64,000 bases of DNA from an uncultured Bordetella sp. (GTDB lineage: Bacteria; Pseudomonadota; Gammaproteobacteria; Burkholderiales; SG8-41): contig CAZAOZ010000012.1 in assembly GCA_964486865.1 (NCBI GenBank), positions 1,870-65,869 on the forward strand, read 5' to 3'. The translations under genes were made by a program, and so were the position numbers. This document shows positions 1 through 64,000 of the stretch, piece by piece; positions within the stretch are counted from its first letter, which is position 1, and every line of letters begins with the position of its first letter. Under the pieces are notes generated by a model that worked only from the letters and a program-made list of their open reading frames with translations, was not told the origin of the DNA and made no database searches.

Positions 1-852
1 AAGACACGCTTCAACCGCGGCTACCAGCACTGGCAAATATTCCGGACGCCCTCCAGCCATCGCCAGCGCAATCGCACAGGTCTCGACGGTGGTAATGCCG
101 CCGCGCGGCGGAAACTTGCCCAGCACCTGCGTGCGCGGAAAAGCCGCGCCGCGCAATATCCAGTCCACGCGCTCGCGTGTTGCCGGCCATATCGGCAGAC
201 CGTCGCCCCACAGATTGGTGATCAGCAGGTTGTTGGCTTTCTGCAGTGCGTCTTCGTACGTTTTGCCTTCGACGCTGAGCATCGGCAGTTCGCCATTGGA
301 TGATGGCGTGAAGCCGGACTGCCATTTCATCAATCCGTTGTAAAACTCCCTCTTGCGCGCAGTGATGGTCGACAGGTCGCTGCCCGGCAGGAACATGTCG
401 ATGGGGAACGTCACCATCGCGGCGTCCGGTGCCAGACCGAGACCCGACACGGCGTTTTTCATGACGCCGACGAAATCCGTCCGCGTCAGCGTGACGGTGG
501 GAATGCCCATTGTTTCGATCCTCGCGACTGCACGGCCGCAAGCGGTGGCGCAGGACCCTCAGGCCGCGTTGCCGACGATGACGGCGTCCACCCCGCTCTG
601 TTTGACGAGCTTTGCCGTCTCCTCGGTGGGAATCAGCGCGTTGCCTTGCGGATAGGCGTCGATCGGCAGCAGTTCCGCCGTCGGATAATCCGCCTTCAGC
701 AGATCGCGCAGCAGCGGCAGCATGCGAAACGCCTGCCACTGCTCGTTGCTGACAAAGCCGATACGCTTGCCGGCCAGCGTATCGATGCGTGGCGCGAATG
801 ATTGCGTAACTTCCAGCGCACCGGATGGATCGTGGAATTCAATTCTGGTCAT
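1..852 (-). CDS. UGSC-motif (GrdB-like) candidate selenoprotein fused to a homolog of the 347-aa UGSC-partner protein. In-frame TGA (Sec) at 559-561. The 3' end runs off the window.
   Basis: The minus-strand frame is open from ATG 852-850 (AGGAGGG RBS about 8 nt upstream) to the window edge if TGA 561-559 is read through. The translation ...DAVIVGNAA-U-GSCATACGRAVARIETMGIPTVTLTRTDF... aligns on both sides of the TGA with the protein at 18708-19232. Later residues (NLWGDGLPIWPATRERV...TTVETCAIALAMAGGRPEYLPVLVAAVEA) align with the N-terminus of 19253-20296. The ORF track shows only the part upstream of the TGA (559..960). Confidence 0.7.
528..553 (-). other. Candidate SECIS-like hairpin downstream of TGA 559-561
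   Basis: Minus-strand sequence CTGCGC-CA-CCG-CTTG-CGG-CC-GTGCAG gives a 6-bp lower stem (one G-U), a 2x2 internal loop, a 3-bp upper stem and a CUUG loop. The loop begins 16 nt after the UGA. Folded by eye only. Confidence 0.4.
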
Positions 853-968
853 ATGGGGAACCCTCCTGATCAAATCCATTCTAATGGGAGCCGTCGCCAG
901 TATAAACACGCTTCGCTCATAAAATTGACATTTACCGTCGCGACCGATGAAACCGTACAATTCACATC

Positions 969-1826
969 ATGAACACACGCTTGATCCGTAGCCTCGCGCT
1001 CGCCATCGCGCTCGTCGCAGCGTCCGGCATTGCGCACGCCAACGCACCGTCCGCCGGCCAGGCCGCGCGCGCCGAAGCCCGCTACGCACGCACCCTGAAC
1101 AGCCCATCAGCCGCGCCCGCCGGCAAAGCGGCCACGCCGGCAACGGGCGCGCGCAGCAGCAAACCGCTGCATGCCGTCACCGGCGTCGCACCCGGTCAGG
1201 CCGGCTATGTGCATTATTTTCTGCTGCGCATGCCGGACGATACGACGGAAGTGCAGGTGGGCATTGAGCTCGCCGACCAGACCATCGCGTGGTCGTTTCC
1301 CGGCCTCGGCGTCGCCGTGTCGCCCTTCATGGAAGCCGCCCATTTTGAAGCCGGCGGCCAGGGTTACGACGTCTGGCATCTCTACGGCCTGCGGCCGTTT
1401 GCCGACAATGCGACCATGAGTAAACTGCGGCGCGAACTGCCGGCGCGCGTCGCACGCTGGGTCAAGGCGGACATCCCCTATTGCCTCGATGACGGCCCCG
1501 CCCGCCATTGCATGAGCTGCCTGGGATTTGTGCTGCGCGCGCTATATCCGGGACGCGGCGACTCTCCGGCGATGCCGCAGGATTTCTGGCGCACCGTAAA
1601 TCCGGCCCGCTACTCGCCCAACGACCTGCTGCTGTACCTGACCGGCATGCTCGATCAGCCGAACCGCGCTGCGCGGCTGCAGCGCATCAGCCGGCTGGAA
1701 CTGCCGGCCGACCTGCGCAGCGATCTCGAGCGACTAGTCCATGCGATGGGCGCGCATGAGGCAGCGCCGGTGGCGCAGAAACGCGCCGGCGCCCCGCGCA
1801 GCAGCGCATCACCCAAAAAACTGTAG
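969..1826 (+). CDS. Exported hypothetical protein (285 aa)
   Basis: N-terminal signal-peptide-like MNTRLIRSLALAIALVAASGIAHA, followed by an Ala/Pro-rich linker. No family recognised. Confidence 0.55.
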   Translation: MNTRLIRSLALAIALVAASGIAHANAPSAGQAARAEARYARTLNSPSAAPAGKAATPATGARSSKPLHAVTGVAPGQAGYVHYFLLRMPDDTTEVQVGIELADQTIAWSFPGLGVAVSPFMEAAHFEAGGQGYDVWHLYGLRPFADNATMSKLRRELPARVARWVKADIPYCLDDGPARHCMSCLGFVLRALYPGRGDSPAMPQDFWRTVNPARYSPNDLLLYLTGMLDQPNRAARLQRISRLELPADLRSDLERLVHAMGAHEAAPVAQKRAGAPRSSASPKKL

Positions 1827-1851
1827 TTCGCGCCGGCCACCGGCTGAGCAT

Positions 1852-3033
1852 CTACAGCAACGTCTGCTGCCCGGCAGCACCCTCCACCACCGCGCCGGGT
1901 TTCGACAACGCGCCCACCCGCACGCCGAGCAGGCGGATGCGCCGGTCGAGCGGCACGCGTTTGAGGCACTCGCCGGCGGCGCGGCGGATCACTTTCGCGT
2001 CCTGCGTGGGCTGCTCAATCGTTAAATCGCGAGTCACGGTTTTGAAATTGTCATAGCGGATTTTCAGGCCGATGGTCTTGCCGGCATAACCCTTGCGCTG
2101 CAAGTCACCCGCCACGCGCACGCACAGGGCGGTAAAGATCTCCGTCAGCCGCGCCTTGTCGCGCACCGGATGCAGATCGTCCTCAAATGTCGTCTCGCGG
2201 CTGATGGACCTGGGCTCGCTGTACGTCACCACCGGCCGGTCGTCGCGGCCGTGCGCCGCTTCGTGCATCCACGCGCCGTAGCTGTGGCCGAAATGTTTCA
2301 CCAGCAGCGCCGGGTCGGCCTGCGCCAGATCGCCGACGGTGCGGATGCCCAGCGCCTCCAGCTTCGCATTCGCCTTCGGTCCGATGCCGTTGATCTTGCG
2401 CACTGCCAGCGGCCATACCAGCGTTTTGATCTCGTCCTCGCGGATCACGCTGATCCCGGCCGGCTTGTGCAGCTCCGAGGCGATTTTCGACAGCAGCTTG
2501 TTCGGCGTGATGCCGATGGAGCACGACAGTTGCGTCGTCTCGCGCACCGAACGCTGGATGTCGGTGGCAATGGCCCGCGCGCGCGCCCACGGGTCGGGCG
2601 CGCCGTCGGCGGCGCTGGCCGCCACCAGTTCCGTCAGATCGATGTAGATTTCATCGATGCCGCGATCCTCGACCTGCGGTGCAATCGCGCGCACGGCATC
2701 CTTGAACATTCTGGAATAGCGCCGGTAGGCGTCGAAATCCGCAGGCAGCAACGCCGCGTCCGGCGCCAGTTTTGCCGCCTTCATCAGACCCATGCCTGAA
2801 TGCACGCCCAGCGCCCGCGCTTCGTAAGTAGCCGTGGTGATCACGCCGCGCCCGGTGTAGCCGCGCAGTGTGGAGAATTCCGTATCGGCAGGATCGTTCT
2901 GCGCCGCGCGCCGCCGTCCGCCGACCACCACGGCCTTGCCGCGCAACTGCGGATAACGCAGCAGCTCGACCGATGCGTAAAACGCATCCATGTCGAGATG
3001 GGCGATGTAACGGGGATGCGCGGCGGGTTCCAT
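1852..3033 (-). CDS. dinB: DNA polymerase IV (Y-family translesion polymerase)
   Basis: IAHLDMDAFYASVELLRYPQLRGKAVVVGG near the N-terminus, plus SCSIGITPNKLLSKIASELHKP and LPVRKINGIGPK motifs typical of DinB. Start placed at the internal Met (MEPAAH...). The ORF could extend to 3072. Confidence 0.9.
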   Translation of the reverse strand: MEPAAHPRYIAHLDMDAFYASVELLRYPQLRGKAVVVGGRRRAAQNDPADTEFSTLRGYTGRGVITTATYEARALGVHSGMGLMKAAKLAPDAALLPADFDAYRRYSRMFKDAVRAIAPQVEDRGIDEIYIDLTELVAASAADGAPDPWARARAIATDIQRSVRETTQLSCSIGITPNKLLSKIASELHKPAGISVIREDEIKTLVWPLAVRKINGIGPKANAKLEALGIRTVGDLAQADPALLVKHFGHSYGAWMHEAAHGRDDRPVVTYSEPRSISRETTFEDDLHPVRDKARLTEIFTALCVRVAGDLQRKGYAGKTIGLKIRYDNFKTVTRDLTIEQPTQDAKVIRRAAGECLKRVPLDRRIRLLGVRVGALSKPGAVVEGAAGQQTLL

Positions 3034-3132
3034 AATGCAGTCGTGCCGATTGATTCTACCCGCGGATGACAAGCCCGCGCCGTTCAGTGTCTAATCCGGC
3101 GTTCCGCAACCCTGACTGACGGGATCATCACC

Positions 3133-3867
3133 ATGACCGAAGTAACCGCCGCCCTACGTTCCGAATTCGCGCCGACCGGCACACTGCGCGTGGGCCTGAA
3201 CATGAGCAACTTTCTGCTGACGCGCACCGACGCCGCGACGGGCAAACCGGCAGGCGTGGCGCATGACCTCGCGCTGGAACTCGGCCGCCGCCTCGGCCTC
3301 ACCGTTGAATTCGTGCCGCACCCGAATCCCGGTGCGCTGGCCGATGCCGCGAACAAGAACATCTGGGATGTGGGTTTTCTCGGTGCCGAACCGGCACGCG
3401 CGAACGAAATTGACTTCACCGCGGCTTATGTCGAAATCGATTCCACCTATCTGGTGCCGCCGGGCTCTGCCCTGAAACATGCCGGTGAAGTGGATCGCAA
3501 GGGCGTGAGAATCATCGTGCCAGCCAAAGCCGCTTACGAGCTGTATCTCACGCGCACCATCAAAAACGCCGAGCTGGTCAAGGAAGCCGGCGCCGATGCG
3601 TCATTCAAGCGTTTCGTCGATGAAAAATTCGACGCTCTCGCCGGCCTGCGCCCACGCCTCGTTTCCGACCAGGCCAAACTGCCGGGCTCGCGCATTGTCG
3701 AAGGCCGCTTTACCGCCGTGCAGCAGGCAGCCGGGGTACCGAAAGGCCGCCCCGCGGCAGCCCGATACCTCGCCGCGTTCATCGAGGATGTGAAAGCCGC
3801 GGGACTGGTCGCCAAGGCCATTGCGGACAACAAGGTCGTCGGCCTGACCATCGCTGCCGCGGCGTAA
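3133..3867 (+). CDS. Solute-binding protein family 3-like (amino-acid ABC-type substrate-binding domain)
   Basis: 244 aa with SBP_bac_3-like layout (LRVGLN..., DVGFLGAEPARANEIDFTAAYVEIDSTYLV, RIIVPAKAAYELYL). No obvious signal peptide and no adjacent permease or ATPase. Confidence 0.7.
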   Translation: MTEVTAALRSEFAPTGTLRVGLNMSNFLLTRTDAATGKPAGVAHDLALELGRRLGLTVEFVPHPNPGALADAANKNIWDVGFLGAEPARANEIDFTAAYVEIDSTYLVPPGSALKHAGEVDRKGVRIIVPAKAAYELYLTRTIKNAELVKEAGADASFKRFVDEKFDALAGLRPRLVSDQAKLPGSRIVEGRFTAVQQAAGVPKGRPAAARYLAAFIEDVKAAGLVAKAIADNKVVGLTIAAAA

Positions 3868-3928
3868 ACCGCGCCGGGCGCTGCTCGCACTTATTCAACA
3901 ATCCAGACCGGAATCGACGGATTTCAGC

Positions 3929-4831
3929 GTGGCGCGCACCATCAAAACCTATCTGACGACCGAACGCGCCACGCACGGCGACTTCTGGATCCGCAACGAA
4001 AACCGGGCGTCGCACGCCGAACACGCCCATCGCCACGAATTCTTCCAGATCCAGGTCAATCTCGAGGGTACAACGCGCCATTACATCGGCGCCGCCGAGC
4101 GCCGGCTGGAACCCGGTTCTCTCGCATTTGTATTGCCTTACCGCGTACATCTGGGTGGACGGCCCGCAAACTCGCGTTTTTACGTCATCAATTTCCAGCA
4201 GAACTTTTTGTTCCCCGACCTTAACGTCGATCCGCTGGAACTGGAAAACGTGCCGATTGCCCAAGCCCCGCTGCTGGCGCCGTTCCTGTTCCAGGACACG
4301 CTGGATTTCGTGCTCAGGGACGCCGATCTGGAGCTCGTACGCAACGCCTGCGGGAAAATGATGGCCGAGCATGCCCGCCGCAGCCTGTTTTCGCGCGACA
4401 TTATCCGCGCCAACTTGGCGCTGCTGATCGGCACGGTGTGTGAACGGTTCGAGAAACCGCTGTCCCTGGCCGATGGGCATGCACAGCAGCGTCACCATAC
4501 ACAGACCCTCGCCCGCGTGATGCGCTACATCCGGGAAAATCTTTCCGGGGACATTACACTCGCCAAAGCTGCGCGCGCGGCCAACCTGTCGCCAAATTAC
4601 CTGACAAACCTGCTCAAACAGGAAACCGGCAAGACTTTCACCAGTCTGGTGACTTCCCGGCGCATGGAAAAAGCGCGGGAATTGCTCACCCATACGACGC
4701 TACGGGTGTCGGAGATCGCCGGCGCCGCCGGCTTCGAGGACGAAGCCTACTTCAATCGGCGCTTCAGGCAGTATTTCCACACCTCGCCGGCCGCCTACCG
4801 CGACAGGGAAACGCCTGCTGCGGTGCGATGA
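3929..4831 (+). CDS. AraC family transcriptional regulator (cupin sensor plus C-terminal HTH)
   Basis: C-terminal ITLAKAARAANLSPNYLTNLLKQETGKTFTSLVTSRRMEKARELLTHTTLRVSEIAGAAGFEDEAYFNRRFRQYFHTSP is a classic AraC double HTH. GTG start. Confidence 0.85.
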   Translation: MARTIKTYLTTERATHGDFWIRNENRASHAEHAHRHEFFQIQVNLEGTTRHYIGAAERRLEPGSLAFVLPYRVHLGGRPANSRFYVINFQQNFLFPDLNVDPLELENVPIAQAPLLAPFLFQDTLDFVLRDADLELVRNACGKMMAEHARRSLFSRDIIRANLALLIGTVCERFEKPLSLADGHAQQRHHTQTLARVMRYIRENLSGDITLAKAARAANLSPNYLTNLLKQETGKTFTSLVTSRRMEKARELLTHTTLRVSEIAGAAGFEDEAYFNRRFRQYFHTSPAAYRDRETPAAVR

Positions 4832-4930
4832 TGGATTTCTCCAACAAAATCCCGGTTTCTTCCTTGCGGCCTCGCACGCAAGACCCTTAGCCTCACCCTT
4901 GGCCCACACCTGCAGGAGGTTCGCCACATC

Positions 4931-5343
4931 ATGGTCATCAAAGCCAGTGTCGTCATGTTATCCGGCACACAATTGCTCGGCACGGCACGCAGCCGCACCG
5001 TAGTCACCGACCGCCCCCTTGATGAGGGCGGCACCGATGTCGGTTTCACCTCCGGTGAAATGCTGCTGCTCGCAATCGGTTCCTGCGCTTCGTCGGGAGG
5101 TCTGCGCCGGCACTTCGCGGAAAAAGCATACCCTGCGGCAACCTCCGCACCGATGTCCGATTCGACGCGCCGACCGCTCCCGGACGCCGCGACCGCATCG
5201 TCATCGACCTGACGATGGATGAAGCCCTGTGCATCGACAGGCAGGGCATCAGGGCCGCCGCCCTGTCCGGCGGGGTCACCAGTCGCCTTGCGGCAGGGTC
5301 GGACATGGAAATCAGAATCAACGGCAAACCATGCTCCGGATAG
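4931..5343 (+). pseudogene. OsmC/Ohr-family gene interrupted by a 1-nt frameshift in an A5 run (5121-5125)
   Basis: Frame 1 gives an OsmC-like N-half (DEGGTDVGFTSGEMLLLAIGSCASSG) and then runs into unrelated sequence and a stop at 5212. The +2 frame continues as an OsmC-like C-half (SIPCGNLRTDVRFDA...DRIVIDLTMDEALCIDRQGIRAAALSGGVTSRL...) ending at TAG 5341-5343. Adding one A to GAAAAAG restores ...FAEKSIPCGN.... GGAGG RBS upstream of ATG 4931. Confidence 0.6.
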
Positions 5344-5399
5344 CGCACTCCGCAATCCGGCGCTGACGACATAAAAACAGGCATCCACTGGAGGAACCC

Positions 5400-6380
5400 A
5401 TGATAACAATCCGGAACAATGCATTACTCGGAGTCCTGATCGCGCTGGCGGCGACGCCGGCGTGGTCACAAGGCAGTGCAGCGGGTTATCCCGCAAAGCC
5501 CATCCGCATCGTCGTGCCTACCGCGCCGGGCGGGGGTGTCGATGCCTCGGCGCGCATCATCGGCCAGAAACTTCTGGAAGTTTGGGGACAGCCCGTCCTC
5601 GTGGACAATCGCGGCGGCGCCTCGGGCATCATCGGCGCCGAGATCGTGGCCCGCGCCCCCGCCGACGGCCACACGCTGCTGGTCACACCGACCACGTTCA
5701 GCACCAACGTGAGCCTGTTCAAAAAACTGCCCTACGATACACGCAAGGATTTCATTCCGATATCCCTGATCTCCAAAGAGCCGAACATACTGATGGTACA
5801 TCCCTCACTGCCGGTGAAATCCGTAAAGGACCTGGTTGCCCTGGCCAAGCGCAGGCCGGCGGACCTCAACTTCGGTTTCGGAGGGGTCGGGAGTACAGCC
5901 AGCCTTTCCGGCGAATTGTTCAAACTCAAGGCGGGTGTGAATATGGCCGGCGTGTCTTTCAAGGGTAATGGCCCGGCCGTTACGGCGTTGGTGGCGGGAG
6001 AAGTCCAGGTGATGTTTCCCGGACTGCCTGCAACATTGTCGATGATCAAATCCGGCAAATTGCGCGCGCTGGCCATAACGTCCTCGAAACGTTCGTCGTA
6101 CCTGCCGGACGTGCCGACCATGGCGGAAGCGGGCATTCCCGGATTCGAGGTAACCAACTGGATCGGCGCTCTGGCACCCGCGCAGACCCCCGGAGAAATC
6201 GTCAAAAAGCTGAACGCCGGGCTGGTGCAGATTCTCGCCATGCCCGCCACCAGGGAACGTTTCGCTGTTGTCGGCGTGACACCCGACAGCAGTACCGTCG
6301 ATGAATTCAGGATGTTTCTTCATTCGGAAATCGAGCGCTGGGGCCATGTGGTCAAGGCGGCCGGCATTCCAGTCAACTGA
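5400..6380 (+). CDS. Bug/TctC family tripartite tricarboxylate transporter substrate-binding protein
   Basis: Signal peptide followed by YPAKPIRIVVPTAPGGGVDASARIIGQKL...VDNRGGASG...DGHTLL..., the family hallmark. GGAGGAA RBS. Confidence 0.9.
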   Translation: MITIRNNALLGVLIALAATPAWSQGSAAGYPAKPIRIVVPTAPGGGVDASARIIGQKLLEVWGQPVLVDNRGGASGIIGAEIVARAPADGHTLLVTPTTFSTNVSLFKKLPYDTRKDFIPISLISKEPNILMVHPSLPVKSVKDLVALAKRRPADLNFGFGGVGSTASLSGELFKLKAGVNMAGVSFKGNGPAVTALVAGEVQVMFPGLPATLSMIKSGKLRALAITSSKRSSYLPDVPTMAEAGIPGFEVTNWIGALAPAQTPGEIVKKLNAGLVQILAMPATRERFAVVGVTPDSSTVDEFRMFLHSEIERWGHVVKAAGIPVN

Positions 6381-6399
6381 ACGTGCAAGGGAAAATCAC

Positions 6400-6921
6400 A
6401 TGGCTTATACGCTCGACGCATTCTACGGCGACGCACGAACCCTCCTGAAGGCCGATTCCGGCCCCGCCGGCGTCGAACAGGTCCGCAAAAAAATGGAAAT
6501 CCTGGTCAGCGACCCCGGATTCGTGGCGGAGCATTTTCACGAGAGCGTCAAGTACGGCCCGCGCCGGCTGTTCGTCGATCCCGAAATCGGCTTCGAAGTG
6601 CTGGGCTATCGCGCGGAAAAAGCCCGTCATTCTCCCGCGCACGACCATGGCGATTCCTGGGCGCTGTATGCCCAGGTGCGCGATTACACCGAGATGACCG
6701 AATACACCCGCCTCGACGACGGCAAGGATCCGGACAACGCAACGCTCGGCATCAAGTCCAAATACAAACTCGAGAAGGGCCAGGTCGGCACATACTGGGG
6801 CAGCCAGTTGCATTCGACATACACGCCCATCGACTGCTGTTACCTGCGGGTTACCGGCACCGACCTGGAAAAGCGGCCGCGCGTGCGCATCGACCAGAAC
6901 ACCGGAAAAATAATGAAGTAG
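6400..6921 (+). CDS. Cupin-fold protein, possibly cysteine-dioxygenase-like thiol dioxygenase family
   Basis: 173 aa. The motif RHSPAHDHGDSWALYAQVRDYTEMTEY resembles the HDH...W metal-site region of bacterial CDO/3-mercaptopropionate dioxygenase homologs. Start taken at the internal ATG 6400, just after the upstream Bug stop. Confidence 0.5.
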   Translation: MAYTLDAFYGDARTLLKADSGPAGVEQVRKKMEILVSDPGFVAEHFHESVKYGPRRLFVDPEIGFEVLGYRAEKARHSPAHDHGDSWALYAQVRDYTEMTEYTRLDDGKDPDNATLGIKSKYKLEKGQVGTYWGSQLHSTYTPIDCCYLRVTGTDLEKRPRVRIDQNTGKIMK

Positions 6922-7033
6922 TAAAGGTCGGGGTCTCCGACGGCATACCGGACGGGTTTGCAGCTTTCATCGATTCCAAAATCGGCAATTGGAGCAAGTC
7001 CATCAAGAACGCTGGAGTCAAAAAGGAAGAACT

Positions 7034-8002
7034 GTGACCAGGAAACTGCCTTTGACATTTTTAGTTGCAATATTTGCAGTTGCGTCAACGGCCGCGTACG
7101 GGGCGGAGCGTTACCCAACAAAACCGGTACGCCTGATCGTGCCGTTTGCCCCCGGAGGCAACGTCGATATCGTCACGCGAGTAATTGCGCGCAAGCTCGC
7201 GGAAAATATCGGCCAGCAGGTAGTGGTTGATAATCGTGCCGGTGCAGGAGGAGTCATCGGGACCGAGCTTGCCGCACGCGCACCGGCCGACGGTTACACG
7301 CTGGTCATGGTCACCGCCAGTCACCTCACCAATCCGGGTTTGCGTAAACTTCCTTACGATACCGAAAAGGATTTCGCGCCGGTTTCCGTCGTTGTTGACG
7401 TGCCCGTCATTCTGGTTGTTCATCCGTCACTGCCAGTGCGGACCGTAACTGAATTGATTGCCTTGGCAAAAGCCAAGCCGGGGTCCCTCAACTTTGGCTC
7501 GGGCGGAGCGGGAACGGGCGCTCACCTCGCAGCCGAGTTACTGAAGAGCGCTGCCAAAGTGGATATTGTGCATATTCCGTACAAGGGTATCGGACTCGCG
7601 CTGGTCGATCTTCTCGGCGGGCAGATTCAGATGATGTTTTCCGCGATGCCTTCGGTTATTCCGCATGTGCGCCAAAGCAGGCTCAGGGCCCTCGGGGTCG
7701 CGGCAGCAAAACGCGTACCGGCCCTGCCGGACTTGCCTGCCATCCGAGAAACCGGTGTGTCAAACGTGGAAGCCAGCGTCAGTTTCACGCTGCTCGCACC
7801 CGCGGCCACATCCAAAAAAACCATCGCCTATCTGAACAAAGAGATCGTCAAAACACTCGGCGCACCGGAAACAAATGAACGGCTGGTGAGCGAAGGTGCG
7901 ATTCCGGTGGGCAGTTCTCCTGATGAGGCTGCGCGCTTCGTGACCAGTGAAATCGCCCGCTGGAACCGGGTCACAAAAACCTTGGGCTTGCGCCTCGACT
8001 GA
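7034..8002 (+). CDS. Bug/TctC family substrate-binding protein
   Basis: YPTKPVRLIVPFAPGGNVDIVTRVIARKL...VDNRAGAGG...DGYTLV. GTG 7034 is preceded by AAGGAAG. The ORF track starts at TTG 6989. Confidence 0.85.
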   Translation: MTRKLPLTFLVAIFAVASTAAYGAERYPTKPVRLIVPFAPGGNVDIVTRVIARKLAENIGQQVVVDNRAGAGGVIGTELAARAPADGYTLVMVTASHLTNPGLRKLPYDTEKDFAPVSVVVDVPVILVVHPSLPVRTVTELIALAKAKPGSLNFGSGGAGTGAHLAAELLKSAAKVDIVHIPYKGIGLALVDLLGGQIQMMFSAMPSVIPHVRQSRLRALGVAAAKRVPALPDLPAIRETGVSNVEASVSFTLLAPAATSKKTIAYLNKEIVKTLGAPETNERLVSEGAIPVGSSPDEAARFVTSEIARWNRVTKTLGLRLD

Positions 8003-8035
8003 GGATCATGAATTTTCAAACCACACCGCGTTGCC

Positions 8036-8932
8036 ATGCAACGATCACCAATCAACAGGGAAGGAAATAAAGTGAATTTACGGGAAAATCAGAAAACAGA
8101 GGCATTGGTCGATCCGGCGTGGGTCGCCGCCCACAAGGACGATCCGGATGTCGTCCTGATCGACATCGCCGGCCTTGGACAGGATGAACTGCAGGCCTAC
8201 AAGGCAGGTCACGTGCCGGGCGCCTACGGCTGGAAGTGGAAAGACATGCTGTGGGAAACGCACATGCGTGATTTCCCGTCTCCGGAAGAATTTGCGAGGC
8301 GCCTCGGCGCAGCCGGCATCGACAATGACACTACCGTGGTGTTTTATGGTGAAGGCGTTCAATTCGGCATCTACGCCTGGTGGGTGTTCCGCTACTGCGG
8401 CCACGAGAAAGTGCGCATCCTCGATGGCGCGCGCTATCAGTGGGCAAAAGAGGGGCGTCCACTGGTCACCGACGTACCGGCACCCCGCCCCGCAAAAAAA
8501 TACCACCCGGTTGCCCGCATTGAAAGCATGCGCATCCTGCGCGATGACGTTTTTAAATCACTGGGAAACAACCAGACCCTGCTGCTCGACGGCAGATCAC
8601 ACGAGGAATACCGCGGCGAGCGGGTAGGCGCGACCGGTGGTCCCGATGTGGGCGCGATGTGTTATGGACGAATTCCCGGCGCACGCCATCTCTTTTTTGA
8701 CGACCTGCTGAACCCTACCAAGACTCTGAAATCCAGAGAGGAATTAGAGCACCTGGTCAATGCCTGCGGCGTGAAGCCGGACAAGGACATCATCGTGTAC
8801 TGCCGTCTCAGCCACCGTGCAACGGTTTTGTATCTCGCTCTTACCCAAATCGTCGGAATTGAACGGGTAAAAGTGTATGACGGCTCCTGGACTGAATGGG
8901 GAAACGTGGTCGGCCTTCCGATCGAGCGTTGA
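8036..8932 (+). CDS. Two-domain rhodanese-like sulfurtransferase (SseA/TST-like)
   Basis: Two rhodanese repeats. The catalytic loop is in the second domain (IIVYCRLSHRATVLYLAL), and the C-terminus is YDGSWTEWGN. An alternative GTG start at 8072 has a GGAAGGAAA RBS. Confidence 0.85.
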   Translation: MQRSPINREGNKVNLRENQKTEALVDPAWVAAHKDDPDVVLIDIAGLGQDELQAYKAGHVPGAYGWKWKDMLWETHMRDFPSPEEFARRLGAAGIDNDTTVVFYGEGVQFGIYAWWVFRYCGHEKVRILDGARYQWAKEGRPLVTDVPAPRPAKKYHPVARIESMRILRDDVFKSLGNNQTLLLDGRSHEEYRGERVGATGGPDVGAMCYGRIPGARHLFFDDLLNPTKTLKSREELEHLVNACGVKPDKDIIVYCRLSHRATVLYLALTQIVGIERVKVYDGSWTEWGNVVGLPIER

Positions 8933-9012
8933 TTTACCCAGCTACCGTCAATCACATATCCAGGCACCGCCGTTCGCCTGGTCATTAAACCTTGAATAAA
9001 GCGAGAACCCCG

Positions 9013-9435
9013 ATGAGTAATGGAAAACTGCAGGTGAACGTACGCCGGATTGAAGGCAAGAGACTCGAAGTGTCTGCACGCGGCAACCGCCTGATCGTTG
9101 ATCAGATCTATGCCGACGGCGGGGAGGATATCGGATTCCGGCCTACGGAACTCCTGCTGGGCGCCCTCGGGGCCTGCACCATGGGCACGGTGCTGACGTT
9201 CTGCGACAACATGAAAATTCCTGTTGAGTCCTTCACCATCGGCGTCGAGGGGAAACGGGAACCCGCGCCCGAGCGGATCAGCGAAATACAGGTTTCGATC
9301 AGCATTGAGGGAGACATTCCTGCTGAACGACTGGACACGCTCAAGCGTGTCGCAAACGGCTGCAGGATTCACTACACAATCACGCACTCCCCGAAAATCG
9401 GGATTGACCTGAACTCAGGCGGCAAGACCGTCTGA
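9013..9435 (+). CDS. OsmC/Ohr family peroxiredoxin-like protein
   Basis: DGGEDIGFRPTELLLGALGACTMGTVLTFCD...IQVSISIEGDIPAERLDTLKRVANGCRIHYTI shows both conserved Cys regions of the OsmC fold. Confidence 0.8.
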   Translation: MSNGKLQVNVRRIEGKRLEVSARGNRLIVDQIYADGGEDIGFRPTELLLGALGACTMGTVLTFCDNMKIPVESFTIGVEGKREPAPERISEIQVSISIEGDIPAERLDTLKRVANGCRIHYTITHSPKIGIDLNSGGKTV

Positions 9436-9485
9436 CGGGCACGCTAACGCGTGCGCCCCATGTTCACATATATCCGAGAAAGCAA

Positions 9486-9872
9486 ATGATTCCTGAAAAC
9501 CTGAAATACATGGAAAGCCACGAGTGGGCAAAAATCGCAGCTGACGGCACGGTGGAAGTCGGCATCACTTTTCATGCGCAGGAGCAACTGGGTGACGTCG
9601 TATTCGTCCAGCCGCCTGAACCGGGATCCTTGGTCAAGCAGGGGAGTGCCTGTGCGGTGATCGAGTCGGTCAAGTCGGCATCAGACATCCACGCGCCGGT
9701 ATCGGGCGTGGTGTTCGCAACAAATCAGGAACTGGCGGCCCGCCCGGAACTGGTCAACAGCGACCCCTACGGGACATGGATGTTCCGCATCAAACCCGGC
9801 AACCCGGACGAGTTCGGCGCATTGCTCGATGCCGCCGGTTACCGGAAATTCGTCGAATCCGGAACGCATTAA
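9486..9872 (+). CDS. gcvH: Glycine-cleavage H-protein family lipoyl-carrier protein (orphan; no gcvT/gcvP nearby)
   Basis: 128 aa. YMESHEWAKI...GITFHAQEQLGDVVFV...VIESVKSASDIHAPVSG contains the lipoyl-lysine motif ESVK(A/S)xSD. Confidence 0.85.
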   Translation: MIPENLKYMESHEWAKIAADGTVEVGITFHAQEQLGDVVFVQPPEPGSLVKQGSACAVIESVKSASDIHAPVSGVVFATNQELAARPELVNSDPYGTWMFRIKPGNPDEFGALLDAAGYRKFVESGTH

Positions 9873-9949
9873 GCGCTTCCCGGCCGGTTCTGTTACAAGG
9901 CGCGACGCCCGCTTCCTCAGCCGCCACACCCGGCGCATGCCGAGACGCG

Positions 9950-10192
9950 CTATTCGCGGATGCCGACGTCCCTGATCAGCCTGCCCCACTTCGCCATTTC
10001 GGATTTGATCGTCGCGGCGAAAGCTTCCGGCGTCGTCGCCATCGCTTCGGTGCCGGCAGCAACCAGTTTTTCCTTCACGTCGGGCCGCTGCATGATGCGC
10101 ACGATTTCGGTGTTGAGCTGGCGGATGACGGGGTCGGGCGTGCGCGCCGGCGCAAACATCCCGTTCAGCGACACTGACTCGTAACCGGGCAG
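9950..10192 (-). pseudogene. 3'-terminal fragment of a Bug/TctC gene (duplicate of the 3' end of 11559-12506)
   Basis: Encodes LPGYESVSLNGMFAPARTPDPVIRQLNTEIVRIMQRPDVKEKLVAAGTEAMATTPEAFAATIKSEMAKWGRLIRDVGIRE, near-identical to the C-terminus of 11559-12506. Nucleotide identity is roughly 90% by eye over ~245 bp. There is no N-terminal part, and homology stops abruptly at 10192. Confidence 0.75.
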
Positions 10193-10462
10193 TGCTACGG
10201 CCGGATTCCCGGCGCGCGCCACGTGTTTTTCGAAAAACTGCTGAACACCAACAAAAGCCTGAAATCACGAGACGAACTGCAGGCCGTCTTCGATGCCAGC
10301 GGCGCCGACCCGCAAAAGGACATCATTGCCTACTGCCGGCTCAGCCACCGCGCGACGGTGCTATAGTTCGCCCTCACGGAAATCCTCGGCCTGAAACGGG
10401 TCAGGGTGTACGATGGCCCGTGGACCGAATGGGGCAACGTGGTCGGACTGCCGATCGAGCGC
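10193..10462 (+). pseudogene. 3'-terminal fragment of a rhodanese sulfurtransferase gene with an internal TAG (10364-10366)
   Basis: Translates [89 protein letters not shown], colinear with the last ~90 aa of 8036-8932. It abuts the Bug fragment at 10192/10193 and lacks the first rhodanese domain. Confidence 0.75.
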
Positions 10463-10531
10463 GGACCAAAAACGGTGCGCTCTTTTTCCAGAACATTCGC
10501 ACAGAAAAACACGATGGAAGGCAAGACGACG

Positions 10532-11500
10532 ATGAAGGAAAGAATATTCCGATTGGGCCTGTACTTGGGTCTCGCGGTGCTTTCCCTGGAAGCAATCGGG
10601 CAAGGTTTCCCTTCAAAACCAGTACGCTTTATCATTCCATTTCCTCCTGGAGCCGGGCCCGATATTGTCTCGCGGACAATAGCACCCAAACTCTCGGAGC
10701 GATGGGGACAGCAAATTGTCGTTGACAATCGTCCCGGCGGTGGGGGCAACATCGCGGTTGAGTTGAGCGCAAAAGCAGTACCTGATGGTCATACGCTGCT
10801 TCTGGCTTCCAATCACGTCACCATCAACCCCAGCTTGTTCGAAAAAATACCTTATAACCCGAAGCAGGATTTTATCGGGGTAACACTGGCCGCAGTTACT
10901 CCCAATATCCTGGTGGTCCATCCGTCCCTGCCTTCCAAATCAGTCAAGGAACTTGTCACGCTTGCGAAATCAAAACCAGGGCAGATCAATTTTTCGTCGG
11001 GTGGAAATGGCAGTGTCGGGCATCTTGCCGCCGAAATGTTCAAGGCATCCACCAAGGTGGACATGGTACATATTCCGTACAAAGGTCCGACCGCGGCCAT
11101 AACCGCACTTTTAAGCGGGGAGGCCTCGATAGGTTTTCTCTTGGCGGCAGCGGCATTGCCGCATACCAAAACCGGGAAGTTGCGGGGGCTTGCCGTAACA
11201 GGCAGCAACCGCTCGCCCGCGGCTCCGGAACTGCCGACCGTGGTGGAGACCGGCGTGGCAGGTTACGACATCGTGGCATGGCAGGGCGTATTTGCTCCGA
11301 CCGGCACACCACAAAACATCATAAAAAAAATATATTCCGATACGATCGCCGTGCTCGGCATGCCAGACATCAGGCGCGCACTGTTGGCCCAGGCTTTTGA
11401 ACCCGTCGGAAACACACCGGAAGAATTTTCAGAATACATAAAGAACGATCTCGTGAAATGGGCCAGAGTTGTTCGGGAAGCGCGTGTCCAGGTAGATTGA
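10532..11500 (+). CDS. Bug/TctC family substrate-binding protein
   Basis: [48 protein letters not shown]...VDNRPGGGG...DGHTLL. The tracked ORF start at 10406 is read-through from the rhodanese fragment. Confidence 0.85.
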
Positions 11501-11558
11501 GGGAATCAGCGGGTGATCTATCACCCTGAAGCCCGGGAACCGCTCATTGCAGCCCGCA

Positions 11559-12506
11559 TCACTCGCGAATACCGGCCTCGCGGATCAGCCTGCCCCACTT
11601 GGCCATTTCCGACTGGATCGTCGCCGCGAACTCTTCCGGCGTGGTCGCCATGGCATCGGTGCCGGCAGCAACCAGTTTCTCTTTCACGTCGGGCCGCTTC
11701 ATGATGCGCACGATTTCGGTGTTGAGCTGGCGGATGACGGGATCGGGCGTACGCGCCGGCGCAAACATGCCGTTCAGCGACACTGACTCGTAACCAGGCA
11801 GCGCCGCGGCCAGCAACGGCAGGCCGGGCGCCAGCGCCGTCGGCTGCAGGCTGGTCACCGCCAGCGCGCGCAGCTTCCCCGACTTGATATGCGGCGTTAC
11901 CGAGCCCGCGGTCGGAAACATCATTTCCACCTCACCGCTCAACAACCCGATCAGCGAACCGCCGGTACCCTTGTAGGCGACGCGCACGATGTTGAGCTGC
12001 GCCATCGCCTTGAACAGCTCCGCGGCGAGATGGGGTGCTGCGCCCAGCGAGCCCGCCGCGTAATTGAGTTCTCCCGGCCGCGCCCTGGCCAGCGCGATCA
12101 GTTCGCGCACCGACTTCACGGGCAGCGACGGATGCACGACGATGATGTTGGGTGAAGCAGCCACCAGCGTAATGGGCACGAAATCCTTCACCGGGTCGTA
12201 CGGCGTGTTGCTGCGGATGAATGGGGACAACCACACCGCGCTGCCGTAGAGCAGCAGCGTGTACCCGTCGGCGGGCGCGCGGGCGACGATTTCAGCGGCA
12301 ATCGTGCCGCGATTATCGACAATCACGGTCTGCCCGAGCGCCGGGCGCAACTCCTGCGCAATCAGCCGCGCGACAATGTCGTTGGCGCTGCCCGGCGCGA
12401 CGGTGACGATGCGCACGGGCTTCGCCGGATAAGCCTGCGCGAGCGCAGCACCCGGCGCGCCTGTGCCGAGCAGAACCATCATCACCAGCCATTGCCACTG
12501 TTGCAT
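11559..12506 (-). CDS. Bug/TctC family substrate-binding protein
   Basis: Signal peptide followed by AYPAKPVRIVTVAPGSANDIVARLIAQEL...VDNRG...DGYTLLL. Confidence 0.9.
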   Translation of the reverse strand: MQQWQWLVMMVLLGTGAPGAALAQAYPAKPVRIVTVAPGSANDIVARLIAQELRPALGQTVIVDNRGTIAAEIVARAPADGYTLLLYGSAVWLSPFIRSNTPYDPVKDFVPITLVAASPNIIVVHPSLPVKSVRELIALARARPGELNYAAGSLGAAPHLAAELFKAMAQLNIVRVAYKGTGGSLIGLLSGEVEMMFPTAGSVTPHIKSGKLRALAVTSLQPTALAPGLPLLAAALPGYESVSLNGMFAPARTPDPVIRQLNTEIVRIMKRPDVKEKLVAAGTDAMATTPEEFAATIQSEMAKWGRLIREAGIRE

Positions 12507-12511
12507 CGCCT

Positions 12512-12580
12512 GCCCCTCTCCCCAACCCTCTACTCCGCTTCAAGTGTTCCCTTGTCCCCGCTTGCGGGGAGAGGGGGGTT
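12512..12580. repeat. REP-like GC-rich palindromic element, copy A (intergenic)
   Basis: GCCCCTCTCCCCAACCCTCTACTCCGCTTCAAGTGTTCCCTTGTCCCCGCTTGCGGGGAGAGGGG. It shares the core CCCTCT(A/G)CT..GCT(T/C)CAAGTG plus a terminal CCCTCTCCC/GGGAGAGGG inverted repeat with copies at 41384-41452 and 55716-55815. Confidence 0.6.
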
Positions 12581-12671
12581 CATTTTGTCAGCCGCTCTTA
12601 TTCTTGTCAGCCGCCATTGTTATTCAGCAGACTGGCGGCGCACGTTGCGCCATCACTATACCAATGGTTCG

Positions 12672-13559
12672 TTACCGCGGCCGGTCGCCGCTGATCTGCA
12701 CACGATGCATCATGCGGCGCTCGCGGTCATCAAACGCATCGCGGCGGTGAATCAGGCAACGGTTGTCCCAGATCAGCGTGTCGCCCGCCTGCCATTCGTG
12801 GCCCCACACGAACTCGGGCCGCGATGCATGTGCCCACAGCTGATCGAGCAGGCGTTCACTTTCTTCGAGCGGCAGGCCGATGATGTAAGCGTTGCGGCGG
12901 CGACCGAGATACAGCGCCTTGCGCCCGGTCAGCGGATGGGTGCGAAAAATTTTGTGCTGCGCGCCGGGCGCTTCGCGCGGATCGGTCACCTCGGCGAATC
13001 CCTTGCGCAACTGGCCGGCACTGTTGTACGTCTCGTCGTGAATCAGCATCATGCCCTCGAGCCGCGTCCTGAGTGCGGCGGGCAGCGTGTCGTAGGCGAG
13101 ATACTGGTTGGCAAAGTACGTGTTGCCGCCGGCGGGCGGCACTTCCAGCGCATGCAGCATCGCGTAACTGCAGGGCTTCGCGCGGTACGACATGTCGGTA
13201 TGCCAGATCGCTTCGCCCGCGCCAAGATTGCCCAGCGGCCGGCCGTCGGCCGTCAGATTGGAAATCACCAGGATGTCCGGATACGCGTCGATATAGGGCT
13301 TGCCGATGACGCTCATGCCCGGCGGCTCGAGTTCGCCGAAGGCTTTGCCGAGCGCGATCAGTTGCGGGTCCGTAATCGGCTGGCCGCGCACGAACACGAC
13401 CAGATGTTCCAGCAACGCCTGCTTCAGCGTCGCGACCGTGACGGCATCCAGCGCGGCCAGATCGACGCCCTCGACTTCCGTGCCGCAGCCTTTGCCGCTC
13501 GGCACGATGCGCGGCGCCCGCATTGACGGCAACGGCGTTTTTGTCTGCACATCAGGCAT
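12672..13559 (-). CDS. TauD/TfdA family Fe(II)/2-oxoglutarate-dependent dioxygenase
   Basis: GTEVEGVDL..., ...WHTDMSYRAKPCSYAMLHALEVPPAGGNTYFAN..., ...THPLTGRKALYLG..., ...WDNRCLIHRR. These are the HxD...H facial triad and family motifs. Start taken at ATG 13559; the tracked TTG start is at 13598. Confidence 0.85.
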   Translation of the reverse strand: MPDVQTKTPLPSMRAPRIVPSGKGCGTEVEGVDLAALDAVTVATLKQALLEHLVVFVRGQPITDPQLIALGKAFGELEPPGMSVIGKPYIDAYPDILVISNLTADGRPLGNLGAGEAIWHTDMSYRAKPCSYAMLHALEVPPAGGNTYFANQYLAYDTLPAALRTRLEGMMLIHDETYNSAGQLRKGFAEVTDPREAPGAQHKIFRTHPLTGRKALYLGRRRNAYIIGLPLEESERLLDQLWAHASRPEFVWGHEWQAGDTLIWDNRCLIHRRDAFDDRERRMMHRVQISGDRPR

Positions 13560-13846
13560 CGGTTTTCTCTGGTATTGCCTTTCCGGGTGATGCACCAATC
13601 ATACGGATCAGCCGCGCCCGCGGCCAGCACCCTAAACCCCGCGCATTCCCGGCCGTTAATGAATCAGCTCCGGCAACTCCGGGTCGGGCCAGTCTCACGA
13701 ACCAAGGCCAAGTCGATCCGGTTGCTGCCACCGAAGTCCGCTGTTGTGCGCGCCCCTCTGCCGGGTGTACCTGATGCGGACGTGCGGCGACCACCCTCCA
13801 CCCGCAGTCCGGGGGGTTGTCCCGACCGGGGTTCCGGAGTGACCCA

Positions 13847-13887
13847 AAGGGCGCGGCTCAGGTCGCGCCCTTTGCTTTTGGTCTTTC
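13847..13887 (+). terminator. Intrinsic-terminator-like hairpin plus T-tract on the plus strand
   Basis: AAGGGCGCG-GCTCAGGT-CGCGCCCTT (9-bp stem) followed by TGCTTTTGGTCTTTC. No plus-strand CDS lies upstream, so it may end a small RNA (see findings). Confidence 0.5.
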
Positions 13888-14060
13888 AGACTATTCAACG
13901 GGTTGTACGCGCCGCCCCGGCGATACCCGAAATTGCGCGACGTACCGCCCCCTGTTCTGCTCAAGAAAAAAGCAGCTGCTGTCGATAATGAACACAGCAG
14001 TAGTGGTCGCAAGAATCGGCGCGGTATTACCCGCGCCGAATCCGGAAGGAGGTTGCCGTC

Positions 14061-14243
14061 ATGCAACAACTTGCTTTGCCTCTGCAAATCGATCCAAGCG
14101 CGGATCCCGCGCTGCGGCGCGCGTGGCTCATCAGCCGCGTCCGCCTGCCCTTTCACATTGCCATCAATACGCCGGCCATCGCCATCTGCCTGCGGCAAAT
14201 GGCTGCCGCAGACCGCCGGCGCCGCGGTTACGCCGCCGGTTGA
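14061..14243 (+). CDS. Small hypothetical protein (60 aa)
   Basis: ATG preceded by GGAAGGAGG with 7-nt spacing. No family recognised. Lies in a 650-bp gap between two minus-strand genes. Confidence 0.35.
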   Translation: MQQLALPLQIDPSADPALRRAWLISRVRLPFHIAINTPAIAICLRQMAAADRRRRGYAAG

Positions 14244-14255
14244 ACAGCGCGGGCG

Positions 14256-15695
14256 TTACAGCCCCGCCTGCGTGATGAACTTCGAGATCAAATAGGGTTC
14301 GATGGCCTCGCTGCCGCCCTCGGAGCCGTAGCCGGAATCCTTCACCCCGCCGAACGGCACCTCGGGTAACGCAAAGCCCAGGTGATTGATGGTCATCATG
14401 CCGGTCTCGACCTGCGCCGCGATCGCGTTCGCGGTTTTCGCGGACTTCGTCCACGCGTAGGCGGCGAGTCCGTACGGCAGGCGGTTGGCCTCGGTCACCG
14501 CATCGTCGAATGTCCTGAACGGATTGATGATCGCCAGCGGACCGAAAGGCTCGGTGTTCATCGCCATCGCGCTGGTCGCCAGTTCGGTAATCACCGTCGG
14601 CTCGAAAAAATTGCCCTTCTCGCCGATCGGGTAGCCGCCGGTCTGCACCTTGCCGCCGTGTTTTTTTGCATCCTCGACGTTCGCCACCATCGCGCTCTGC
14701 CGGCGCGGATTGGCCAGCGTCGCCATCTTGGTATCCTTGTCGAAACCGTCACCGACCTTGATCGCCTTCGCACCTTCGGTGAACTTCTCGACGAACTGCT
14801 TGTAGATCCCCTCCTGCACCAGGAACCGCGTCGGCGACACGCACACCTGGCCGGCGTTGCGGTACTTCATGAAGGTCATGGTCTTCGCCGCGAGCTCGAC
14901 GTCGGCATCATCAAAAATGATCACCGGCGCGTGGCCGCCCAGTTCCATGGTCGCACGCTTCATGTACTGGCCGGCCATCGCCGCCAGTTGCTTGCCCACC
15001 GGCGTGGAGCCGGTGAAGGTGATCTTGCGGATCACCGGATGCGGAATCAGGTAACTTGAAATCTCCGCCGGGCTGCCATACACCAGGTTGATGACGCCGG
15101 CCGGCACGCCGGCGTCAGCAAATGCGCGCACCAGCTCCGCCGGTGAGGCCGGGGTTTCTTCCGGCGCCTTGATGATGATCGAACAGCCGGTGGACAGCGC
15201 CGCCGACAGCTTGCGCACCGCCTGGTTGATCGGGAAATTCCACGGCGTAAAGGCCGCGACCGGGCCGACCGGCTCCTTCACCACCAGTTGATAAATGCCC
15301 TCGGCGCGCGCCGGAATCACGCGACCATAGGCGCGGCGGCCTTCCTCGGCGAACCAGTCGATCAGGTCGGCGCCGGCCAGCGCCTCGAGTTTGGCTTCGC
15401 CGACGGGCTTGCCCTGCTCGAAGGTCATGTAAGTCGCGATGGTATCGGCGCGCTCGCGGACCAGATCCGCGGCCTTGCGCATGATCTTGCTGCGCTCGTA
15501 GGCCGACACCTTGCGCCATACCCTGAAGCCGGCTTCCGCAGCCTCAAGCGCACGATCGAGGTCGGCTTTTTCGGCGTAAGCGACCGTGCCGATCTGCTGG
15601 TGATTGGCGGGATTGACGACCGGCAGCGTGCGGCCGGCGGTAGCGGGGCACCACTGGCCGTTGATGTAGAGCAGCGTGTTGGGATACGTGGACAT
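14256..15695 (-). CDS. NAD(P)-dependent aldehyde dehydrogenase (succinate-semialdehyde dehydrogenase-like)
   Basis: YINGQWCPA...VVNPA..., [22 protein letters not shown], catalytic-Cys region [14 protein letters not shown], and EPFGPL. Start at MSTYPN (15695). Confidence 0.9.
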
Positions 15696-15785
15696 GGCGG
15701 TGCACCTTATGCGAGGAGTAACGGAAAGGCCGAAGGATAAACGACTTTGGCGCGGGCCGGGCACAGAACCGGGTCGCGGCGGGAC

Positions 15786-16532
15786 TTACGACTGAATCTT
15801 CCTGAAGTATGCCTTGTTGGCGATCTCGACCACGCTCATGCCGGCGGCGACGTCGCGGTTGCGCTCCTCCTCGCCTGCCGACAGCGCCTGCGCGCGCGCC
15901 AGCACCTCATGAATGCGTGCCCGCGGGATGAAGCACACGCCGTTGTCGTCGGCCACCACCAGGTCGCCGGCATTGACCGGCACGCTGCAGATCTGCACCG
16001 GGCCGTTGATTGCGACGGTCTCGACGCGCCACTTGCCGGTGATCAGGCTCACGCCGCGCGCCCAGATCGGATAGCCGATACCGCGCGCGGTGGCGATGTC
16101 GCGCGTCGCGCCATCGACGATCGCCCCCGCTTCGCCCTGGCGCTTGCCCACGTTCGCCGAATTGCCGCCCAGGCTGGAGATGCCCGCCACGCCTTCGATC
16201 ACCAGCACATCGCCAAGTCGGGCGAGATTGTGTGCCTCGATGTCGGCCTGCTTCGACTGGCGCGCCATCGCGCCCAGCGTCGGTGGTACCGACTGCATGA
16301 TGTTGCGCACCGTCATCACCGGGCCGACCATGCGCGCGCCGGGCAGCATCGGCCGCAGCGTCGCCGCCGGAATCGCGCCGTGGATACCCAGTTCGTCCAT
16401 CGCATCGGATACCGTGCCGGCGAGGTCGGTCAGCGCCAGAAAAGCATCAATGACGTCCTGACCGGGACGCGGAATGTCGCGCATCACGATGCGCGCGGGA
16501 TCAATCTTGCCGGTGAGTTTAGGTTCGGCCAT
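15786..16532 (-). CDS. RraA family protein (4-hydroxy-4-methyl-2-oxoglutarate aldolase/oxaloacetate decarboxylase-like)
   Basis: GDVLVIEGVAGISSLGGNSANVGKRQGEAGAIVDGATRDIATARGIGYPIWARG...VNAGDLVVADDNGVCFIP is typical of the RraA/HMG aldolase fold. ATG 16532 with an AAGGAA RBS, 13 nt after the upstream Bug stop. Confidence 0.85.
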   Translation of the reverse strand: MAEPKLTGKIDPARIVMRDIPRPGQDVIDAFLALTDLAGTVSDAMDELGIHGAIPAATLRPMLPGARMVGPVMTVRNIMQSVPPTLGAMARQSKQADIEAHNLARLGDVLVIEGVAGISSLGGNSANVGKRQGEAGAIVDGATRDIATARGIGYPIWARGVSLITGKWRVETVAINGPVQICSVPVNAGDLVVADDNGVCFIPRARIHEVLARAQALSAGEEERNRDVAAGMSVVEIANKAYFRKIQS

Positions 16533-16545
16533 GACAAAAGTTCCT

Positions 16546-17511
16546 TTACTCGGCCTTGGCGCCGGACGCCTTGACGACCTTGGCCCATTTCTGGATTTCG
16601 TCGCGAACGATACGGCCGAACTCATCCGCAGTGGTCGGCATGACGTCCGCCCCCAGCCCCGCCAGCCGCTTGTTGACTTCGGGCATCCTGAGTACCGCGA
16701 CGATGTCGGCATTCAGCCGCGAAATGACTGCGGCAGGCGTGCGCGCCGGCGCGAAGAATCCGTACCAGGAAGTTACGTCGTAGCCGGGCACCCCGGACTC
16801 GGCGACCGTCGGCAAGTCGGAAAGATGCACGGAACGCTTCAAACCGGTCTGCGCGATGGCCCGCAAACGGCCCGCCTGCACCATCGGCAAGGCCGGCGGC
16901 AGCCCCAAAGAAGCCAACTCGATATGCCCCGCCATCACATCAGTCACCACGGGACCGGCGCCCTTGTAGGGCACGTGCACAATCCTGAGATTATTGCTGA
17001 CGTTGAGCAGCTCGATCGCCAGATGATTCGGCGATCCGGTATTTGCGCCGAAATTGAGCTTCCCGGGCCTGGCCTTGGCCAGGGAGATCAGGTCCCTCAT
17101 CGATTTCACCGGCAGCGACGGATGAACCACGATGACGCTGGGCGCCGTGATGCCCTGCGTGATCGCGACGAGATCCCTTGCCATGTCGTACTGCAGATTC
17201 TTGTACAAGCTCATGCCGATGGCCTGCGGTATGCCCGCCGACAGCAGCGTGTATCCATCAGCCGGCGACTTGGCGACGAACTCCGAGCCGATATGGCCGC
17301 CCCCGCCGGTGCGGTTTTCGACCAGCACGGGTTTGCCCAGCCTGCCTGCCAGATCGTTGCTGACCATGCGCGCAAGGATGTCGGCGGTGCCGCCGGTCGC
17401 CAGCGGCACGACGATTTTCACGGGGCGGTTCGGATAATCCTGCGCCACGGCGCATGTGGCGCCGGCCATTCCCAACGCAGCCACGACGACTGCCGTCCAT
17501 TGCTTGACCAT
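16546..17511 (-). CDS. Bug/TctC family substrate-binding protein
   Basis: DYPNRPVKIVVPLATGGTADILARMVSNDL...VENRTGGGG...DGYTLL. ATG 17511 is preceded by GGAGAA; the tracked start is at 17529. Confidence 0.85.
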   Translation of the reverse strand: MVKQWTAVVVAALGMAGATCAVAQDYPNRPVKIVVPLATGGTADILARMVSNDLAGRLGKPVLVENRTGGGGHIGSEFVAKSPADGYTLLSAGIPQAIGMSLYKNLQYDMARDLVAITQGITAPSVIVVHPSLPVKSMRDLISLAKARPGKLNFGANTGSPNHLAIELLNVSNNLRIVHVPYKGAGPVVTDVMAGHIELASLGLPPALPMVQAGRLRAIAQTGLKRSVHLSDLPTVAESGVPGYDVTSWYGFFAPARTPAAVISRLNADIVAVLRMPEVNKRLAGLGADVMPTTADEFGRIVRDEIQKWAKVVKASGAKAE

Positions 17512-17559
17512 GTTCTTCTCCGGAATCATCAGGTTTGAGGTGACAAGGTTGCGACCGAA

Positions 17560-18471
17560 TCAGAAATCGTAGAGCCGTCGGGGATTGTCCGCGAGGATAT
17601 TCTTCTGGACCGTCGCATCCTCGGTCCACAGTGACAGGATATCCAGCAAATCGCCGTCATTCGGCATCACGAAATTCGCCGGCATGTGGCCGGGCACTGC
17701 GGGATGCGGCCAGTCGCTGCCCCACACCAGTCGGTCGGGTGCTGCGGCGATCAGCGCTTGCGCAAACGGCGTCACGTCGGCATAGGGATAAGGCAGTTCC
17801 GACAACCGGTACGGCGCCGACAGCTTGGCCCAGAATTTACCTTCCCGCATCAACGCGAGCAGCGCCTGGAAGCCGGGATTGTCCACGCCGGCGGCCGCCG
17901 GCACATGACCCATGTGGTCGAACACCACATCCACCGGCAGCTTGCGCAAACGCGGCGCGATCCCGTCGAGATTGCGCGCATCGGCATGCAGCTGCACATG
18001 CCACTTGAGCCCGGCGATGCGCGCGGCAATGGCTTCGAGGTCGTCGAGCATCAATCCGCTTTTTGCGAACAGGTTCACGCGCACGCCGCGGAAGCCCGCC
18101 TTGTGCAGGCGCTCCAGTTCCTTTTCCGGCACGTCGGTGGGCACCACCGCCACGCCGCGCCATGCGCCTTTCATTTCGTTCAACGTGTCGAGCTGGCGTT
18201 CGTTGTCCATGCCATACACGCTGGGCGTTACCAGCACGGCGCGTTCGATGCCCAGCAGCGCCAGCAGCGCGCGATACTGCGCCAGCGTCACGTCCGGCGG
18301 CGTAAACAGGCGCTTGGGCGAAAAAGGATATTTGTCCACCGGGCCGAAGATGTGCGCGTGGCAATCGATGGACCCGGGCGGCGCCTTCAGCCTGGGCTTG
18401 CGCGGCGACAGGTCGGGGCCGTCGCAGACCGGGATGCCGTCGCTGTCGCACTTTTGTGAACCACCGCTCAT
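17560..18471 (-). CDS. Amidohydrolase-2 family hydrolase (2-pyrone-4,6-dicarboxylate lactonase LigI-like)
   Basis: IDCHAHIFGP..., ...VTPSVYGMDN..., ...GVRVNL..., ...WHVQLH..., ...VVFDHMGH..., ...LVWGSDWPHP matches the metal-independent LigI-type amidohydrolase pattern. ATG 18471 has a GGAGGAAG RBS. Confidence 0.85.
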   Translation of the reverse strand: MSGGSQKCDSDGIPVCDGPDLSPRKPRLKAPPGSIDCHAHIFGPVDKYPFSPKRLFTPPDVTLAQYRALLALLGIERAVLVTPSVYGMDNERQLDTLNEMKGAWRGVAVVPTDVPEKELERLHKAGFRGVRVNLFAKSGLMLDDLEAIAARIAGLKWHVQLHADARNLDGIAPRLRKLPVDVVFDHMGHVPAAAGVDNPGFQALLALMREGKFWAKLSAPYRLSELPYPYADVTPFAQALIAAAPDRLVWGSDWPHPAVPGHMPANFVMPNDGDLLDILSLWTEDATVQKNILADNPRRLYDF

Positions 18472-18653
18472 TTCTTCTTCCTCCGGTTGCGTTTGCATGC
18501 TGAACGCTGGATTGTAAAGAAAAGCGCGGCCCCTCCCTGTCCAAAGTCCACAAAATGCGCGACGCCAGACTGACGGGGCACACCGAAACCCCCGGCCCGA
18601 TCGCACGGCCACCGGGACCACAACAGCGGTCGGGCGCACGTTCCTGTTCTAGC

Positions 18654-18706
18654 GCCTGTTAACAGTCATTTCGTGAGATGAAGTAATTGTTTAATTGTTA
18701 ACAGGC
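18654..18706. promoter_or_regulatory. Pair of (C/T)TGTTAACAG palindromes flanking an AT-rich spacer; candidate operator or structure
   Basis: GCCTGTTAACA (18654-18664) and TGTTAACAGGC (18696-18706) are exact reverse complements, and each contains the self-complementary TGTTAACA. They lie between the UGSC gene stop and the start of the amidohydrolase operon. Confidence 0.35.
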
Positions 18707-18707
18707 C

Positions 18708-19232
18708 CTAGCGCCGGGTCAGCAGCGGCACGATCGCATCGACGGCGATACGCGCCTTCTGCCGCAGCACAGCGTCGTCATTGTTGGCGACCGGATGCGC
18801 GATCACCGCGAAGGGATAATCCTTCAGGCCGTTGACGCCGGCCACCGCTCTTGCGGTGGCGACGAAGCGGTCGGTCATGATCGCGACCGCCGGGATGCCG
18901 AGCCGTTCGGCTTCGATGGCGTCGTGCAAACTGCACGACGAGCAACTGCCTCAGTCGCCGGTGGCGGCGAGGATGGCGTCCGCGCCGCGCATCTCCATCA
19001 GCATCGGCGGCGGCACCGGCCGCGAGGCGTCGGGCTTGCGCCGGCGAATGCACTCGCGCACGCGGTATTCCTTCTTCAGGATTTCCTCGATGAAGTCGAA
19101 CAGCCGTTCGGTGCCGATCTTGGCGTTGTCGATCATGCCGACCACCGCGCCGTCGAACGAGACGAGCGGCGGCGCCATGCGCAGCGCCTCGCCCTGCGCG
19201 GACTGTGTGGGATCAAGGACTCTGAGCATCAT
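18708..19232 (-). CDS. UGSC-motif (GrdB-like) candidate selenoprotein, 174 aa, Sec encoded by TGA 18951-18953
   Basis: ORFs 18951..19439 and 18708..18929 are in the same frame, separated only by a TGA. The joined translation reads ...GADAILAATGD-U-GSCSSCSLHDAIEAERLGIPAVAIMTDRF... and aligns with the paralog at 1-852 on both sides of the TGA. ATG 19232 has a GGGAGG RBS. A perfect hairpin follows the TGA. Confidence 0.8.
18920..18940 (-). other. Candidate SECIS hairpin for TGA 18951-18953
   Basis: Minus-strand CGTCGTGCA-GTT-TGCACGACG is a perfect 9-bp stem (or 8 bp with an AGUUU loop). The stem starts 10 nt after the UGA and the loop 19 nt after it. The loop contains G-U. Confidence 0.6.
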
Positions 19233-19252
19233 GGTTGCCTCCCTGTGTGAAG

Positions 19253-20296
19253 TCACGCGCCGACGGGTATCGTGACCGCCAGCGATTTCTTGCCGTACCA
19301 CGGCGGCAGTATCGCGCCGAAGCCGCCCGCGGGTCCGCCGGCGGCGATGACCAGCAGGTCGTCGGGCGAACGCAGCGCGCAGTACACCTTGTCCTCGTCC
19401 TTGCGCCCCGCGACTGCCGCCTTGCCGACGCCGCGCCATTCGCCGCGCTTCACCCGCGCCTTCTCGAACACGTAGTCGCGGATGTCCTGCTTGCTCCAGC
19501 CGGCAGCGGCAAAAATCTCGCGGTGCTGCTTCGGGATGACGACCGCGTAATTGCCCTCCCAGATCGAGTACAGCAGCATGTTGCTGCGCATCGCCGCGGC
19601 GTAGGTATCGAGGATTTCCTTCGGGTCATGCGTCCATTCGTTCATGATCTGCGTCGGCGACTCCACCTGCAGCGCAGTCACCGCCGACACGCCGGCGGGC
19701 ACGCCGCGCTCGACCGACAGCGGCAGCCACGGCGAATCCTCCTCGTCTTCCGCCACGCAGAAGGTGAACTTGCCCGGATGCCCCAATGTCGAGCGGTCGA
19801 GCTGACCCGGAATGCCGCCCAGCACGTTGAGCAGGATCAGGCGGATGCTGCGGCCGATGGTGGCATTGGCACGGCAGGCGTTGGCGAGCACGTTGTGCGT
19901 CGCGTTCATGCCGATCGCGAGCCGGATGGGTCCGTTGACGACAATGAAAGGCGCGCTGCCGCCGGTACTCGCCGTACTCCCGTGCAGTGCGTACTCGGGC
20001 TGGCACATGGCCCTGACGATGGCAACGACGACCGGCAGGCATTCCGGCAGGCAACCGGCCATCACGGCAGCGATCGCGATTTTTTCAGCGGTAATGCTGC
20101 GGCGGCGCACCGGCTCGACACCGACGACGTCGGCGGCATCAAGCTCCGCTGCGGCCAGGAATTCCGCAACCGCATCCTCGGTCGGCGCAACGATGGGCAG
20201 GCCATCGGTCCAACCGTTGCGCTGGAACAGCTCGTTGGCTTCCGCCGCGTCGGCGACTTCGTGAATGGCACTCGAAAATTTCGGTACGGCGCTCAT
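19253..20296 (-). CDS. Conserved hypothetical protein (347 aa), UGSC-partner family
   Basis: No named family recognised. The N-terminal region (NGWTDGLPIVAPTEDAV...ITAEKIAIAAVMAGCLPECLPVVVAIVRA) is homologous to the C-terminal extension of the fused gene at 1-852. It ends 20 nt upstream of the UGSC gene. Confidence 0.75.
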   Translation of the reverse strand: MSAVPKFSSAIHEVADAAEANELFQRNGWTDGLPIVAPTEDAVAEFLAAAELDAADVVGVEPVRRRSITAEKIAIAAVMAGCLPECLPVVVAIVRAMCQPEYALHGSTASTGGSAPFIVVNGPIRLAIGMNATHNVLANACRANATIGRSIRLILLNVLGGIPGQLDRSTLGHPGKFTFCVAEDEEDSPWLPLSVERGVPAGVSAVTALQVESPTQIMNEWTHDPKEILDTYAAAMRSNMLLYSIWEGNYAVVIPKQHREIFAAAGWSKQDIRDYVFEKARVKRGEWRGVGKAAVAGRKDEDKVYCALRSPDDLLVIAAGGPAGGFGAILPPWYGKKSLAVTIPVGA

Positions 20297-20329
20297 CGAT
20301 GGATCAGCCCGGTGACGACCTGTCGCAGA

Positions 20330-20833
20330 TTAGCCCCGAATCGGCGCCGCCGCCACCGTCTCCGCCAGGAAATCCAGCGCCGCCGCGGTGAACGCGTGCA
20401 TGTTGGCCACGCGATCGCTGCTGCCGGTTTCCAGCGTGCGCGTGCGTTCGACGGTGCCCGCCACCGCAAAACACGCGTGCCCCGGCGGATAGCCGTAGCG
20501 GCTGCCGGTCGGCCCCGCCGCGCCGGTCTCGGTAAGCGCCCAGTCAGTCGCCACCCGCTCGCGGGTGCGGCGCGCCTTGAGCAGCGCATAGGTTTCGGTG
20601 GACGGCGTGATGCCACGCATCTCGTCGTCACTGATGCCCAGCATCGCGCGGCGCATTTCATAGGTGTAAACGACGATGCCGCCGCGCACGCACGCCGAAG
20701 CGCCGGGCACCGCGAGCAGCGCCGCCGTGATCAGCCCGCCCGCCGACGATTCGGCCACCGCGATGGTCTGCTTGCGCGCGATCAGCAGCGCCACGGCGCG
20801 CTCGGCGTGGGGCAGCAATTCATTCATGGCCAT
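20330..20833 (-). CDS. CinA-family C-terminal domain protein (PncC-like nicotinamide-nucleotide amidohydrolase fold)
   Basis: TIAVAESSAGGLITAALLAVPGASACVRGGIVVYTYEMRRAMLGI...WALTETGAAGP matches the CinA_C pattern (AESCTGG-like). Confidence 0.85.
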   Translation of the reverse strand: MAMNELLPHAERAVALLIARKQTIAVAESSAGGLITAALLAVPGASACVRGGIVVYTYEMRRAMLGISDDEMRGITPSTETYALLKARRTRERVATDWALTETGAAGPTGSRYGYPPGHACFAVAGTVERTRTLETGSSDRVANMHAFTAAALDFLAETVAAAPIRG

Positions 20834-20852
20834 CTCCGGTATCGATGTGCGC

Positions 20853-21407
20853 CTAACGCGCGGCGAGAAACGCTTCGAACTCGCCCTGCCGCGTGGACAG
20901 GGTTTTCAGCCAGCGCTGTCCGCCGAACGTGAAGCCGATCCAGTAGCCGAGCTCCACGATTTCCGGCTCAGTGAATTCGCCCTTCAATTCGCCCCAGAGC
21001 TGGTCGCCCGCCTGCGTCGGGTCGTACATGATCGCGTCAGCGTAACGCAGCGCGATCTTCTCGCGGGTCGTGAATTTTGCGGATTTCTCGTAGTTCATGA
21101 GTTCCGCCATCTTGCCGCCGGCATCCTGCGCAGACCGCGCAGTTCCCTGATTGCTTCAGTAGCCGCATTCGATGGTGAACGCGACATAGGCGCGCGTGAG
21201 TTCCTTCAGATCGTGCTCGAGCACCCCGGCGTTGTTGTCGAAAAGCATTTTCCGGGTCAGCGTGAATGACCGCATCACGCCAGGCTGGTGCGCGCGTATC
21301 GCCTGGTTTTCGGGGCCGGGGCGGCCGTCGCGGCGTGCCTCCTCCAGCCACTGGCGCACCTCGGGGTCGCGGATCGTGTCGGGGTCAACGTAACTGAGCC
21401 GGGCCAT
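20853..21407 (-). CDS. Carboxymuconolactone decarboxylase/AhpD-like candidate selenoprotein (CxxU), Sec encoded by TGA 21156-21158
   Basis: ORFs 21156..21428 and 20853..21110 share a frame across one TGA. The joined translation reads ...RAYVAFTIE-C-GY-U-SNQGTARSAQDAGGKMAELMNYEKSAKFTTREKIALRYADAIMYDP..., which places the TGA where CMD/AhpD-like proteins carry the second Cys of CxxC. ATG 21407 has a GAAGGAG RBS. Confidence 0.8.
21126..21142 (-). other. Candidate SECIS hairpin for TGA 21156-21158
   Basis: Minus-strand CTGCGC-GGTCT-GCGCAG is a perfect 6-bp stem with a GGUCU apical loop starting 19 nt after the UGA. As I recall it, the apical part of the E. coli fdhF SECIS (GCAGGUCUGC) has the same GGUCU and a similar distance. 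Confidence 0.6.
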
Positions 21408-21519
21408 GCAGCGGACTCCTTCTGGCAATCATGAAATAATTGATGCTACCCTGAACGCAGCCGGCATCGCTGTCAACCCATCCATTGCCCGGCACCTGTC
21501 AGACATGAGGAAACCCGCC

Positions 21520-22491
21520 ATGAATATCCGAATGCTCGCAGCCCTCGCGGCCGCGGCGCCCCTGATGCTTGCCGCCGCACACGCGGCCGATACCGCGCAG
21601 TACCCCACAAAACCCATACGCCTGATCGTGCCGCAGCAGGCCGGCAGTTCCAACGATACGCTGAGCCGGGTGGTGACCAATTTGCTCGGCGAGGCGCTGG
21701 GGCAGCAAATGGTCGTGGACAACCGCGCCGGCGTGGGCGGAATCATCGGCATGGAAATCGGCGCCGCGGCGGTGCCCGACGGTTACACGCTGGTGTCCAT
21801 GGCGACCGCGCAGGTCATCTCGCCATACCTGCAGAAAAAACTCGCTTACGACACGCTCAGGGATTTCGCGCCGATCTCGCTGTACGGCATCACCTACAAC
21901 GTGTTCATTGCGCACCCGTCGCTGCCGGCAGCGAACGTGAAGGATTTTGTGGCGCTCGCCAAAGCGAAGCCGGGCACGATCAACATGGCATCGGCGGGCC
22001 CGGGCTCGCAAAGCCATCTCGCCGGCGTGATGTTCTCGCTGGCCACCGGCATCAACGTGCTGCATGTCCCGTACAAGGGCGCCGGCGCGTCGGTCGGCGC
22101 GGTATTCGCCAACGAGTCGCAGTTCGCCGTGACGCCGCTCCCGTCCACCGTCGGGCACATCAGGTCCGGACGCCTGAAGGCGCTCGCCCTGAGCTCGAAG
22201 AAGCGTTCACCGTCCGCATCCGACATCCCGACGTTCATCGAGCAGGGATTCAATTTCGAGTCGAGCGGCTGGAACGGCCTCATCGCGCCCAAAAACACGC
22301 CCAAACCCGTCATCGACAAGCTCCTGGCGACGCTGCACAAGGTTGCCGCAACGCCCGCGTTCAAGGAACAGATCGCGCGGCAGGGCGCAGAAGTGATCGT
22401 CAATACGCCGCAGGAGTTTGCGCAGTTCATCCGCGCGGAATTCGACAAGTTCGGGCCGGTGGTGAAAGCCGCGAACCTCCAGGCCTACTGA
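21520..22491 (+). CDS. Bug/TctC family substrate-binding protein
   Basis: MNIRMLAALAAAAPLMLAAAHAADTAQYPTKPIRLIVPQQAGSSNDTLSR...VDNRAGVGG...DGYTLV. GAGGAAA RBS before ATG 21520. Confidence 0.85.
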   Translation: MNIRMLAALAAAAPLMLAAAHAADTAQYPTKPIRLIVPQQAGSSNDTLSRVVTNLLGEALGQQMVVDNRAGVGGIIGMEIGAAAVPDGYTLVSMATAQVISPYLQKKLAYDTLRDFAPISLYGITYNVFIAHPSLPAANVKDFVALAKAKPGTINMASAGPGSQSHLAGVMFSLATGINVLHVPYKGAGASVGAVFANESQFAVTPLPSTVGHIRSGRLKALALSSKKRSPSASDIPTFIEQGFNFESSGWNGLIAPKNTPKPVIDKLLATLHKVAATPAFKEQIARQGAEVIVNTPQEFAQFIRAEFDKFGPVVKAANLQAY

Positions 22492-22553
22492 CCTGCGCCG
22501 GGCGCGGCGCAACAAATGCACAAGCGCCGAAGGTTTATCCGGATTGCCAAATA

Positions 22554-23048
22554 TTATTTGGCGGGAACGGCAGCCACAACATCAATTTCGATCAAAAACT
22601 CCGGTTCGGCCAGCCGGCTGATGATCAGCAGAGTATTGGCAGGCGGGGCTTTCAGGTGCCTGTAGCGGGCCAGCCGCACATCGCGCAGTTCCTTGATATT
22701 GGCCGCATCCGTCAGATAGGTGGTCGTCTTGACGATGTTTTGCAAGTCCGCACCTACTGCTTTGAGTGCCGTCTCGATGTTGTCATAAACCGCATGCGCC
22801 TGGTCCTGGAAATTGTTGCTGTTGACCTTGTAATTTGCATCCGCGGGGGCCTGCCCCGAAAGATAGATCATGCGCGCGCCCTGAACCTCGACCACCTGAG
22901 TCAGCCTCGGCGAGGTCCACAGTCCGGGCGGATTGTGGTGACGCATGACAAAAGCGGGAGACCCGGGGGTCGTGTGAGCGGCATTCAGCATCGTCCAGCG
23001 ACGCAGCAACGGGGTCAGAAAAGCAGGCAGCCTTGATGTTGCAAACAT
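22554..23048 (-). CDS. RidA/YjgF/L-PSP family protein
   Basis: MIYLSGQAPAD...QDQAHAVYDNIETALKAVGADLQNIVKTTTYLTD...PANTLLIISRLAEPEFLIEIDVVA. ATG 23048 has a GGAGA RBS. Confidence 0.8.
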   Translation of the reverse strand: MFATSRLPAFLTPLLRRWTMLNAAHTTPGSPAFVMRHHNPPGLWTSPRLTQVVEVQGARMIYLSGQAPADANYKVNSNNFQDQAHAVYDNIETALKAVGADLQNIVKTTTYLTDAANIKELRDVRLARYRHLKAPPANTLLIISRLAEPEFLIEIDVVAAVPAK

Positions 23049-23247
23049 GAGGGTCTCCGATGGCTTCAAAAATGAACGGCGATAGCTGATAAATAGTATC
23101 AGCTTTTGTTTTCATTCCTCCCGCGCACGATGAATGGCAAGGAATTGCCCCTGAGGAATTAGGGAATGATAAAGCTTGATGCGAAGGCCCGAATTAGGCA
23201 TATTCGTTCCGTCTGAATCGGTTCCGCGCGACAGCCCAGGAGGCCTC

Positions 23248-24228
23248 ATGAGACTGCAAAGCCCTGATATCAGCATCTCCGCACTACTCCTGGCCTGCCT
23301 CCTCTCTTCGGTTGCCGTATATGCCCAGAGTTATCCGACAAAGCCGATCCGGATGGTGGTTCCATTTCCGGCAGGCGGAGGCTCCGACACCATGGCACGC
23401 ACTCTCGCCCGGAAACTTGAGGAAAGTCTTGGTCAAAGAGTTATCGTTGACAATCGCGTAGGTGCTGCCGGAAGCATCGGTGCCGATATCGCCGCGAAAG
23501 CGCCTGCTGACGGATATACGATCCTGCTGGGATCCACATCGGAGCTTACGCAATACCCGAATGTAAATCCGTCCATACCCTATTCTCCTCTGCGTGATTT
23601 TGCGCCAATCAGCCTGGTTGGAACGGTCCCGCTGGTGTTGGTAGTGCATCCCTCCCTGCCGGTCAACTCGGTGCAGGATTTGATTGCTCTCGCCAGGAAG
23701 CGTCCGGGCGAAATACTTTTTGGATCAGCGGGCAACGGTTCCACCACGCATCTGGCCGTGGAAATGTTCATATTGAAAACCGGCATCAAGATTACGCATG
23801 TGCCCTACAAGGGAAGTAATTTTGCGACCGTTGACCTGGTCGCCGGAAATATTCAGATGGCGATACCGACCATGCCTTCCGTATTCCCGTTCATCGAGTC
23901 GAATCGCCTGAAAATTCTCGCGGTCTCAACGGCGAAGCGAACCCCCTTGCTCCCCAATGTGCCGTCAGTGCAGGAAGCCGGGATTGCGGGATACGACAAC
24001 GATTTATGGACGGGGCTGCTTGCTCCGGCGGGAACACCGAGAGCGATACTTTCTCTCCTGCAGGCCGAGACGGTGCGCGCAGTGAGCTCTGCCGACGTTA
24101 AAACCGCTTTTGCCGCCCGTGGCGTGGTGCCAAAGAGCAGCACTGCTGAAGAATTCGCCGCTTTCATGAAAACCGAGCTGGCCAAGTGGGAAGCCGTGGT
24201 CAGGGAAGCAAAAATCCAGGGTAACTAG
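23248..24228 (+). CDS. Bug/TctC family substrate-binding protein
   Basis: SYPTKPIRMVVPFPAGGGSDTMARTLARKL...VDNRVGAAG...DGYTIL. AGGAGG RBS before ATG 23248. Confidence 0.85.
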   Translation: MRLQSPDISISALLLACLLSSVAVYAQSYPTKPIRMVVPFPAGGGSDTMARTLARKLEESLGQRVIVDNRVGAAGSIGADIAAKAPADGYTILLGSTSELTQYPNVNPSIPYSPLRDFAPISLVGTVPLVLVVHPSLPVNSVQDLIALARKRPGEILFGSAGNGSTTHLAVEMFILKTGIKITHVPYKGSNFATVDLVAGNIQMAIPTMPSVFPFIESNRLKILAVSTAKRTPLLPNVPSVQEAGIAGYDNDLWTGLLAPAGTPRAILSLLQAETVRAVSSADVKTAFAARGVVPKSSTAEEFAAFMKTELAKWEAVVREAKIQGN

Positions 24229-24327
24229 CGCGGCATGGCGGGGCTGAAGACTGCCGTTCCGGCTGCGCCAGATACCTGGCCGGAACAAAGGCCGCGTGAA
24301 AAATTTGAATGGGGATGAGCAGGCATC

Positions 24328-25623
24328 ATGAAAAACCATGTGAAACCGCTGTTGCCGGTCAATCTGGGGAACACCCGCATTCCTTATGCTCGAGGCATTC
24401 ATGCGGGCGACTGGATTTTTGCGTCCGGGATACTCGCGACGGATTTCAAAAACGGGCTGGCGCCTGAGATCACGGCCTCACGGCCCCTCTCCGGGCAGCC
24501 GCGGTGGCAGCGCGAGGCAGCCTGCCTGTATGCAAGGGCGACCGAAGTGCTGCAAGCAGCGGGAGCGGATTTCTCGCATGTTGTAAGAACCGATCAGTAT
24601 TTTCCGGATTGGCGTGCGGTTCCTTTCCTGCATCAGGTACGGCGGAATTACAGCAACCCCTGCGTCCCGCCCAGCACCTCCGTACTCGAACCCGGCCTGC
24701 TCTTTCCGGGCGCGGGGATGACCATGGAACTCGTTGCCGTGACGCCCAATCGGGCGCCCAAACCGAAGCCGGTTTATCCGGACGGCCTGGATTTACCTGC
24801 AACATCCTCGTTTGCGCCTGTCGTGGTTGCGGGAGATTTCGTGTTCATCGCGGGCTTCCTCGCGGCCTGGCAACCCGGAGATCTCGGGGGCATTGCACCC
24901 GAGGCGCAAGTGCCGGCCGGCCATTTGTGGAAGGGAAACCGCATTCAACTGGAAGTCGATTACATCATTCGCAAAAAACTCATCCCCGCCCTGAAAGGTG
25001 CGGGGTCATCACTCGGGAACGTGGTCAAGGCCCAGGTTTATCTTGCGGATATCAACGATGTGCCGGCCTTCAACCAGGTGTGGGAGCGGCATTTTTCCGG
25101 AAATATTCCGGCCACCACATTTGTACCCACCCTCAATCCGGGTTTTGCCATCGCGGATGCGCGTTGCGAGATCAATCTTGTCGCGTTGACCGACTCGGGC
25201 GCCACCAGAAAACAAGCAATCAATCCGCCGGGCCTGGTGTCGGCATGCGAGCGTCACCCCATTGCCGTGCGGGCGGGGGATCTGCTGTTATTTTCCGGCA
25301 TGGTCGCCGCCGATGCAGGGGGACTGATCCAGGATGCGCGCATTGATCCGGAGCAACCCTACTTCGGCAGCAGCATCGAGGCGCAGATGGAATATCTGCT
25401 CGAGATGGCGGAGAAAACCTGCGTTGCGGCGGGCACTTCGCTTGCCAATGTGGTGCGCATCCAGCAGTTTCATACGGATCTCCGTGATTTCCATATGGCG
25501 TGCAAAGTCTGGCAGCGCCGCCTCCCCGGACAACCGCTGCCGATCTCGGCTATCGGAGTGCCGCCGCCGTTGCTGGAGCCGGGATGTTCAGTGCAGCTGG
25601 ATCTTTGGGTTTACGTTCCATGA
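24328..25623 (+). CDS. Triple-domain RidA/YjgF-like fusion protein (431 aa)
   Basis: Three consecutive ~135-140-aa segments each show the RidA pattern. They are GDWIFASG...ATEVLQAAGADFSHVVRTDQYF...MELVAV, then GDFVFIAGF...LKGAGSSLGNVVKAQVYLAD...EINLVAL, then GDLLLFSGM...CVAAGTSLANVVRIQQFHTD...VQLDLWVYV. Confidence 0.8.
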   Translation: MKNHVKPLLPVNLGNTRIPYARGIHAGDWIFASGILATDFKNGLAPEITASRPLSGQPRWQREAACLYARATEVLQAAGADFSHVVRTDQYFPDWRAVPFLHQVRRNYSNPCVPPSTSVLEPGLLFPGAGMTMELVAVTPNRAPKPKPVYPDGLDLPATSSFAPVVVAGDFVFIAGFLAAWQPGDLGGIAPEAQVPAGHLWKGNRIQLEVDYIIRKKLIPALKGAGSSLGNVVKAQVYLADINDVPAFNQVWERHFSGNIPATTFVPTLNPGFAIADARCEINLVALTDSGATRKQAINPPGLVSACERHPIAVRAGDLLLFSGMVAADAGGLIQDARIDPEQPYFGSSIEAQMEYLLEMAEKTCVAAGTSLANVVRIQQFHTDLRDFHMACKVWQRRLPGQPLPISAIGVPPPLLEPGCSVQLDLWVYVP

Positions 25624-25699
25624 AGCGGGCAATCCCGCGGCCGGACGCCGCGAGCCGCTTGCCGGAACAGGATCATCAACCGATTGAAGGAAGAGTCTC

Positions 25700-26974
25700 A
25701 TGAGTCACCCCGACTATGCGCGCGTTGCAAGACACATTACGACGGAGGCGGTGCGCGACACGCTGATCGCGATGGTTGATATCGCGAGCCCGACCGGGCG
25801 CGAAGGCGCCCTGGCTGAATACATTGTGGGACGGCTCGCCAAGGCGGGGTTCAATGCCTATCTGCAGGAGGTCAGCGAAGGCCGCCCCAACGCGGTCGGC
25901 GTGCGCCCGGGGTCTGGCGACGGCATAAACCTGCTGTTCACCGGGCACATGGATACTTCCTATGATGGCGACGAGAGCTATCTCAAGGGAGAAGGGTTTA
26001 AAGCCAGGGCCGTATACCGGGACGGCTGGATCTGGGGCCTCGGCGCAAACAACATGAAAAGCGGCCTTGCTTCCGCTCTCGTGGCGCTCGAAGCCATCTG
26101 CCGGGAAGATGTCCAGTTGAAAGGCGATCTCCTTTATGGCGGCGTGGTGGGCGAGACCGAAAAAGCCGCCGTGGATGAATATCGCGGAAGCTCGGTATCG
26201 GGCTATGGGGTGGGCACACGACACATGATCCTGCACGGCATCAGTGCCGATTATTCAATTCTCTGCGAACCGACCAACCTGAGGGCATGTACCGCGAACA
26301 TGGGGGTGCTCTGGGTCAAGATCACCGTCGGCGGCACGGTCAGCCATGCTGCAAACGCGCGCCATCCCAGCGTGATCAATGCCATCGCTGAAATGCACGC
26401 CCTGCAGTCCAGCCTGGAACCATGGATCAAGGGCTACGAGGCAGCGCACATACACCTCGGTGAACATCCCAACGTCACGGTCGCGGCCATTCGCGGCGGC
26501 ATGCCGTGGCGGCTCGCGCGCAACCCGTTTGAATGCAGTCTCTATCTCGATATACGCACCGTTCCGGGCCAGACCGCGGAAGAGGTCAAGCGCTCCCTGC
26601 GCAAGGCGCTGCGGGAATTCGCAACAGCGCATGGCAGACCCGAGCCGGTGCTGCAGGTTCTGGTCAACGACCCGCCGACCGAAATCAACGAAGGGGCGCT
26701 GATCACCCAGGTCGTTTGCGACGCACACCGGCGGGTGACCGGCAAGGATTCGCCTTTCATCATTCGCCGCACCGGCGCGGACTCCACGCACCTCAACCGC
26801 TACGACGTACCGTGTCTCACCTATGGCCCCGGCGGGCGCACGCATCCCGATGCCAAGGCCCTGATGCATGCCGTCGGTGAACATGCGCACGTGGACAACC
26901 TGCTGACCGCGGCCAAGGTTTATGTCGATGCGGCGCTGACGTTGTGCAGTCAACCCGCCGCAGCCAAAACCTGA
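25700..26974 (+). CDS. M20 family metallopeptidase/deacylase (ArgE/DapE/CPG2-like)
   Basis: LLFTGHMDT..., ...GLGANNMKSGLAS..., ...GGVVGETEK..., and a C-terminal ...GADSTHL... pattern typical of M20 dimetal hydrolases. Confidence 0.85.
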   Translation: MSHPDYARVARHITTEAVRDTLIAMVDIASPTGREGALAEYIVGRLAKAGFNAYLQEVSEGRPNAVGVRPGSGDGINLLFTGHMDTSYDGDESYLKGEGFKARAVYRDGWIWGLGANNMKSGLASALVALEAICREDVQLKGDLLYGGVVGETEKAAVDEYRGSSVSGYGVGTRHMILHGISADYSILCEPTNLRACTANMGVLWVKITVGGTVSHAANARHPSVINAIAEMHALQSSLEPWIKGYEAAHIHLGEHPNVTVAAIRGGMPWRLARNPFECSLYLDIRTVPGQTAEEVKRSLRKALREFATAHGRPEPVLQVLVNDPPTEINEGALITQVVCDAHRRVTGKDSPFIIRRTGADSTHLNRYDVPCLTYGPGGRTHPDAKALMHAVGEHAHVDNLLTAAKVYVDAALTLCSQPAAAKT

Positions 26975-27034
26975 AGCGCCGGCGCCGCGAAAAACCCAAG
27001 CCATCGATCCGATCCAATCCCGGGGAGCAAGCGC

Positions 27035-28012
27035 ATGAAAACACCGCTGAAATTGTCCGTTTTTCTTGCCATGGCCGTTGTTGTTCCTGGCATCGCTCAT
27101 GGCGCGCAAGCCCAGCCGTATCCGAGCAAACCGATACGGATCATCATCCCGTTCGGCGCGGGCGGGTTCTCGGATATCGTGTCGCGCATTGTCGGGCAGA
27201 AACTCTCGGAGAGCATGGGGCAGCCCGTTGTAAACGATAACCGCCCCGGCGCCAGCGGCATCATCGGGACGGATATCGTGGCCAAATCCTCGCCTGACGG
27301 ATACACACTTTTGCTCAGCAGCTTCAATCACGTCGTGAATCCAAGCATGATGAAACTGCCCTACGATCCGATCAAGGATTTTGCGGCGATCAGTCTGATC
27401 GCCGACGGTCCGCCGCTGGTCATGATGGTCAACCCCGCATCGCCGGTCAAAACTGTTCAGCAACTGGTCAACCTGGCCAAGGCGCGCCCCGGACAGCTCA
27501 ATTACGGCAGCACCGGCATCGGCACTTCCGGCCATCTCATCGGCGAGCTGTTCAAGCTGGAGGCCAAAATCGACATGGTGCATGTCGCCTATCGCAGCAG
27601 CAACTTGTCCATCCCTGCGGTCATCAGCGGTGAAGTCAACATGGTATCCACCTACATGCCGACGGCACTACCCCACGTCCGATCAGGAAGGCTGGTGGCG
27701 ATAGCAGTCACCGGTGCCCGGCGCTCCGCGGTGCTCCCTGACGTTCCGACCATGGTGGAATCGGGCGTGTCGGGGGTCGTGGTCAGCGGATTCGCCGGGT
27801 TCCTCGCTCCCGTCGCCACCCCGCCCGCCATCATCAAGCAATTGCATCAAGAGATCGTAAAAATGACCAAGAGCGCGGACTTCATCAAGCGTTACACCTC
27901 TTACGACATGACACCGGTCGCCAGTACCCCTCAGGAACTCGTGACCTACACCCGGCAGGAGATCGCGAAATGGGCGAAGGTGATCAAGGCAGCAGACATC
28001 CGGATGCAGTAG
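27035..28012 (+). CDS. Bug/TctC family substrate-binding protein
   Basis: PYPSKPIRIIIPFGAGGFSDIVSRIVGQKL...NDNRPGASG...DGYTLLL. Confidence 0.9.
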   Translation: MKTPLKLSVFLAMAVVVPGIAHGAQAQPYPSKPIRIIIPFGAGGFSDIVSRIVGQKLSESMGQPVVNDNRPGASGIIGTDIVAKSSPDGYTLLLSSFNHVVNPSMMKLPYDPIKDFAAISLIADGPPLVMMVNPASPVKTVQQLVNLAKARPGQLNYGSTGIGTSGHLIGELFKLEAKIDMVHVAYRSSNLSIPAVISGEVNMVSTYMPTALPHVRSGRLVAIAVTGARRSAVLPDVPTMVESGVSGVVVSGFAGFLAPVATPPAIIKQLHQEIVKMTKSADFIKRYTSYDMTPVASTPQELVTYTRQEIAKWAKVIKAADIRMQ

Positions 28013-28100
28013 CGCGCATGCCTAGCAGGAGGAGCTCAGCTTTCATCACGCGCCGCAAAATATATAAATAAACAAAGGGTTATATTAACTCTTCGCCCGC

Positions 28101-28167
28101 GCACCGGGCTGCGCAGCACGCCGATATCCCGCCGCACGATCTCGCACACATCACCGTCCTGCAGATC
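28101..28167 (-). pseudogene. Remnant copy of the 3' end of an FAH-family gene
   Basis: This 67-nt segment is about 85% identical by eye to 28902-28968, the 3' end of the FAH gene. It would encode DLQDGDVCEIVRRDIGVLRSPV versus DLKDGDVCEIVQKDIGVLRSPV. The two copies bracket the HigBA cassette as imperfect direct repeats. Confidence 0.55.
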
Positions 28168-28169
28168 AA

Positions 28170-28544
28170 CTATGCCGCATGAAGTTCATCCGGCTGCCTG
28201 ATCAGACTTTCTGCGGGAATATCCAGGCCACGATGCAATTTCCAGATCATCCTCAGGGTCAGCGGACGCTTGTGGTTAAGGATTTCGTAAACCCGGTTCA
28301 AGCGGCCAATCATCGGCTCCAAATCCTTGGGGGTCAGGCCCTTCTGGTCCATCTGAAATTTGATGGCTTCCACCGGATCGGGCAGTTCGAGCGGAAAGTG
28401 TTTTCTTTCGTAGGCTTCAATCAATGTGACCAGAACATCAAGGCGTTCGCCATCAGCGGTATTTGCCCTGGCGCCCATCAGGGACTCAACCACTTTCAGG
28501 GTTGCGCGATAGTCTGCCTTGGTCTTGATCGGTTTAATATCCAT
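28170..28544 (-). CDS. higA: HigA-type antitoxin (C-terminal XRE HTH)
   Basis: ...FQMDQKGLTPKDLEPMIGRLNRVYEILNHKRPLTLRMIWKLHRGLDIPAESLI resembles E. coli HigA (YgjM) architecture. GGAGGTG RBS before ATG 28544. Lies immediately downstream of higB. Confidence 0.8.
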   Translation of the reverse strand: MDIKPIKTKADYRATLKVVESLMGARANTADGERLDVLVTLIEAYERKHFPLELPDPVEAIKFQMDQKGLTPKDLEPMIGRLNRVYEILNHKRPLTLRMIWKLHRGLDIPAESLIRQPDELHAA

Positions 28545-28555
28545 CGTCACCTCCA

Positions 28556-28858
28556 TCAAATAGTCTGAGCGTCAATCTCATCGTACTGGGCATGTGTGCC
28601 AATGAAGCGAACGTACACCACACGGTACGGATAGTTAATCCACACCACCAGCCGGTATTTGTTGCCGGCAAGATTGAATACCACGCGCCCGTCACGGAGG
28701 ATGCTGGCGCTACCGAATGACGCCTTTACCTCTGCCGGCGATGCCCAGTCCGCCTTGAGCGCCTGACGGTACCAAGCCAATCCGGGCTCTCTGGCATCCC
28801 GATACGCACGGTTAGTTTCCCAGAACGCCTTTAACGTCGAAAGCGCAATAACCCGCAT
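28556..28858 (-). CDS. higB: HigB-type toxin (mRNA interferase, RelE superfamily)
   Basis: MRVIALSTLKAFWE...VVFNLAGNKYRLVVWINYPYRVVYVRFIGTHAQYDEID matches the HigB (YgjN-like) pattern FN(I/L)xGNKYRL...THxEYD. Confidence 0.85.
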   Translation of the reverse strand: MRVIALSTLKAFWETNRAYRDAREPGLAWYRQALKADWASPAEVKASFGSASILRDGRVVFNLAGNKYRLVVWINYPYRVVYVRFIGTHAQYDEIDAQTI

Positions 28859-28867
28859 GGAAAGAGT

Positions 28868-28888
28868 ATAGTCCCAATATGGGACTAT
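28868..28888. promoter_or_regulatory. Candidate HigA/HigBA operator palindrome overlapping a -10-like TATACT
   Basis: ATAGTCCCA-ATA-TGGGACTAT (9-bp perfect arms) lies 10-30 nt upstream of the higB ATG. The minus strand reads ...GGGACTATACTCTTTCCATG. Confidence 0.5.
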
Positions 28889-29673
28889 CGCAAGCCTGTC
28901 AGCACCGGACTGCGCAGCACGCCGATGTCTTTTTGCACGATCTCGCACACATCACCATCCTTGAGATCAGGCTCGGTCGCATCGTCTGTGCCCAGCCAGA
29001 TCACATCACCGGGATGCAGCGTCATGTACTGCGTGATCTTCGCAATGAAATGCTGCGCGGAGAACAGCATCTTGCCGGTGTGGTATCCGGCGACCTTGTT
29101 GCCGTTGATGTGGATGTCGATGGTCAGGTTCATCGGATCCAGCCCCGTGGCGATGAACGGGCCCATGGGCTTGAAGGTGTCGCAGTTTTTCGCGCGCCAC
29201 AGCGTGCGGTCGGTTTTCTGCCAGGTGCGCTCGCTGACATCGTTGCCCAGCGTGTAGCCGAGGATGCACGACAGCGCATTCGCTTCGGTGAGGTTTTTCG
29301 CCGTCTTGCCAACCACCGCCACCAGCTCGCCCTCGAACTGCACCGGGCCGGGGGAATCGGCGGGAATCACAATCGCCTCATTCGTCGCCACCAGCGCATT
29401 CGCCGAGCGGTAACCGACGTCGGCCTTCTCCGGCGGCTTGGTGTTGGTGCCCTTGCGCTTGTTGGCCCACTCGATATGCGCGGCGTAGTTCAGCCCCGCG
29501 CAGTAGAAGTTGCGCGGCTCGCAGGGAATGAGGGTTTTAAGCGCGGACAGCGCATGGGTCTTGCCGTTGGTCTTCCAGTTACCGAACGGCGAGCCGTCGA
29601 GTTCATCGACACGGTCGCCTTCGACGAGGCCGAAGAAGATGCGGGACTGGTGCTGGAAGCGGCCGAATTTCAT
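28885..29673 (-). CDS. Fumarylacetoacetate hydrolase (FAH) family protein
   Basis: MKFGRF...FYCAGLNYAAHIEW..., ...FEGELVAVVGK..., ...GYTLGNDVSERTWQ..., ...AKNCDTFKPMGP..., ...MTLHPGDVIWLGT are the FAH-fold metal and substrate motifs. Confidence 0.85.
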   Translation of the reverse strand: MKFGRFQHQSRIFFGLVEGDRVDELDGSPFGNWKTNGKTHALSALKTLIPCEPRNFYCAGLNYAAHIEWANKRKGTNTKPPEKADVGYRSANALVATNEAIVIPADSPGPVQFEGELVAVVGKTAKNLTEANALSCILGYTLGNDVSERTWQKTDRTLWRAKNCDTFKPMGPFIATGLDPMNLTIDIHINGNKVAGYHTGKMLFSAQHFIAKITQYMTLHPGDVIWLGTDDATEPDLKDGDVCEIVQKDIGVLRSPVLTGLR

Positions 29674-29786
29674 GCTTGCTGTTCTCCATGTAATCGTTGC
29701 GCCGACTGCCATGTTCGCATGTCTGCGTCCCCGCGGCACGACCGCATGCCGCAGACACCGGCCTCAGGCAATGACTACTGAATTGA

Positions 29787-30371
29787 TCAACTGTGCACAA
29801 ACGCCAGCAACGCCGCATAGTCGCCGGCATCCGCCGCACGCAATGCCGCAAGGTAACGATCGCGCGCATCACCACCCGCCTCAAGGTTCGCCCCACCCCA
29901 GCTGAATGATGCGGCGCCGTTCCGCCGCAACAGCACGTCCGTCATCAACCGCGCATGACGGCCGTTGCCGTTCGGAAAGGGGTGGATCGCCACCAGCCGG
30001 TGGTGAAACCGCACCGCGATTTCGTCCAGCGGATACGTACGGTGCCCGATCCAGTAGCGCGTGTTCTCCAGCAGTTCGCGCAACTGCACGGCCACCTGCG
30101 CGGCATCCACGCCGATATTCTTGCCGGTGGTGCGGAACGTACCCGCCCAGCGCCAGGTGCCGCCGAACAGGCGGCGATGCAGCTCGCGCACAAAATGTTC
30201 GCTCAGCACGTCGCGCTCGCGTGAGCGCATCGCCCACGCGCTGCCCTCCAGCACATTCGCCTGCTCCCACTGGTTCAGCTCGGCTTGCGTGCGGATGTGG
30301 CCGGGAATCAGGCCGCGTGCCTCGTCGGGATCGAGCGGCGTCGCGCCCGGCGCGTGTGCGTCGCCGATCAT
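29787..30371 (-). CDS. Fic-domain protein of the 'mobile mystery protein B' type
   Basis: GATPLDPDEARGLIPGHIRTQAELNQWEQANV... plus the Fic motif HPFPNGNGRHARLMTD. 194 aa. Confidence 0.85.
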   Translation of the reverse strand: MIGDAHAPGATPLDPDEARGLIPGHIRTQAELNQWEQANVLEGSAWAMRSRERDVLSEHFVRELHRRLFGGTWRWAGTFRTTGKNIGVDAAQVAVQLRELLENTRYWIGHRTYPLDEIAVRFHHRLVAIHPFPNGNGRHARLMTDVLLRRNGAASFSWGGANLEAGGDARDRYLAALRAADAGDYAALLAFVHS

Positions 30372-30389
30372 CGCGAATTCAGCGACCGG

Positions 30390-30842
30390 CTATTCCCACA
30401 ACCGCGAGCGCCGGCCGCGCAGCAGTTCCTGCTTGCGCTGCGCGACCTGCATGCGCGTGTAGGCATCATCGGCACGCTGCTGCTCCAGCGCCATCGAATG
30501 CGCGATCGCGTTGACCTCGGCGTCGGCCAGTTTCTGCGCACGCGCATCGACCTTGTCACGCAACGGCACATCCGGCACCAGTGCATGCACCAGACGGCAA
30601 TCGAGCGCGGCGCCCAGACGCCGCAACTGGCCCAGCGAAATCGTGCCCGCGGTTTCGCGTCGCTCGGCATCCATCCAGCTCGATTGCGACACGCCGGCGC
30701 GCTGCGCGGCCTGGCGCGTGCTGATGCCCAGCGCCATGCGGATGGCCCGCAGCCAGCCATCGACCGGCGGCGCGTCCAGCCGTTCGCGCCACGGCGCGAG
30801 GGCTTGATCGAGCTGGACTAGACGGAGATCGCGGGTATTCAT
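30390..30842 (-). CDS. HTH (XRE-like) protein of the 'mobile mystery protein A' type
   Basis: WLRAIRMALGISTRQAAQRAGVSQSSWMDAERRETAGTISLGQLRRLGAALDCRLV. Lies directly upstream of the Fic gene with an 18-nt gap. Confidence 0.8.
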   Translation of the reverse strand: MNTRDLRLVQLDQALAPWRERLDAPPVDGWLRAIRMALGISTRQAAQRAGVSQSSWMDAERRETAGTISLGQLRRLGAALDCRLVHALVPDVPLRDKVDARAQKLADAEVNAIAHSMALEQQRADDAYTRMQVAQRKQELLRGRRSRLWE

Positions 30843-31048
30843 GATCGACCATAAGCATTCATTGATGAATAGAATGATAGCTTATAAACGATCATAAATA
30901 AACTATTTGAATGACTTTGGTCGCTCAAATAATCGATCCCGCCCCTCCAATAAATATAATTCAATAAAAACAATTAGTTATTGAAGGACATCACCCTTGC
31001 CGTCCTCGACCGGACGCACCTGGCCGATGGCGATCAGGGTTCGAGGAT

Positions 31049-33721
31049 CTACGGCCGGCGCACGCGCACCGCCGCGATGATTTTTGCCAGCCGCGCGCGC
31101 GAAGTCTCGTCCGGCCGCGCATGGGCCGCGGCGTCGAGCAGCCAGCGCTCGATGTCCGCAGCGCTGGTTGCGGCATTGTGCCGGCCTTCCATGGCGTCTT
31201 TCAGTGCGCGCAATTTCAGGTGTTGCCGGGCGGCGTGAAATTCCGCGGGGCTTTCCAGTCCGCACGCGATCTCCAGATTCAGCAGGATGTCGGGCAAACC
31301 CTCGCCGGCATTTTTACCCGCCCTGGCGGCAGGCGCTGCGGCTGACGGGCCCACGCCCGCGAAACGCGCATTCAGTTTGCTGTTCCAGGCATCGGGAAAA
31401 TGCGCAACGGCGTTCCACCGCGCTTCCAGGCTGACCGCCACGTCCTCGGACAGCGTGCCATTGGCATCCTCGGCATCCAGCAGTTTTTCGCGCTCTTCGC
31501 ACAGCGCCATTTTCGTGATGAGTGCATCGTAGCGGGCTTGCGATGCGGCCACGGCCAGTTCGCCGAGCCGCCGCGTCACGGCATCGCGCGCGGTGCGATA
31601 ACGCGCGTCGATTTTTGCGGCGACTTCCCTGGGCGCTGCCGGGCTGGTACGCCAGGCAGTTTCAGCCTCAGCCATGGCGCGTTTGATGTCCGCGGCGATG
31701 GTGCCCTGCGTCAGCGCATTGAGCCGACTGATGATGTCTTCGCGCGCTTGCTGCGCGGCCGTGGATACGGCTTCCGTAGCGGCACGGGCAGCATCACGTG
31801 CCTTGAAAATGGAATCCGTAGCGGTCTTGAACGCACCCCATAGTGCGTTCTCGTCGCGTCGCGGCAGCGGCAGGGCTTTGGCCACCGCCTGCCACTCGGT
31901 TTGCAGCTTGCGCACTTTGCTCACGATGTCGCGCGCGGCCGCATCCGGGGCCGCCAGTGTTTTCGCTTCCGCCACCAGGGCCTCGCGCTGGCGGCGCGCT
32001 TCGGCATAGACATTCTGCAGCGGCCCCTCCAGCGCTTGTAGCGCTGCCGCGTAACGTAGGGGAAGCGCGTTGTCGCCTTTGAGCGCCTTGCGCGGCACCG
32101 TGTGCTCGATCGGCCCCAGCTTGCGCCACGCGCGTTGCGCGTCCTCCAGCGCATGCGCCACGGCGCGCCAGTCGGGTGCGGCGGCGGTCGTGGCCGGTGT
32201 TGCGGGCGCGGCAGGATCCGTGGGCGTGCCGTCCGGTACGGCAGGGAAAAATTTTGCCGCCGCCTCACCCAGAGCAGCGATGATGGCGACACGCGCCGCC
32301 AGATTCTCCGCGCGGGCCGACTTGAGTTTGTCCAGGTGCGCCGCCACCGGCACGTAGGCCGCCTTCAACGCCCCGTCAAAGGCCAGCCATACGGTTTGAC
32401 TGGATGCACCGCCGAGCTTGTCCAGTTCTTTCCAGCGCTCGCGCAATTTTTCGATGGCTTCGGCATGCGCCTTGATGCTGATTTTGCCGGCAGCCTGTTC
32501 AGCGAGCGCCTGCGCCTCGGCCGCAAGCCGTTCGCGGCTTTGTCCGCCGCTCCAGCGTTGCCACTCGTGCAGGCGCTGCTGCTCGCGGCGCAGGGCATCG
32601 ATGCGCAACGTGAATGCGGCGTTCGCTTGACCGCGCTTCAACGCCTGGTCGATCGCGCCCAGCAGACGCGTCAGGTCGGCCACATGCCCCGCTGCCTGTG
32701 CGGCTTCCGCCGCTTCGATATCGCGCTGCAGGGTATCCGCGTGTCGCTTGTTTTTTTGTGCCCGCTGCGCGCGCTCTTTGACGTTCAGCGCATCGTCTGC
32801 GCGTTGCCGCTCGTCATTGCTTGAATTTCGCCAGTCCGCAAAGCGGTGGGCCAGCACGGTGTGCAATTCACCGTCCGTGATCTCCGGAAACGCGCGCCAC
32901 TGCTCAATGCGCGCTTTCTCATCGGCCGCGTCGGCAGCCTGCGGCGGTAACGATTGCAAAAATCCGGCACGCTCCACCACACTGGACGCCAGCGCCAGCA
33001 ACCGACTGCCGGCATCGGCTTTCTCGATACATCGCGCATCGCCGGCATCCGGCGGATGCTGCACGAGATCCAACAGACTCACCGCCGGGGTTTCCGTATC
33101 GGCGGGCGCAAGTTCGGCCCGCGCCACGCCCGGCAGAATGGCTTGCAATGCAGCCATGCCCGCATCCACGGCGTCCAGCCATCGCGTGAGCGTTTGAGAG
33201 CGCTCGCCCTGCGCGCGCACGCGCACCCCGAGCTGCCCGCTCAACGCGGCAAATTCGCCCGGCAGGGCCGGATCGATCAGCTCAGTATGCAAGGCGCTCC
33301 ATGCGCGATCCAATTCCACCACATGATTGATGGGCACGACCTCCTGCCCGAGCAACGCGCGCGCGCCGGCGATCAAGGCCCGGGCTTCGGCATCGGCAAG
33401 GCGTGTCGCGTTGGCGGCGTCGTGGCGAGATTTCGCGGCGCGATACAGGCGCTTGTCCTGATCGCGAAAGTCGTGCATGGCCTGCTTGAACGATTGCTCC
33501 TGCGTTAACGCCGCGATCGCGGCGAGTTTCAACGGCAAGCTGGGCGCCTGCTGCGCCAATTGCAGCAGCATGGCGTCGTCCGTTGCAGCGTCCCGGATGC
33601 GCTCCTGCCACGCCAGGTTCTCCTCGGCGGCGACACCCGCCGCTGCAGCATCGTCCGCGGCAGTGCTGGCGGGGGAAGCAGATTGCAAGTTGTTGTTTTT
33701 ATTAAAAATTTTGTTAAGCAT
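31049..33721 (-). CDS. DUF349 repeat-containing protein (890 aa)
   Basis: Repeated helical units with the W(R/Q/K)xLGP...(LW/VW)xxF motif: AWRKLGPIEHTVPRKAL, EWQAVAKALPLPRRDENALWGAFKTATDSIF, RWKELDKLGGASSQTVWLAFDGAL. Highly Ala/Arg/Glu-rich. Confidence 0.8.
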   Translation of the reverse strand: MLNKIFNKNNNLQSASPASTAADDAAAAGVAAEENLAWQERIRDAATDDAMLLQLAQQAPSLPLKLAAIAALTQEQSFKQAMHDFRDQDKRLYRAAKSRHDAANATRLADAEARALIAGARALLGQEVVPINHVVELDRAWSALHTELIDPALPGEFAALSGQLGVRVRAQGERSQTLTRWLDAVDAGMAALQAILPGVARAELAPADTETPAVSLLDLVQHPPDAGDARCIEKADAGSRLLALASSVVERAGFLQSLPPQAADAADEKARIEQWRAFPEITDGELHTVLAHRFADWRNSSNDERQRADDALNVKERAQRAQKNKRHADTLQRDIEAAEAAQAAGHVADLTRLLGAIDQALKRGQANAAFTLRIDALRREQQRLHEWQRWSGGQSRERLAAEAQALAEQAAGKISIKAHAEAIEKLRERWKELDKLGGASSQTVWLAFDGALKAAYVPVAAHLDKLKSARAENLAARVAIIAALGEAAAKFFPAVPDGTPTDPAAPATPATTAAAPDWRAVAHALEDAQRAWRKLGPIEHTVPRKALKGDNALPLRYAAALQALEGPLQNVYAEARRQREALVAEAKTLAAPDAAARDIVSKVRKLQTEWQAVAKALPLPRRDENALWGAFKTATDSIFKARDAARAATEAVSTAAQQAREDIISRLNALTQGTIAADIKRAMAEAETAWRTSPAAPREVAAKIDARYRTARDAVTRRLGELAVAASQARYDALITKMALCEEREKLLDAEDANGTLSEDVAVSLEARWNAVAHFPDAWNSKLNARFAGVGPSAAAPAARAGKNAGEGLPDILLNLEIACGLESPAEFHAARQHLKLRALKDAMEGRHNAATSAADIERWLLDAAAHARPDETSRARLAKIIAAVRVRRP

Positions 33722-33858
33722 GGAGGCGGGCCTTGGGCGATGGCCCTGAAATACAGTGCTGACATTGTGACACTGTATTTAATGGGTGGCGTCATTCGGG
33801 CAAGGAATGTCTCAGACATTTGAATCAAAGGGGCCGGGCACGACCTATCTAGCGACCC

Positions 33859-33902
33859 GGGGCAGCTCAGCCTGCCCCATTTCTTTATTTTTCTTTATTT
33901 TT
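33859..33902 (+). terminator. Intrinsic-terminator-like hairpin plus long T-tract (plus-strand orientation)
   Basis: GGGGCAG-CTCAGC-CTGCCCC followed by ATTTCTTTATTTTTCTTTATTTTT. It lies between the DUF349 start and the REase stop. On the minus strand the T-tract is on the wrong side. Confidence 0.4.
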
Positions 33903-33937
33903 CCTACGTCCCCATATCATTCCTTAGGCTGATTTGA

Positions 33938-34549
33938 TCACGGCGAAATGCCAACAACCACGAGAGGAACGGCTGGGACACCTCGACCGTTGCGGATGAC
34001 GTTGTAAAGCTCGCCTTCGTAGTACCCGGGCCCGGAAGACATATGTTGTTGCAATGCCTTCATAGGCAAGATTTCGATTCCAACGTCGATCTGGTCACGT
34101 ACGTAAAACGCCAGATGCTTGACGAATAAATCGTAGGCGACGAAAGAGTATTTACCGAATTGAACTTCAATCGCCACACGGTCCTTAACAAAATCCGTCT
34201 GGTTGTAACTAAGGATAGGCGTTAACCCGGCTTTTTCGATTTCATGCTTTTGTTCATTGGCGGTCTGCGTCAATGTCTGACGAATCAACTTTTCGTCGTG
34301 TGTAACCCAATAGGTCACACGGCTTTCTTGCCACCCGCGCGCTTTGAGTAGGCTCCCAAAGCTGCTGTTCATGTCTATCGGGCTGTATTTCAGTTGCCCT
34401 TTCATGCGCACTTCTTTGCTAACTTTTGTGCGGCAAGCCGTGGCGTCGACAGCTTCGATAACCGCTTTGATTTCGGTCCACAGCTTCTTCTTGTGAACAA
34501 GCAAATATTCAAGCCCGTTTAGATGCGAATAAGTCTTGACGATCTTCAT
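33938..34549 (-). CDS. Type II restriction endonuclease, BglII/BstYI-like
   Basis: DFVKDRVAIEVQFGKYSFVAYDLFVKHL parallels the BglII catalytic segment DFGKRDTLVEVQFSNYPFLL (D...EVQ). The ATG overlaps the methylase stop (ATGA). Local GC is clearly below the window average. Confidence 0.75.
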   Translation of the reverse strand: MKIVKTYSHLNGLEYLLVHKKKLWTEIKAVIEAVDATACRTKVSKEVRMKGQLKYSPIDMNSSFGSLLKARGWQESRVTYWVTHDEKLIRQTLTQTANEQKHEIEKAGLTPILSYNQTDFVKDRVAIEVQFGKYSFVAYDLFVKHLAFYVRDQIDVGIEILPMKALQQHMSSGPGYYEGELYNVIRNGRGVPAVPLVVVGISP

Positions 34550-35550
34550 GATTTTCCCGCGTAAGTCCTTCGTTCTTGAAGCAATCGGTATTGAACGCCC
34601 TGATCGGGTTGCTCCCGCTCGATTGGCGCTGGCCGCCAAGGGTTTTTCGTCAAACTATTCCCTGCTTTTTGCGGGTCGTATACCGGCGTGTTCATTTCCC
34701 TGACTGGCAAGCGGCCCTCTATCGCCTGCAAGATACGTTGATGGGCGATTTTTACGTATTCAGGCATTTTCTCCACACCGCAACCGCGCCTCTTGTTTCT
34801 CACTGCCGCAGCAACCGACGTGCCAACTCCCGCGAACGGATCAAAAATCATGTCACCCGGTTCAGTAAGCGACAGCAACAACCGTTCGACCAGTTCAATG
34901 GGAAATTGACACGGGTGACTGGTTTTTTCAACATGATTATTTTTCACGTTGGGAAAGATCCACACATCTCCGGGGTTTTTCCCGAGAGGATTGCCCGAAA
35001 GCTGTCCGGATTTCGGGCCTTTAAAGTATTTTTTGCCGGGATATTTCTGTGGAACCCGGATAGGGTCAAGGCCGAAGGTGTAATCATCAGTCTTGGTAAA
35101 CCACAAGATGGTTTCATATCGGCCGGACAGCCGCCGCGAACAGTGCAATCCGTGTTCAAAATGCCAGACGATACGATTTCTCAATTTCAATCCATGCTTG
35201 GCGAAGGCCGGGTATAACGCAATGTCAAGCGGCACAATCGCTCCACCGCTGACGTAATTGCCCACCTGCCAACAAATGCTACCGCGCGGCGACAGGACTC
35301 GGACACATTCGTCGATAACCTCTCCTTGCCATGCAAGATAGGCTTCTAAATTTTCCCGCTTTTCATACTTTTTCCCAAGGTTGTAAGGCGGGGATGTCAC
35401 CACAAGCTGCGCTGCTTCATCAGGCATTCCACGCATGAACTCGACACAGTCGCCCTGATGAAAAACAGCTTGATGTCTAGCTGAGTATTCCGATGCGATC
35501 AGCAGCTTTACTGGATGTTTGCCGTTAGGCGGGAGATTTTCGCGTTTCAT
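34546..35550 (-). CDS. Site-specific DNA methyltransferase, beta-class, probably N4-cytosine
   Basis: Motif IV VVTSPPYNLG is N-terminal and motif I IFDPFAGVGTS is C-terminal, which is the beta permutation. SPPY is typical of m4C enzymes such as M.BglII and M.BamHI. Confidence 0.85.
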   Translation of the reverse strand: MKRENLPPNGKHPVKLLIASEYSARHQAVFHQGDCVEFMRGMPDEAAQLVVTSPPYNLGKKYEKRENLEAYLAWQGEVIDECVRVLSPRGSICWQVGNYVSGGAIVPLDIALYPAFAKHGLKLRNRIVWHFEHGLHCSRRLSGRYETILWFTKTDDYTFGLDPIRVPQKYPGKKYFKGPKSGQLSGNPLGKNPGDVWIFPNVKNNHVEKTSHPCQFPIELVERLLLSLTEPGDMIFDPFAGVGTSVAAAVRNKRRGCGVEKMPEYVKIAHQRILQAIEGRLPVREMNTPVYDPQKAGNSLTKNPWRPAPIEREQPDQGVQYRLLQERRTYAGKS

Positions 35551-35746
35551 ACCTTATTTGGATCATCGCGTGAGAGTGTGGGTGATTTTGAGGCATTTTA
35601 AGACATCAAAATTACCAGAGGGGGATTCTTTTCCGAGAGGGAATACCAAGGGTCAAAGTCAGCATTCTCTTCTTCTCCAAAAAAGAACGCTGACTCTGAC
35701 CCTGGTGTTTCTTGTAACGATCATCAATGGCACGTCAGGCCGATCC

Positions 35747-36763
35747 CTATTTTTCGAGTGTGACGTTCGCCTCGACAATGATCCGTCCGAACTTGGCAGA
35801 CTCGGCACGGATAAATTCCCGGAACTGCTCGGGTGAGGTTGGCGAAGGTTCGAAGCCGGATTGACGCAGCTTGACCACCACCTCGGGCACCTTCAGGGCA
35901 TGAACAGCGGCCGCATTCACTGCCTTCATGATCTCCGGCGGCATACCGGCTGGTGCCATCATGCCGAAGAAATTTACCACCTCGAACCCCGCCAGCCCGG
36001 GCGTGTCTGAAATCGGGGGCACTTTGGGCAAGGCCGACACCCGGCTTGACGAGGTCACGCCGAGCGCCCGCAGGCGTCCGCTTTCGATGAATGGCAATGC
36101 CGCACCGATACTGACAAAGGTCATCGTAATGTGCTTACCGACCACATCGGCGATCTGCGGAGCCGCACCCTTGTAAGGCACATGGGTGATACGAACCCCC
36201 GCCATCTTGTTGAACAACTCGCCAGTGAGTTGTTGCGGGTTGCCAATGCCGCTCGATGAGAAGGTAAGTTTGGCGGGATTGTCCCGAGCGTAGGTAATCA
36301 GTTCCGCCACTGTCTTGGCAGGCACGTCCGGATGCACTGCCAGCACATTCGGTACGCGCACCATCAGGGTCACTGGCGCGAGTTCTGTTTCCCAGTCATA
36401 CGCCATCGGCTTGTACAAATGCGGATTGACTGCCACCTCACCGGAATTGGCGAGCAACGTATAGCCGTCAGGCTTGGACTTGGCGACCGCACCGGTACCG
36501 ATCATGCCGCTTGCACCCGCGCGGTTTTCGACCACAATCGGCACTCCAAGCGATTGGCGCATCTGCTCAGCAAGCAGTCGCGCCGTGAGGTCAGTGCCGC
36601 CGCCGGCCGGAAACGCGACGATCATCCGTATAAGCTGGTTAGGATAGGTGGCAGTTTGCGCGATCACCGTCCCTGCCGTTGGCAACAGCACCAGTAGCAA
36701 CAGCAGGCGCGCCCCGTACAATGAACAAAACGGAACAGACACCTTCGATTTCGAGCGATTCAT
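35747..36763 (-). CDS. Bug/TctC family substrate-binding protein
   Basis: TYPNQLIRMIVAFPAGGGTDLTARLLAEQM...VENRAGASG...DGYTLL. GAGGAGGG RBS before ATG 36763. An alternative ATG at 36796 overlaps the upstream stop (ATGA). Confidence 0.85.
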   Translation of the reverse strand: MNRSKSKVSVPFCSLYGARLLLLLVLLPTAGTVIAQTATYPNQLIRMIVAFPAGGGTDLTARLLAEQMRQSLGVPIVVENRAGASGMIGTGAVAKSKPDGYTLLANSGEVAVNPHLYKPMAYDWETELAPVTLMVRVPNVLAVHPDVPAKTVAELITYARDNPAKLTFSSSGIGNPQQLTGELFNKMAGVRITHVPYKGAAPQIADVVGKHITMTFVSIGAALPFIESGRLRALGVTSSSRVSALPKVPPISDTPGLAGFEVVNFFGMMAPAGMPPEIMKAVNAAAVHALKVPEVVVKLRQSGFEPSPTSPEQFREFIRAESAKFGRIIVEANVTLEK

Positions 36764-36792
36764 CGCTACTGCCCTCCTCTGGAAACAACAAG

Positions 36793-37593
36793 TCATTTGG
36801 CAGTGCAGTATGCACCACCGTGAAATTCACCCGCGGGGTCCCCGGGCAATGGCACGATGTGGCCCACCTCGCCGGAATAATCCTCTGCGTTGTCGCGCGG
36901 CACGAAGCCCAGCCGCACCGCGTCAGGACTTGTCCACTTTGCCCGGGTATTTGCCGAGACGCCATAGACTATTGCGAAACCATAGTCCGGAGCCTCGATT
37001 GCACAGCGCGCCAGTTCAGCCATATCGCGGTGACTGATCCAGGTGGTTAGCTGGCGCCCATCCTCGGGTTTCTCACGGAAGGAACCAATCCGCAAGCAGG
37101 CAATAGTCATGGCGTATTTGTCCACATACAACCTTGCGAGTGCTTCGCCGAAAACTTTCGACACGCCGTAGCGTGAATCGGGACGCACAGGCTCCTCGAT
37201 GCCAACCATGTCTGCCTTATTGCAAAAACCGATCGCGTGGTTGGAGCTGGCAAACACGATACGGCGCACACCTGCCGCCCGCGCCGCCTCGAACAACTGG
37301 ATGGTCGCCACGATATTGTTGGGCAGGATGGTTTCCCAAGGGCCTTCTCGTGGAATTCCGGCCAAATGCACAATGCAGTCGACATCGCGCACGGCTTCGG
37401 CGGCCAGCAGCGGATCTTTCAGGTCACCGCACAGAGTTTCATTCGCGGCGTCGGTGGTGATCACCGGAACCCGGTCCACCAGACGCAGTTGCGCGTAGCG
37501 GCCAGCCAGCGCACTCCGCAGGCAACGGCCAATGCCCCCGGCTGCGCCGGTAATGAGGACACGATGCGGTCTGGCTGGTGAACTTTCGATCAT
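36793..37593 (-). CDS. NAD-dependent epimerase/dehydratase-fold SDR (uronate dehydrogenase-like)
   Basis: RVLITGAAGGIGR Rossmann motif, ...IVFASSNHAIGF..., and ...YGVSKVFGE (YxxxK). Confidence 0.85.
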   Translation of the reverse strand: MIESSPARPHRVLITGAAGGIGRCLRSALAGRYAQLRLVDRVPVITTDAANETLCGDLKDPLLAAEAVRDVDCIVHLAGIPREGPWETILPNNIVATIQLFEAARAAGVRRIVFASSNHAIGFCNKADMVGIEEPVRPDSRYGVSKVFGEALARLYVDKYAMTIACLRIGSFREKPEDGRQLTTWISHRDMAELARCAIEAPDYGFAIVYGVSANTRAKWTSPDAVRLGFVPRDNAEDYSGEVGHIVPLPGDPAGEFHGGAYCTAK

Positions 37594-37716
37594 TGCAACC
37601 CCTCCGTACGTTCAGGCCGGTCTCAATCAAACGTGCCGGATTGGATTTTTATCAAGCAACCCGCCGCCCGATCAGCCTTACCGACAACCGCAACCCCGCC
37701 GCACCCAGAATCACCA

Positions 37717-38373
37717 TCAAACCGCATACCAAAACACCGCCACAAAATGACAAACCGACCCCAGCACCACAAACAGGTGCCAGATGAAATGCGCGTAGCG
37801 CATGCGGTAGTCGTAGTGGAAAAACACCACGCCGAAGGTATAGGCCAGTCCGCCCGCCAGCAGCCACAGCAATCCGGGAACGGGCACCACGCTCAGCATG
37901 GGTTTGATCGCGACGATCACCAGCCAGCCCATCAGCAGATACAGCGCGACGGACAGGTTCTGGTATTTGGGACCGTGTATGGATTTGAGCAGGATGCCGA
38001 TCAGCGCCAGGCTCCATACCACGCCGAACAGGCTCCAGCCCCAGGCGCCGTTCAATACGCCCAGCGTGAACGGCGTGTAGGTCCCGGCGATCAGCAGGAA
38101 TATGGCGCAATGGTCGAGCACCATGAATACCCGCTTGGCCTTGCCCGCCGGCAACACGTGATAAATCACCGACGACAGGTAGAGCAGCAGCAGCGTCGCA
38201 CCGAAGATGGCCGCGCCGACCACCGCCGAGGTGCTGCCGGTGCGCGCCGCGCCGATGACGAGTACGGGTATGGCCACGATGGACGCGATCAGGGCTACGC
38301 CGTGGCTGACGGCGTTGGCGATTTCTTCGCCGAAGGCCTGGGGCCGGTCGAACGCAGCGGTGTGATTACTCAT
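37717..38373 (-). CDS. Hemolysin III/PAQR family membrane protein
   Basis: Seven predicted TM segments with EEIANAVSHGVA..., SSVIYH, LDHCAIFLLIAGTYTPF and HLFVVLGSVCHF motifs. Confidence 0.85.
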   Translation of the reverse strand: MSNHTAAFDRPQAFGEEIANAVSHGVALIASIVAIPVLVIGAARTGSTSAVVGAAIFGATLLLLYLSSVIYHVLPAGKAKRVFMVLDHCAIFLLIAGTYTPFTLGVLNGAWGWSLFGVVWSLALIGILLKSIHGPKYQNLSVALYLLMGWLVIVAIKPMLSVVPVPGLLWLLAGGLAYTFGVVFFHYDYRMRYAHFIWHLFVVLGSVCHFVAVFWYAV

Positions 38374-38471
38374 GTGCAATTACTCACTTACGATGTCCCA
38401 TTTGCCGATGATCCGGCCTGTCGCAGCTGACGGAGCAGCGCTCAGTCGCATGATAAGACACCTGCGCGCCT

Positions 38472-38915
38472 TCAGCACTGCGCGCAGTTATCCACCGGCA
38501 GCCCGCGTTTGAGCCAGCCCGGCCCCGCAGCGCTGCCGACCATGCCTTCCTTGACGTTGTAAACCTGCGTGAAACCCTGCGCCCTGAGAAACTCCTGGGC
38601 GCGGGAGGTGCGACTGCCGGTGCGACAGATGAGCGCGACCGGCGCCGTCTTGTCGCCGCCCACCATCTGCAGCACGGATTGCAGCAGTACTTGCGGCCCG
38701 CGGTAGAAATCCACGCGCCCCGCCCCCGGCGCGACGCCGGTCTGCCGCCATTCCGGCGACGTGCGGATGTCGATCAGCATCATCTTGCCGGCACTCGCCG
38801 CCGCATACGCCTGCGGCGCCGAGATGTCGGGCTCGGCCCGGCTCAGGGGCGCAGCGAGAATGAGTAAACCAGGCAATGCGCCGAGCAGCAGTTTGCGCAA
38901 GTGGCGGAGGAGCAT
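38472..38915 (-). CDS. Periplasmic single-domain rhodanese-like protein
   Basis: Signal peptide followed by MLIDIRTSPEWRQTG...ALICRTGSRTSRAQEFL...VYNVKEGM (catalytic CRxGxR loop). Confidence 0.8.
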   Translation of the reverse strand: MLLRHLRKLLLGALPGLLILAAPLSRAEPDISAPQAYAAASAGKMMLIDIRTSPEWRQTGVAPGAGRVDFYRGPQVLLQSVLQMVGGDKTAPVALICRTGSRTSRAQEFLRAQGFTQVYNVKEGMVGSAAGPGWLKRGLPVDNCAQC

Positions 38916-38949
38916 TACGGCACCCAGAAGCGCGACGACGCAAAATATT

Positions 38950-39168
38950 TCAAAGCTTGCGGGCCTTGCCGGACTTGAACTCCGTACGCGCGCTTGTAAT
39001 CAGGCTATCAAGTTTTCCCGTCTTGAGATCGGCTGCGATCTGACGATCCCATGCCTGAGCGTCGAACTTGCGCAGCGTTTCCGTGTTCATCACGCCCAGG
39101 CCATGGATACCGCGGGCGGTCTTGAACATCTCTTTGCGCAATCGCTTATTGACCATGATAGTACTCAA
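38950..39168 (-). CDS. Hypothetical small protein (72 aa)
   Basis: TTG start (ATG 12 nt in). It is in the same frame as the upstream XRE gene, separated by a TGA plus 4 codons. No family recognised. Confidence 0.3.
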   Translation of the reverse strand: MSTIMVNKRLRKEMFKTARGIHGLGVMNTETLRKFDAQAWDRQIAADLKTGKLDSLITSARTEFKSGKARKL

Positions 39169-39180
39169 TGTCCCGGCTTC

Positions 39181-39465
39181 TCACGCCGCCACACGCACAC
39201 CCACCGAGATACCCGCCTTGGCGCACAGCCCGACGAGGTAATCGAGCGACAGCAACTCGACTTTGCCGCGCACGATTTCCGACACGCGCGGCTGCGTCAC
39301 GCCGAGGCGCTTTGCCGTTTGCGCCTGGGTCAATTCTTCGTGTTCCATCCAGACGCGCAGGGCTTCCGCGAGTTTCGCGCGCAGCAGCATCACTTCCGCC
39401 TCATGCGGTGGAAAGCCGAGATCGCGGAAAATGTTTCCGCTGGATTCAGTCATCTTTGCGGCCAT
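39181..39465 (-). CDS. XRE-family HTH protein, HigA2-like antitoxin type, with no cognate toxin gene visible
   Basis: NIFRDLGFPPHEAEVMLLRAKLAEALRVWMEHEELTQAQTAKRLGVTQPRVSEIVRGKVELLSLDYLVGL. AAGGAG RBS before ATG 39465. Confidence 0.8.
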   Translation of the reverse strand: MAAKMTESSGNIFRDLGFPPHEAEVMLLRAKLAEALRVWMEHEELTQAQTAKRLGVTQPRVSEIVRGKVELLSLDYLVGLCAKAGISVGVRVAA

Positions 39466-39529
39466 GTTTGGCTCCTTTTGCAAATTCCTGTGCATTTCCG
39501 ATGACCCGCATGAGCTTCATTGGATGATT

Positions 39530-39545
39530 ATACGAATATTCGTAT
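39530..39545. promoter_or_regulatory. Perfect 16-bp palindrome; candidate operator of the XRE gene
   Basis: ATACGAATATTCGTAT lies 65-80 nt upstream of the XRE start in an AT-rich stretch. Confidence 0.45.
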
Positions 39546-39705
39546 GTCAATCAAGCCGGGGTTCAGGCACAACAGCTGCCTTGCATGGAAATCGCATGCA
39601 ATTAATTGTTTTTATTTATTTTTCTTACAAACTTGCCGGATTGAAGCAGTGCTTCTGGTCCCGGCTTGCGCGGGATGACGGGATGATATCCCGCGCCGCC
39701 GTTGC

Positions 39706-40995
39706 TCAGCTCTCGACCGTCACCTTGTTACGCCCGAGCCCCTTGGCGTGGTAGAGCGCACGGTCGGCGCGACCCAGCACGTCGTCGGCACTCTTGTCGT
39801 CGGGTTTTATTTCCGCAACGCCGATGCTGACGGTCAGCGGGATGGTTCTGTCCTCGTGCGTAACCGGCTTTGCGGCCACCCGCTTGCGCAGGCGCTCGGC
39901 GAACACCTCGGCTGCAATCAGGGATGCGCCGGGCAGGATGACGGCGAACTCCTCGCCGCCGAGGCGCCCCACGGTGTCGATCTTGCGGAGTCCCTGCCGC
40001 ATGATCGCGGCGAAGTGCCGCAGGGCATTGTCCCCGGCGATATGGCCGAATTTGTCGTTAACCTGCTTGAAATGATCGATGTCGAGCATCAATACGGAGG
40101 CGCAGTAGCCTTCAACCCGGACGGCACGCCCCAATTCCTGTTCCAGCTGGGTGAGGAAATGCCGCCGGTTGGGCAGCCCCGTCAGCATGTCGGTGGCGGC
40201 CATCTCCCGCAACTCGGCTTCGAGGCGTTTCTTTTCGGTGATGTCGCGGGAGACCACCACCACCTTGGACACCTTGCCGTCGGCGCCGAGGATGGCGCGG
40301 CCGTCGGATTCCATGTGACGGGTGCTGCCGTCCTTGAGCACAAAGCGGAACTCGGCGCACTCGCCGATGCCCGTCTCCACGGTTTTGCGGAAGATTTTCT
40401 TGATCCGCTCCCGGTCATCGGGATGGATCTCGAGGAAGGAGTCTGACCCCCGGCGGATGTCTTTTTCGTGGAACAGCGGCCGGTACGAAGGGCTGTTGTA
40501 AATGCGCCTGCCCTGTGTGTCGAGCACCGCGACGAGTTCGCCGACGTTCTCGACGATCGTCTTGAACAGCTCCTGGCTCTCGCGCAGCCTGTCCTCGGTG
40601 ATTCTTTGCTGTTGCAGCAGCCGGGCATCGCGCAGCTCGCGCTCGATCACCGGGCCCAGGCGGATCAATTCGCTCTTGTCGATATAGTCCCGCGCGCCGA
40701 GCTTGATCAGCGCCACGGCCAGGGTGAGATCGATGTCACCGGAGACAATGATGAACGGCACGTCCGGGCACGATTCCTTCGCGATGGCCAGTGCTTCCGG
40801 TGCCGAGAAACCGGGCATGGATTGATCGCAAATGATCAGATCCCATGCCTGCCCCTCGAGCGCGGCACGCATATTCGTCGAAGAGGCCACTGTCGCGGAC
40901 TCGACTGCGTAGCCCTGGCTCTGCAACGAATGCAGCAGCAGATCCGCGTCGTCTTTCGAATCCTCGACAATCAGTAGCCGCAGCCGTTGCTTCAT
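39706..40995 (-). CDS. Response-regulator receiver-PAS-GGDEF diguanylate cyclase
   Basis: REC (LLIVEDSKDD...DLIICDQSMPG), PAS (ELFKTIVENVGELVAVLD), and GGDEF with an RLGGEEFAV active site and an upstream RxxD-like I-site region. Confidence 0.9.
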   Translation of the reverse strand: MKQRLRLLIVEDSKDDADLLLHSLQSQGYAVESATVASSTNMRAALEGQAWDLIICDQSMPGFSAPEALAIAKESCPDVPFIIVSGDIDLTLAVALIKLGARDYIDKSELIRLGPVIERELRDARLLQQQRITEDRLRESQELFKTIVENVGELVAVLDTQGRRIYNSPSYRPLFHEKDIRRGSDSFLEIHPDDRERIKKIFRKTVETGIGECAEFRFVLKDGSTRHMESDGRAILGADGKVSKVVVVSRDITEKKRLEAELREMAATDMLTGLPNRRHFLTQLEQELGRAVRVEGYCASVLMLDIDHFKQVNDKFGHIAGDNALRHFAAIMRQGLRKIDTVGRLGGEEFAVILPGASLIAAEVFAERLRKRVAAKPVTHEDRTIPLTVSIGVAEIKPDDKSADDVLGRADRALYHAKGLGRNKVTVES

Positions 40996-41078
40996 TGCCC
41001 CCTCCTGGACAAGGCGTTGCCTGCCGTCATCCGCTCACCCTACCGTTGATTGCGCAAAATTGAAATACCCTTGCCCAA

Positions 41079-41300
41079 TTAACAACCCTTGTGCTGCAAG
41101 TACAATTCTTCCACCTTCGCCCTTGCCCAGGGCGTGCGCCGCAAGAAGCGCAGGCTCGAGGCGATGCTCGGCTCGTGGGTGAAGCAGCGGATGGGGACGG
41201 CGCGGCCCATGGCCTCCCAGCCCAGGCTGCCGGACAGCTCGGTCAGCATCTGTTCCAGGGTGATGCCGTGCAGGGGATTTTTGGGTTGGGATGGATTCAT
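41079..41300 (-). CDS. VF530/DUF2132 family small protein
   Basis: NPLHGITLEQMLTELSGSLGWEAMGRAVPIRCFTHEPSIASSLRFLRRTPWARAKVEELYL. Confidence 0.7.
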   Translation of the reverse strand: MNPSQPKNPLHGITLEQMLTELSGSLGWEAMGRAVPIRCFTHEPSIASSLRFLRRTPWARAKVEELYLQHKGC

Positions 41301-41383
41301 GGCGATAATGATCAACGGAATCGTGCATTACGGGGGAGGGGTGAACATTATATTCATGCGTGGAGCAGTACGTTTATTCTGTT

Positions 41384-41452
41384 CCCCTCTGCTTTGCTTC
41401 AAGTGCCCCCCTCACCCCAACCCTCTCCCCACAAAGTGGGGAGAGGGGATTG
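41384..41452. repeat. REP-like GC-rich palindromic element, copy B (intergenic)
   Basis: CCCCTCTGCTTTGCTTCAAGTGCCCCCCTCACCCCAACCCTCTCCCCACAAAGTGGGGAGAGGGG, with hairpin CCCTCTCCCC-N7-GGGGAGAGGG. Confidence 0.6.
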
Positions 41453-41494
41453 CATTTTGATGGATGCCCTTTGATCTGGTGAAAGAGTAACTGC

Positions 41495-42604
41495 ATGGCG
41501 AAGAAAAAACGTGCGGTGAAGAAAAAGGCCGCAAGCAAAAATAAGCGCGCAACGCCGGTTGCCATCATCAATGCCCGGCAGGCCGCAGACAGCCTGGCGT
41601 CGAATCTCGCCGAAGGCAAAAAAATCGTCGCTGCGGCAAAGAAAGTGGTGGCCAAAGGCGATTTTGTATTCTTTGCCGCATTCGACGGCACCAACAACGA
41701 CATGGACAACCTGAAAGAAAATGCCCAGACCACCAATGTCGGGCAATTGTGGCAGCAATTCGAAGGCAGGGACGGCGCCCTGCCGCACGCAACGGGACTG
41801 TATCGCGCCGGCCTCGGCACCCGCGCCGATCCATGGGTGGAAAGCTGGCTGCCCTCTCAGGTGACCAGCGGGGCCATCCGCAAGGCGCAGCAAGCCTGCG
41901 ATGAATTCAAACGCGCGGCGTCAGAGTGGCTGCGGGTCAGGGGCAACAAGGGGCCGGTGAAAATCGTGCTGACCGCCTTCAGCCGGGGCGCGGCGTCGGC
42001 GGCGATTTTCAGCCAGATGATTTACCGGGATGTTTACCGCAATGGCCTGACGGATGCTGCGGGCACGGTGTTGCTGAAACCCGCCCGGGTCGCCATCGTC
42101 GCGGGCGTGCTGTTCGATCCCGTGGTCACGGGCGTCAAAGGCAATCAGGCATTCCCGCCCATGGTGAAGAATATGGTCGTGATCAAGGCCCGGAACGAGT
42201 ACCGTGTCCTGTTCAAGACCGTGGATTACGCGCCGCTGGGCAGCATGGTCAAAGCGTTCAGCATGTACGGCAACCATTGCGACATCGGCGGCGGCTATGA
42301 CAACGGTCTGGGCGCGGTGGCGCTGGGGGCCGCCACCGGATTTCTGCAAAAATGCGGGCTGCCCATCAGCGATGTGCCCGCCGGACGCCGGCGCACATCC
42401 GGTGCAATCGCCATCCACGGCGAGAAATTCGATGCCTACGGCAATCAGATCTGGGACTACACCGCCGAGGGCGACCGGGTGCAGGGATTCAGTTATGACG
42501 ACCTGCGCGAAGCGGATGATTCCGTAGTGATCGAACCCGCCGCCGCAACACCGGACAGGAAAACAGGGTTTACTCTGTATGACGGCACGGTCATCACCGT
42601 GTAG
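41495..42604 (+). CDS. DUF2235 (Tle1-like alpha/beta-hydrolase) domain protein with a Lys-rich N-terminal tail
   Basis: FAAFDGTNND (compare FDGTGN) and LTAFSRGAASA (compare GFSRGA, the nucleophile elbow) are the DUF2235 signature. The N-terminus is MAKKKRAVKKKAASKNKR. Confidence 0.7.
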   Translation: MAKKKRAVKKKAASKNKRATPVAIINARQAADSLASNLAEGKKIVAAAKKVVAKGDFVFFAAFDGTNNDMDNLKENAQTTNVGQLWQQFEGRDGALPHATGLYRAGLGTRADPWVESWLPSQVTSGAIRKAQQACDEFKRAASEWLRVRGNKGPVKIVLTAFSRGAASAAIFSQMIYRDVYRNGLTDAAGTVLLKPARVAIVAGVLFDPVVTGVKGNQAFPPMVKNMVVIKARNEYRVLFKTVDYAPLGSMVKAFSMYGNHCDIGGGYDNGLGAVALGAATGFLQKCGLPISDVPAGRRRTSGAIAIHGEKFDAYGNQIWDYTAEGDRVQGFSYDDLREADDSVVIEPAAATPDRKTGFTLYDGTVITV

Positions 42605-42667
42605 CGGAGTATGATTCCCTCAGGCGCTACATCATGCACTACCCTAGTTGACCCAGGAGGCATAACC

Positions 42668-42880
42668 ATGACCAAAAATATCGGCAACACCGAGCGCGTC
42701 ATCCGCATCATCGTCGGCCTCGGGCTGCTCAGCCTGATCTTTTTCCTGGAAGGCAATGCCCGCTGGTGGGGCCTGATCGGGCTGGTACCGATCACCACCG
42801 CGGCTTTCGGCTACTGCCCGCCTTACGCCTGGCTGGGCATCAATACCTGCGCCAAAGAGGAAGCCGCTCCCCGGCAGTAG
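42668..42880 (+). CDS. DUF2892 (YgaP-like) small membrane protein
   Basis: NIGNTERVIRIIVGLGLL...WWGLIGLVPITTAAFGYCPPYAWLGINTC. AGGAGG RBS. Confidence 0.75.
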   Translation: MTKNIGNTERVIRIIVGLGLLSLIFFLEGNARWWGLIGLVPITTAAFGYCPPYAWLGINTCAKEEAAPRQ

Positions 42881-42981
42881 CTGCGCGCGGCCCCGATTCC
42901 CGGGCGGCCGGCTTTATCCCGCAAGCGCGAATCAGTCCTGCGGGCGATGGATCGCCCCTCACTCCCCTTGCGCACCAGAGT

Positions 42982-43800
42982 ATGACCGGCCCCCTGCTCA
43001 CCCAGCCAGTACACGAAACCCTGCGCGCCGCTTTGCATGCCGGTGCGGCCACGGTCGAGTGTTCGCTGGATCTGGATCGCTCACGGACGACGGTTGCCGT
43101 GAGCGCGGCCGGCTGGACATGGCAGGGCCATGACTATCCTTATCTGGAAACCTGCAAAGAGCGGACGATTTATTACTGGACGGGCGACGCCTTCGCGCCG
43201 GTATCGCGGTTCAGCCAGTCGCTGATCAAGCTGGTGCCCACCGAGTGGGGCGCGCCAACCTTTGAAATCGACGGCATCAAGATGCTGCCCACGGCGCAGG
43301 TCTCGCCTTATGCCGATGCCGAACGCAAGGTGAACCTGATTCAACCGCGCGGCAAGGTGATCCTCGACACCTGCGGCGGACTGGGCTACTTCGCGGCGTG
43401 GTGCCTGCAAGGGCAGGCGAAGCAGGTACAGTCTTACGAAAAAAATCCCGACGTGCTGTGGCTGCGCAGCCTGAATCCGTGGTCGCCGCCGGCGGATCCA
43501 CGCCTGACGCTGACGCAGGGCGACATCACGCAGAAAATCCCCGGTCTGCCCGATGCCGCATTCGATGCCATCCTGCACGATCCGCCGCGCTTCGGCATCG
43601 CCGGAGAACTCTACTCGCAGGTGTTTTATGACCACCTCGTCCGCGTGCTGAAACGCAAGGGCAGGCTGTTCCATTACACCGGCTCGCCGAACAAGCTCAC
43701 CAGCGGGCGCGATGTGCCGGATGAAGTGACCAAGCGTTTGCAGCGCGCCGGGTTCAGCGTGGCGGTGAATGGGGACGGGCTGCTGGCGGTGAAGCGTTGA
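42982..43800 (+). CDS. Class I SAM-dependent methyltransferase-like protein
   Basis: VILDTCGGLGYFA (motif I), ...FDAILHDPPRFG... (DPPxF-type motif), ...GRLFHYTGSP.... Start taken at the internal ATG 42982. Confidence 0.65.
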   Translation: MTGPLLTQPVHETLRAALHAGAATVECSLDLDRSRTTVAVSAAGWTWQGHDYPYLETCKERTIYYWTGDAFAPVSRFSQSLIKLVPTEWGAPTFEIDGIKMLPTAQVSPYADAERKVNLIQPRGKVILDTCGGLGYFAAWCLQGQAKQVQSYEKNPDVLWLRSLNPWSPPADPRLTLTQGDITQKIPGLPDAAFDAILHDPPRFGIAGELYSQVFYDHLVRVLKRKGRLFHYTGSPNKLTSGRDVPDEVTKRLQRAGFSVAVNGDGLLAVKR

Positions 43801-43917
43801 GCGGGCCGGCGCTGGAGATCGCAGTCGCGGTGTCCGCATGAGGGGACTCCGCCCTCGTATAATTCAGATTCCGATCGCCGCAATCCCGTGACGCAATGAC
43901 AACCTGACGGAGTCCGC

Positions 43918-45459
43918 ATGAGCATGAAGCGCCCCAATATCATCCTGATCACTTCCGACCAGCAGCGCGCAGACTGCAACGGCTTCGAAAACCCGAACAT
44001 CAAGACGCCGCACATCGACTCCCTGGCGCGCGACGGCACGCGTTTCTCTGCCTGCATGACGCCCAACCTCGTCTGCCAGCCGTCGCGCGCCTCGATTCTC
44101 ACCGGGTTGTTGCCGCTGACGCACGGCGTGTGGGACAACGGCGTCGATCTGGATCCGCGCGTGGGCGAGCAGGGCTTTGCCGGCACGCTGAGCCGCGCCG
44201 GCTATCGCAGCGCATTCATCGGCAAGGCGCATTTCGCCACCAAGTCGACGTTTGCCCCGACCGGCACGCCGGAGTGCAACAAAAGCCAGGCGAAATATGG
44301 TCCCGACTGGCTGGGCCCCTACATGGGCTTTGAGCATGTGGAGCTCACCGTACTCGGCCATACGCACCGCACACGCCCGCTGGACCGTCCGCCGATGGGC
44401 CATTACGAACGCTGGTTCATCTCGCGCGGCAAGAACGAAGAAGCCTATCAACTGTGGGCCACCTCAACGAAACCCGAGACCGGCGCCGCACAGACCTGGA
44501 GTTCGGCATTGCCGGTGGCCTGGCACAGCAGTACCTGGACGGCCGACCGCACCATCGATCTGCTGACGCGCCACGACAGGCAAAAACCGCTGGCGATGTG
44601 GGTGTCGTTCCCCGATCCGCACCATCCGTTCGACTGCCCGGAGCCGTGGAGCCAGATGTACGATCCGAAAAGCCTCACGCTGCCCAGGCACCGCACAATG
44701 GACCTCGAGCGCAGGCCGTGGTGGCACAAAGCCTCGCTCGAAGGCGTGCCGCAACTGGCCGATCCGGCCATGCGCAAATTCCGCGCCGAAGGTTCGCGCG
44801 TGCCGGTGCAAACCGACGCCCAGCTCGCGGAGATGACCGCGAATTACTACGGCATGATTTCGCTGATCGACCACAACGTCGGCCGCATACTCAATGCGCT
44901 CGATGACCTGGGTTATGCCGAGGACACGCTGATCGTTTACAGCACCGACCACGGCGAGATGCTGGGCAACCACGGGCTGTACCTGAAGGGACCGACACCC
45001 TACGAAGACCTGATGCGTGTCACCATGGTGGCACGGGGCCCTGGCGTGGCGGCGAACCGGGTGGTGACCGAACCGGTCTCCACGCTCGACCTGGCGGCAA
45101 CCTTCTACGACAGCGCCGGCGTTGCGGCGCCGCATGCGCTGCAGGGCCGCAGCCTGAAGGATCTGCTGGCAGGCAAATCAGCACCGCGCGACGCCGCCTG
45201 GAGTGAATGGCATGTGCATCCGTCGCGCTGCGGCGTGGGACTGCAGCTGCGCACGGTGCGCACCAAAACCCACAAATGCACCTTCGAACTGGGCTCGGGC
45301 GCCGGAGAACTGTACGACCTGAAAAATGATCCGGGTGAAATGGACAACCTGTTCGACGATCCGGGCCGCGCCAAGGTCAGGAAAGAACTGGAAGAACTGA
45401 TGCGTGCGCGACCGGGCAAAATACTGGACAAGCTGGCGGAACCCATCGGCATGGCATGA
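43918..45459 (+). CDS. Cys-type sulfatase (aryl/choline-sulfatase-like)
   Basis: PNIILITSDQQRAD... and the formylglycine signature VCQPSRASILTG (C-x-P-x-R). Confidence 0.9.
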   Translation: MSMKRPNIILITSDQQRADCNGFENPNIKTPHIDSLARDGTRFSACMTPNLVCQPSRASILTGLLPLTHGVWDNGVDLDPRVGEQGFAGTLSRAGYRSAFIGKAHFATKSTFAPTGTPECNKSQAKYGPDWLGPYMGFEHVELTVLGHTHRTRPLDRPPMGHYERWFISRGKNEEAYQLWATSTKPETGAAQTWSSALPVAWHSSTWTADRTIDLLTRHDRQKPLAMWVSFPDPHHPFDCPEPWSQMYDPKSLTLPRHRTMDLERRPWWHKASLEGVPQLADPAMRKFRAEGSRVPVQTDAQLAEMTANYYGMISLIDHNVGRILNALDDLGYAEDTLIVYSTDHGEMLGNHGLYLKGPTPYEDLMRVTMVARGPGVAANRVVTEPVSTLDLAATFYDSAGVAAPHALQGRSLKDLLAGKSAPRDAAWSEWHVHPSRCGVGLQLRTVRTKTHKCTFELGSGAGELYDLKNDPGEMDNLFDDPGRAKVRKELEELMRARPGKILDKLAEPIGMA

Positions 45460-45530
45460 GCTTGCCCGGATGAATTCACCGGAAGTCGTGGTCTGAGACG
45501 GTTATTATCGAGAACTGCATAAATAATGAC

Positions 45531-45566
45531 AAAAACATGCCTCTGACGAGGCTGTCATGTTTTTGG
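45531..45566 (+). terminator. Intrinsic terminator after the first sulfatase
   Basis: AAAAACATGCCTC-TGAC-GAGG(CTGT)CATGTTTTT followed by TGG. The outer stem is 9 bp and the inner stem 4 bp, with a T5 tail. Confidence 0.6.
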
Positions 45567-45594
45567 AAATGCTCAATAGGGGGAGAAAATACAA

Positions 45595-46551
45595 ATGAAA
45601 AAAATCATGCTCGGCATTTTGTTACTCGGCTTTTGCTCCGCGGCCTTTGCGCAAAACTGGCCCAACCGGGCGATCCGGGTGCTGGTGGGGTTTGCGCCCG
45701 GAGGCACTACCGATGTGTCGGCGCGCGTGACCAGCGAGATCGTGTCCCGCGAACTGGGACAGACCGTCATCGTCGAAAACCGGCCCGGCGGCTCGGGCAG
45801 CATCGCGATCGAGGCCCTGCTGCGCGGCGCGGCAGACGGTTACACGATACTGATCGGATCGGATTCTTCGTTTTATCAGCCCGTGGTGGCGCCATCGTTG
45901 TCTTATCGGACCGAAAGGGATCTGCGGCCGATCGCGATACTCGTCAGCCAGCCGATCGTTATCGCGGTCCATCCGGCGCCCGGATGGAAAACCGTCCCCG
46001 ATCTCATCAAGGCCGCCAAGGCACGGCCCGGCGAAATTGCCTATGCCCTCTCGTCGCCCACGGGTACGCAGGCGCTCGCGGGCCTGGTCTTTTTCCAGAT
46101 GGCGAAGGTGAAGCTGACGGCCATCCCTTACAAGGGCGGCGGGCAGGCCGTGGTGGATCTGATCAGCGGGCAGGTTCCGGTCGCCGTACTCGGCACCGCA
46201 CCGCTGGTGCCGCAAGCCAAGTCGGGGCGGATCAGGATACTCGCAGTCACCTCGAAAGCGCGCGCCAAATCCTTGCCTGATGTGCCGACGCTGGCTGAAG
46301 CGGGCTATCCGGACATGGATATCTCGCAGTGGTTTGGCGCAATGGCGCCGGCAGCCGTGCCTGCCGACATCGCCAGCCGCTTTGCAGCGGCATATAACAA
46401 GGCGTTGTCTGATCCCAAGGTCGTCGAGCGGCTGTTCAATGCCGGCCTCGATGCGGTGGGCGGCTCTCCGGAAGAGATGGCGCGGCGCATGAAAATCGAG
46501 ACCGCGATCTGGGCCAAGGCAGCAAAGGAAGCCGGGTTGGGGAAAAACTGA
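45595..46551 (+). CDS. Bug/TctC family substrate-binding protein
   Basis: NWPNRAIRVLVGFAPGGTTDVSARVTSEIV...VENRPGGSG...DGYTIL. Confidence 0.9.
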   Translation: MKKIMLGILLLGFCSAAFAQNWPNRAIRVLVGFAPGGTTDVSARVTSEIVSRELGQTVIVENRPGGSGSIAIEALLRGAADGYTILIGSDSSFYQPVVAPSLSYRTERDLRPIAILVSQPIVIAVHPAPGWKTVPDLIKAAKARPGEIAYALSSPTGTQALAGLVFFQMAKVKLTAIPYKGGGQAVVDLISGQVPVAVLGTAPLVPQAKSGRIRILAVTSKARAKSLPDVPTLAEAGYPDMDISQWFGAMAPAAVPADIASRFAAAYNKALSDPKVVERLFNAGLDAVGGSPEEMARRMKIETAIWAKAAKEAGLGKN

Positions 46552-46554
46552 ATC

Positions 46555-47910
46555 ATGGCTGAAGATTCGCTACCCAACATCGTACTGATTCTCGCCGACA
46601 ATCTCGGCTGGGGAGAACTGGGCTGCTACAACGGCGGCCTCGTTCGCGGCGCACCAACACCGCGCATCGACAAGCTCGCCGCCGAAGGCCTGCAGTTCCT
46701 GAACTTCAATGTCGAAAGTGATTGCGTACCGACGCGCTCGGCGCTGATGACCGGCCGCATGCCGATCCGTACGGGAGCCATGCAATCCGTTCCTGCCGGA
46801 CTGCCGCAGGGGCTGATTCCGTGGGAGATCACCATCGCGCAATTGCTGTCCGCCAGGGGCTACGCCACAGCCATGTACGGCAAGTGGCACCTGGGCGATC
46901 GTGAAGGCCGTTACCCCAAGGATCGCGGTTTTGATGAATGGTACGGCATCCCCCGCACCACCAACGAGAGCATGTTTACCAGCACACCGGGCTTCGATCC
47001 GTCGGTGGTCGGCCTGCCTTATGTGATGGAAGGACGCAAAGGCGAGCCCGCGCGCAACCTCGAACTCTATGATCTTGAAATGCGCCGCCGCATCGATTCG
47101 GAGCTGATCGCGCGCACCAATGACTTCATGCGCAGGCAGGTCAAGGCAAAGCAGCCGTTCTTCGCCTATGTGCCCATCACACAGGTCCATTTCCCGACCC
47201 TGCCCCACCGCGACTTTGCCGGAAAGACGGGGGCTGGCGACCACGCCGATTCAATGGTGGAAATGGATTTCCGCGTCGGCCAGGTACTCGATGAAGTCGA
47301 AGCGCTGGGCATTGCCGAAAATACATTGTTCTTTTTTGGCAGTGACAACGGCCCCGAGTTTCGCCGCCCCTGGCGCGGCACCGCCGGCATGTGGCGCGGC
47401 ACGTATCACACCTCGATGGAAGGCTCATTGCGCGTGCCGTTCATGGTGCGCTGGCCGGGCAGAATTGCACCGGGACGCGTCAGCAACGAAATCGTGCATA
47501 TTACCGACCTCTACTCCACCCTCGCCCGCGTCGCCGGCGCCGAAGTGCCCGGGGATCGTCCGATCGATGGCGTCGATCAGCTTGATTTCTTCCTCGGCAA
47601 GCAGGAGAAATCAAACCGCGAAGGTTTCGTGTTCTACATCAAGCAGGAACTGCGTGCAGCCAAGTGGCGTGACTGGAAAATGCACATGGTCTGGGAACCG
47701 GAGCCGAACACCGGCCCGATCCATCTGGAAACACCGTGGATTTTCAATGTGACGCGGGACCCCAAGGAAGAAACCGAAGTCGGCACGGAATGCGGCTGGG
47801 TGCGCGGGCCTTTCCGGCGCATGATTGACGCTTTCCAGCACAGCCTCAAACGGAATCCGCCGATTCCGCCGGGCGCGCCGGATGACTACGTGCCGACCAG
47901 CGGCGGGTAA
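46555..47910 (+). CDS. Cys-type arylsulfatase
   Basis: PNIVLILADNLGWGELGCYNG... and CVPTRSALMTGR (C-x-P-x-R). Starts 3 nt after the Bug stop. Confidence 0.9.
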   Translation: MAEDSLPNIVLILADNLGWGELGCYNGGLVRGAPTPRIDKLAAEGLQFLNFNVESDCVPTRSALMTGRMPIRTGAMQSVPAGLPQGLIPWEITIAQLLSARGYATAMYGKWHLGDREGRYPKDRGFDEWYGIPRTTNESMFTSTPGFDPSVVGLPYVMEGRKGEPARNLELYDLEMRRRIDSELIARTNDFMRRQVKAKQPFFAYVPITQVHFPTLPHRDFAGKTGAGDHADSMVEMDFRVGQVLDEVEALGIAENTLFFFGSDNGPEFRRPWRGTAGMWRGTYHTSMEGSLRVPFMVRWPGRIAPGRVSNEIVHITDLYSTLARVAGAEVPGDRPIDGVDQLDFFLGKQEKSNREGFVFYIKQELRAAKWRDWKMHMVWEPEPNTGPIHLETPWIFNVTRDPKEETEVGTECGWVRGPFRRMIDAFQHSLKRNPPIPPGAPDDYVPTSGG

Positions 47911-48006
47911 ACCGACTGGTTACAAAAATTTCAATGCGATCGAACATGATCGCCTTGCATTCCGGCCCGCACTCCGCCTCGCAGGAGTCAGTAAAATCAG
48001 CAGCGC

Positions 48007-49422
48007 TCATGCGCGCTGTATCAGCAGTTGCATCAGCCGGTCGGGATTGCGTGCCTGCGCGAAGTTGCGCACTTCCTGCAACAACGACTCAACCTGCGCG
48101 GCGTCAAAACGCTTCGCCATTTCCTGTGTAAAGCGGACCACGTGGTCATCCAGGGTGTAGGGACGCGAGGCGCTGCCCTGCGGCGCCGCGATGAAGCGTT
48201 CGTGCGTTTCGCCGGATTGCAGCGTCAGCGTGACTTTGGCGCCCACCGACTGTTCGGTGCTGACGCGCTCGGCGTCGGCGTCGATTACACATTCGATGCG
48301 CCGCGAGATCGCCATCACCTGCGGCGCGGCCAGCATGGCTTCGAAGTCATCCACGTTCAGGGTAAAGCCGGGCCGATGAATTCGTTTACCCTGCGCGATC
48401 ACCATCGCCACGCAGAACGGCAGGCTCATCTGCGCGGCCTGGACGTCCTTGGGCTCATTGGCGGTGAGCCGCCCCTGGATGATTTTGGGAATGCCGACGC
48501 GGACGGACTTGATGTCGGCGATGGTCAATTGATGTTCGCTGCACAGCGCCGCGGTGGCCTCGACCGCCGACAGCACGCGCGCACTGCAGGCGTGGGGCTT
48601 GATCGCGGTTTCGAGCAGCCGCCAGGTACTGCCGATGCCGGCGAGGCCTTTGTCGAAATCGTGCCCGTCGGCATAGGCGCGCGCGAAACCGTCCTGGCCT
48701 TCGAGGATGTCGGCCGGGCCGGTGAAGCCGGCTTCGGCCAGCAGCGCCGCATGCACGCCCTCGCCCGCGGCATGCGCGGCATGGATGCGCTTGACGGTCG
48801 AGCCGGAATGATAGAACTGCGTCAGCCCGCCGCTGAACGATGCCACGAGGCCGATGGTTTCAGCGATGCGCGTCGCGCGATCCTTGCCGCTGAACAGCAG
48901 GCTCGCCGCCGCCGTTGCCGCGCCGAAGCCGCCGCAGGTGGCCGTACTCTGGAAGCCGCGCCTGAAATGCGAGGGCTGGATCGCCAGCCCGATGCGGATC
49001 ATGTTTTCGTAACCGGCGGCAATGGCGGCGAGGATTCTGTCGCCGCGCAGGTGGCGCGCCTCGCCAATGGCCAGCGCCGCGGAAATCACGATGCAGCCCG
49101 GATGCAGCATGGCGCCGACATGCACGTCGTCGGCATCGATGCTGCCCGCATACGTGGTGTTGACGAAGGTTGCGCGTTCGGGATCGGTGCGGTCGGCCGA
49201 GAACAGCACTGTGGCCTGGGCGTTGCCGCCCAGTTCACGCGCGAGATTGGTCGCCCACGCGCTCCAGTTCATGCGCTGGCCGAGCGAAGCCACGCGCAGG
49301 TAGTCGAGCATGAACATCGTCAGGTGCTGCCGGATGATTTCCGGCAGCGCGGCGTATTGCAGGCCGGCGGCAAAATCGGCAAAGCGCTGCGTGGCGTTGA
49401 TGGGTGCATTCCCCGACGGCAT
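48007..49422 (-). CDS. MmgE/PrpD family protein (2-methylcitrate dehydratase-like)
   Basis: 471 aa with the PrpD-family pattern ...FMLDYLRVASLG..., ...HPGCIVISAALAIGE..., ...GGFGAATAAASLL..., ...TVKRIHAAHAAGEG.... Confidence 0.85.
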   Translation of the reverse strand: MPSGNAPINATQRFADFAAGLQYAALPEIIRQHLTMFMLDYLRVASLGQRMNWSAWATNLARELGGNAQATVLFSADRTDPERATFVNTTYAGSIDADDVHVGAMLHPGCIVISAALAIGEARHLRGDRILAAIAAGYENMIRIGLAIQPSHFRRGFQSTATCGGFGAATAAASLLFSGKDRATRIAETIGLVASFSGGLTQFYHSGSTVKRIHAAHAAGEGVHAALLAEAGFTGPADILEGQDGFARAYADGHDFDKGLAGIGSTWRLLETAIKPHACSARVLSAVEATAALCSEHQLTIADIKSVRVGIPKIIQGRLTANEPKDVQAAQMSLPFCVAMVIAQGKRIHRPGFTLNVDDFEAMLAAPQVMAISRRIECVIDADAERVSTEQSVGAKVTLTLQSGETHERFIAAPQGSASRPYTLDDHVVRFTQEMAKRFDAAQVESLLQEVRNFAQARNPDRLMQLLIQRA

Positions 49423-49471
49423 TGTATGACCTGTTGTTTTAATTTATTTTTTATGAGGCGTCGGAAGACGC

Positions 49472-50431
49472 TCATTCAGCCCTGATTTTCGCCGCAGCAA
49501 TGACCTTGCCCCATTTTTCATAATCGGCCCTGTGATACGCGGCCAGCGCGGCCGGCGTGCCGCCGGAGGGCTCGGCGCCGTCGAGCGCGAGGGCTTTTTT
49601 GATGTCGTCGGTGACCAGCACCTTGTTGCCTGCGGCGTTGAGTCTCTCGACGACGGGCGCCGGCAGACCGGCCGGGCCATAAAGCCCCCACCACTGGCTG
49701 GATTCAAAATCCTTCAGCGCCGCCTCGGCCACCGTCGGCAGTTCGGGCGCAATGGCGATGCGCTTCGCGCTGGTGACCGCCAGCGCTTTCAGGCGCCCGG
49801 CGCGCACCTGCGCGGACACGCTGGGATAGGCCGCGAACAGCACCGACACGTTGCCGGCGACGGTGTCGATGGTCGCGGGCGCCGCGCCCTTGTACGGCAC
49901 GTGCAGCAGGGTCACGCCGGCGCGCTGCGAGAAGAGTTCTCCGGTCAGGTGACTCAGCGTGCCCGCGCCGTTGGAGGCATAGGCCAGCGCGCCGGGTCTG
50001 GCTTTGGCGATGCCGATCAGTTCCCTGACGGTCTTCGCCGGCACCGACGGATGCACGGTCAGCACATTGGGCGCGTGGCCGATCATCACGATGGGCGTAA
50101 AACTCTTCAGCACATCGTACGGCGCTTTGGCGCCCAGATGCGGATTGATCGACAGCACGCTCGACGACGCGAACAGCAGGTTGTAGCCGTCGGCCGGCGC
50201 GCGCGCGGCGATCTCGCCGCCGATGATGCCGCCCGCGCCGCCGCGGTTATCGACGATGATCTGCTGGCCGATGACGGCGGACAGCCGCGTGGTGACCTGG
50301 CGCGCGACGATGTCGGCGGCGCCGCCCGGCGGAAACGGCACGATGACGCGCACCGCCTTGTCGGGATAGCCCTGCGCCAGGGCATTAAACGACAGCGCGG
50401 TGCCGAGCAGCACGGCTGCGGATGCTTTCAT
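49472..50431 (-). CDS. Bug/TctC family substrate-binding protein
   Basis: MKASAAVLLGTALSFNALAQGYPDKAVRVIVPFPPGGAADIVARQV...VDNRGGAGG...DGYNLL. The tracked 580-aa ORF is an Arg-rich upstream extension overlapping the ADH gene. Confidence 0.85.
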   Translation of the reverse strand: MKASAAVLLGTALSFNALAQGYPDKAVRVIVPFPPGGAADIVARQVTTRLSAVIGQQIIVDNRGGAGGIIGGEIAARAPADGYNLLFASSSVLSINPHLGAKAPYDVLKSFTPIVMIGHAPNVLTVHPSVPAKTVRELIGIAKARPGALAYASNGAGTLSHLTGELFSQRAGVTLLHVPYKGAAPATIDTVAGNVSVLFAAYPSVSAQVRAGRLKALAVTSAKRIAIAPELPTVAEAALKDFESSQWWGLYGPAGLPAPVVERLNAAGNKVLVTDDIKKALALDGAEPSGGTPAALAAYHRADYEKWGKVIAAAKIRAE

Positions 50432-50460
50432 GGGCAAACCTTTTTTCGTGGACGCAGGGT

Positions 50461-51495
50461 TCAGACCATCATCAACGCCGCGCGGCCAGTGATCGATCCG
50501 GTCTCCAGCTTTTGATGAATCGCCTCGGCTTCGGCGTACGGCACTTTCTCCGTCACCAGCGGCCACAGGTCGCCGCGGGCAACGAGTTCCAGCGATTCGA
50601 TGACTTCCTGTTTGGTGGCGTAGCGGCTGCCCATGACTTCGATTTCCTTGCGCATGATGGCCGGCCCGTCGGCATCGAAGCGCTGGCTGTTGCCGGCAAG
50701 CAGCAGCAGGCGCCCGCCCTTGTTCAGGCCAGCGATACCGGCCTCGATGGTTTCCCTGGTGCAGACATAATCGAACACCACATCGACGCCGCGGCCGCTG
50801 GTGAGTTCGATCAGCTGCTGCGCGACTTTGCCGTCGCTGGCATCGACGGTCGCATCCGCGCCCGCTTTCAGGCAGGACTCGAATTTGGCCGCCCTGGTAT
50901 CCACCGCGATGACTTTGCGCGCATGCGCCCAGCGCGACACCATCAGCATGTGTACGCCCAGCCCGCCGCCGGCGCCGATCACGGCCACGGTGTCGGTCAC
51001 CGCGACGCGCGCCTTGCGCGTGACCTTGATCGGAGTGGCAATCGCGTCGCAGATCACGCCGATTTCGGCGGGATGTTTTTTCCAGTCCATGCCTTCCGGC
51101 AGCACCAGAAAATTTTCCGCCGGCAGTTTGATGTATTCGGCATAACCGCCGTCGCACTCGCGTCCGACATAGCCCCTGAAGTTGTCGCACAGCGTTTCGC
51201 GGTTGATGCGACACCAGTAGCAGTGCCCGCAGTTGAGATAAAAGTATGCGGTGACGGCGTCGCCGGCTTTGAGGCTGGTCACGCCCGCGCCGGTGGCGAC
51301 GATTTCGCCGGTGATTTCATGGCCGAGGATGCGCGGATAGGCAACCGGCACGCGCCCCGCGCGCGCATGGTGGATGGTCAGCCCCGCGCCGCAGGCCAGC
51401 ACGCGGGCGACGGCTTCGCCGGGCCCCGGCACCGGATCGGGCACGGTTTCGAGTACCAGCGGCTGGTTCTTCCCCTTCAATAACATCGCTTTCAT
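50461..51495 (-). CDS. Zinc-type medium-chain alcohol dehydrogenase family oxidoreductase
   Basis: GHEITGEIV (catalytic Zn), CGHCYWCRINRETLC (structural Zn Cys cluster), and VAVIGAGGGLG (Rossmann). Confidence 0.85.
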   Translation of the reverse strand: MKAMLLKGKNQPLVLETVPDPVPGPGEAVARVLACGAGLTIHHARAGRVPVAYPRILGHEITGEIVATGAGVTSLKAGDAVTAYFYLNCGHCYWCRINRETLCDNFRGYVGRECDGGYAEYIKLPAENFLVLPEGMDWKKHPAEIGVICDAIATPIKVTRKARVAVTDTVAVIGAGGGLGVHMLMVSRWAHARKVIAVDTRAAKFESCLKAGADATVDASDGKVAQQLIELTSGRGVDVVFDYVCTRETIEAGIAGLNKGGRLLLLAGNSQRFDADGPAIMRKEIEVMGSRYATKQEVIESLELVARGDLWPLVTEKVPYAEAEAIHQKLETGSITGRAALMMV

Positions 51496-51648
51496 GCGTC
51501 ATCCTCCCCTGAGGCACAGTTTAACCCAGGGCCTCATATTTGATGTAAGACAAACCGCGGCGCAGCCGTCTGAGTACCATTAAATACGCTCAGGACAATG
51601 GCGCAGGCGCTTCCGGGCCGCGCCGCAAACCCTGCCGGAGATCTGCAG

Positions 51649-52599
51649 ATGAAAGTCGTTGTCGCTCTCGGCGGTGCTGCGCTGGCCAAGCGCGGCGAAC
51701 CGCTCGAGTCGGACGTGCAGCGCCAGAATATCGCGCACGCCGCCGCCATGGTGGCCGCGATCGCGCGCACCCACGAAGTCATTGTCACCCACGGCAACAG
51801 CCCGCAGGTGGGGTTGCTGGCCATGCTGGGCGAATCGTATGCCGGCGTGCATCCCTATCCGCTGGACATGCTGGGCGCGGAATCCGAAGGCATGATCGGT
51901 TACATGATCGAGCAGGAGTTGCGCAGCCTGCTGCCGGGACGGCATATCGTCACGCTGCTGACGCAGACCGAAGTCAACCGCAACGATGCCGCGTTCCGCC
52001 ATCCGTCGAAACCGATAGGCCCCGGCTTCACCCAGGATGAAGCCGGGCGCCTCGCCAACGAGCGCGGCTGGAAAATCGCGCAGGATGGCGCAAAGTGGCG
52101 GCGCGTGGTGCCCTCGCCGGAGCCGCTGCGCATACTCGAGCTGGGGGCGATCAAGCTGCTGGCCAATACCGGTGTGGTGGTGGTATGCGCCGGCGGCGGC
52201 GGCATCCCGGTAACGGTATCTTCGGCCGGTGTCGTGCGCGGCGTCGAGGCGATCATCGACAAGGATCTGGCGGCGGCGCTGCTCGCGCACCAGGTCGGCG
52301 CGGATGTGCTGCTGCTGCTGACCGACGTCGGCTCGGTGTACACCAACTGGAACCAGAAGGACGCGCAACCGATCCACGAAACCTCGCCGCAGGAATTGCG
52401 CAAGGAGATCTTCGCCGCGGGTACGATGCGGCCCAAGGTCGAGGCGGCCTGCCGGTTCGTCGAAACCGGCGGGGCCTTTGCCGGCATCGGCCTGCTCGAA
52501 GACGCGGCAGCCATCCTGCTCGGCCGGCGCGGCACCATCGTGCGCCGGCCGGAATCGACGCTTGATTTCACCGGCGGCCCGCAGGCGATGCCGAAGTAA
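51649..52599 (+). CDS. arcC: Carbamate kinase
   Basis: MKVVVALGGAAL..., VIVTHGNSPQVG, SEGMIGYMIEQ, VVVCAGGGGIPV, AIIDKDLAAALLA and MRPKVEAACRF motifs of carbamate kinase. GGAGA RBS. Confidence 0.85.
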   Translation: MKVVVALGGAALAKRGEPLESDVQRQNIAHAAAMVAAIARTHEVIVTHGNSPQVGLLAMLGESYAGVHPYPLDMLGAESEGMIGYMIEQELRSLLPGRHIVTLLTQTEVNRNDAAFRHPSKPIGPGFTQDEAGRLANERGWKIAQDGAKWRRVVPSPEPLRILELGAIKLLANTGVVVVCAGGGGIPVTVSSAGVVRGVEAIIDKDLAAALLAHQVGADVLLLLTDVGSVYTNWNQKDAQPIHETSPQELRKEIFAAGTMRPKVEAACRFVETGGAFAGIGLLEDAAAILLGRRGTIVRRPESTLDFTGGPQAMPK

Positions 52600-52739
52600 G
52601 CGCGCCCAACGCCGCGGCCGGCGGCAAAAAAGCGCAGGAAAACCGCTACAATCGCCGTTCGCTTTTCTGCGGGCGGCAGTCGGGGCATCGCCCGCGGTTG
52701 TGTCACCCGCGCCGAACCCCGGATGCCCCTTCCCCGCGC

Positions 52740-55700
52740 ATGGATACGCCCGAACACCGCAGCGAACACATCGTCATCCGCGGCGCGCGCCAGAACAATC
52801 TCAAGAATCTGTCGCTGGATCTGCCGCTCAATGAACTGATCGTCGTCACCGGCGTGTCGGGCAGCGGCAAATCCTCGCTGGTATTCGACACGCTGTATGC
52901 CGAGGGCCAGCGCCGCTACGTCGAAACTTTTTCGCCGTACGCGCGCCAGTTCCTCGACCGCCAGGACCGGCCGCAGGTGGACAGCATCGATGGCATCCCG
53001 CCGGCCATCGCCATCGACCAGGTCAATCCGGTGCGCACCTCGCGCTCGACGGTCGGCACGATGACGGAATTGAACGATCACCTGAAGCTGCTGTTTGCCC
53101 GCGCCGCGCAGCTGTATTGCAAGGGCTGCGGCGCACGGGTGAAGCGCGACACGCCGCAGATGATTTACGACGTGCTGCTCGCGCGCGCGCGCGCGGCCGG
53201 CGATCCACGGCTGGCGATTGCATTCCCGGTGCCGGTACCGGCGAATTTCAAGGCTGATGAAGTCAAGGCGCTGCTCACGGCACAGGGCTACACGCGTTTT
53301 CTGCATGAGAGCCACGACCGCTTTGAAGTGGTGCAGGACCGGCTGCGCATGGGCGGCGCGGAACGCGCGCGCGTGATCGAGGCGCTGGAGGCCGCGCTGA
53401 AAGTCGGCCAGGGACGGGTGAATGTCTATCCGCTCAATGACGCCCCCGGTACGCACGCCGATCACCCGTCACCCATCACTCATCACGCGCCGTGGCGGTT
53501 TTCCACGGCGCTGCACTGCGCCGAGTGCGACATCCATTACGCCGAGCCCAATCCCAGCCTGTTTTCGTTCAATTCGCCGCTGGGCGCCTGCGACACCTGC
53601 CGCGGTTTCGGGCGCATGATCGGCGTCGATTACGGGCTGGTGATTCCGGACGAAACAAAGTCGCTGCGCGACGGCGCAGTGCGGCCGTGGCAGACGCCGT
53701 CGAACAGGGAATGTCAGGACGATCTGATCAAGTACGCGAAAAAGCGCGGCATTCCCGTCGACACGCCGTGGCGCGATTTGCCGGCGCAGCAAAAACGCTG
53801 GGTCATCGACGGCGAGCCGGAATGGGTGAGCTGGCGCAAATCCTGGCCCGGCGTGTGGTACGGCGTGGCGCGGTTTTTCAAATGGCTGGAAACCAAGGCC
53901 TACAAGATGCATGTGCGCGTGCTGCTGTCGAAGTACCGCGCCTACACCGAATGCACGGCCTGCGGCGGCGCGCGACTGAAGACCGACGCGCTGCTGTGGC
54001 GGATCGGCACCGCGGCCAACGCCGACGCGGCACTGGGTCACGGCGAACACCGGCGCCCGCGCCATAAACCGCAAGGCGTTAAATTCACCGACGCGCAACT
54101 CGCGGCATTGCCGGGGCTGACGCTGCACGACGTGGTGCTGCTGCCGCTGGAGCGCACCAAGACGCTGTTCGATGCGCTGGAACTGCCCCGCCCGCTGGAT
54201 GAGGCCACCGACATGCTGATCGGCGAAATCCGCACCCGCCTCGATTACCTGACCCAGGTCGGGCTCGGCTATCTGACGCTGGACCGCCAGTCGCGCACGC
54301 TGTCCGGCGGCGAAGTGCAGCGGATCAACCTCACCACGGCACTGGGCACCTCGCTGGTGAACACGCTGTTCGTGCTCGACGAGCCGTCGATCGGCCTGCA
54401 TCCGCGCGACATGGGCCGGGTGATCGGCGTCATGCACAGGCTCCGTGACGCCGGCAATTCGCTGGTGGTGGTGGAACACGATCCGCAGGTGATGCTCGCC
54501 GCCGACCGCCTGCTCGACATCGGGCCGGGGCCCGGCTCGCGCGGCGGCGAGATCGTCGCCTTCGACACGCCCGCCCGCATCATGCAGGCGCAGGCGTCGA
54601 TCACCGGGCGTTACCTGTCGGGAAAATTGCGTGCGGCCGGTCACGACGCGGCCCGGGCGCCGACCAAAAATACGCCGCGACTGCGGCTCTGCGGCGCCGC
54701 CGAACATAACCTGAAAATGATCGATGTCGATTTCCCGCTGCAGCGGCTGATCTGCATCACCGGCGTGTCGGGCTCGGGCAAATCGACGCTGGTGCAGGAT
54801 GTGCTGTATGCCGCGCTGCGCAAGGCGCTGGGCAAACCCGCCGAGACGCCGGGCCGCCACGACGGATTCTACGGCGCGGATCATGTCAGCGACGTGGTGA
54901 TGGTCGATCAGTCGTCGATCGGCCGCACCACGCGCTCGAACCCGGCGAGTTATGTCGGCGCCTTCGATGCCGTGCGCAGCCGGTTCTCGTCGGCGCCGCT
55001 GGCGCAGTCGCGCGGCTACACCGCGGGCACTTTCAGTTTCAATTCGGGCACCGGGCGCTGCCCGACCTGCAGCGGCAACGGCTTCGAGCACGTGGAGATG
55101 CAGTTTCTGTCGGATGTGTACCTGCGCTGCCCGGACTGCGACGGCCGGCGCTATCGCGCCGAGGTGCTGGAAATCACCGTCGAAGGCAAATCGATTGCCG
55201 ACGTGCTCGAACTGACGGTGGCCGACGCGCTGGCGTTTTTCAATCACGCGCCGGACATCGTGCGCGCACTGCAGCCGCTGGTCGATGTCGGCCTCGATTA
55301 CCTGAAGCTGGGCCAGCCGGTGCCGACCTTGTCGGGCGGCGAAGCGCAGCGGCTGAAGCTCGCGGGCTTTCTGGCTGAAGCCGCTTATGTCGGACGTAAT
55401 GCGGCCGGGCGCGATGCGGCCGGCGGCAAAGGCACGCTGTTCCTGTTCGACGAGCCGACCACGGGACTGCATTTCGACGATGTGCGCAAACTGCTGGGCG
55501 CCTGCCGCAAGCTGATCGCCGCCGGCCATTCGCTGATCGTCATCGAACACAATCTTGACGTGATCCGCGCCGCGGACTGGATCATCGACCTCGGCCCCGA
55601 AGGCGGTGATGCCGGCGGCGCGGTGGTCTGCACCGGCACGCCGGAGATGATTGCCGCGCACGAAACGTCGCATACCGGCAAGGCGCTGCGCGATTACGCG

Positions 55701-58496
55701 GCGGCGCTGCATCTAACCCCCTCGCCCCACCCTCTGCTTCGCTCCAAGTGTTCCCTTGTCCCCTACCCTCTCCCGCCCCAAGGCGGGAGAGGGGGGCGTA
55801 AAGTGAGGGGTGAGCAATTCATCAGTGTCAGCCACGCCCGCGAACACAACCTGAAAAACATCAGCGTCGATATTCCGCGCGGCAAATTCACCGTGGTCAC
55901 CGGCGTCTCCGGCAGCGGCAAATCGACACTGGCCTTCGACATCGTGTTCGCCGAGGGCCAGCGGCGCTATCTCGAATCGCTGAACGCCTACGCGCGGCAG
56001 TTCGTGCAGGCAGCGGCACGGCCCGATGTCGATGCCATTTACGGCATACCGCCGACGGTGGCCATCGAGCAGCGCACCAGCCGCGGCGGCCGGCGCAGCA
56101 CCGTAGCCACGCTGACCGAGATTTATCATTTCCTGCGCCTGCTCTACGTCAAGCTGGGCACGCAGCACTGTCCGGATTGCGATGTCGCCATCGAGCCGCA
56201 GAGCATCGACCAGATCGCCGCGCGCATCATGAAACGGCACCGCAACGACCGCATCGGCCTGCTGGCGCCGTTAGTCGTGAATCGCAAGGGCTATTACACC
56301 GACCTCGCCAAGTGGGCCGCGGGCAAGGGTTATACCCATCTCCGAGTGGATGGCGAGTTCATCACTACCGCGCCGTGGCCGCGGCTGGCGCGCTTCAGGG
56401 AACACAGCATCGAGCTGCCGGTCGCCGATATCCGCGTCACGCCGGAGAACGAGGCGCAACTGCGCGCCGGCCTCGCCGCCGCGCTGGATCACGGCAAGGG
56501 CATCGTGCAGGTGCTGGGCGGGCTGGATACGCTGGCCGCGGCGATGGCAAAAAAGGACGCGCGGAAAATCCGCCTGACTGAAACCGCGTATTCGGTAAAG
56601 CGCGCCTGCCCGTCGTGCAACAGGAGTTTTCCGGAACTCGACCCGCGGCTGTTTTCGTACAACTCCAAGCACGGCTGGTGCCCGTCGTGTTTCGGCACCG
56701 GGCTGACGCTGGAAAAAATAGACTGGGATGAAGAGCGCGAAAAAACCGGCACCGAAGAGCATGTGCTGGACTCGTGGCTGAACTGGCTGGAAGTCGATGA
56801 GCCCTGCCCGGCCTGCGCCGGCCAGCGGCTCAATCCGGCCGCGCTGGCGGTGCGTTACCGCAAGCGTTCGATTGCCGCGCTCGCCGCATTGCCGGTGGCA
56901 AAACTCGCGCGCGAATTCACCGATGTGTCATTCACCGGCCGGGAAGCCGCGATCGCGCGCGACATCGTCGCCGAAATCCGCAGCCGGCTGAGTTTCCTCG
57001 ACGAGGTCGGCCTGGGTTATCTCGCGCTCGACCGCGCCGCGCCGACCTTGTCCGGCGGCGAAGCGCAGCGCATCCGCCTCGCCGCGCAGCTCGGCTCCAA
57101 TCTGCGCGGCGTCGCCTACATCCTTGACGAGCCGACCATCGGCCTGCATCCGCGCGACAACCGCATCCTGCTCGACACGCTGGCGAAACTGCAGACCAAG
57201 GGCAACACCCTGATCGTGGTGGAGCACGACGAGGACACCATCCGCCGCGCCGACCATGTGATTGATCTCGGCCCCGGCGCGGGACGCCTCGGCGGCCATG
57301 TCGTCGCCGCGGGTACCGCCGCCGAACTGCAGCGTAATCCGCAATCCGTCACCGGCCGCCTGCTGGCCAGACCGCTGCAGCATCCGCTGCATCCGCCGCG
57401 TCGCGTGGATCACAAAACACCCTCGCTGCACATCCGCGGCGCGCAATTGCACAACCTGCAGCACATCAACGCGCGCGTGCCGCTGGGGCGATTGACGGTA
57501 ATCACCGGCGTGTCGGGCTCGGGCAAATCGACGCTGGCGCGCGACGTGCTGCACGCCAATCTCGCGCGCCTGGTCAACGCCAAGTCAAAAACATCAATAA
57601 AGACGACAGGTTGCATAAACATCACGGGGTGGCAGGCGGTAGGCCGCGTGCTTGAAGTCGATCAGACGCCCATCGGCAAAACGCCGCGCTCCTGCCCGGC
57701 GACCTATGTCGGTTTCTGGGACACCATCCGCCGTTTGTATGCCGAAGCGCCGGAAGCGCGCATGCGCGGCTACACCGCGAGCCGCTTTTCGTTCAATACC
57801 AAAGGCGGACGCTGCGAGGCCTGCGAGGGCCAGGGCGTGCAGAAAATCGAAATGAGTTTTCTGCCGGATGTGAAAGTGCCCTGCGATGTCTGCAACGGCG
57901 CGCGCTTTGATGCCGAAACCCTGAGCGTGCGCTTCAAGGACAAATCCATCGGCGACGTGCTGGCATTGTCCGTCGATGAAGCCGTGGAATTTTTTGCCGC
58001 GCACGCCGCAATCCACCACGCGCTGCGCCTGCTGCAGGACGTCGGCCTTGGTTATCTGACGCTGGGTCAGCAAAGCCCGACGCTGTCCGGCGGCGAAGCG
58101 CAGCGCATCAAGCTGGTCACCGAACTGGCCAAGGTGCGCATCAACAATGACGATGCCGGCGTGCGGCCCGGCCGCAGCGGCGCGCAAAAACACACGCTGT
58201 ATGTGCTCGACGAGCCGACCGTCGGCCTGCACATGGCGGACGTCGAAAAGCTGATCCATGTGCTGCACCGGCTGGTCGATGCCGGCAACTCGGTGGTGGT
58301 GATTGAGCACAACCTCGACATCATGGCCGAGGCCGACTGGATCATCGATCTGGGGCCGGAGGGCGGCGACGGCGGCGGGCGCATTGTCGCGGATGGTTCT
58401 CCGGCGCAGGTTGCCGCACGATCCGCAGGTTCGCATACTGCGCGTATCCTTGGTGATTTCCTCGCTGCACGAAGCCGCCAGCCTGCCCGGCCATGA
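52740..58496 (+). CDS. Tandem-duplicated UvrA-like ABC ATPase (about 1918 aa; two complete UvrA-like units in one polypeptide)
   Basis: Four Walker A sites (three [10 protein letters not shown], one [10 protein letters not shown]), four LSGGE(A/V)QR signatures and the Zn-module Cys pairs are repeated twice. Unit 1 spans roughly 52740-55710 and unit 2 roughly 55820-58496. The stop overlaps the pirin ATG (ATGA). Confidence 0.85.
55716..55815. repeat. REP-like GC-rich palindromic element, copy C, in frame inside the UvrA-like inter-unit linker
   Basis: CCCCTCGCCCCACCCTCTGCTTCGCTCCAAGTGTTCCCTTGTCCCCTACCCTCTCCCGCC-CCAA-GGCGGGAGAGGGGGGCGTAAAGTGAGGGGTGAG contains a perfect 12-bp hairpin (55766-55793). 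Its core is shared with copies A and B. It is translated as ...[33 protein letters not shown].... Confidence 0.6.
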
Positions 58497-59356
58497 TCGC
58501 GCAAACGCTCACTGCCCACACCAAGGACCTCGGCGGTTTCGAGGTGCGGCGCCTGCTGCCGGCCGCGGCGCGGCGGATGGTCGGGCCGTTCATATTTTTT
58601 GATCACATGGGTCCGGCCTGGTTCGCGCCCGGCCACGGCATCGACGTGCGCCCGCATCCGCATATCGGGCTGGCGACGGTCACTTACCTGTTCGACGGCG
58701 CCCTCATGCACCGCGACAGCCTGGGCTGCGTGCAGCGCATCGAGCCGGGCGACGTCAACTGGATGACCGCGGGACGCGGCATCGTTCATTCCGAGCGCAG
58801 CCCCACTGAAGATCGCGACACCATGCGCGGGCTGCACGGCATCCAGGTCTGGGTCGCGCTGCCGCGCGCGCACGAGCAGACCGCGCCCGCCTTCACGCAT
58901 CATGCCCAAGCCACGCTGCCGGTTGCGCAATGGGGCCACGCCACGCTGCGGCTGATCGCCGGCGAGGCGTACGGGCTGCGCGCGCCGGCAAAAACGTTCT
59001 CCCCGATGTTTTACGGCGCCGTCGAAGCCGCGGGCGCAGCTCAATTCGAGTTGCCGGCGGAATACGCCGAGCGCGCGATTTACGTGGTGGAGGGCGATGT
59101 CGCCGTCGGCGGCGCGCCCGTTCTTCCGCGCACCATGGCTGTCATCGCCCCCGGTGCGGCGGCCGTCGTCAGCGTCGCCGCCGGCGCACGGCTGATGCTG
59201 CTCGGCGGCGCAGCCATCGACGGCGAACGTCTGCTGTCGTGGAATTTTGTCGCCAGCAACAACGCGCTGATCGAAGACGCGCGCGCCCGCTGGCGGGAAC
59301 AGCGTTTTGACCCGGTGCCCGGCGAAACGGAATTCATCCCGCTGCCGGAGCGCTGA
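58493..59356 (+). CDS. Pirin family protein
   Basis: GPFIFFDHMGP..., ...RPHPHIGLATVTYLF..., ...NWMTAGRGIVHSE... (cupin metal ligands of pirins). Confidence 0.9.
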   Translation: MIAQTLTAHTKDLGGFEVRRLLPAAARRMVGPFIFFDHMGPAWFAPGHGIDVRPHPHIGLATVTYLFDGALMHRDSLGCVQRIEPGDVNWMTAGRGIVHSERSPTEDRDTMRGLHGIQVWVALPRAHEQTAPAFTHHAQATLPVAQWGHATLRLIAGEAYGLRAPAKTFSPMFYGAVEAAGAAQFELPAEYAERAIYVVEGDVAVGGAPVLPRTMAVIAPGAAAVVSVAAGARLMLLGGAAIDGERLLSWNFVASNNALIEDARARWREQRFDPVPGETEFIPLPER

Positions 59357-59411
59357 TCCCAGCACGGCGCAACTGTCGGCGCGCTAGAATAGGCGCCTCC
59401 CTTTCTGCAGG

Positions 59412-60047
59412 ATGCCTGTCGTGAGTAGAGACCAACTGCGCCGCGAGTATCAGGGCGAACCCCTGAACGAATCCGCTGTTGCTGCCGATCCGTTTGCCCA
59501 GTTCCAGCACTGGTTCGACGAGGCGGTGCGCGCGGAATTGCCGCAGCCCAATGCGATGACGCTGGCGACGGTGGCGGCATCCGGACAGCCCTCGGCGCGC
59601 ATCGTGCTGCTCAACAGCATCGACGGCGGCTTCGTGTTCTACACCAATTACATGAGCCGCAAGGGCCGCGAACTCGCCGCCAATGCGCGCGCCGCGCTGG
59701 TGTTTTACTGGCATGAACTCGAGCGCGAAGTGCGCATCGAGGGCAGCGTGGCCAAAGTCACCGCCGCTGAATCCGACGCCTATTTCGACCTCCGTCCGCT
59801 GGGCAGCCGCCATGCGGCGATTGCCTCGCCGCAAAGCGAAACGGTCGTGAACCGCGCCGTGCTCGAACAGCGTTTTGCCGCCGCCGCGCAACTCGGCGCC
59901 CACCCGCCGCGCCCCGCGCACTGGGGCGGCTACCGGCTGACCCCCGTTGCGGTGGAATTCTGGCAGGGCCGGCCCAACCGGCTGCATGACCGCCTGCTGT
60001 ATGCGCGCGCCGGCGAACACTGGCAGTTGAGCCGGCTCGCGCCGTAA
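59412..60047 (+). CDS. pdxH: Pyridoxamine 5'-phosphate oxidase
   Basis: PNAMTLATV...PSARIVLL..., [18 protein letters not shown]..., EREVRIEG..., [10 protein letters not shown]..., HWGGYRL...[14 protein letters not shown]. Confidence 0.9.
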
Positions 60048-60055
60048 GCCCTGCC

Positions 60056-60961
60056 TTGTCCGCGCCGCTCTCCGCCCGCGCCTGGGAAACGCTGCTGGCG
60101 TGGTATTTCGTCTCGGTATGGGGCTCGGGGTTTATTGCCACCAAAATCGGCCTCGGGCAGGCTGCGCCCTTCACCTTCCTGACGCTGCGCTTCGCCTTCG
60201 GCATCCTGTGCCTGATCCCGATCGTGCTGATCGTCAGGCCGCGCTGGCCGGCCGACCGCCGCGAGGCCGGCCACATCATCGTTGCCGGACTGCTGATGCA
60301 CGCCGTGCATCTCGGCGGCAGCCACTACACGCAATATCTGGGCATGTCGGCGGGCATCACCGCGGTGCTGCTGTCGATCCAGCCACTGCTGACCGCGGTC
60401 ATCGCCGGACGCTGGCTGGGCGAGCGCCTCGGCGCACGGCAATGGCTGGGCATCGCCGTCGGCCTCGCCGGCGTGACGCTGATCGTCTGGCACAAGATTG
60501 ATGTGCACGAAGCCACGCTCGGCAGCCTCATCGCCGTCACCATCTCGCTGGCCGGCGTCACCGCCGGCACGCTCTACCAGCGCACGTTCTGCCCGGCGGT
60601 GGATCTGCGCGCGGCCGCCCTGCTGCAGTTTGTCGCGACCATCGCCGTGCTGGCGCCGCTGGCATGGCTGGTCGAGGGCGCGGCAGTGCGCTGGTCATGG
60701 GCGCTCGCCGGCGCCATCGTATTCCTGGTGATCGGCGCGTCGATACTCGCGGTCAATGCCTTCCATACGCTGATGCGCCGCGGCCAGGCGACGCGGGTCA
60801 GCAGCCTGATTTACCTGACGCCGATTTTCGCGGTGGCACTGGAACTGGCGATGTTCGGCGTGGTGCCGACGCCGCTGTCGATCGCCGGCATAGTCACCAC
60901 CTGCCTCGGCGTGGCGCTGGTGTCGTGGCCGACCGGACGCCCGCGGCCAGCGCCGCGCTGA
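60056..60961 (+). CDS. EamA/DMT family transporter
   Basis: Ten hydrophobic segments in two EamA repeats (WGSGFIATKIGL..., ...YLTPIFAVALELAMFG...). TTG start as tracked. Confidence 0.8.
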   Translation: MSAPLSARAWETLLAWYFVSVWGSGFIATKIGLGQAAPFTFLTLRFAFGILCLIPIVLIVRPRWPADRREAGHIIVAGLLMHAVHLGGSHYTQYLGMSAGITAVLLSIQPLLTAVIAGRWLGERLGARQWLGIAVGLAGVTLIVWHKIDVHEATLGSLIAVTISLAGVTAGTLYQRTFCPAVDLRAAALLQFVATIAVLAPLAWLVEGAAVRWSWALAGAIVFLVIGASILAVNAFHTLMRRGQATRVSSLIYLTPIFAVALELAMFGVVPTPLSIAGIVTTCLGVALVSWPTGRPRPAPR

Positions 60962-61012
60962 GCGCCAAAACAGGCACGCCAGGGACTGTGTGCGAGGGGG
61001 AAGCGCAAAACA

Positions 61013-61040
61013 AACGGGGCGCCGCAGCACCCCGTTTTTA
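61013..61040. terminator. Bidirectional intrinsic terminator between convergent EamA and SWIB genes
   Basis: AAACGGGG-CGCCGCAGCA-CCCCGTTT is flanked by T-runs on both strands (TTTTT on plus; GTTTTG on minus). Confidence 0.55.
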
Positions 61041-61057
61041 CCCAATAAAACAACGGG

Positions 61058-61372
61058 TTACTTCAGGTGTTTGTTGACCAGTTTGGTCATCTCGAACATG
61101 GACACTTGCTTCTTGCCGCCGAAGACGTCTTTCAGTTTTTCGTCAGCGTTGATGTTGCGGCGGTTCTTGCTGTCCTGCAGGCCATGCTTCTTGATGTACG
61201 CCCAGATTTTCTTGGTGACTTCCGTGCGCGGCATCATGCCATTGCCGATCACCGCGCCAAGTGCTGCGCTCGGTTGCATCGGCTTCATGAATGCGGCATT
61301 GGGTTTGCGTTTCGCGCCGGCTTTCTTTTTCTTCGCGGCGGGTTTTTTGCTAGCTTTTTTCTTTGCAGCCAT
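61058..61372 (-). CDS. SWIB/MDM2 domain protein with a Lys/Ala-rich N-terminal tail
   Basis: MAAKKKASKKPAAKKKKAGAKRKPN tail, then SAALGAVIGNGMMPRTEVTKKIWAYIKKHGLQD...NINADEKLKDVFGGKKQVSMFEMTKLVNKHL (SWIB fold pattern). Confidence 0.8.
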   Translation of the reverse strand: MAAKKKASKKPAAKKKKAGAKRKPNAAFMKPMQPSAALGAVIGNGMMPRTEVTKKIWAYIKKHGLQDSKNRRNINADEKLKDVFGGKKQVSMFEMTKLVNKHLK

Positions 61373-61826
61373 CGATTGATCTCCCGTTCAGGTCTGTCTG
61401 GTTTGAGTCGGTTGGACTACTTTACTTCGCTCTGTTTACTTCGCTTTAACTACTCAGCTTGTCCAGCTTGGTTGCTGTGCCGTGGTGTTGCACGGTGTCA
61501 AGAGGATGCCGATGGAAAATGGCTTTGTCAATCAATTCCAGAGTGAATTTCAGAGGGTACCGCGCGATAATCGGGCACCTCCGTACGACGCCGCAACACC
61601 AGCCAACGGCGACCGGTTTGTGTGATTGCGGCCGTGGCCGCACAATAGCGGCTTCCCGGCGCGGGTCCCCGCGGTTCACCGGCAGCACAAGAGCAGAAGC
61701 AAATCAATGACCTACTGGAGGAACTTGAATTGTGAGTCTGCATCAACGGCAATCCCGGCGTCCGCATCCGCACGTCGCCGGACAGTGACAATGCGCGGCA
61801 ATTTCCCCCGCTAGAGCGCCCGCCTC

Positions 61827-62843
61827 ATGTCCAGGCAGATGTCCTTGTTCGAGGGCGAAACGCGGGGCGGTCCCACTCACCGCGCGGTGGAAATCGCCCC
61901 CGCAGCCGTCACCTCCGAGGTGCGCGAACTGGCGCGCCAGCTGCCGGACGGCGTGCGGCTGGGCACCTCGTCCTGGCATTTTCCCGGCTGGCGCGGCATG
62001 GTCTGGGCAGACACCGTGCCTCCGGGCGACCTGTCGCGCCATGGTCTCGCCGCCTACGCGCAACACCCGCTGTTCAACACCGTCGGCGTGGATCGCTCAT
62101 TTTATGCGCCGCTGTCGGCATGGCAATACGAAGTGTACGCACAGCAGGTGCCGGAGCATTTCCGTTTTGTGGTCAAGGCGCCCAGCGCGCTGACGATGCC
62201 GTGGACGCACGCGGAGCCCGGCGAAAAAAATGCGCCGAATGCGCACTACCTCGATGCTGCTTATGCCATTGATCAGTTCATTGGTCCGGCCATCGAGGGG
62301 CTGGGCGCAAAAGCCGGGCCGCTGCTGTTCCAGTTTCCGCCGCTGGGCCGGGCGCTGACGCGGGCGCCCGAACGGTTCATCGCGCAGCTGCAGGAATTTC
62401 TCGGGCGGCTGCCGCAGGGACCGCTGTATGCGGTGGAAATGCGCGATGACCGCATGATTACGCGCCGCTTTTTCGCCTCGCTCCACGAGGCGCGGGCACG
62501 CTATTGCCTCGGCGTGCATCCGCGCATGCCGCCAGTGGCGGCGCAGGCTGCCGCCATGTCGGGCTTCGGCCCGGGACCGCTGATCGTGCGCTGGAACCTG
62601 CGCGCCGGCTACGGTTACGAAGACGCCAGAACGCGGTTCACGCCCTTCGATCAGCTGGTGGACGAGGACAGCGCAACGCGGGAATCGATTGCGCAGCTGT
62701 GCATCGGAACGCTGGCTGCCGGGCACGAATGCACCATCATCGCCAACAACAAGGCTGAAGGTTGCGCGCCGCTGACGCTGATCAAGCTGGCGCAGGCCAT
62801 CATCAGCGCGACCCGTCAGCGCCGTCTTGCCGCGGAAGCCTGA
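61827..62843 (+). CDS. DUF72 (YecE-like) family protein
   Basis: LGTSSWHFPGWRGMVW..., ...TVGVDRSFYAP..., ...FRFVVKAP..., ...GPLLFQFPP.... Confidence 0.8.
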   Translation: MSRQMSLFEGETRGGPTHRAVEIAPAAVTSEVRELARQLPDGVRLGTSSWHFPGWRGMVWADTVPPGDLSRHGLAAYAQHPLFNTVGVDRSFYAPLSAWQYEVYAQQVPEHFRFVVKAPSALTMPWTHAEPGEKNAPNAHYLDAAYAIDQFIGPAIEGLGAKAGPLLFQFPPLGRALTRAPERFIAQLQEFLGRLPQGPLYAVEMRDDRMITRRFFASLHEARARYCLGVHPRMPPVAAQAAAMSGFGPGPLIVRWNLRAGYGYEDARTRFTPFDQLVDEDSATRESIAQLCIGTLAAGHECTIIANNKAEGCAPLTLIKLAQAIISATRQRRLAAEA

Positions 62844-62855
62844 AGGCGTGCAGGA

Positions 62856-63452
62856 CTATTTCTTCAGCCGGCCGGCGAATTTCCGGCGGAATTTTGCGAC
62901 TTTCGGCGAAACCACGGCCTGACAGTACGGCTGCCGCGGATTGCGTTCAAAATATTCCTGGTGATATGGCTCGGCCACGTAAAAACGCGGGGCCGCCGCC
63001 ACTTCGGTGACTATCGGGTGCTCGAACACCCTGGCCGCCGTCAGGTCGCGAATGGCCGCTTCCGCCGCGGCTTTTTGCTCCGGCGTATGGAAATAGATCA
63101 CGGAACGGTACTGGGTGCCGACGTCGTTGCCCTGGAAATTCAGGGTTGTCGGATCGTGTATCGTGAAAAACACATCGAGAATGTCGCGATACGTCGCCAC
63201 CGCGGGATCAAAGGTGACGCGCACCACCTCGGCATGGCCGGTGTCGCCGCCGCAGATCGCTTCGTAGGTCGGATTGTCCGTGTGCCCGCCGCTGTAGCCC
63301 GATTCGACGGACTCGACGCCCGCCATGCCGTCGAACACCGCCTCCAGGCACCAGAAACACCCGCCGCCCAGCGTCGCGACTTCGCGCGCGCCGGGCAGCG
63401 ATTCCTGACGGTTTTCGCCCGTAACAATTTCGCCCGTGACCACCCCGGTCAC
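62856..63452 (-). CDS. msrA: Peptide-methionine (S)-S-oxide reductase
   Basis: [15 protein letters not shown]...[12 protein letters not shown]...[23 protein letters not shown]...[22 protein letters not shown] start overlapping the fbp stop. Confidence 0.9.
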
Positions 63453-64000
63453 TTTCCCTCGCCGTGGTATCCCGTCACCCGCGCCACTTCATTGCGCGAA
63501 CCGAGGATGACCCCGACGCGCTGGTGCAGCTTTTCGGGCTGCACGTCGAGTATGCGCTGACGGCCGGTGCTCGCGGCGCCGCCCGCCTGCTCGACGATCA
63601 TGGACATCGGATTGGCCTCATACATCAGCCGCAGCCGGCCGTCCTTGTGCTTGGCGTCCTGCGGATACATGAAAATGCCGCCGCGCGACAGGATGCGATA
63701 GACGTCGGCCACCATCGATGCCACCCAGCGCATGTTGTAATCCTTGCCCAGCGGACCGTTTTTGCCGGCGAGACATTCATCGATGTAGCGCTTCACCGGC
63801 GGCTCCCAATTGCGCATGTTCGACATGTTGATGGCGAATTCGGCGGTGTCGGCGGGAATTTCTATTTTCGGCTGGGTCAGCACCCAGCTGCCCATTTCGC
63901 GATCCAGCGTGAAGCCGGCCACGCCGTTGCCCACGGTCAGGATGAGTATGGTCGATGGCCCGTACACCGCGAAACCCGCCGCCACCTGGCGCGCGCCGGG
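63449..64000 (-). CDS. fbp: Fructose-1,6-bisphosphatase class 1 (C-terminal part; 5' end beyond the window)
   Basis: [21 protein letters not shown]..., ...[24 protein letters not shown]..., ...[19 protein letters not shown].... The frame stays open to position 64000. Confidence 0.9.

Follow-up and report, generated by a model that had tools for sequence, protein, structure and literature searches.

Selenoproteins of the UGSC and AhpD-like families have been known since 2005-2008 (PMC1976440, PMC2398784) and are not new, and both are represented by curated models. UGSC proteins have been termed 'of unknown function' (PMC1976440, PMC13188914). PMC2398784 counts 255 Sec against 21 Cys forms of UGSC in the GOS data, records the family as abundant in oxic aquatic samples, and names a 'UGSC/Unknown_1' fusion, published in 2008, which is probably a fusion of UGSC to the P3 family described below. 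Other systems that invite comparison are the selenoprotein B family (GrdB, GrdF, GrdH, and PrdB; TIGR01917, TIGR01918, and TIGR04483) found in Stickland fermenters, and the reductases that depend on thioredoxin or its reductase, including Msr-Trx, Prx-AhpF, and ArsC-Trx.

The locus described here lies within the window, the 64-kb stretch of DNA from an uncultured Bordetella sp. It carries two real selenoprotein genes, and the functional core appears to consist of the UGSC protein and its neighbour P3, most likely forming a two-subunit selenol-dependent reductase, a reading towards which we lean with a little over even confidence. The UGSC protein shares with the published family (NF041046, PF24696; PMC1976440, PMC2398784) the U-G-S-C motif, the SECIS hairpin, and the existence of Cys-type orthologues; near-obligate pairing with P3 and linkage with selC, selA, selB, and a TrxR-like gene are not described in the literature examined.

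Gene Organization

Four closely spaced genes, as recognized in the first-pass annotation, occupy the minus strand in the order P1, P2, P3, P4 with intergenic gaps of 19, 33, and 20 nt, and a second UGSC copy is located at the start of the window. The features are as follows:

21407..20853, minus strand: P1, predicted AhpD-like (CMD-superfamily) selenoprotein of 184 codons, with C-G-Y-U in its translation
21158-21156, minus strand: Sec codon (TGA) of P1, in the context ...FTIE-C-G-Y-U-SNQG
21142..21126, minus strand: SECIS-like hairpin of P1, CUGCGC-GGUCU-GCGCAG, beginning 16 nt past the U of UGA
20833..20330, minus strand: P2, predicted CinA C-terminal (PncC-like) domain only, 167 aa, assigned by Pfam PF02464
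20296..19253, minus strand: P3, 347 aa, of a family without a curated model, the conserved partner of UGSC by synteny and conservation
19232..18708, minus strand: P4, UGSC-family selenoprotein of 174 codons with GD-U-G-S-C-S-S-C, assigned by NF041046 and PF24696
18953-18951, minus strand: Sec codon (TGA) of P4, in the context ...AATGD-U-G-S-C-SSC-SLHD
18940..18920, minus strand: SECIS hairpin of P4, CGUCGUGCA-GUU-UGCACGACG, beginning 13 nt past the U of UGA
1-852, minus strand: second UGSC copy, an in-frame fusion with a P3-like domain, truncated by the window start
561-559, minus strand: Sec codon (TGA) of the second UGSC copy, in the context VIVGNAA-U-GSC-ATAC

The motif context VIVGNAA-U-GSC-xxCG...IExxGIPxV, originally quoted for the operon, comes from the UGSC gene at 1-852 and not from the four-gene cluster. 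The expectation that automated callers would fragment the selenoprotein genes is borne out by identical public contigs, where P1 is broken into products of 83 and 85 aa and P4 into products of 93 and 73 aa. Promoter and terminator scans returned nothing above chance, and the base composition is unremarkable.

Selenocysteine Decoding

Each split gene contains one in-frame TGA located at a redox motif, C-G-Y-U in P1 and D-U-G-S-C in P4, and both are selenocysteine codons. Recoding is supported beyond chance because every orthologue examined preserves the sequence that follows the TGA (85/85 for UGSC and 80/80 for P1); none ends at this codon. All 85 UGSC copies, distributed over 78 loci, retain the TGA within U-G-[SAG]-C, and orthologues P0392-P0395 and P0397 have C-G-S-C instead of Sec. 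The C-x-Y-U motif is likewise kept in 80/80 P1 orthologues of 72-87% identity, and the Sec of P1 falls over the second Cys of the AhpD-like CxxC.

The stem-loops proposed to follow each TGA are conserved in orthologues of both genes and show compensatory changes. The UGSC hairpin has a 9-bp stem and a conserved G-U in its loop; across 40 sequences 88% of cells pair, a figure that drops to 13-50% once the partner columns are slid, both sides are changed in five pairs, and the covariation score was reached by 0/500 shuffles. The 6-bp stem of the P1 hairpin is paired in every cell of 15 sequences, with one pair changed from C-G to U-A or A-U, in an alignment of orthologues picked and assembled by hand that favours variant sequences; this hairpin is also the minimum-free-energy structure of its 38-nt stretch. 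The TGA stop of P3 was considered as a third Sec codon and is unlikely to be one, since the P3 proteins of L009 and L010, both close relatives, stop at that position too and lack the TGA.

The AhpD-like and CinA-domain Proteins

The proposal that P1 is an AhpD-like protein with CxxU agrees with phmmer alignments to solved AhpD-like proteins in the PDB (2gmy, 2ijc, 7xw1, and 2o4d; E 0.004-0.01), in which 'ECGYC' is aligned over 'GCAFC' and 'GCAYC'. By sequence comparison, membership in the AhpD-like/CMD group is assigned at the superfamily level only. The best NCBIfam matches are below cutoff (NF053654, 54.7 versus 310 bits; TIGR01926, 34.1 versus 81.8 bits) and no Pfam family, CMD (PF02627) included, is matched at E <= 0.01; scores below every curated cutoff together with the missing Pfam CMD match place P1 in a distinct subfamily. 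P1 shares with the AhpD-like/CMD selenoproteins ('AhpD-like 1/2' in GOS, TIGR01926, NF053654) the substitution of CxxU for CxxC, a conserved SECIS, and many Sec orthologues; however, its usual neighbourhoods are unrelated to P3 and UGSC. None of P3, UGSC, or CinA was found near P1 orthologues (0/80 loci), and P1 was found in none of 80 P3 loci outside the source species. P1 is thus an independent, widespread selenoprotein that is a lineage-specific neighbour here.

P2 was correctly recognized as a CinA domain, matching PF02464 with 132 bits; it scores 63.1 bits against TIGR00199 (cutoff 68.9) and far below the cutoffs of the equivalog models, placing it by these profiles in the CinA domain family. 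CinA genes adjoin P3 in only 7/87 loci, all from the source species or its close relatives L001 and L002 (Burkholderiales), and L001 has CinA-P3-UGSC without P1. The cluster as a whole is not a conserved functional unit: across taxa the association holds for P3 and UGSC alone, P1 being unlinked elsewhere and CinA confined to close relatives.

The UGSC Protein and Its Partner P3

The joined P4 protein, with U scored as C, passes both UGSC models (NF041046, 126.9 bits, cutoff 125; PF24696, 164.4 bits, cutoff 25), substantiating the initial assignment. A structure model built on a Cys-type orthologue 59% identical to the P4 of the window (pLDDT 91) is a flavodoxin-like α/β domain (βαβαβαβα) with the Sec position where a helix begins. 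In the PDB it most resembles α/β domains of flavodoxin-like or Rossmann-like type, among them the GH3 C-terminal domain, RpiB, lumazine synthase, and FMN reductases (TM 0.4-0.5), and a PDB sequence search with UGSC gave no meaningful match. A thioredoxin fold, guessed for UGSC in PMC2398784, is disfavoured by the flavodoxin-like model and by the lack of any thioredoxin among its best 50 PDB structure matches.

The conserved core of the locus is the P3 and UGSC pair, which is found across phyla. A UGSC gene is present in 71/80 species-level P3 loci, in most cases 10-150 nt downstream of P3 but in some upstream of it, in Proteobacteria, Actinobacteria, Chloroflexota, Methylomirabilota, Acidobacteriota, Binatia, and Myxococcota. 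Of the nine loci without UGSC, five end at contig edges; in L024, L032, L039, and L083 there is room for UGSC beside P3 and none was detected, in agreement with the ORF listing for L039 and L083. Sheuella amnicola NBD-18 is a cultured carrier of the pair. Natural UGSC-P3 fusions also occur, among them the gene at 1-852, whose full-length relatives show up as post-TGA fragments of ~445-465 aa and in a Cys form (P0121-P0123). In other fusions the P3 domain is joined to a Cys-type UGSC, to an AhpC/TSA or Redoxin domain of thioredoxin fold, or to a ferredoxin-thioredoxin-reductase β domain.

Clustering of neighbouring genes identified no conserved third gene around the pair, the commonest neighbour family being present in <=9 loci, and the pair is embedded in catabolic islands of varied make-up that contain genes for TctC, CoA-transferase, LLM, MmgE/PrpD, and aldehyde dehydrogenase. 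In L008, L009, L010, and L061 the gene after UGSC encodes a TrxR-like flavoprotein bearing a C-A-D-C motif; in L010 it is succeeded by tRNA-Sec, selA, and selB, which also lie beside P3-UGSC in L034.

P3 was originally described as belonging to no family, and scans of 64 members against Pfam and NCBIfam indeed gave no family match, nor did a PDB search with the P3 profile give a meaningful one. The family comprises 4905 clusters at 50% identity, with invariant D31, G81, N121-G122-P123, G148-R149, E183, and W190. C82 and C180 are conserved in >=90% of stand-alone members, in which the Gly-Cys dipeptide G81-C82 is nearly invariant; in the fused subfamily both cysteines are replaced, by Gly (C82) and Val/Phe, so that P3 cannot be a thiol-based reductase by itself in all lineages. 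The AlphaFold2 model of P3 (pLDDT 94.8) has no convincing PDB match by Foldseek, the top matches being Toblerone-fold cyclic-amide hydrolases (E ~7e-4, TM only 0.2). These, together with class I fumarate hydratase and chorismatase, are marginal matches (TM ~0.2-0.3), and no fold is assigned.

Proposed Function of the Pair

Fusion of P3 to redox modules, the TrxR-like neighbour, and the retention of Sec far more than Cys suggest a redox role for the pair. P3 would bind the substrate and act as the catalytic subunit, and UGSC, presumably in complex with it, would be a small flavodoxin-like redox subunit with Sec94 at a helix N-terminus. Sec94 and Cys97 (U-x-x-C) would deliver two electrons, cycling through a selenylsulfide that could be re-reduced with NAD(P)H by the TrxR-like flavoprotein or by the general thioredoxin system. 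The AhpD-like (C-x-x-U) and CinA-domain proteins are lineage-specific additions, the former perhaps acting as an extra local redox relay. The reductase assignment of P3 is a prediction, and its lack of recognizable catalytic relatives speaks against it. As in the Msr-Trx, Prx-AhpF, and ArsC-Trx systems, a catalytic domain would be served by interchangeable thiol or selenol modules, and an NAD(P)H-flavoprotein disulfide reductase adjoins the pair in some genomes; however, P3 is unrelated to the catalytic proteins of those systems, and its redox module belongs neither to the thioredoxins nor to the glutaredoxins.

The likeness to the Sec region of GrdB and PrdB proposed in the first-pass annotation was recovered as weak, recurrent HMM matches. 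The GrdB model TIGR01917 is matched by 20/38 UGSC members (best E 1.3e-5) and the PrdB model by 9/38. P4 of the window, the only member for which coordinates were shown, aligns to profile positions 336-398 of 431 with 18.1 bits against a cutoff of 602, positions that we take to be the Sec-holding region. Besides this weak local similarity, UGSC has in common with selenoprotein B a motif beginning U-x-x-C and the retention of Sec, and, like GrdB and PrdB, would work with a separate larger subunit. The proteobacterial motif U-x-x-C-x-x-C is presumably that of GrdB, and its third Cys is absent outside Proteobacteria. In contrast to GrdB and PrdB, UGSC has 174 aa rather than ~430 aa and scores far below the model cutoffs, its partner is unlike GrdE or PrdA, no GrdA, GrdC, or GrdD genes were seen nearby, and its hosts are aerobic heterotrophs.

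Alternative Interpretations

If the two TGAs were ordinary stops, P1 and P4 would be pseudogenes or separate small genes, in keeping with how gene callers split them, with the unremarkable single-sequence folding energies (z = -2.0 and -1.1 for the UGSC and P1 hairpins), and with a 64-kb window in which no selA, selB, selD, tRNA-Sec, or TrxR-like gene was located: ARAGORN found no tRNA there, an Rfam scan at gathering thresholds found no match, and neither did tblastn with the SelA, SelB, and TrxR-like proteins of relatives. The conservation of the protein beyond the TGA across phyla, the Cys orthologues of UGSC, the covarying hairpins, the curated '(seleno)protein' model passed by the joined P4 only, and the tRNA-Sec, selA, and selB genes adjoining the pair in relatives leave this explanation effectively refuted. 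In another reading all four genes would form one dedicated pathway, to which the AhpD-like and CinA proteins would be integral. The 19-33 nt gaps, shared strand, and single upstream intergenic region point to co-transcription here, and a local redox link of P1 is plausible because disulfide relay is a known role of AhpD-type CxxC proteins; yet the absence of the other three families from all 80 P1 orthologue loci, of P1 from the 80 P3 loci outside the source species, and of CinA beyond that species, L001, and L002, along with the L001 arrangement lacking P1, makes such a pathway decidedly unlikely.

For the pair itself, a true Grd/Prd-type mechanism would describe a split amino-acid or amine reductase of the aerobic world, in which P3 cleaves itself, for example between G81 and C82, to generate a pyruvoyl group that forms a Schiff base with an amine substrate, after which the α-carbon is attacked by the UGSC Sec for reductive C-N cleavage, as in GrdB and PrdB. 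The repeated matches to the GrdB, GrdF, GrdH, and PrdB models, the GrdB-like motif, and the nearly invariant Gly-Cys of stand-alone P3 favour it, as does a Sec almost never replaced by Cys (PMC2398784), which suggests a role as catalytic nucleophile and not as relay; in the fused subfamily devoid of P3 cysteines, the argument runs, Sec must act directly. However, searches of 64 P3 members gave no match to GrdE/PrdA (PF09338) or to another Grd/Prd model even at E <= 1, no GrdA-, GrdC-, or GrdD-like genes were seen near P3-UGSC, the third motif Cys is restricted to Proteobacteria, G81-C82 is modelled at the junction of two helices and not in a β-turn, and the Gly at position 82 of the fused subfamily means that C82 is not a universal pyruvoyl precursor. 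The thioredoxin-fold and FTR-type domains that replace UGSC in other fusions fit electron delivery better, and we regard the Grd/Prd-type mechanism as unlikely. That the pair is a general system of antioxidant defence or protein repair, of the peroxiredoxin/Msr type, rather than a small-molecule metabolic enzyme, is given still less weight and is very improbable: AhpC/TSA-type fusions of P3, the adjacent AhpD-like selenoprotein, and the abundance of the family in oxic aquatic samples (PMC2398784) would suit it, but P3 is enzyme-like, with 347 aa, invariant Asp, Arg, Asn, and Glu, and no peroxidase-like motif, its top fold matches are the Toblerone-fold hydrolases, a different kind of enzyme, and the pair sits in catabolic islands. 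Moreover, 0/64 P3 members, that of the window included, match peroxiredoxin or Msr models of Pfam and NCBIfam at E <= 1.

Implications for the UGSC Family

The UGSC selenoprotein, common in the environment, was discovered some twenty years ago, and its pairing with P3 offers a first lead to its function. UGSC is nearly always accompanied by, or fused to, a member of the P3 family, whose domain takes thioredoxin-fold or FTR-type modules in its place, and a TrxR-like gene with selC, selA, and selB is attached to the pair in some genomes; these leads make the function testable. The assumed thioredoxin fold of UGSC is corrected by the predicted structure to a flavodoxin-like one, P3 represents a large protein family, with no Pfam, NCBIfam, or PDB relative, that needs a model, and for annotation it matters that ordinary gene callers split both selenoprotein genes. 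More tentatively, and in our estimate rather doubtfully, P3 and UGSC may be a widespread split relative of GrdB/PrdB in aerobic heterotrophs, in which P3, as a new fold, would bind or activate a small organic substrate, Sec would attack it for reductive C-X cleavage, and the selenylsulfide would be recycled by a dedicated TrxR-like flavoprotein. If this is true, the P3-UGSC pair would be the main reason that some cells keep the selenocysteine machinery.

Gene arrangement and family assignments

The four minus-strand genes at 18708-21407, P1 to P4, are separated by gaps of 19, 33 and 20 nt, and the same arrangement is present on public contigs with an identical P3. The features discussed here are the following, with U denoting selenocysteine (Sec).

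21407 to 20853, minus strand: P1, AhpD-like selenoprotein gene, 184 codons, one in-frame TGA at 21158-21156 in ...FTIE-C-G-Y-U-SNQG
20833 to 20330, minus strand: P2, CinA-domain gene, 167 aa
20296 to 19253, minus strand: P3, 347 aa
19232 to 18708, minus strand: P4, UGSC selenoprotein gene, 174 codons, one in-frame TGA at 18953-18951 in ...AATGD-U-G-S-C-S-S-C-SLHD
1 to 852, minus strand: second UGSC gene, TGA at 561-559 in VIVGNAA-U-GSC-ATAC, reading on in frame into a P3-like domain, truncated at the window start
31049 to 33721: DUF349 protein, 890 aa

Joined over its TGA, P4 passes both the NCBIfam model NF041046 'UGSC family (seleno)protein' (126.9 bits, cutoff 125) and Pfam PF24696 (164 bits), and P2 carries a CinA domain (PF02464, 132 bits). 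P1 has no Pfam match and its NCBIfam matches are all sub-threshold (YciW-related selenoprotein, peroxidase-related enzyme); it aligns with the solved AhpD-like/CMD proteins 2gmy, 2ijc, 7xw1 and 2o4d (E 0.004-0.01), C-G-Y-U falling exactly on their C-x-x-C. Neither P3 nor 64 diverse relatives match any Pfam or NCBIfam family, and P3 has no PDB relative by sequence search. These assignments agree with the first-pass annotation, which had read the genes as AhpD-like with a CxxU motif, CinA-like, family-less and UGSC, and had anticipated fragmentation by ORF callers: calls on the public contigs give P1 as 83 + 85 aa and P4 as 93 + 73 aa. The context that it quoted for P4, VIVGNAA-U-GSC, belongs instead to the other UGSC gene, the one at 1-852. 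The selenoprotein families of P1 and P4 are already known, with curated models, and both genes are further members.

A 16-nt inverted repeat (18649-18664 and 18696-18711, 94% complementary, AT-rich spacer of 31 nt) spans the P4 stop codon, within sequence that is elsewhere about 65% GC; possible readings are a terminator-like hairpin lacking a U tract and an operator of the downstream amidohydrolase gene. The P3 stop codon (19253-19255) is also a TGA, and at its alignment position the orthologues from alpha- and gammaproteobacteria run on with a C-x-D-C tail (IGA-C-VDC-EP). A third Sec codon at this position is less likely than a true stop; close Burkholderiales relatives share the same end point without a C-x-D-C tail, and the TGA therefore probably terminates translation.

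Selenocysteine decoding

UGSC sequences were obtained from 80 species-representative loci fetched via the P3 family, with TGA read through in translation. Each of the 85 UGSC domains has a single TGA, which invariably falls in the D/A-U-G-[SAG]-C column, and conserved protein sequence lies on both sides; Cys-type orthologues (52-59% identity) are also present. Two database entries, P0391 and P0396, show 'W' at the Sec position ('GDWGSC') and are taken to be mis-translated selenoproteins, the Sec TGA having been read as Trp under another genetic code.

The stem-loops that the first-pass annotation placed after both TGA codons are present in relatives. The P4 hairpin, CGUCGUGCA-GUU-UGCACGACG, starts 13 nt past the U of UGA, and in an alignment of 40 sequences covering many phyla pairing holds in 88% of cells, versus 13-50% when partner columns are slid. 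Two-sided changes occur in five of nine pairs, and the covariation score was reached by none of 500 shuffles. Several compensatory changes also alter the encoded residues (C/G/S/W and H/L/Y), and the RNA structure therefore constrains the coding sequence. For P1, C-x-Y-U is retained in 80/80 metagenomic orthologues (72-87% identity), all of which align past the TGA to residue 184. Its 6-bp hairpin with a GGUCN loop is paired in 15/15 sequences, one C-G pair being replaced by U-A (as in the window) or A-U; because these sequences were chosen by hand, the hairpin serves as supporting evidence only.

Sec machinery genes were not found within the 64-kb window. In some genomes, Sec-insertion genes are physically attached to the P3-UGSC module: a Castellaniella MAG (L010, 7998-14050) has the order P3 - UGSC - TrxR-like - tRNA-Sec - selA - selB, a SAR116 locus (L034, 1932-8649) has selA, tRNA-Sec and selB flanking P3-UGSC, and cultured Sheuella amnicola NBD-18 (L009, 8001-13697) carries a TrxR-like gene and selB beside the pair. 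Hyphomonas neptunium is another cultured organism among the UGSC carriers.

P3 and UGSC as the conserved unit

The first-pass annotation had treated the four genes as one module; of the four families, only P3 and UGSC recur together across taxa. A UGSC gene is found in 71 of 80 P3 loci, in most cases immediately downstream, in some upstream and in a few at a distance of 1-2.6 kb. Five of the nine P3 loci without one are truncated contigs, and L024, L032, L039 and L083 have the space but no detected UGSC gene, in agreement with the ORF listing for L039 and L083. Neighbour clustering of the P3 loci revealed no further conserved gene, even the most frequent family being present in no more than nine loci; a TrxR-like flavoprotein with a C-A-D-C motif adjoins in four. 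The linkage of P1 and P2 is lineage-limited: none of 80 other P1 orthologue loci has P3, UGSC or CinA adjoining, and among P3 loci P1 is confined to contigs of this same species and CinA to this species and a close relative (L001/L002), which has CinA-P3-UGSC and no P1. In this organism, P1 and P2 probably share a transcript with the P3-UGSC pair.

The pair occurs in varied catabolic islands with genes for TctC binding proteins, amidohydrolase-2, RraA-like, aldehyde dehydrogenase, TauD and MmgE/PrpD proteins. The window itself holds a typical Burkholderiales catabolic island (14256-23069 and 43918-51214) with many TctC (Bug) solute-binding, amidohydrolase-2, aldehyde dehydrogenase, RidA-like and MmgE/PrpD genes and two sulfatases.

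Fusions and predicted structures

The P3 family comprises 4905 clusters at 50% identity (E <= 1e-3) and takes five forms: alone, as tandem doubles, with Cys-type UGSC (full fusions such as P0320 were found), with an AhpC/TSA or Redoxin thioredoxin-fold domain, and with a ferredoxin-thioredoxin-reductase (FTR) β domain. Invariant across all architectures are D31 (in G-W-T-D-G-L-P), T69, E71, G81, N121-G122-P123, G148-R149, E183, E185 and W190. At least 90% of stand-alone members have C82 and C180, and fusions with thioredoxin-fold, FTR or Cys-UGSC domains keep them too; the subfamily of the fused gene at 1-852 has Gly and Val/Phe at these positions. Full-length relatives of this gene terminate in C-A-A-D-E-C, and its post-TGA hairpin is unlike that of stand-alone-type UGSC genes. 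The same UGSC-P3 fusion lies upstream of the CinA-P3-UGSC set in L001, and is probably the 'UGSC/Unknown_1 fusion' mentioned in the 2008 GOS metagenome survey (PMC2398784). In the AhpC/TSA- or Redoxin-P3 fusions (P0293, P0300, P0328, P0378, P0290), a linker with a conserved P-G-C-G-S-[KR] motif follows the thioredoxin-fold domain; the motif echoes the U-G-S of UGSC, and a [U/C]-G-S element may be the part that enters the P3 site. Tandem doubles within one protein of ~710 aa (P0243, P0248, P0252, P0255) and three successive P3 genes on one short contig (L053, 5-2150) hint at a (pseudo)dimeric mode of action for P3.

The P3 model (64-sequence alignment; pLDDT 94.8, pTM 0.93) has no convincing Foldseek match in the PDB, the top hits being Toblerone-fold cyclic amide hydrolases (E ~7e-4, TM ~0.2). 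A Cys-type UGSC orthologue (59% identical) was modelled as a βαβαβαβα sandwich (pLDDT 91) in which the helix following the third strand carries the Sec/Cys at its N-terminus. PMC2398784 proposes a 'likely Trx-like' fold; this was set aside as unsupported, as the PDB neighbours of the model are flavodoxin-like or Rossmann-like domains and not thioredoxins.

Proposed function

Attachment of three structurally unrelated disulfide-exchange modules to one P3 domain points to P3 as the effector that would consume reducing equivalents. Given the TrxR-like flavoprotein that adjoins in four loci, the simplest path would lead from NAD(P)H to a TrxR-like or Trx system, on to the UGSC selenylsulfide (U94/C97), and from there to the P3 active site and its substrate. 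A P3 pocket lined by D31, R142, N144, R149, E183 and C82/C180 would be the putative docking place for Sec94 and Cys97, and the neighbouring genes make organic acids, amino-acid derivatives and sulfonates candidate substrates. The near-absence of Cys replacements for Sec in UGSC, together with the fused subfamily lacking the P3 cysteines, suggests that the selenol may act directly in the P3 site and not as a relay from afar. The same two observations would suit a narrower model of the glycine/D-proline reductase (Grd/Prd) type, in which P3 would carry a pyruvoyl group and a C-N bond would be cleaved reductively. The GrdB/PrdB likeness put forward in the first-pass annotation shows up as recurrent but remote model matches: 20/38 UGSC sequences hit GrdB, at E 1.3e-5 in the best case, and 7-12 match each of the GrdF, GrdH, PrdB and general selenoprotein-B models. 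For P4, the selenoprotein-B-type matches lie between profile positions 336 and 398 of 431. None of 64 P3 members, however, shows similarity to GrdE/PrdA, and C82 is not universal, making the Grd/Prd-type model the less likely one. One may speculate that P1 serves as a local redox relay in this organism.

UGSC proteins have been described as 'of unknown function' (PMC1976440, PMC13188914). Their near-obligate partner P3, from a family without a curated model, goes beyond the consulted literature (PMC2398784, PMC1976440, PMC13188914), and so do the attachment of TrxR-like and selC/A/B genes to the pair, the predicted flavodoxin-/Rossmann-like fold of UGSC and the interchangeable redox modules on P3.

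Follow-up and report, generated by a model that had tools for sequence, protein, structure and literature searches.

The minus-strand region 21407..20853 of the window (the whole 64,000-nt stretch of DNA that was analysed) is one 184-residue selenoprotein gene, not two small genes, and is mis-annotated in public records. From comparison with related loci, it is considered highly probable that the gene encodes selenocysteine (Sec) at an in-frame UGA and carries a functional SECIS hairpin directly downstream of it. The gene is an unannotated member of the long-known AhpD-like CxxU selenoproteins and belongs to a Burkholderiales branch.

Gene structure and public annotation

The 184-codon frame on the minus strand contained a single in-frame TGA, at codon 84, and the joined translation read ...AFTIE-C-G-Y-*-SNQG...FTTREKIALRYADAIM... 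The features of the gene were located as follows:

21420..21416, minus strand: Shine-Dalgarno-like AGGAG, 8 nt 5' of the ATG (direct sequence reading)
21407..20853, minus strand: full selenoprotein coding sequence, 184 codons, AhpD-like/COG2128-type, motif C81-G-Y-U84
21407..21405, minus strand: start codon ATG
21167..21165, minus strand: TGC codon of Cys81, with which the CxxU redox motif opens
21158..21156, minus strand: in-frame UGA, codon 84, predicted to be read as selenocysteine and aligned with Cys in homologues
20855..20853, minus strand: stop codon TAG

In four assemblies of the same organism, the public gene calls consisted of an 83-aa and an 85-aa ORF, with no Pfam match. Cluster members elsewhere were labelled 'hypothetical protein' (e.g. 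MEQ1775628.1), and one C-terminal half was labelled 'alkylhydroperoxidase family enzyme'. No full-length annotated Sec form was present among the top matches of a search of 5.8 billion proteins. ORFs on the plus strand over the gene (e.g. 20676..21269) were judged to be antisense artefacts of the high G+C content, and a promoter and terminator scan of the locus returned nothing useful.

Conservation of the UGA codon

The search of 5.8 billion proteins identified 505 relatives. The best of these were full-length (181-223 aa), were 54-64% identical and, where a taxon label was present, belonged for the most part to the Acidimicrobiia; several were named 'alkylhydroperoxidase family enzyme' (JGI) or 'carboxymuconolactone decarboxylase family protein'. 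The preliminary description had proposed an inspection of the Cys/Sec column, and this column held Cys in all 23 aligned full-length homologues, as the second Cys of an invariant C-x-Y-C. The Cys81 column was likewise invariant across the aligned homologues, and its codon was TGC or TGT in 59/59 Sec forms.

For the collection of related loci, one genome per species was scanned (GTDB r232), which yielded 80 loci. Codon 84 was TGA in 60 of the 80 (L001-L059 and L080; protein identity 63-95%) and TGC or TGT in the other 20. The TGA loci were titled as Burkholderiales/Betaproteobacteria metagenome-assembled genomes (MAGs), plus one Candidatus Rariloculaceae chromosome (L059), and the titles of the 20 Cys-codon loci were mainly Acidimicrobiia or other Actinomycetota. 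Every TGA locus possessed an ATG or GTG start, 83 codons before the TGA (85 in L059) and 100-133 stop-free codons 3' of it.

Codons 85-88 (S-N-Q-G) varied only at synonymous third positions across 59 sequences, which is direct evidence for translation beyond the UGA. Many of the genes at the TGA loci terminate with TGA, so UGA is a normal stop codon in these genomes. Two marks of a selenoprotein gene were found together: the UGA was conserved in orthologues with coding sequence kept on both sides, and it stood opposite a conserved Cys in homologues.

The predicted SECIS hairpin

A candidate SECIS element was located directly after the UGA:

21142..21126, minus strand: SECIS hairpin, 6-bp stem and 5-nt loop, assigned from conservation, covariation and fit to the bSECIS model
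21142..21137, 21136..21132 and 21131..21126, minus strand: 5' arm CUGCGC, loop GGUCU and 3' arm GCGCAG of the hairpin, respectively

The coordinates confirmed the hairpin CUGCGC-GGUCU-GCGCAG and its spacing as previously described: the hairpin begins 13 nt after the UGA, and exactly 19 nt separate the UGA from the first loop base. The predicted fold of the hairpin was -9.2 kcal/mol. In the single sequence, the 61-nt fold gave z = -0.77, and the core GCGCGGTCNGCGC was expected 0.27 times per shuffled window, with at least one copy in 24 of 100 shuffles. In this one sequence the hairpin is therefore not beyond chance for such G+C-rich DNA, and the case rests on the comparison with relatives, by which the predicted hairpin lies far beyond chance.

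Across 59 distinct TGA sequences, 98% of the stem cells (6 pairs) were paired. Compensatory changes were found at two of the six stem pairs: pair 2 was C-G (52), U-A (3) or A-U (2), and pair 5 was G-C (57) or A-U (1). Neither the observed covariation score nor the percentage of paired cells was reached by any of 500 column shuffles, and when stem registers were slid along the alignment only 18-64% of the cells were paired. In pair 2, the 5' base falls on the silent third position of a Thr codon and pairs with the second base of an Arg codon; to keep the pair, this Arg thus has to change to Gln or Leu, so that pairing is maintained at the expense of the protein.

Codon choice within the stem was fixed (Ala90 GCG 59/59, Arg91 CGG 56/56, Ala93 GCG 59/59), although 4-6 synonyms were used for Ala and Arg elsewhere in the gene, and the gene-wide minimum of 6-codon synonymous entropy fell on codons 89-94, that is, on the hairpin. 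The apical loop was GGUC-N in 55 of 61 loci, a G occupied loop position 1 or 2 in 61/61, and the last loop base alone was free (C, G or U). The Rariloculaceae locus carried a different hairpin at the same place (CGCCC-GUG-GGGCG). The hairpin was absent from the 20 Cys-codon (TGC/TGT) homologues, with 1.95 of 6 pairs formed at the stem columns in Cys forms versus 5.9 of 6 in TGA forms. These comparisons argue that the hairpin is selected as RNA.

The published bSECIS model specifies a loop of 3-9 nt, a stem of 4-16 bp, a distance of 16-37 nt from the UGA and a G within the first two loop positions (PMC13188914). The hairpin agreed with this model in loop, stem, loop G and spacing. No Rfam family was matched by the hairpin, either at the locus (E up to 10) or across the whole window (gathering scores); there appears to be no Rfam model that fits so short an element. 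The loop had been called fdhF-like in the preliminary description, and both the E. coli fdhF sequence and the bSECIS model (PMC13188914) agree with this.

In E. coli fdhF, the TGA is followed by 18 nt and GGTCT within GCAGGTCTGC (100% identity in the top-listed records, at least 99% in 5413), which bears out the apical region and the similar distance given in the preliminary description. The two elements share the loop GGUCU at 18 nt (fdhF) or 19 nt (this gene) from the UGA, and both lie inside coding sequence, directly after the UGA. The stems differ: here, the G+C-rich helix is closed by C-G and is a perfect 6 bp in nearly all loci, without the bulged U in the upper stem and without the long lower helix of fdhF. 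The bulged U is part of the recognition element of E. coli SelB.

Neighbouring genes and a second selenoprotein gene

The following genes were found around the AhpD-like selenoprotein gene:

21520..22491, plus strand: TctC/Bug-family solute-binding protein gene, divergent (Pfam PF03401, 218 bits)
20833..20330, minus strand: CinA/PncC-like gene, 19 nt 3' of the AhpD-like gene (Pfam CinA, 132 bits)
20296..19253, minus strand: 347-aa protein between the CinA-like and UGSC genes, with no Pfam or NCBIfam family
19232..18708, minus strand: UGSC-family selenoprotein gene, Sec UGA at 18953..18951

The same-strand cluster therefore has the order AhpD-like(Sec), CinA-like, 347-aa and UGSC(Sec), with the AhpD-like gene in first position. 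No terminator-like site was detected on the minus strand between the AhpD-like and CinA-like genes, and the two are probably co-transcribed. An exact look-up of the CinA-like protein returned no record, probably owing to a different start codon. Paralogues of the 347-aa protein elsewhere adjoin UGSC genes or are fused with them. No ahpC gene adjoined the AhpD-like selenoprotein gene.

The UGSC gene, 1.9 kb downstream of the AhpD-like gene, is translated as ...ATGD*GSCSSC... (motif D-U-G-S-C) and matched NF041046 (126.9 bits, cut-off 125) and PF24696 (164 bits). It carries its own hairpin, with a 9-bp stem and the loop GUU, which again begins 19 nt beyond the UGA. In all, the window contained two genes of the UGSC family in which TGA occupies the Sec position. 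The window was also scanned for other in-frame TGAs as a partial survey, in which overly strict GC3 cut-offs flagged UGSC and missed the AhpD-like gene.

A TctC/Bug homologue adjoined the selenoprotein gene in about 41 of the 61 loci, nearly all of these homologues being 48-84% identical to the window copy. The adjacent TctC/Bug gene was divergent in about 22 loci, convergent in about 15 and co-directional in 4. It was the only recurrent neighbour across the 61 loci; since these genomes are crowded with Bug genes, chance could account for part of this adjacency. No synteny was found beyond TctC, the CinA-like, 347-aa and UGSC genes being common to only 1-2 of the other 60 loci and the CinA-like neighbour being conserved only in L001.

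Probable selenocysteine decoding in the organism

No tRNA-Sec, nor any other tRNA, was detected in the window with ARAGORN. Searches with E. coli SelA, SelB and SelD (tblastn) found no selA, selB or selD in the window or in the 80 loci, which together cover about 0.8 Mb, a small part of each genome. The best available evidence for decoding is the second selenoprotein gene (UGSC) in the same cluster, because of which the organism very probably decodes Sec.

Protein family and fold

The search of the joined sequence against PF02627 (CMD), proposed in the preliminary description, gave a match of 16.1 bits (E 0.011, residues 42-104), under the gathering cut-off of 23; some Cys homologues have a precomputed PF02627 match. 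Since the score for this protein is sub-threshold, the family placement rests on profile, PDB and fold evidence.

The best family match was NF053654, 'YciW-related (seleno)protein' (also 'GroundWater_YciW'), with 54.7 bits (E 1e-14) and residues 1-159 of 184 aligned on profile positions 1-158 of 179. Judging by its name, this profile also mixes Sec and Cys forms; with a cut-off of 310, the window protein is not a member of that equivalog. TIGR01926, 'peroxidase-related enzyme', was matched nearly end to end (residues 4-159 on profile positions 3-160 of 178; 34.1 bits, E 2.2e-8), which indicates relatedness at the superfamily level only; against the cut-off of 81.8, this score sets the window protein apart as a separate branch.

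The family profile also matched solved AhpD-like proteins, namely Atu0492 (2gmy), Bmp8 (6ohi) and PA0269 (2ijc/2o4d/7xw1), with the C-x-Y-C of the family aligned on their C-A-F-C, C-M-Y-C or C-A-Y-C. The CMD-family debrominase Bmp8 was the second-best PDB sequence match; its C-M-Y-C fell on the C-x-Y-C, and the match reached through the C-terminal GYWIGF...RW region, with about 16% identity in the structural alignment. No evidence was found in this analysis for a link of the window protein to halogenated substrates.

The AlphaFold model had the all-helical fold of AhpD-like proteins and a moderate overall confidence (mean pLDDT 69.5), residues 61-160 forming a core at 70-95 and the N-terminal 60 residues being poorly modelled. 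The best 35 PDB matches of the model in Foldseek were all AhpD-like/CMD proteins (probability 0.98-1.00), with TM scores up to 0.69 on the target. The AhpD/CMD-like layout suggested earlier was thus upheld by the near-full-length matches to NF053654 and TIGR01926, by the alignment of CxxC on CxxC and by the fold matches of the AlphaFold model. By homology, the product is predicted to be an all-helical AhpD-like (COG2128/YciW-type) protein.

The redox centre and proposed mechanism

The proton relay of PA0269 consists of Glu36, Cys48, Tyr50, Cys51 and His55 (PMC3141380). Glu69, Cys81, Tyr83 and Sec84 aligned with Glu36, Cys48, Tyr50 and Cys51, respectively, and the relay His (PA0269 His55, MtAhpD His137) was replaced in the family by the invariant Gly88, so the chemistry may differ from that of classical AhpD. 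The window protein shares the all-helical AhpD-like fold of M. tuberculosis AhpD (MtAhpD) and PA0269 but differs from them in an N-terminal extension of about 60 residues, in the lack of an adjacent ahpC and in Sec replacing Cys.

In the preliminary description, the TGA was assigned to the resolving Cys. Its place at the second Cys holds, with Cys in 23/23 homologues; the term 'resolving' does not, for in MtAhpD the exposed Cys that attacks AhpC is the second one (Cys133), with Cys130 as its buried partner (PMC6626918, which cites Bryk 2002 and Koshkin 2004). On that basis, Sec84 would occupy the attacking rather than the resolving position, a place at which Sec could also be expected to bring an advantage. 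For B. thailandensis AhpD, a greater reliance on the first Cys is reported (PMC6626918), and the attacking role of Sec84 is accordingly assigned by analogy only.

A mechanism can be proposed from the sequence and its comparison with relatives. UGA84 of the mRNA would be recoded as selenocysteine, with the 6-bp hairpin and its GGUC loop acting as a bacterial SECIS as in E. coli fdhF: while the UGA is in the ribosomal A site, the hairpin would recruit SelB-GTP-Sec-tRNASec. The product would be an AhpD-like thiol/selenol oxidoreductase with the redox centre Cys81-Gly-Tyr-Sec84, a chemistry suggested by family homology, and with Glu69 and Tyr83 standing where PA0269 and MtAhpD have their proton relay. 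As the exposed attacker, Sec84 would most likely react with an oxidised substrate, either a hydroperoxide or a sulfenate or disulfide of a partner protein; Cys81 would then resolve Sec84 to form a selenenylsulfide, which an upstream thiol reductant would re-reduce. The lack of both the relay His and a neighbouring ahpC makes it quite possible that the protein does something other than recycle AhpC in the classical way. Confidence in this specific redox role is lower than in the Sec gene and its SECIS.

Alternative explanations

A TGA lies one transition or transversion away from TGC or TGT, and public gene calls take it as a stop; the locus could accordingly be a pseudogene, formerly an ordinary AhpD-like gene with Cys at this codon and inactivated by a nonsense mutation. 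This is vanishingly improbable. Sixty other species-level genomes, whose proteins are 63-95% identical, keep the TGA and show no additional stops or frameshifts, the downstream half evolves as protein, and a dedicated, conserved hairpin follows the TGA; nor do the loci represent one contaminating sequence, their protein differences being 5-37%. The translation of codons 85-88 disposes of a pseudogene, and nearly disposes of a second possibility, namely that the UGA ends an 83-aa protein and Met100 begins a second one of 85 aa, giving a split AhpD-like protein with one Cys. Gene callers predict exactly these two ORFs, and Met100 is invariant in the Sec forms. Against such a split, the reading frame is kept, free of indels, over the 15 codons from the UGA to Met100 in 59 sequences, the S-N-Q-G that the Cys homologues also have shows synonymous variation only, and the aligned loci have nothing resembling a Shine-Dalgarno sequence before Met100; a split protein would moreover lack the catalytic second Cys, and the hairpin would be left without a role. 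Two small proteins are therefore judged highly improbable.

Stable hairpins 3' of stop codons can promote read-through, and neither the window nor the 80 loci (about 0.8 Mb) yielded the Sec machinery, as would suit a read-through that needs no selenium: a near-cognate tRNA (Trp or Cys), or SelB with Cys-tRNASec, would decode the UGA, and the hairpin would merely slow termination. It is still very improbable, since a catalytic Cys occupies the position of codon 84 in every Cys homologue, the GG/GU loop signature and the spacing are those of SelB-dependent elements (PMC13188914), and the same window contains other genes from known selenoprotein families that carry TGA where Sec is expected. The hairpin might instead be conserved for the peptide A-R-S-A-R, or for some regulation unrelated to UGA decoding, given that the stem is part of the coding sequence and that Cys forms, too, have Ala-Arg. 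What is fixed, however, is the choice of codon (GCG 59/59, CGG 56/56, GCG 59/59) and not merely the amino acid; the changes of Arg to Gln or Leu go along with synonymous changes in the other arm, the stem is missing from Cys forms that have the same A-R, and it co-occurs perfectly with the TGA, which makes a purpose of this kind extremely improbable. Recoding of the UGA as Sec, directed by the hairpin, is the preferred reading of the locus.

Relation to known selenoproteins and significance

AhpD-like CxxU selenoproteins had been said to occur in comparative surveys, and they are indeed documented there: they have been catalogued since 2005, starting with the metagenomes of the Sargasso Sea and GOS (PMC1088965, PMC2398784, PMC13188914). 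The Sargasso Sea data contained 27 AhpD-like selenoprotein sequences, and the GOS data 299 of 'AhpD-like 1' (COG2128) and 70 of 'AhpD-like 2' (pfam02627) (PMC1088965, PMC2398784, PMC9312934, PMC13188914, PMC13326102). The group also appears in reviews of 2022 and 2026 and in BSepDB (PMC9312934, PMC13188914, PMC13326102), and TIGR01926 is listed in the table of the 2026 review as the 'AhpD-like protein' selenoprotein family (PMC13188914). UGSC proteins are likewise already known. Of the selenoprotein families, a 2006 survey found none but FdhA in the Betaproteobacteria genomes that it covered (PMC1794560).

The window protein belongs to the same superfamily as the 'AhpD-like 1' CxxU selenoproteins and has the same CxxU, with Sec for the second Cys. 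Its branch comes from Burkholderiales/Betaproteobacteria MAGs, whereas the known AhpD-like selenoproteins are from marine plankton or anaerobes, and its nearest Cys relatives in these data are mostly Actinomycetota. With scores below the NCBIfam selenoprotein cut-offs, and a distribution in these data over Burkholderiales-type MAGs and one gammaproteobacterium, the branch is arguably a new subfamily.

It can be speculated that the gene belongs to a lineage-wide selenium-dependent redox system of Burkholderiales-type Betaproteobacteria, in which the CxxU protein would act with a specific TctC/Bug protein and, in some genomes, with UGSC and the 347-aa protein, on a substrate other than AhpC. The missing relay His and the lack of a nearby ahpC suggest the non-AhpC substrate; the proposal as a whole is regarded as unlikely.

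The gene is present in at least 61 species-level genomes, and in the gene calls that were examined (this organism and near relatives) it is split into two 'hypothetical' fragments. Were the annotation corrected, the predicted proteomes of many Burkholderiales MAGs from soil, lakes and groundwater would gain a selenoprotein. This gene leaves the current picture of Sec decoding and of the AhpD family as it was; it extends the use of selenoproteins in Betaproteobacteria beyond formate dehydrogenase and, with UGSC, places two selenoprotein genes in one cluster. With its 6-bp stem, GGUC loop, covariation and stemless Cys forms, the locus also offers a clean case for the training and testing of SECIS and selenoprotein predictors.

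UGSC-family genes in the cluster and at the window edge

In the window, the AhpD-like Sec gene lies in a same-strand cluster with a CinA-like gene, a gene for a 347-aa protein and a second selenoprotein gene, of the UGSC family; a third candidate selenoprotein gene was found at the window edge:

18708..19232 (-), TGA at 18951..18953: cluster UGSC selenoprotein gene, assigned from its D-U-G-S-C motif and family scores
19253..20296 (-): 347-aa protein, without a family match in Pfam or NCBIfam
1..852 (-), TGA at 559..561: UGSC paralogue, candidate selenoprotein, assigned from the motif VGNAA-U-GSCATACG and PF24696

The cluster UGSC protein scored 126.9 bits with the NCBIfam model NF041046 (cut-off 125) and 164 bits with the Pfam model PF24696. 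Its gene carries the hairpin CGUCGUGCA-GUU-UGCACGACG, with 19 nt between the UGA and the loop, and was cut into pieces of 93 and 73 aa in the public gene calls. The paralogue at the window edge scored 78.8 bits with PF24696, and its frame runs stop-free into a domain that shares homology with the 347-aa protein before leaving the window; from its sequence, it is apparently a UGSC/347-aa fusion. The 347-aa protein was repeatedly found adjoining UGSC genes or fused to them, and the apparent fusion at the window edge suggests that the UGSC and 347-aa proteins work together.

The two selenoprotein types were also found side by side in L048, one of the related TGA loci, where the following genes are divergent from and adjoin the AhpD-like Sec gene, itself at position 6001:

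L048 3432..5797 (-, locus coordinates): TGA-containing UGSC-like gene (FGV-U-GGC), plus two 347-aa protein paralogues

No such arrangement was seen in the other 59 loci; in L048 the AhpD-like and UGSC types are co-located for a second time, independently of the window.

Distribution and conserved Met100 of the AhpD-like gene

According to the record titles of the 80 related loci (L001-L080, one genome per species), the TGA and Cys forms are split by taxonomy. All TGA forms came from MAGs titled Betaproteobacteria/Burkholderiales, plus one Rariloculaceae, whereas the Cys forms made up a separate set, mostly titled Acidimicrobiia/Actinomycetota (identity at most ~63%); no betaproteobacterial Cys form was seen among these 80 best loci. 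Several MAGs with the betaproteobacterial-type gene (L007, L009, L010, L019, L035, L037, L044, L045, L055 and L080) bear the title 'Bordetella parapertussis', 'uncultured Streptomycetaceae', 'Streptomyces sp.' or 'Chitinophaga pinensis'; they appear to be mislabelled submissions.

Met100, 15 codons past the Sec codon (window 21111..21158, -), was present in 59/59 Sec forms of alignment A2, and the aligned Cys forms had Leu in most cases and Met in a few. Gene callers chose this Met as the start of a false 85-aa ORF.

Other neighbouring genes

21520..22491 (+): TctC/Bug-family binding-protein gene, adjoining the AhpD-like Sec gene
~28170..30371 (L083 1037..3238): Fic-domain protein and HigB-toxin-family protein, the latter with a 124-aa ORF after it (public gene calls)

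One particular TctC/Bug-family gene directly flanked the AhpD-like Sec gene in about 41 of the 61 loci with a TGA form (the window and 60 others; such neighbours in L002-L080). These neighbours stood in three different orientations and nearly all were 48-84% identical to the window copy; in the window alone, a 12-kb stretch contains four or more TctC paralogues. The HigB-toxin-family gene and the 124-aa ORF are a possible toxin-antitoxin pair.
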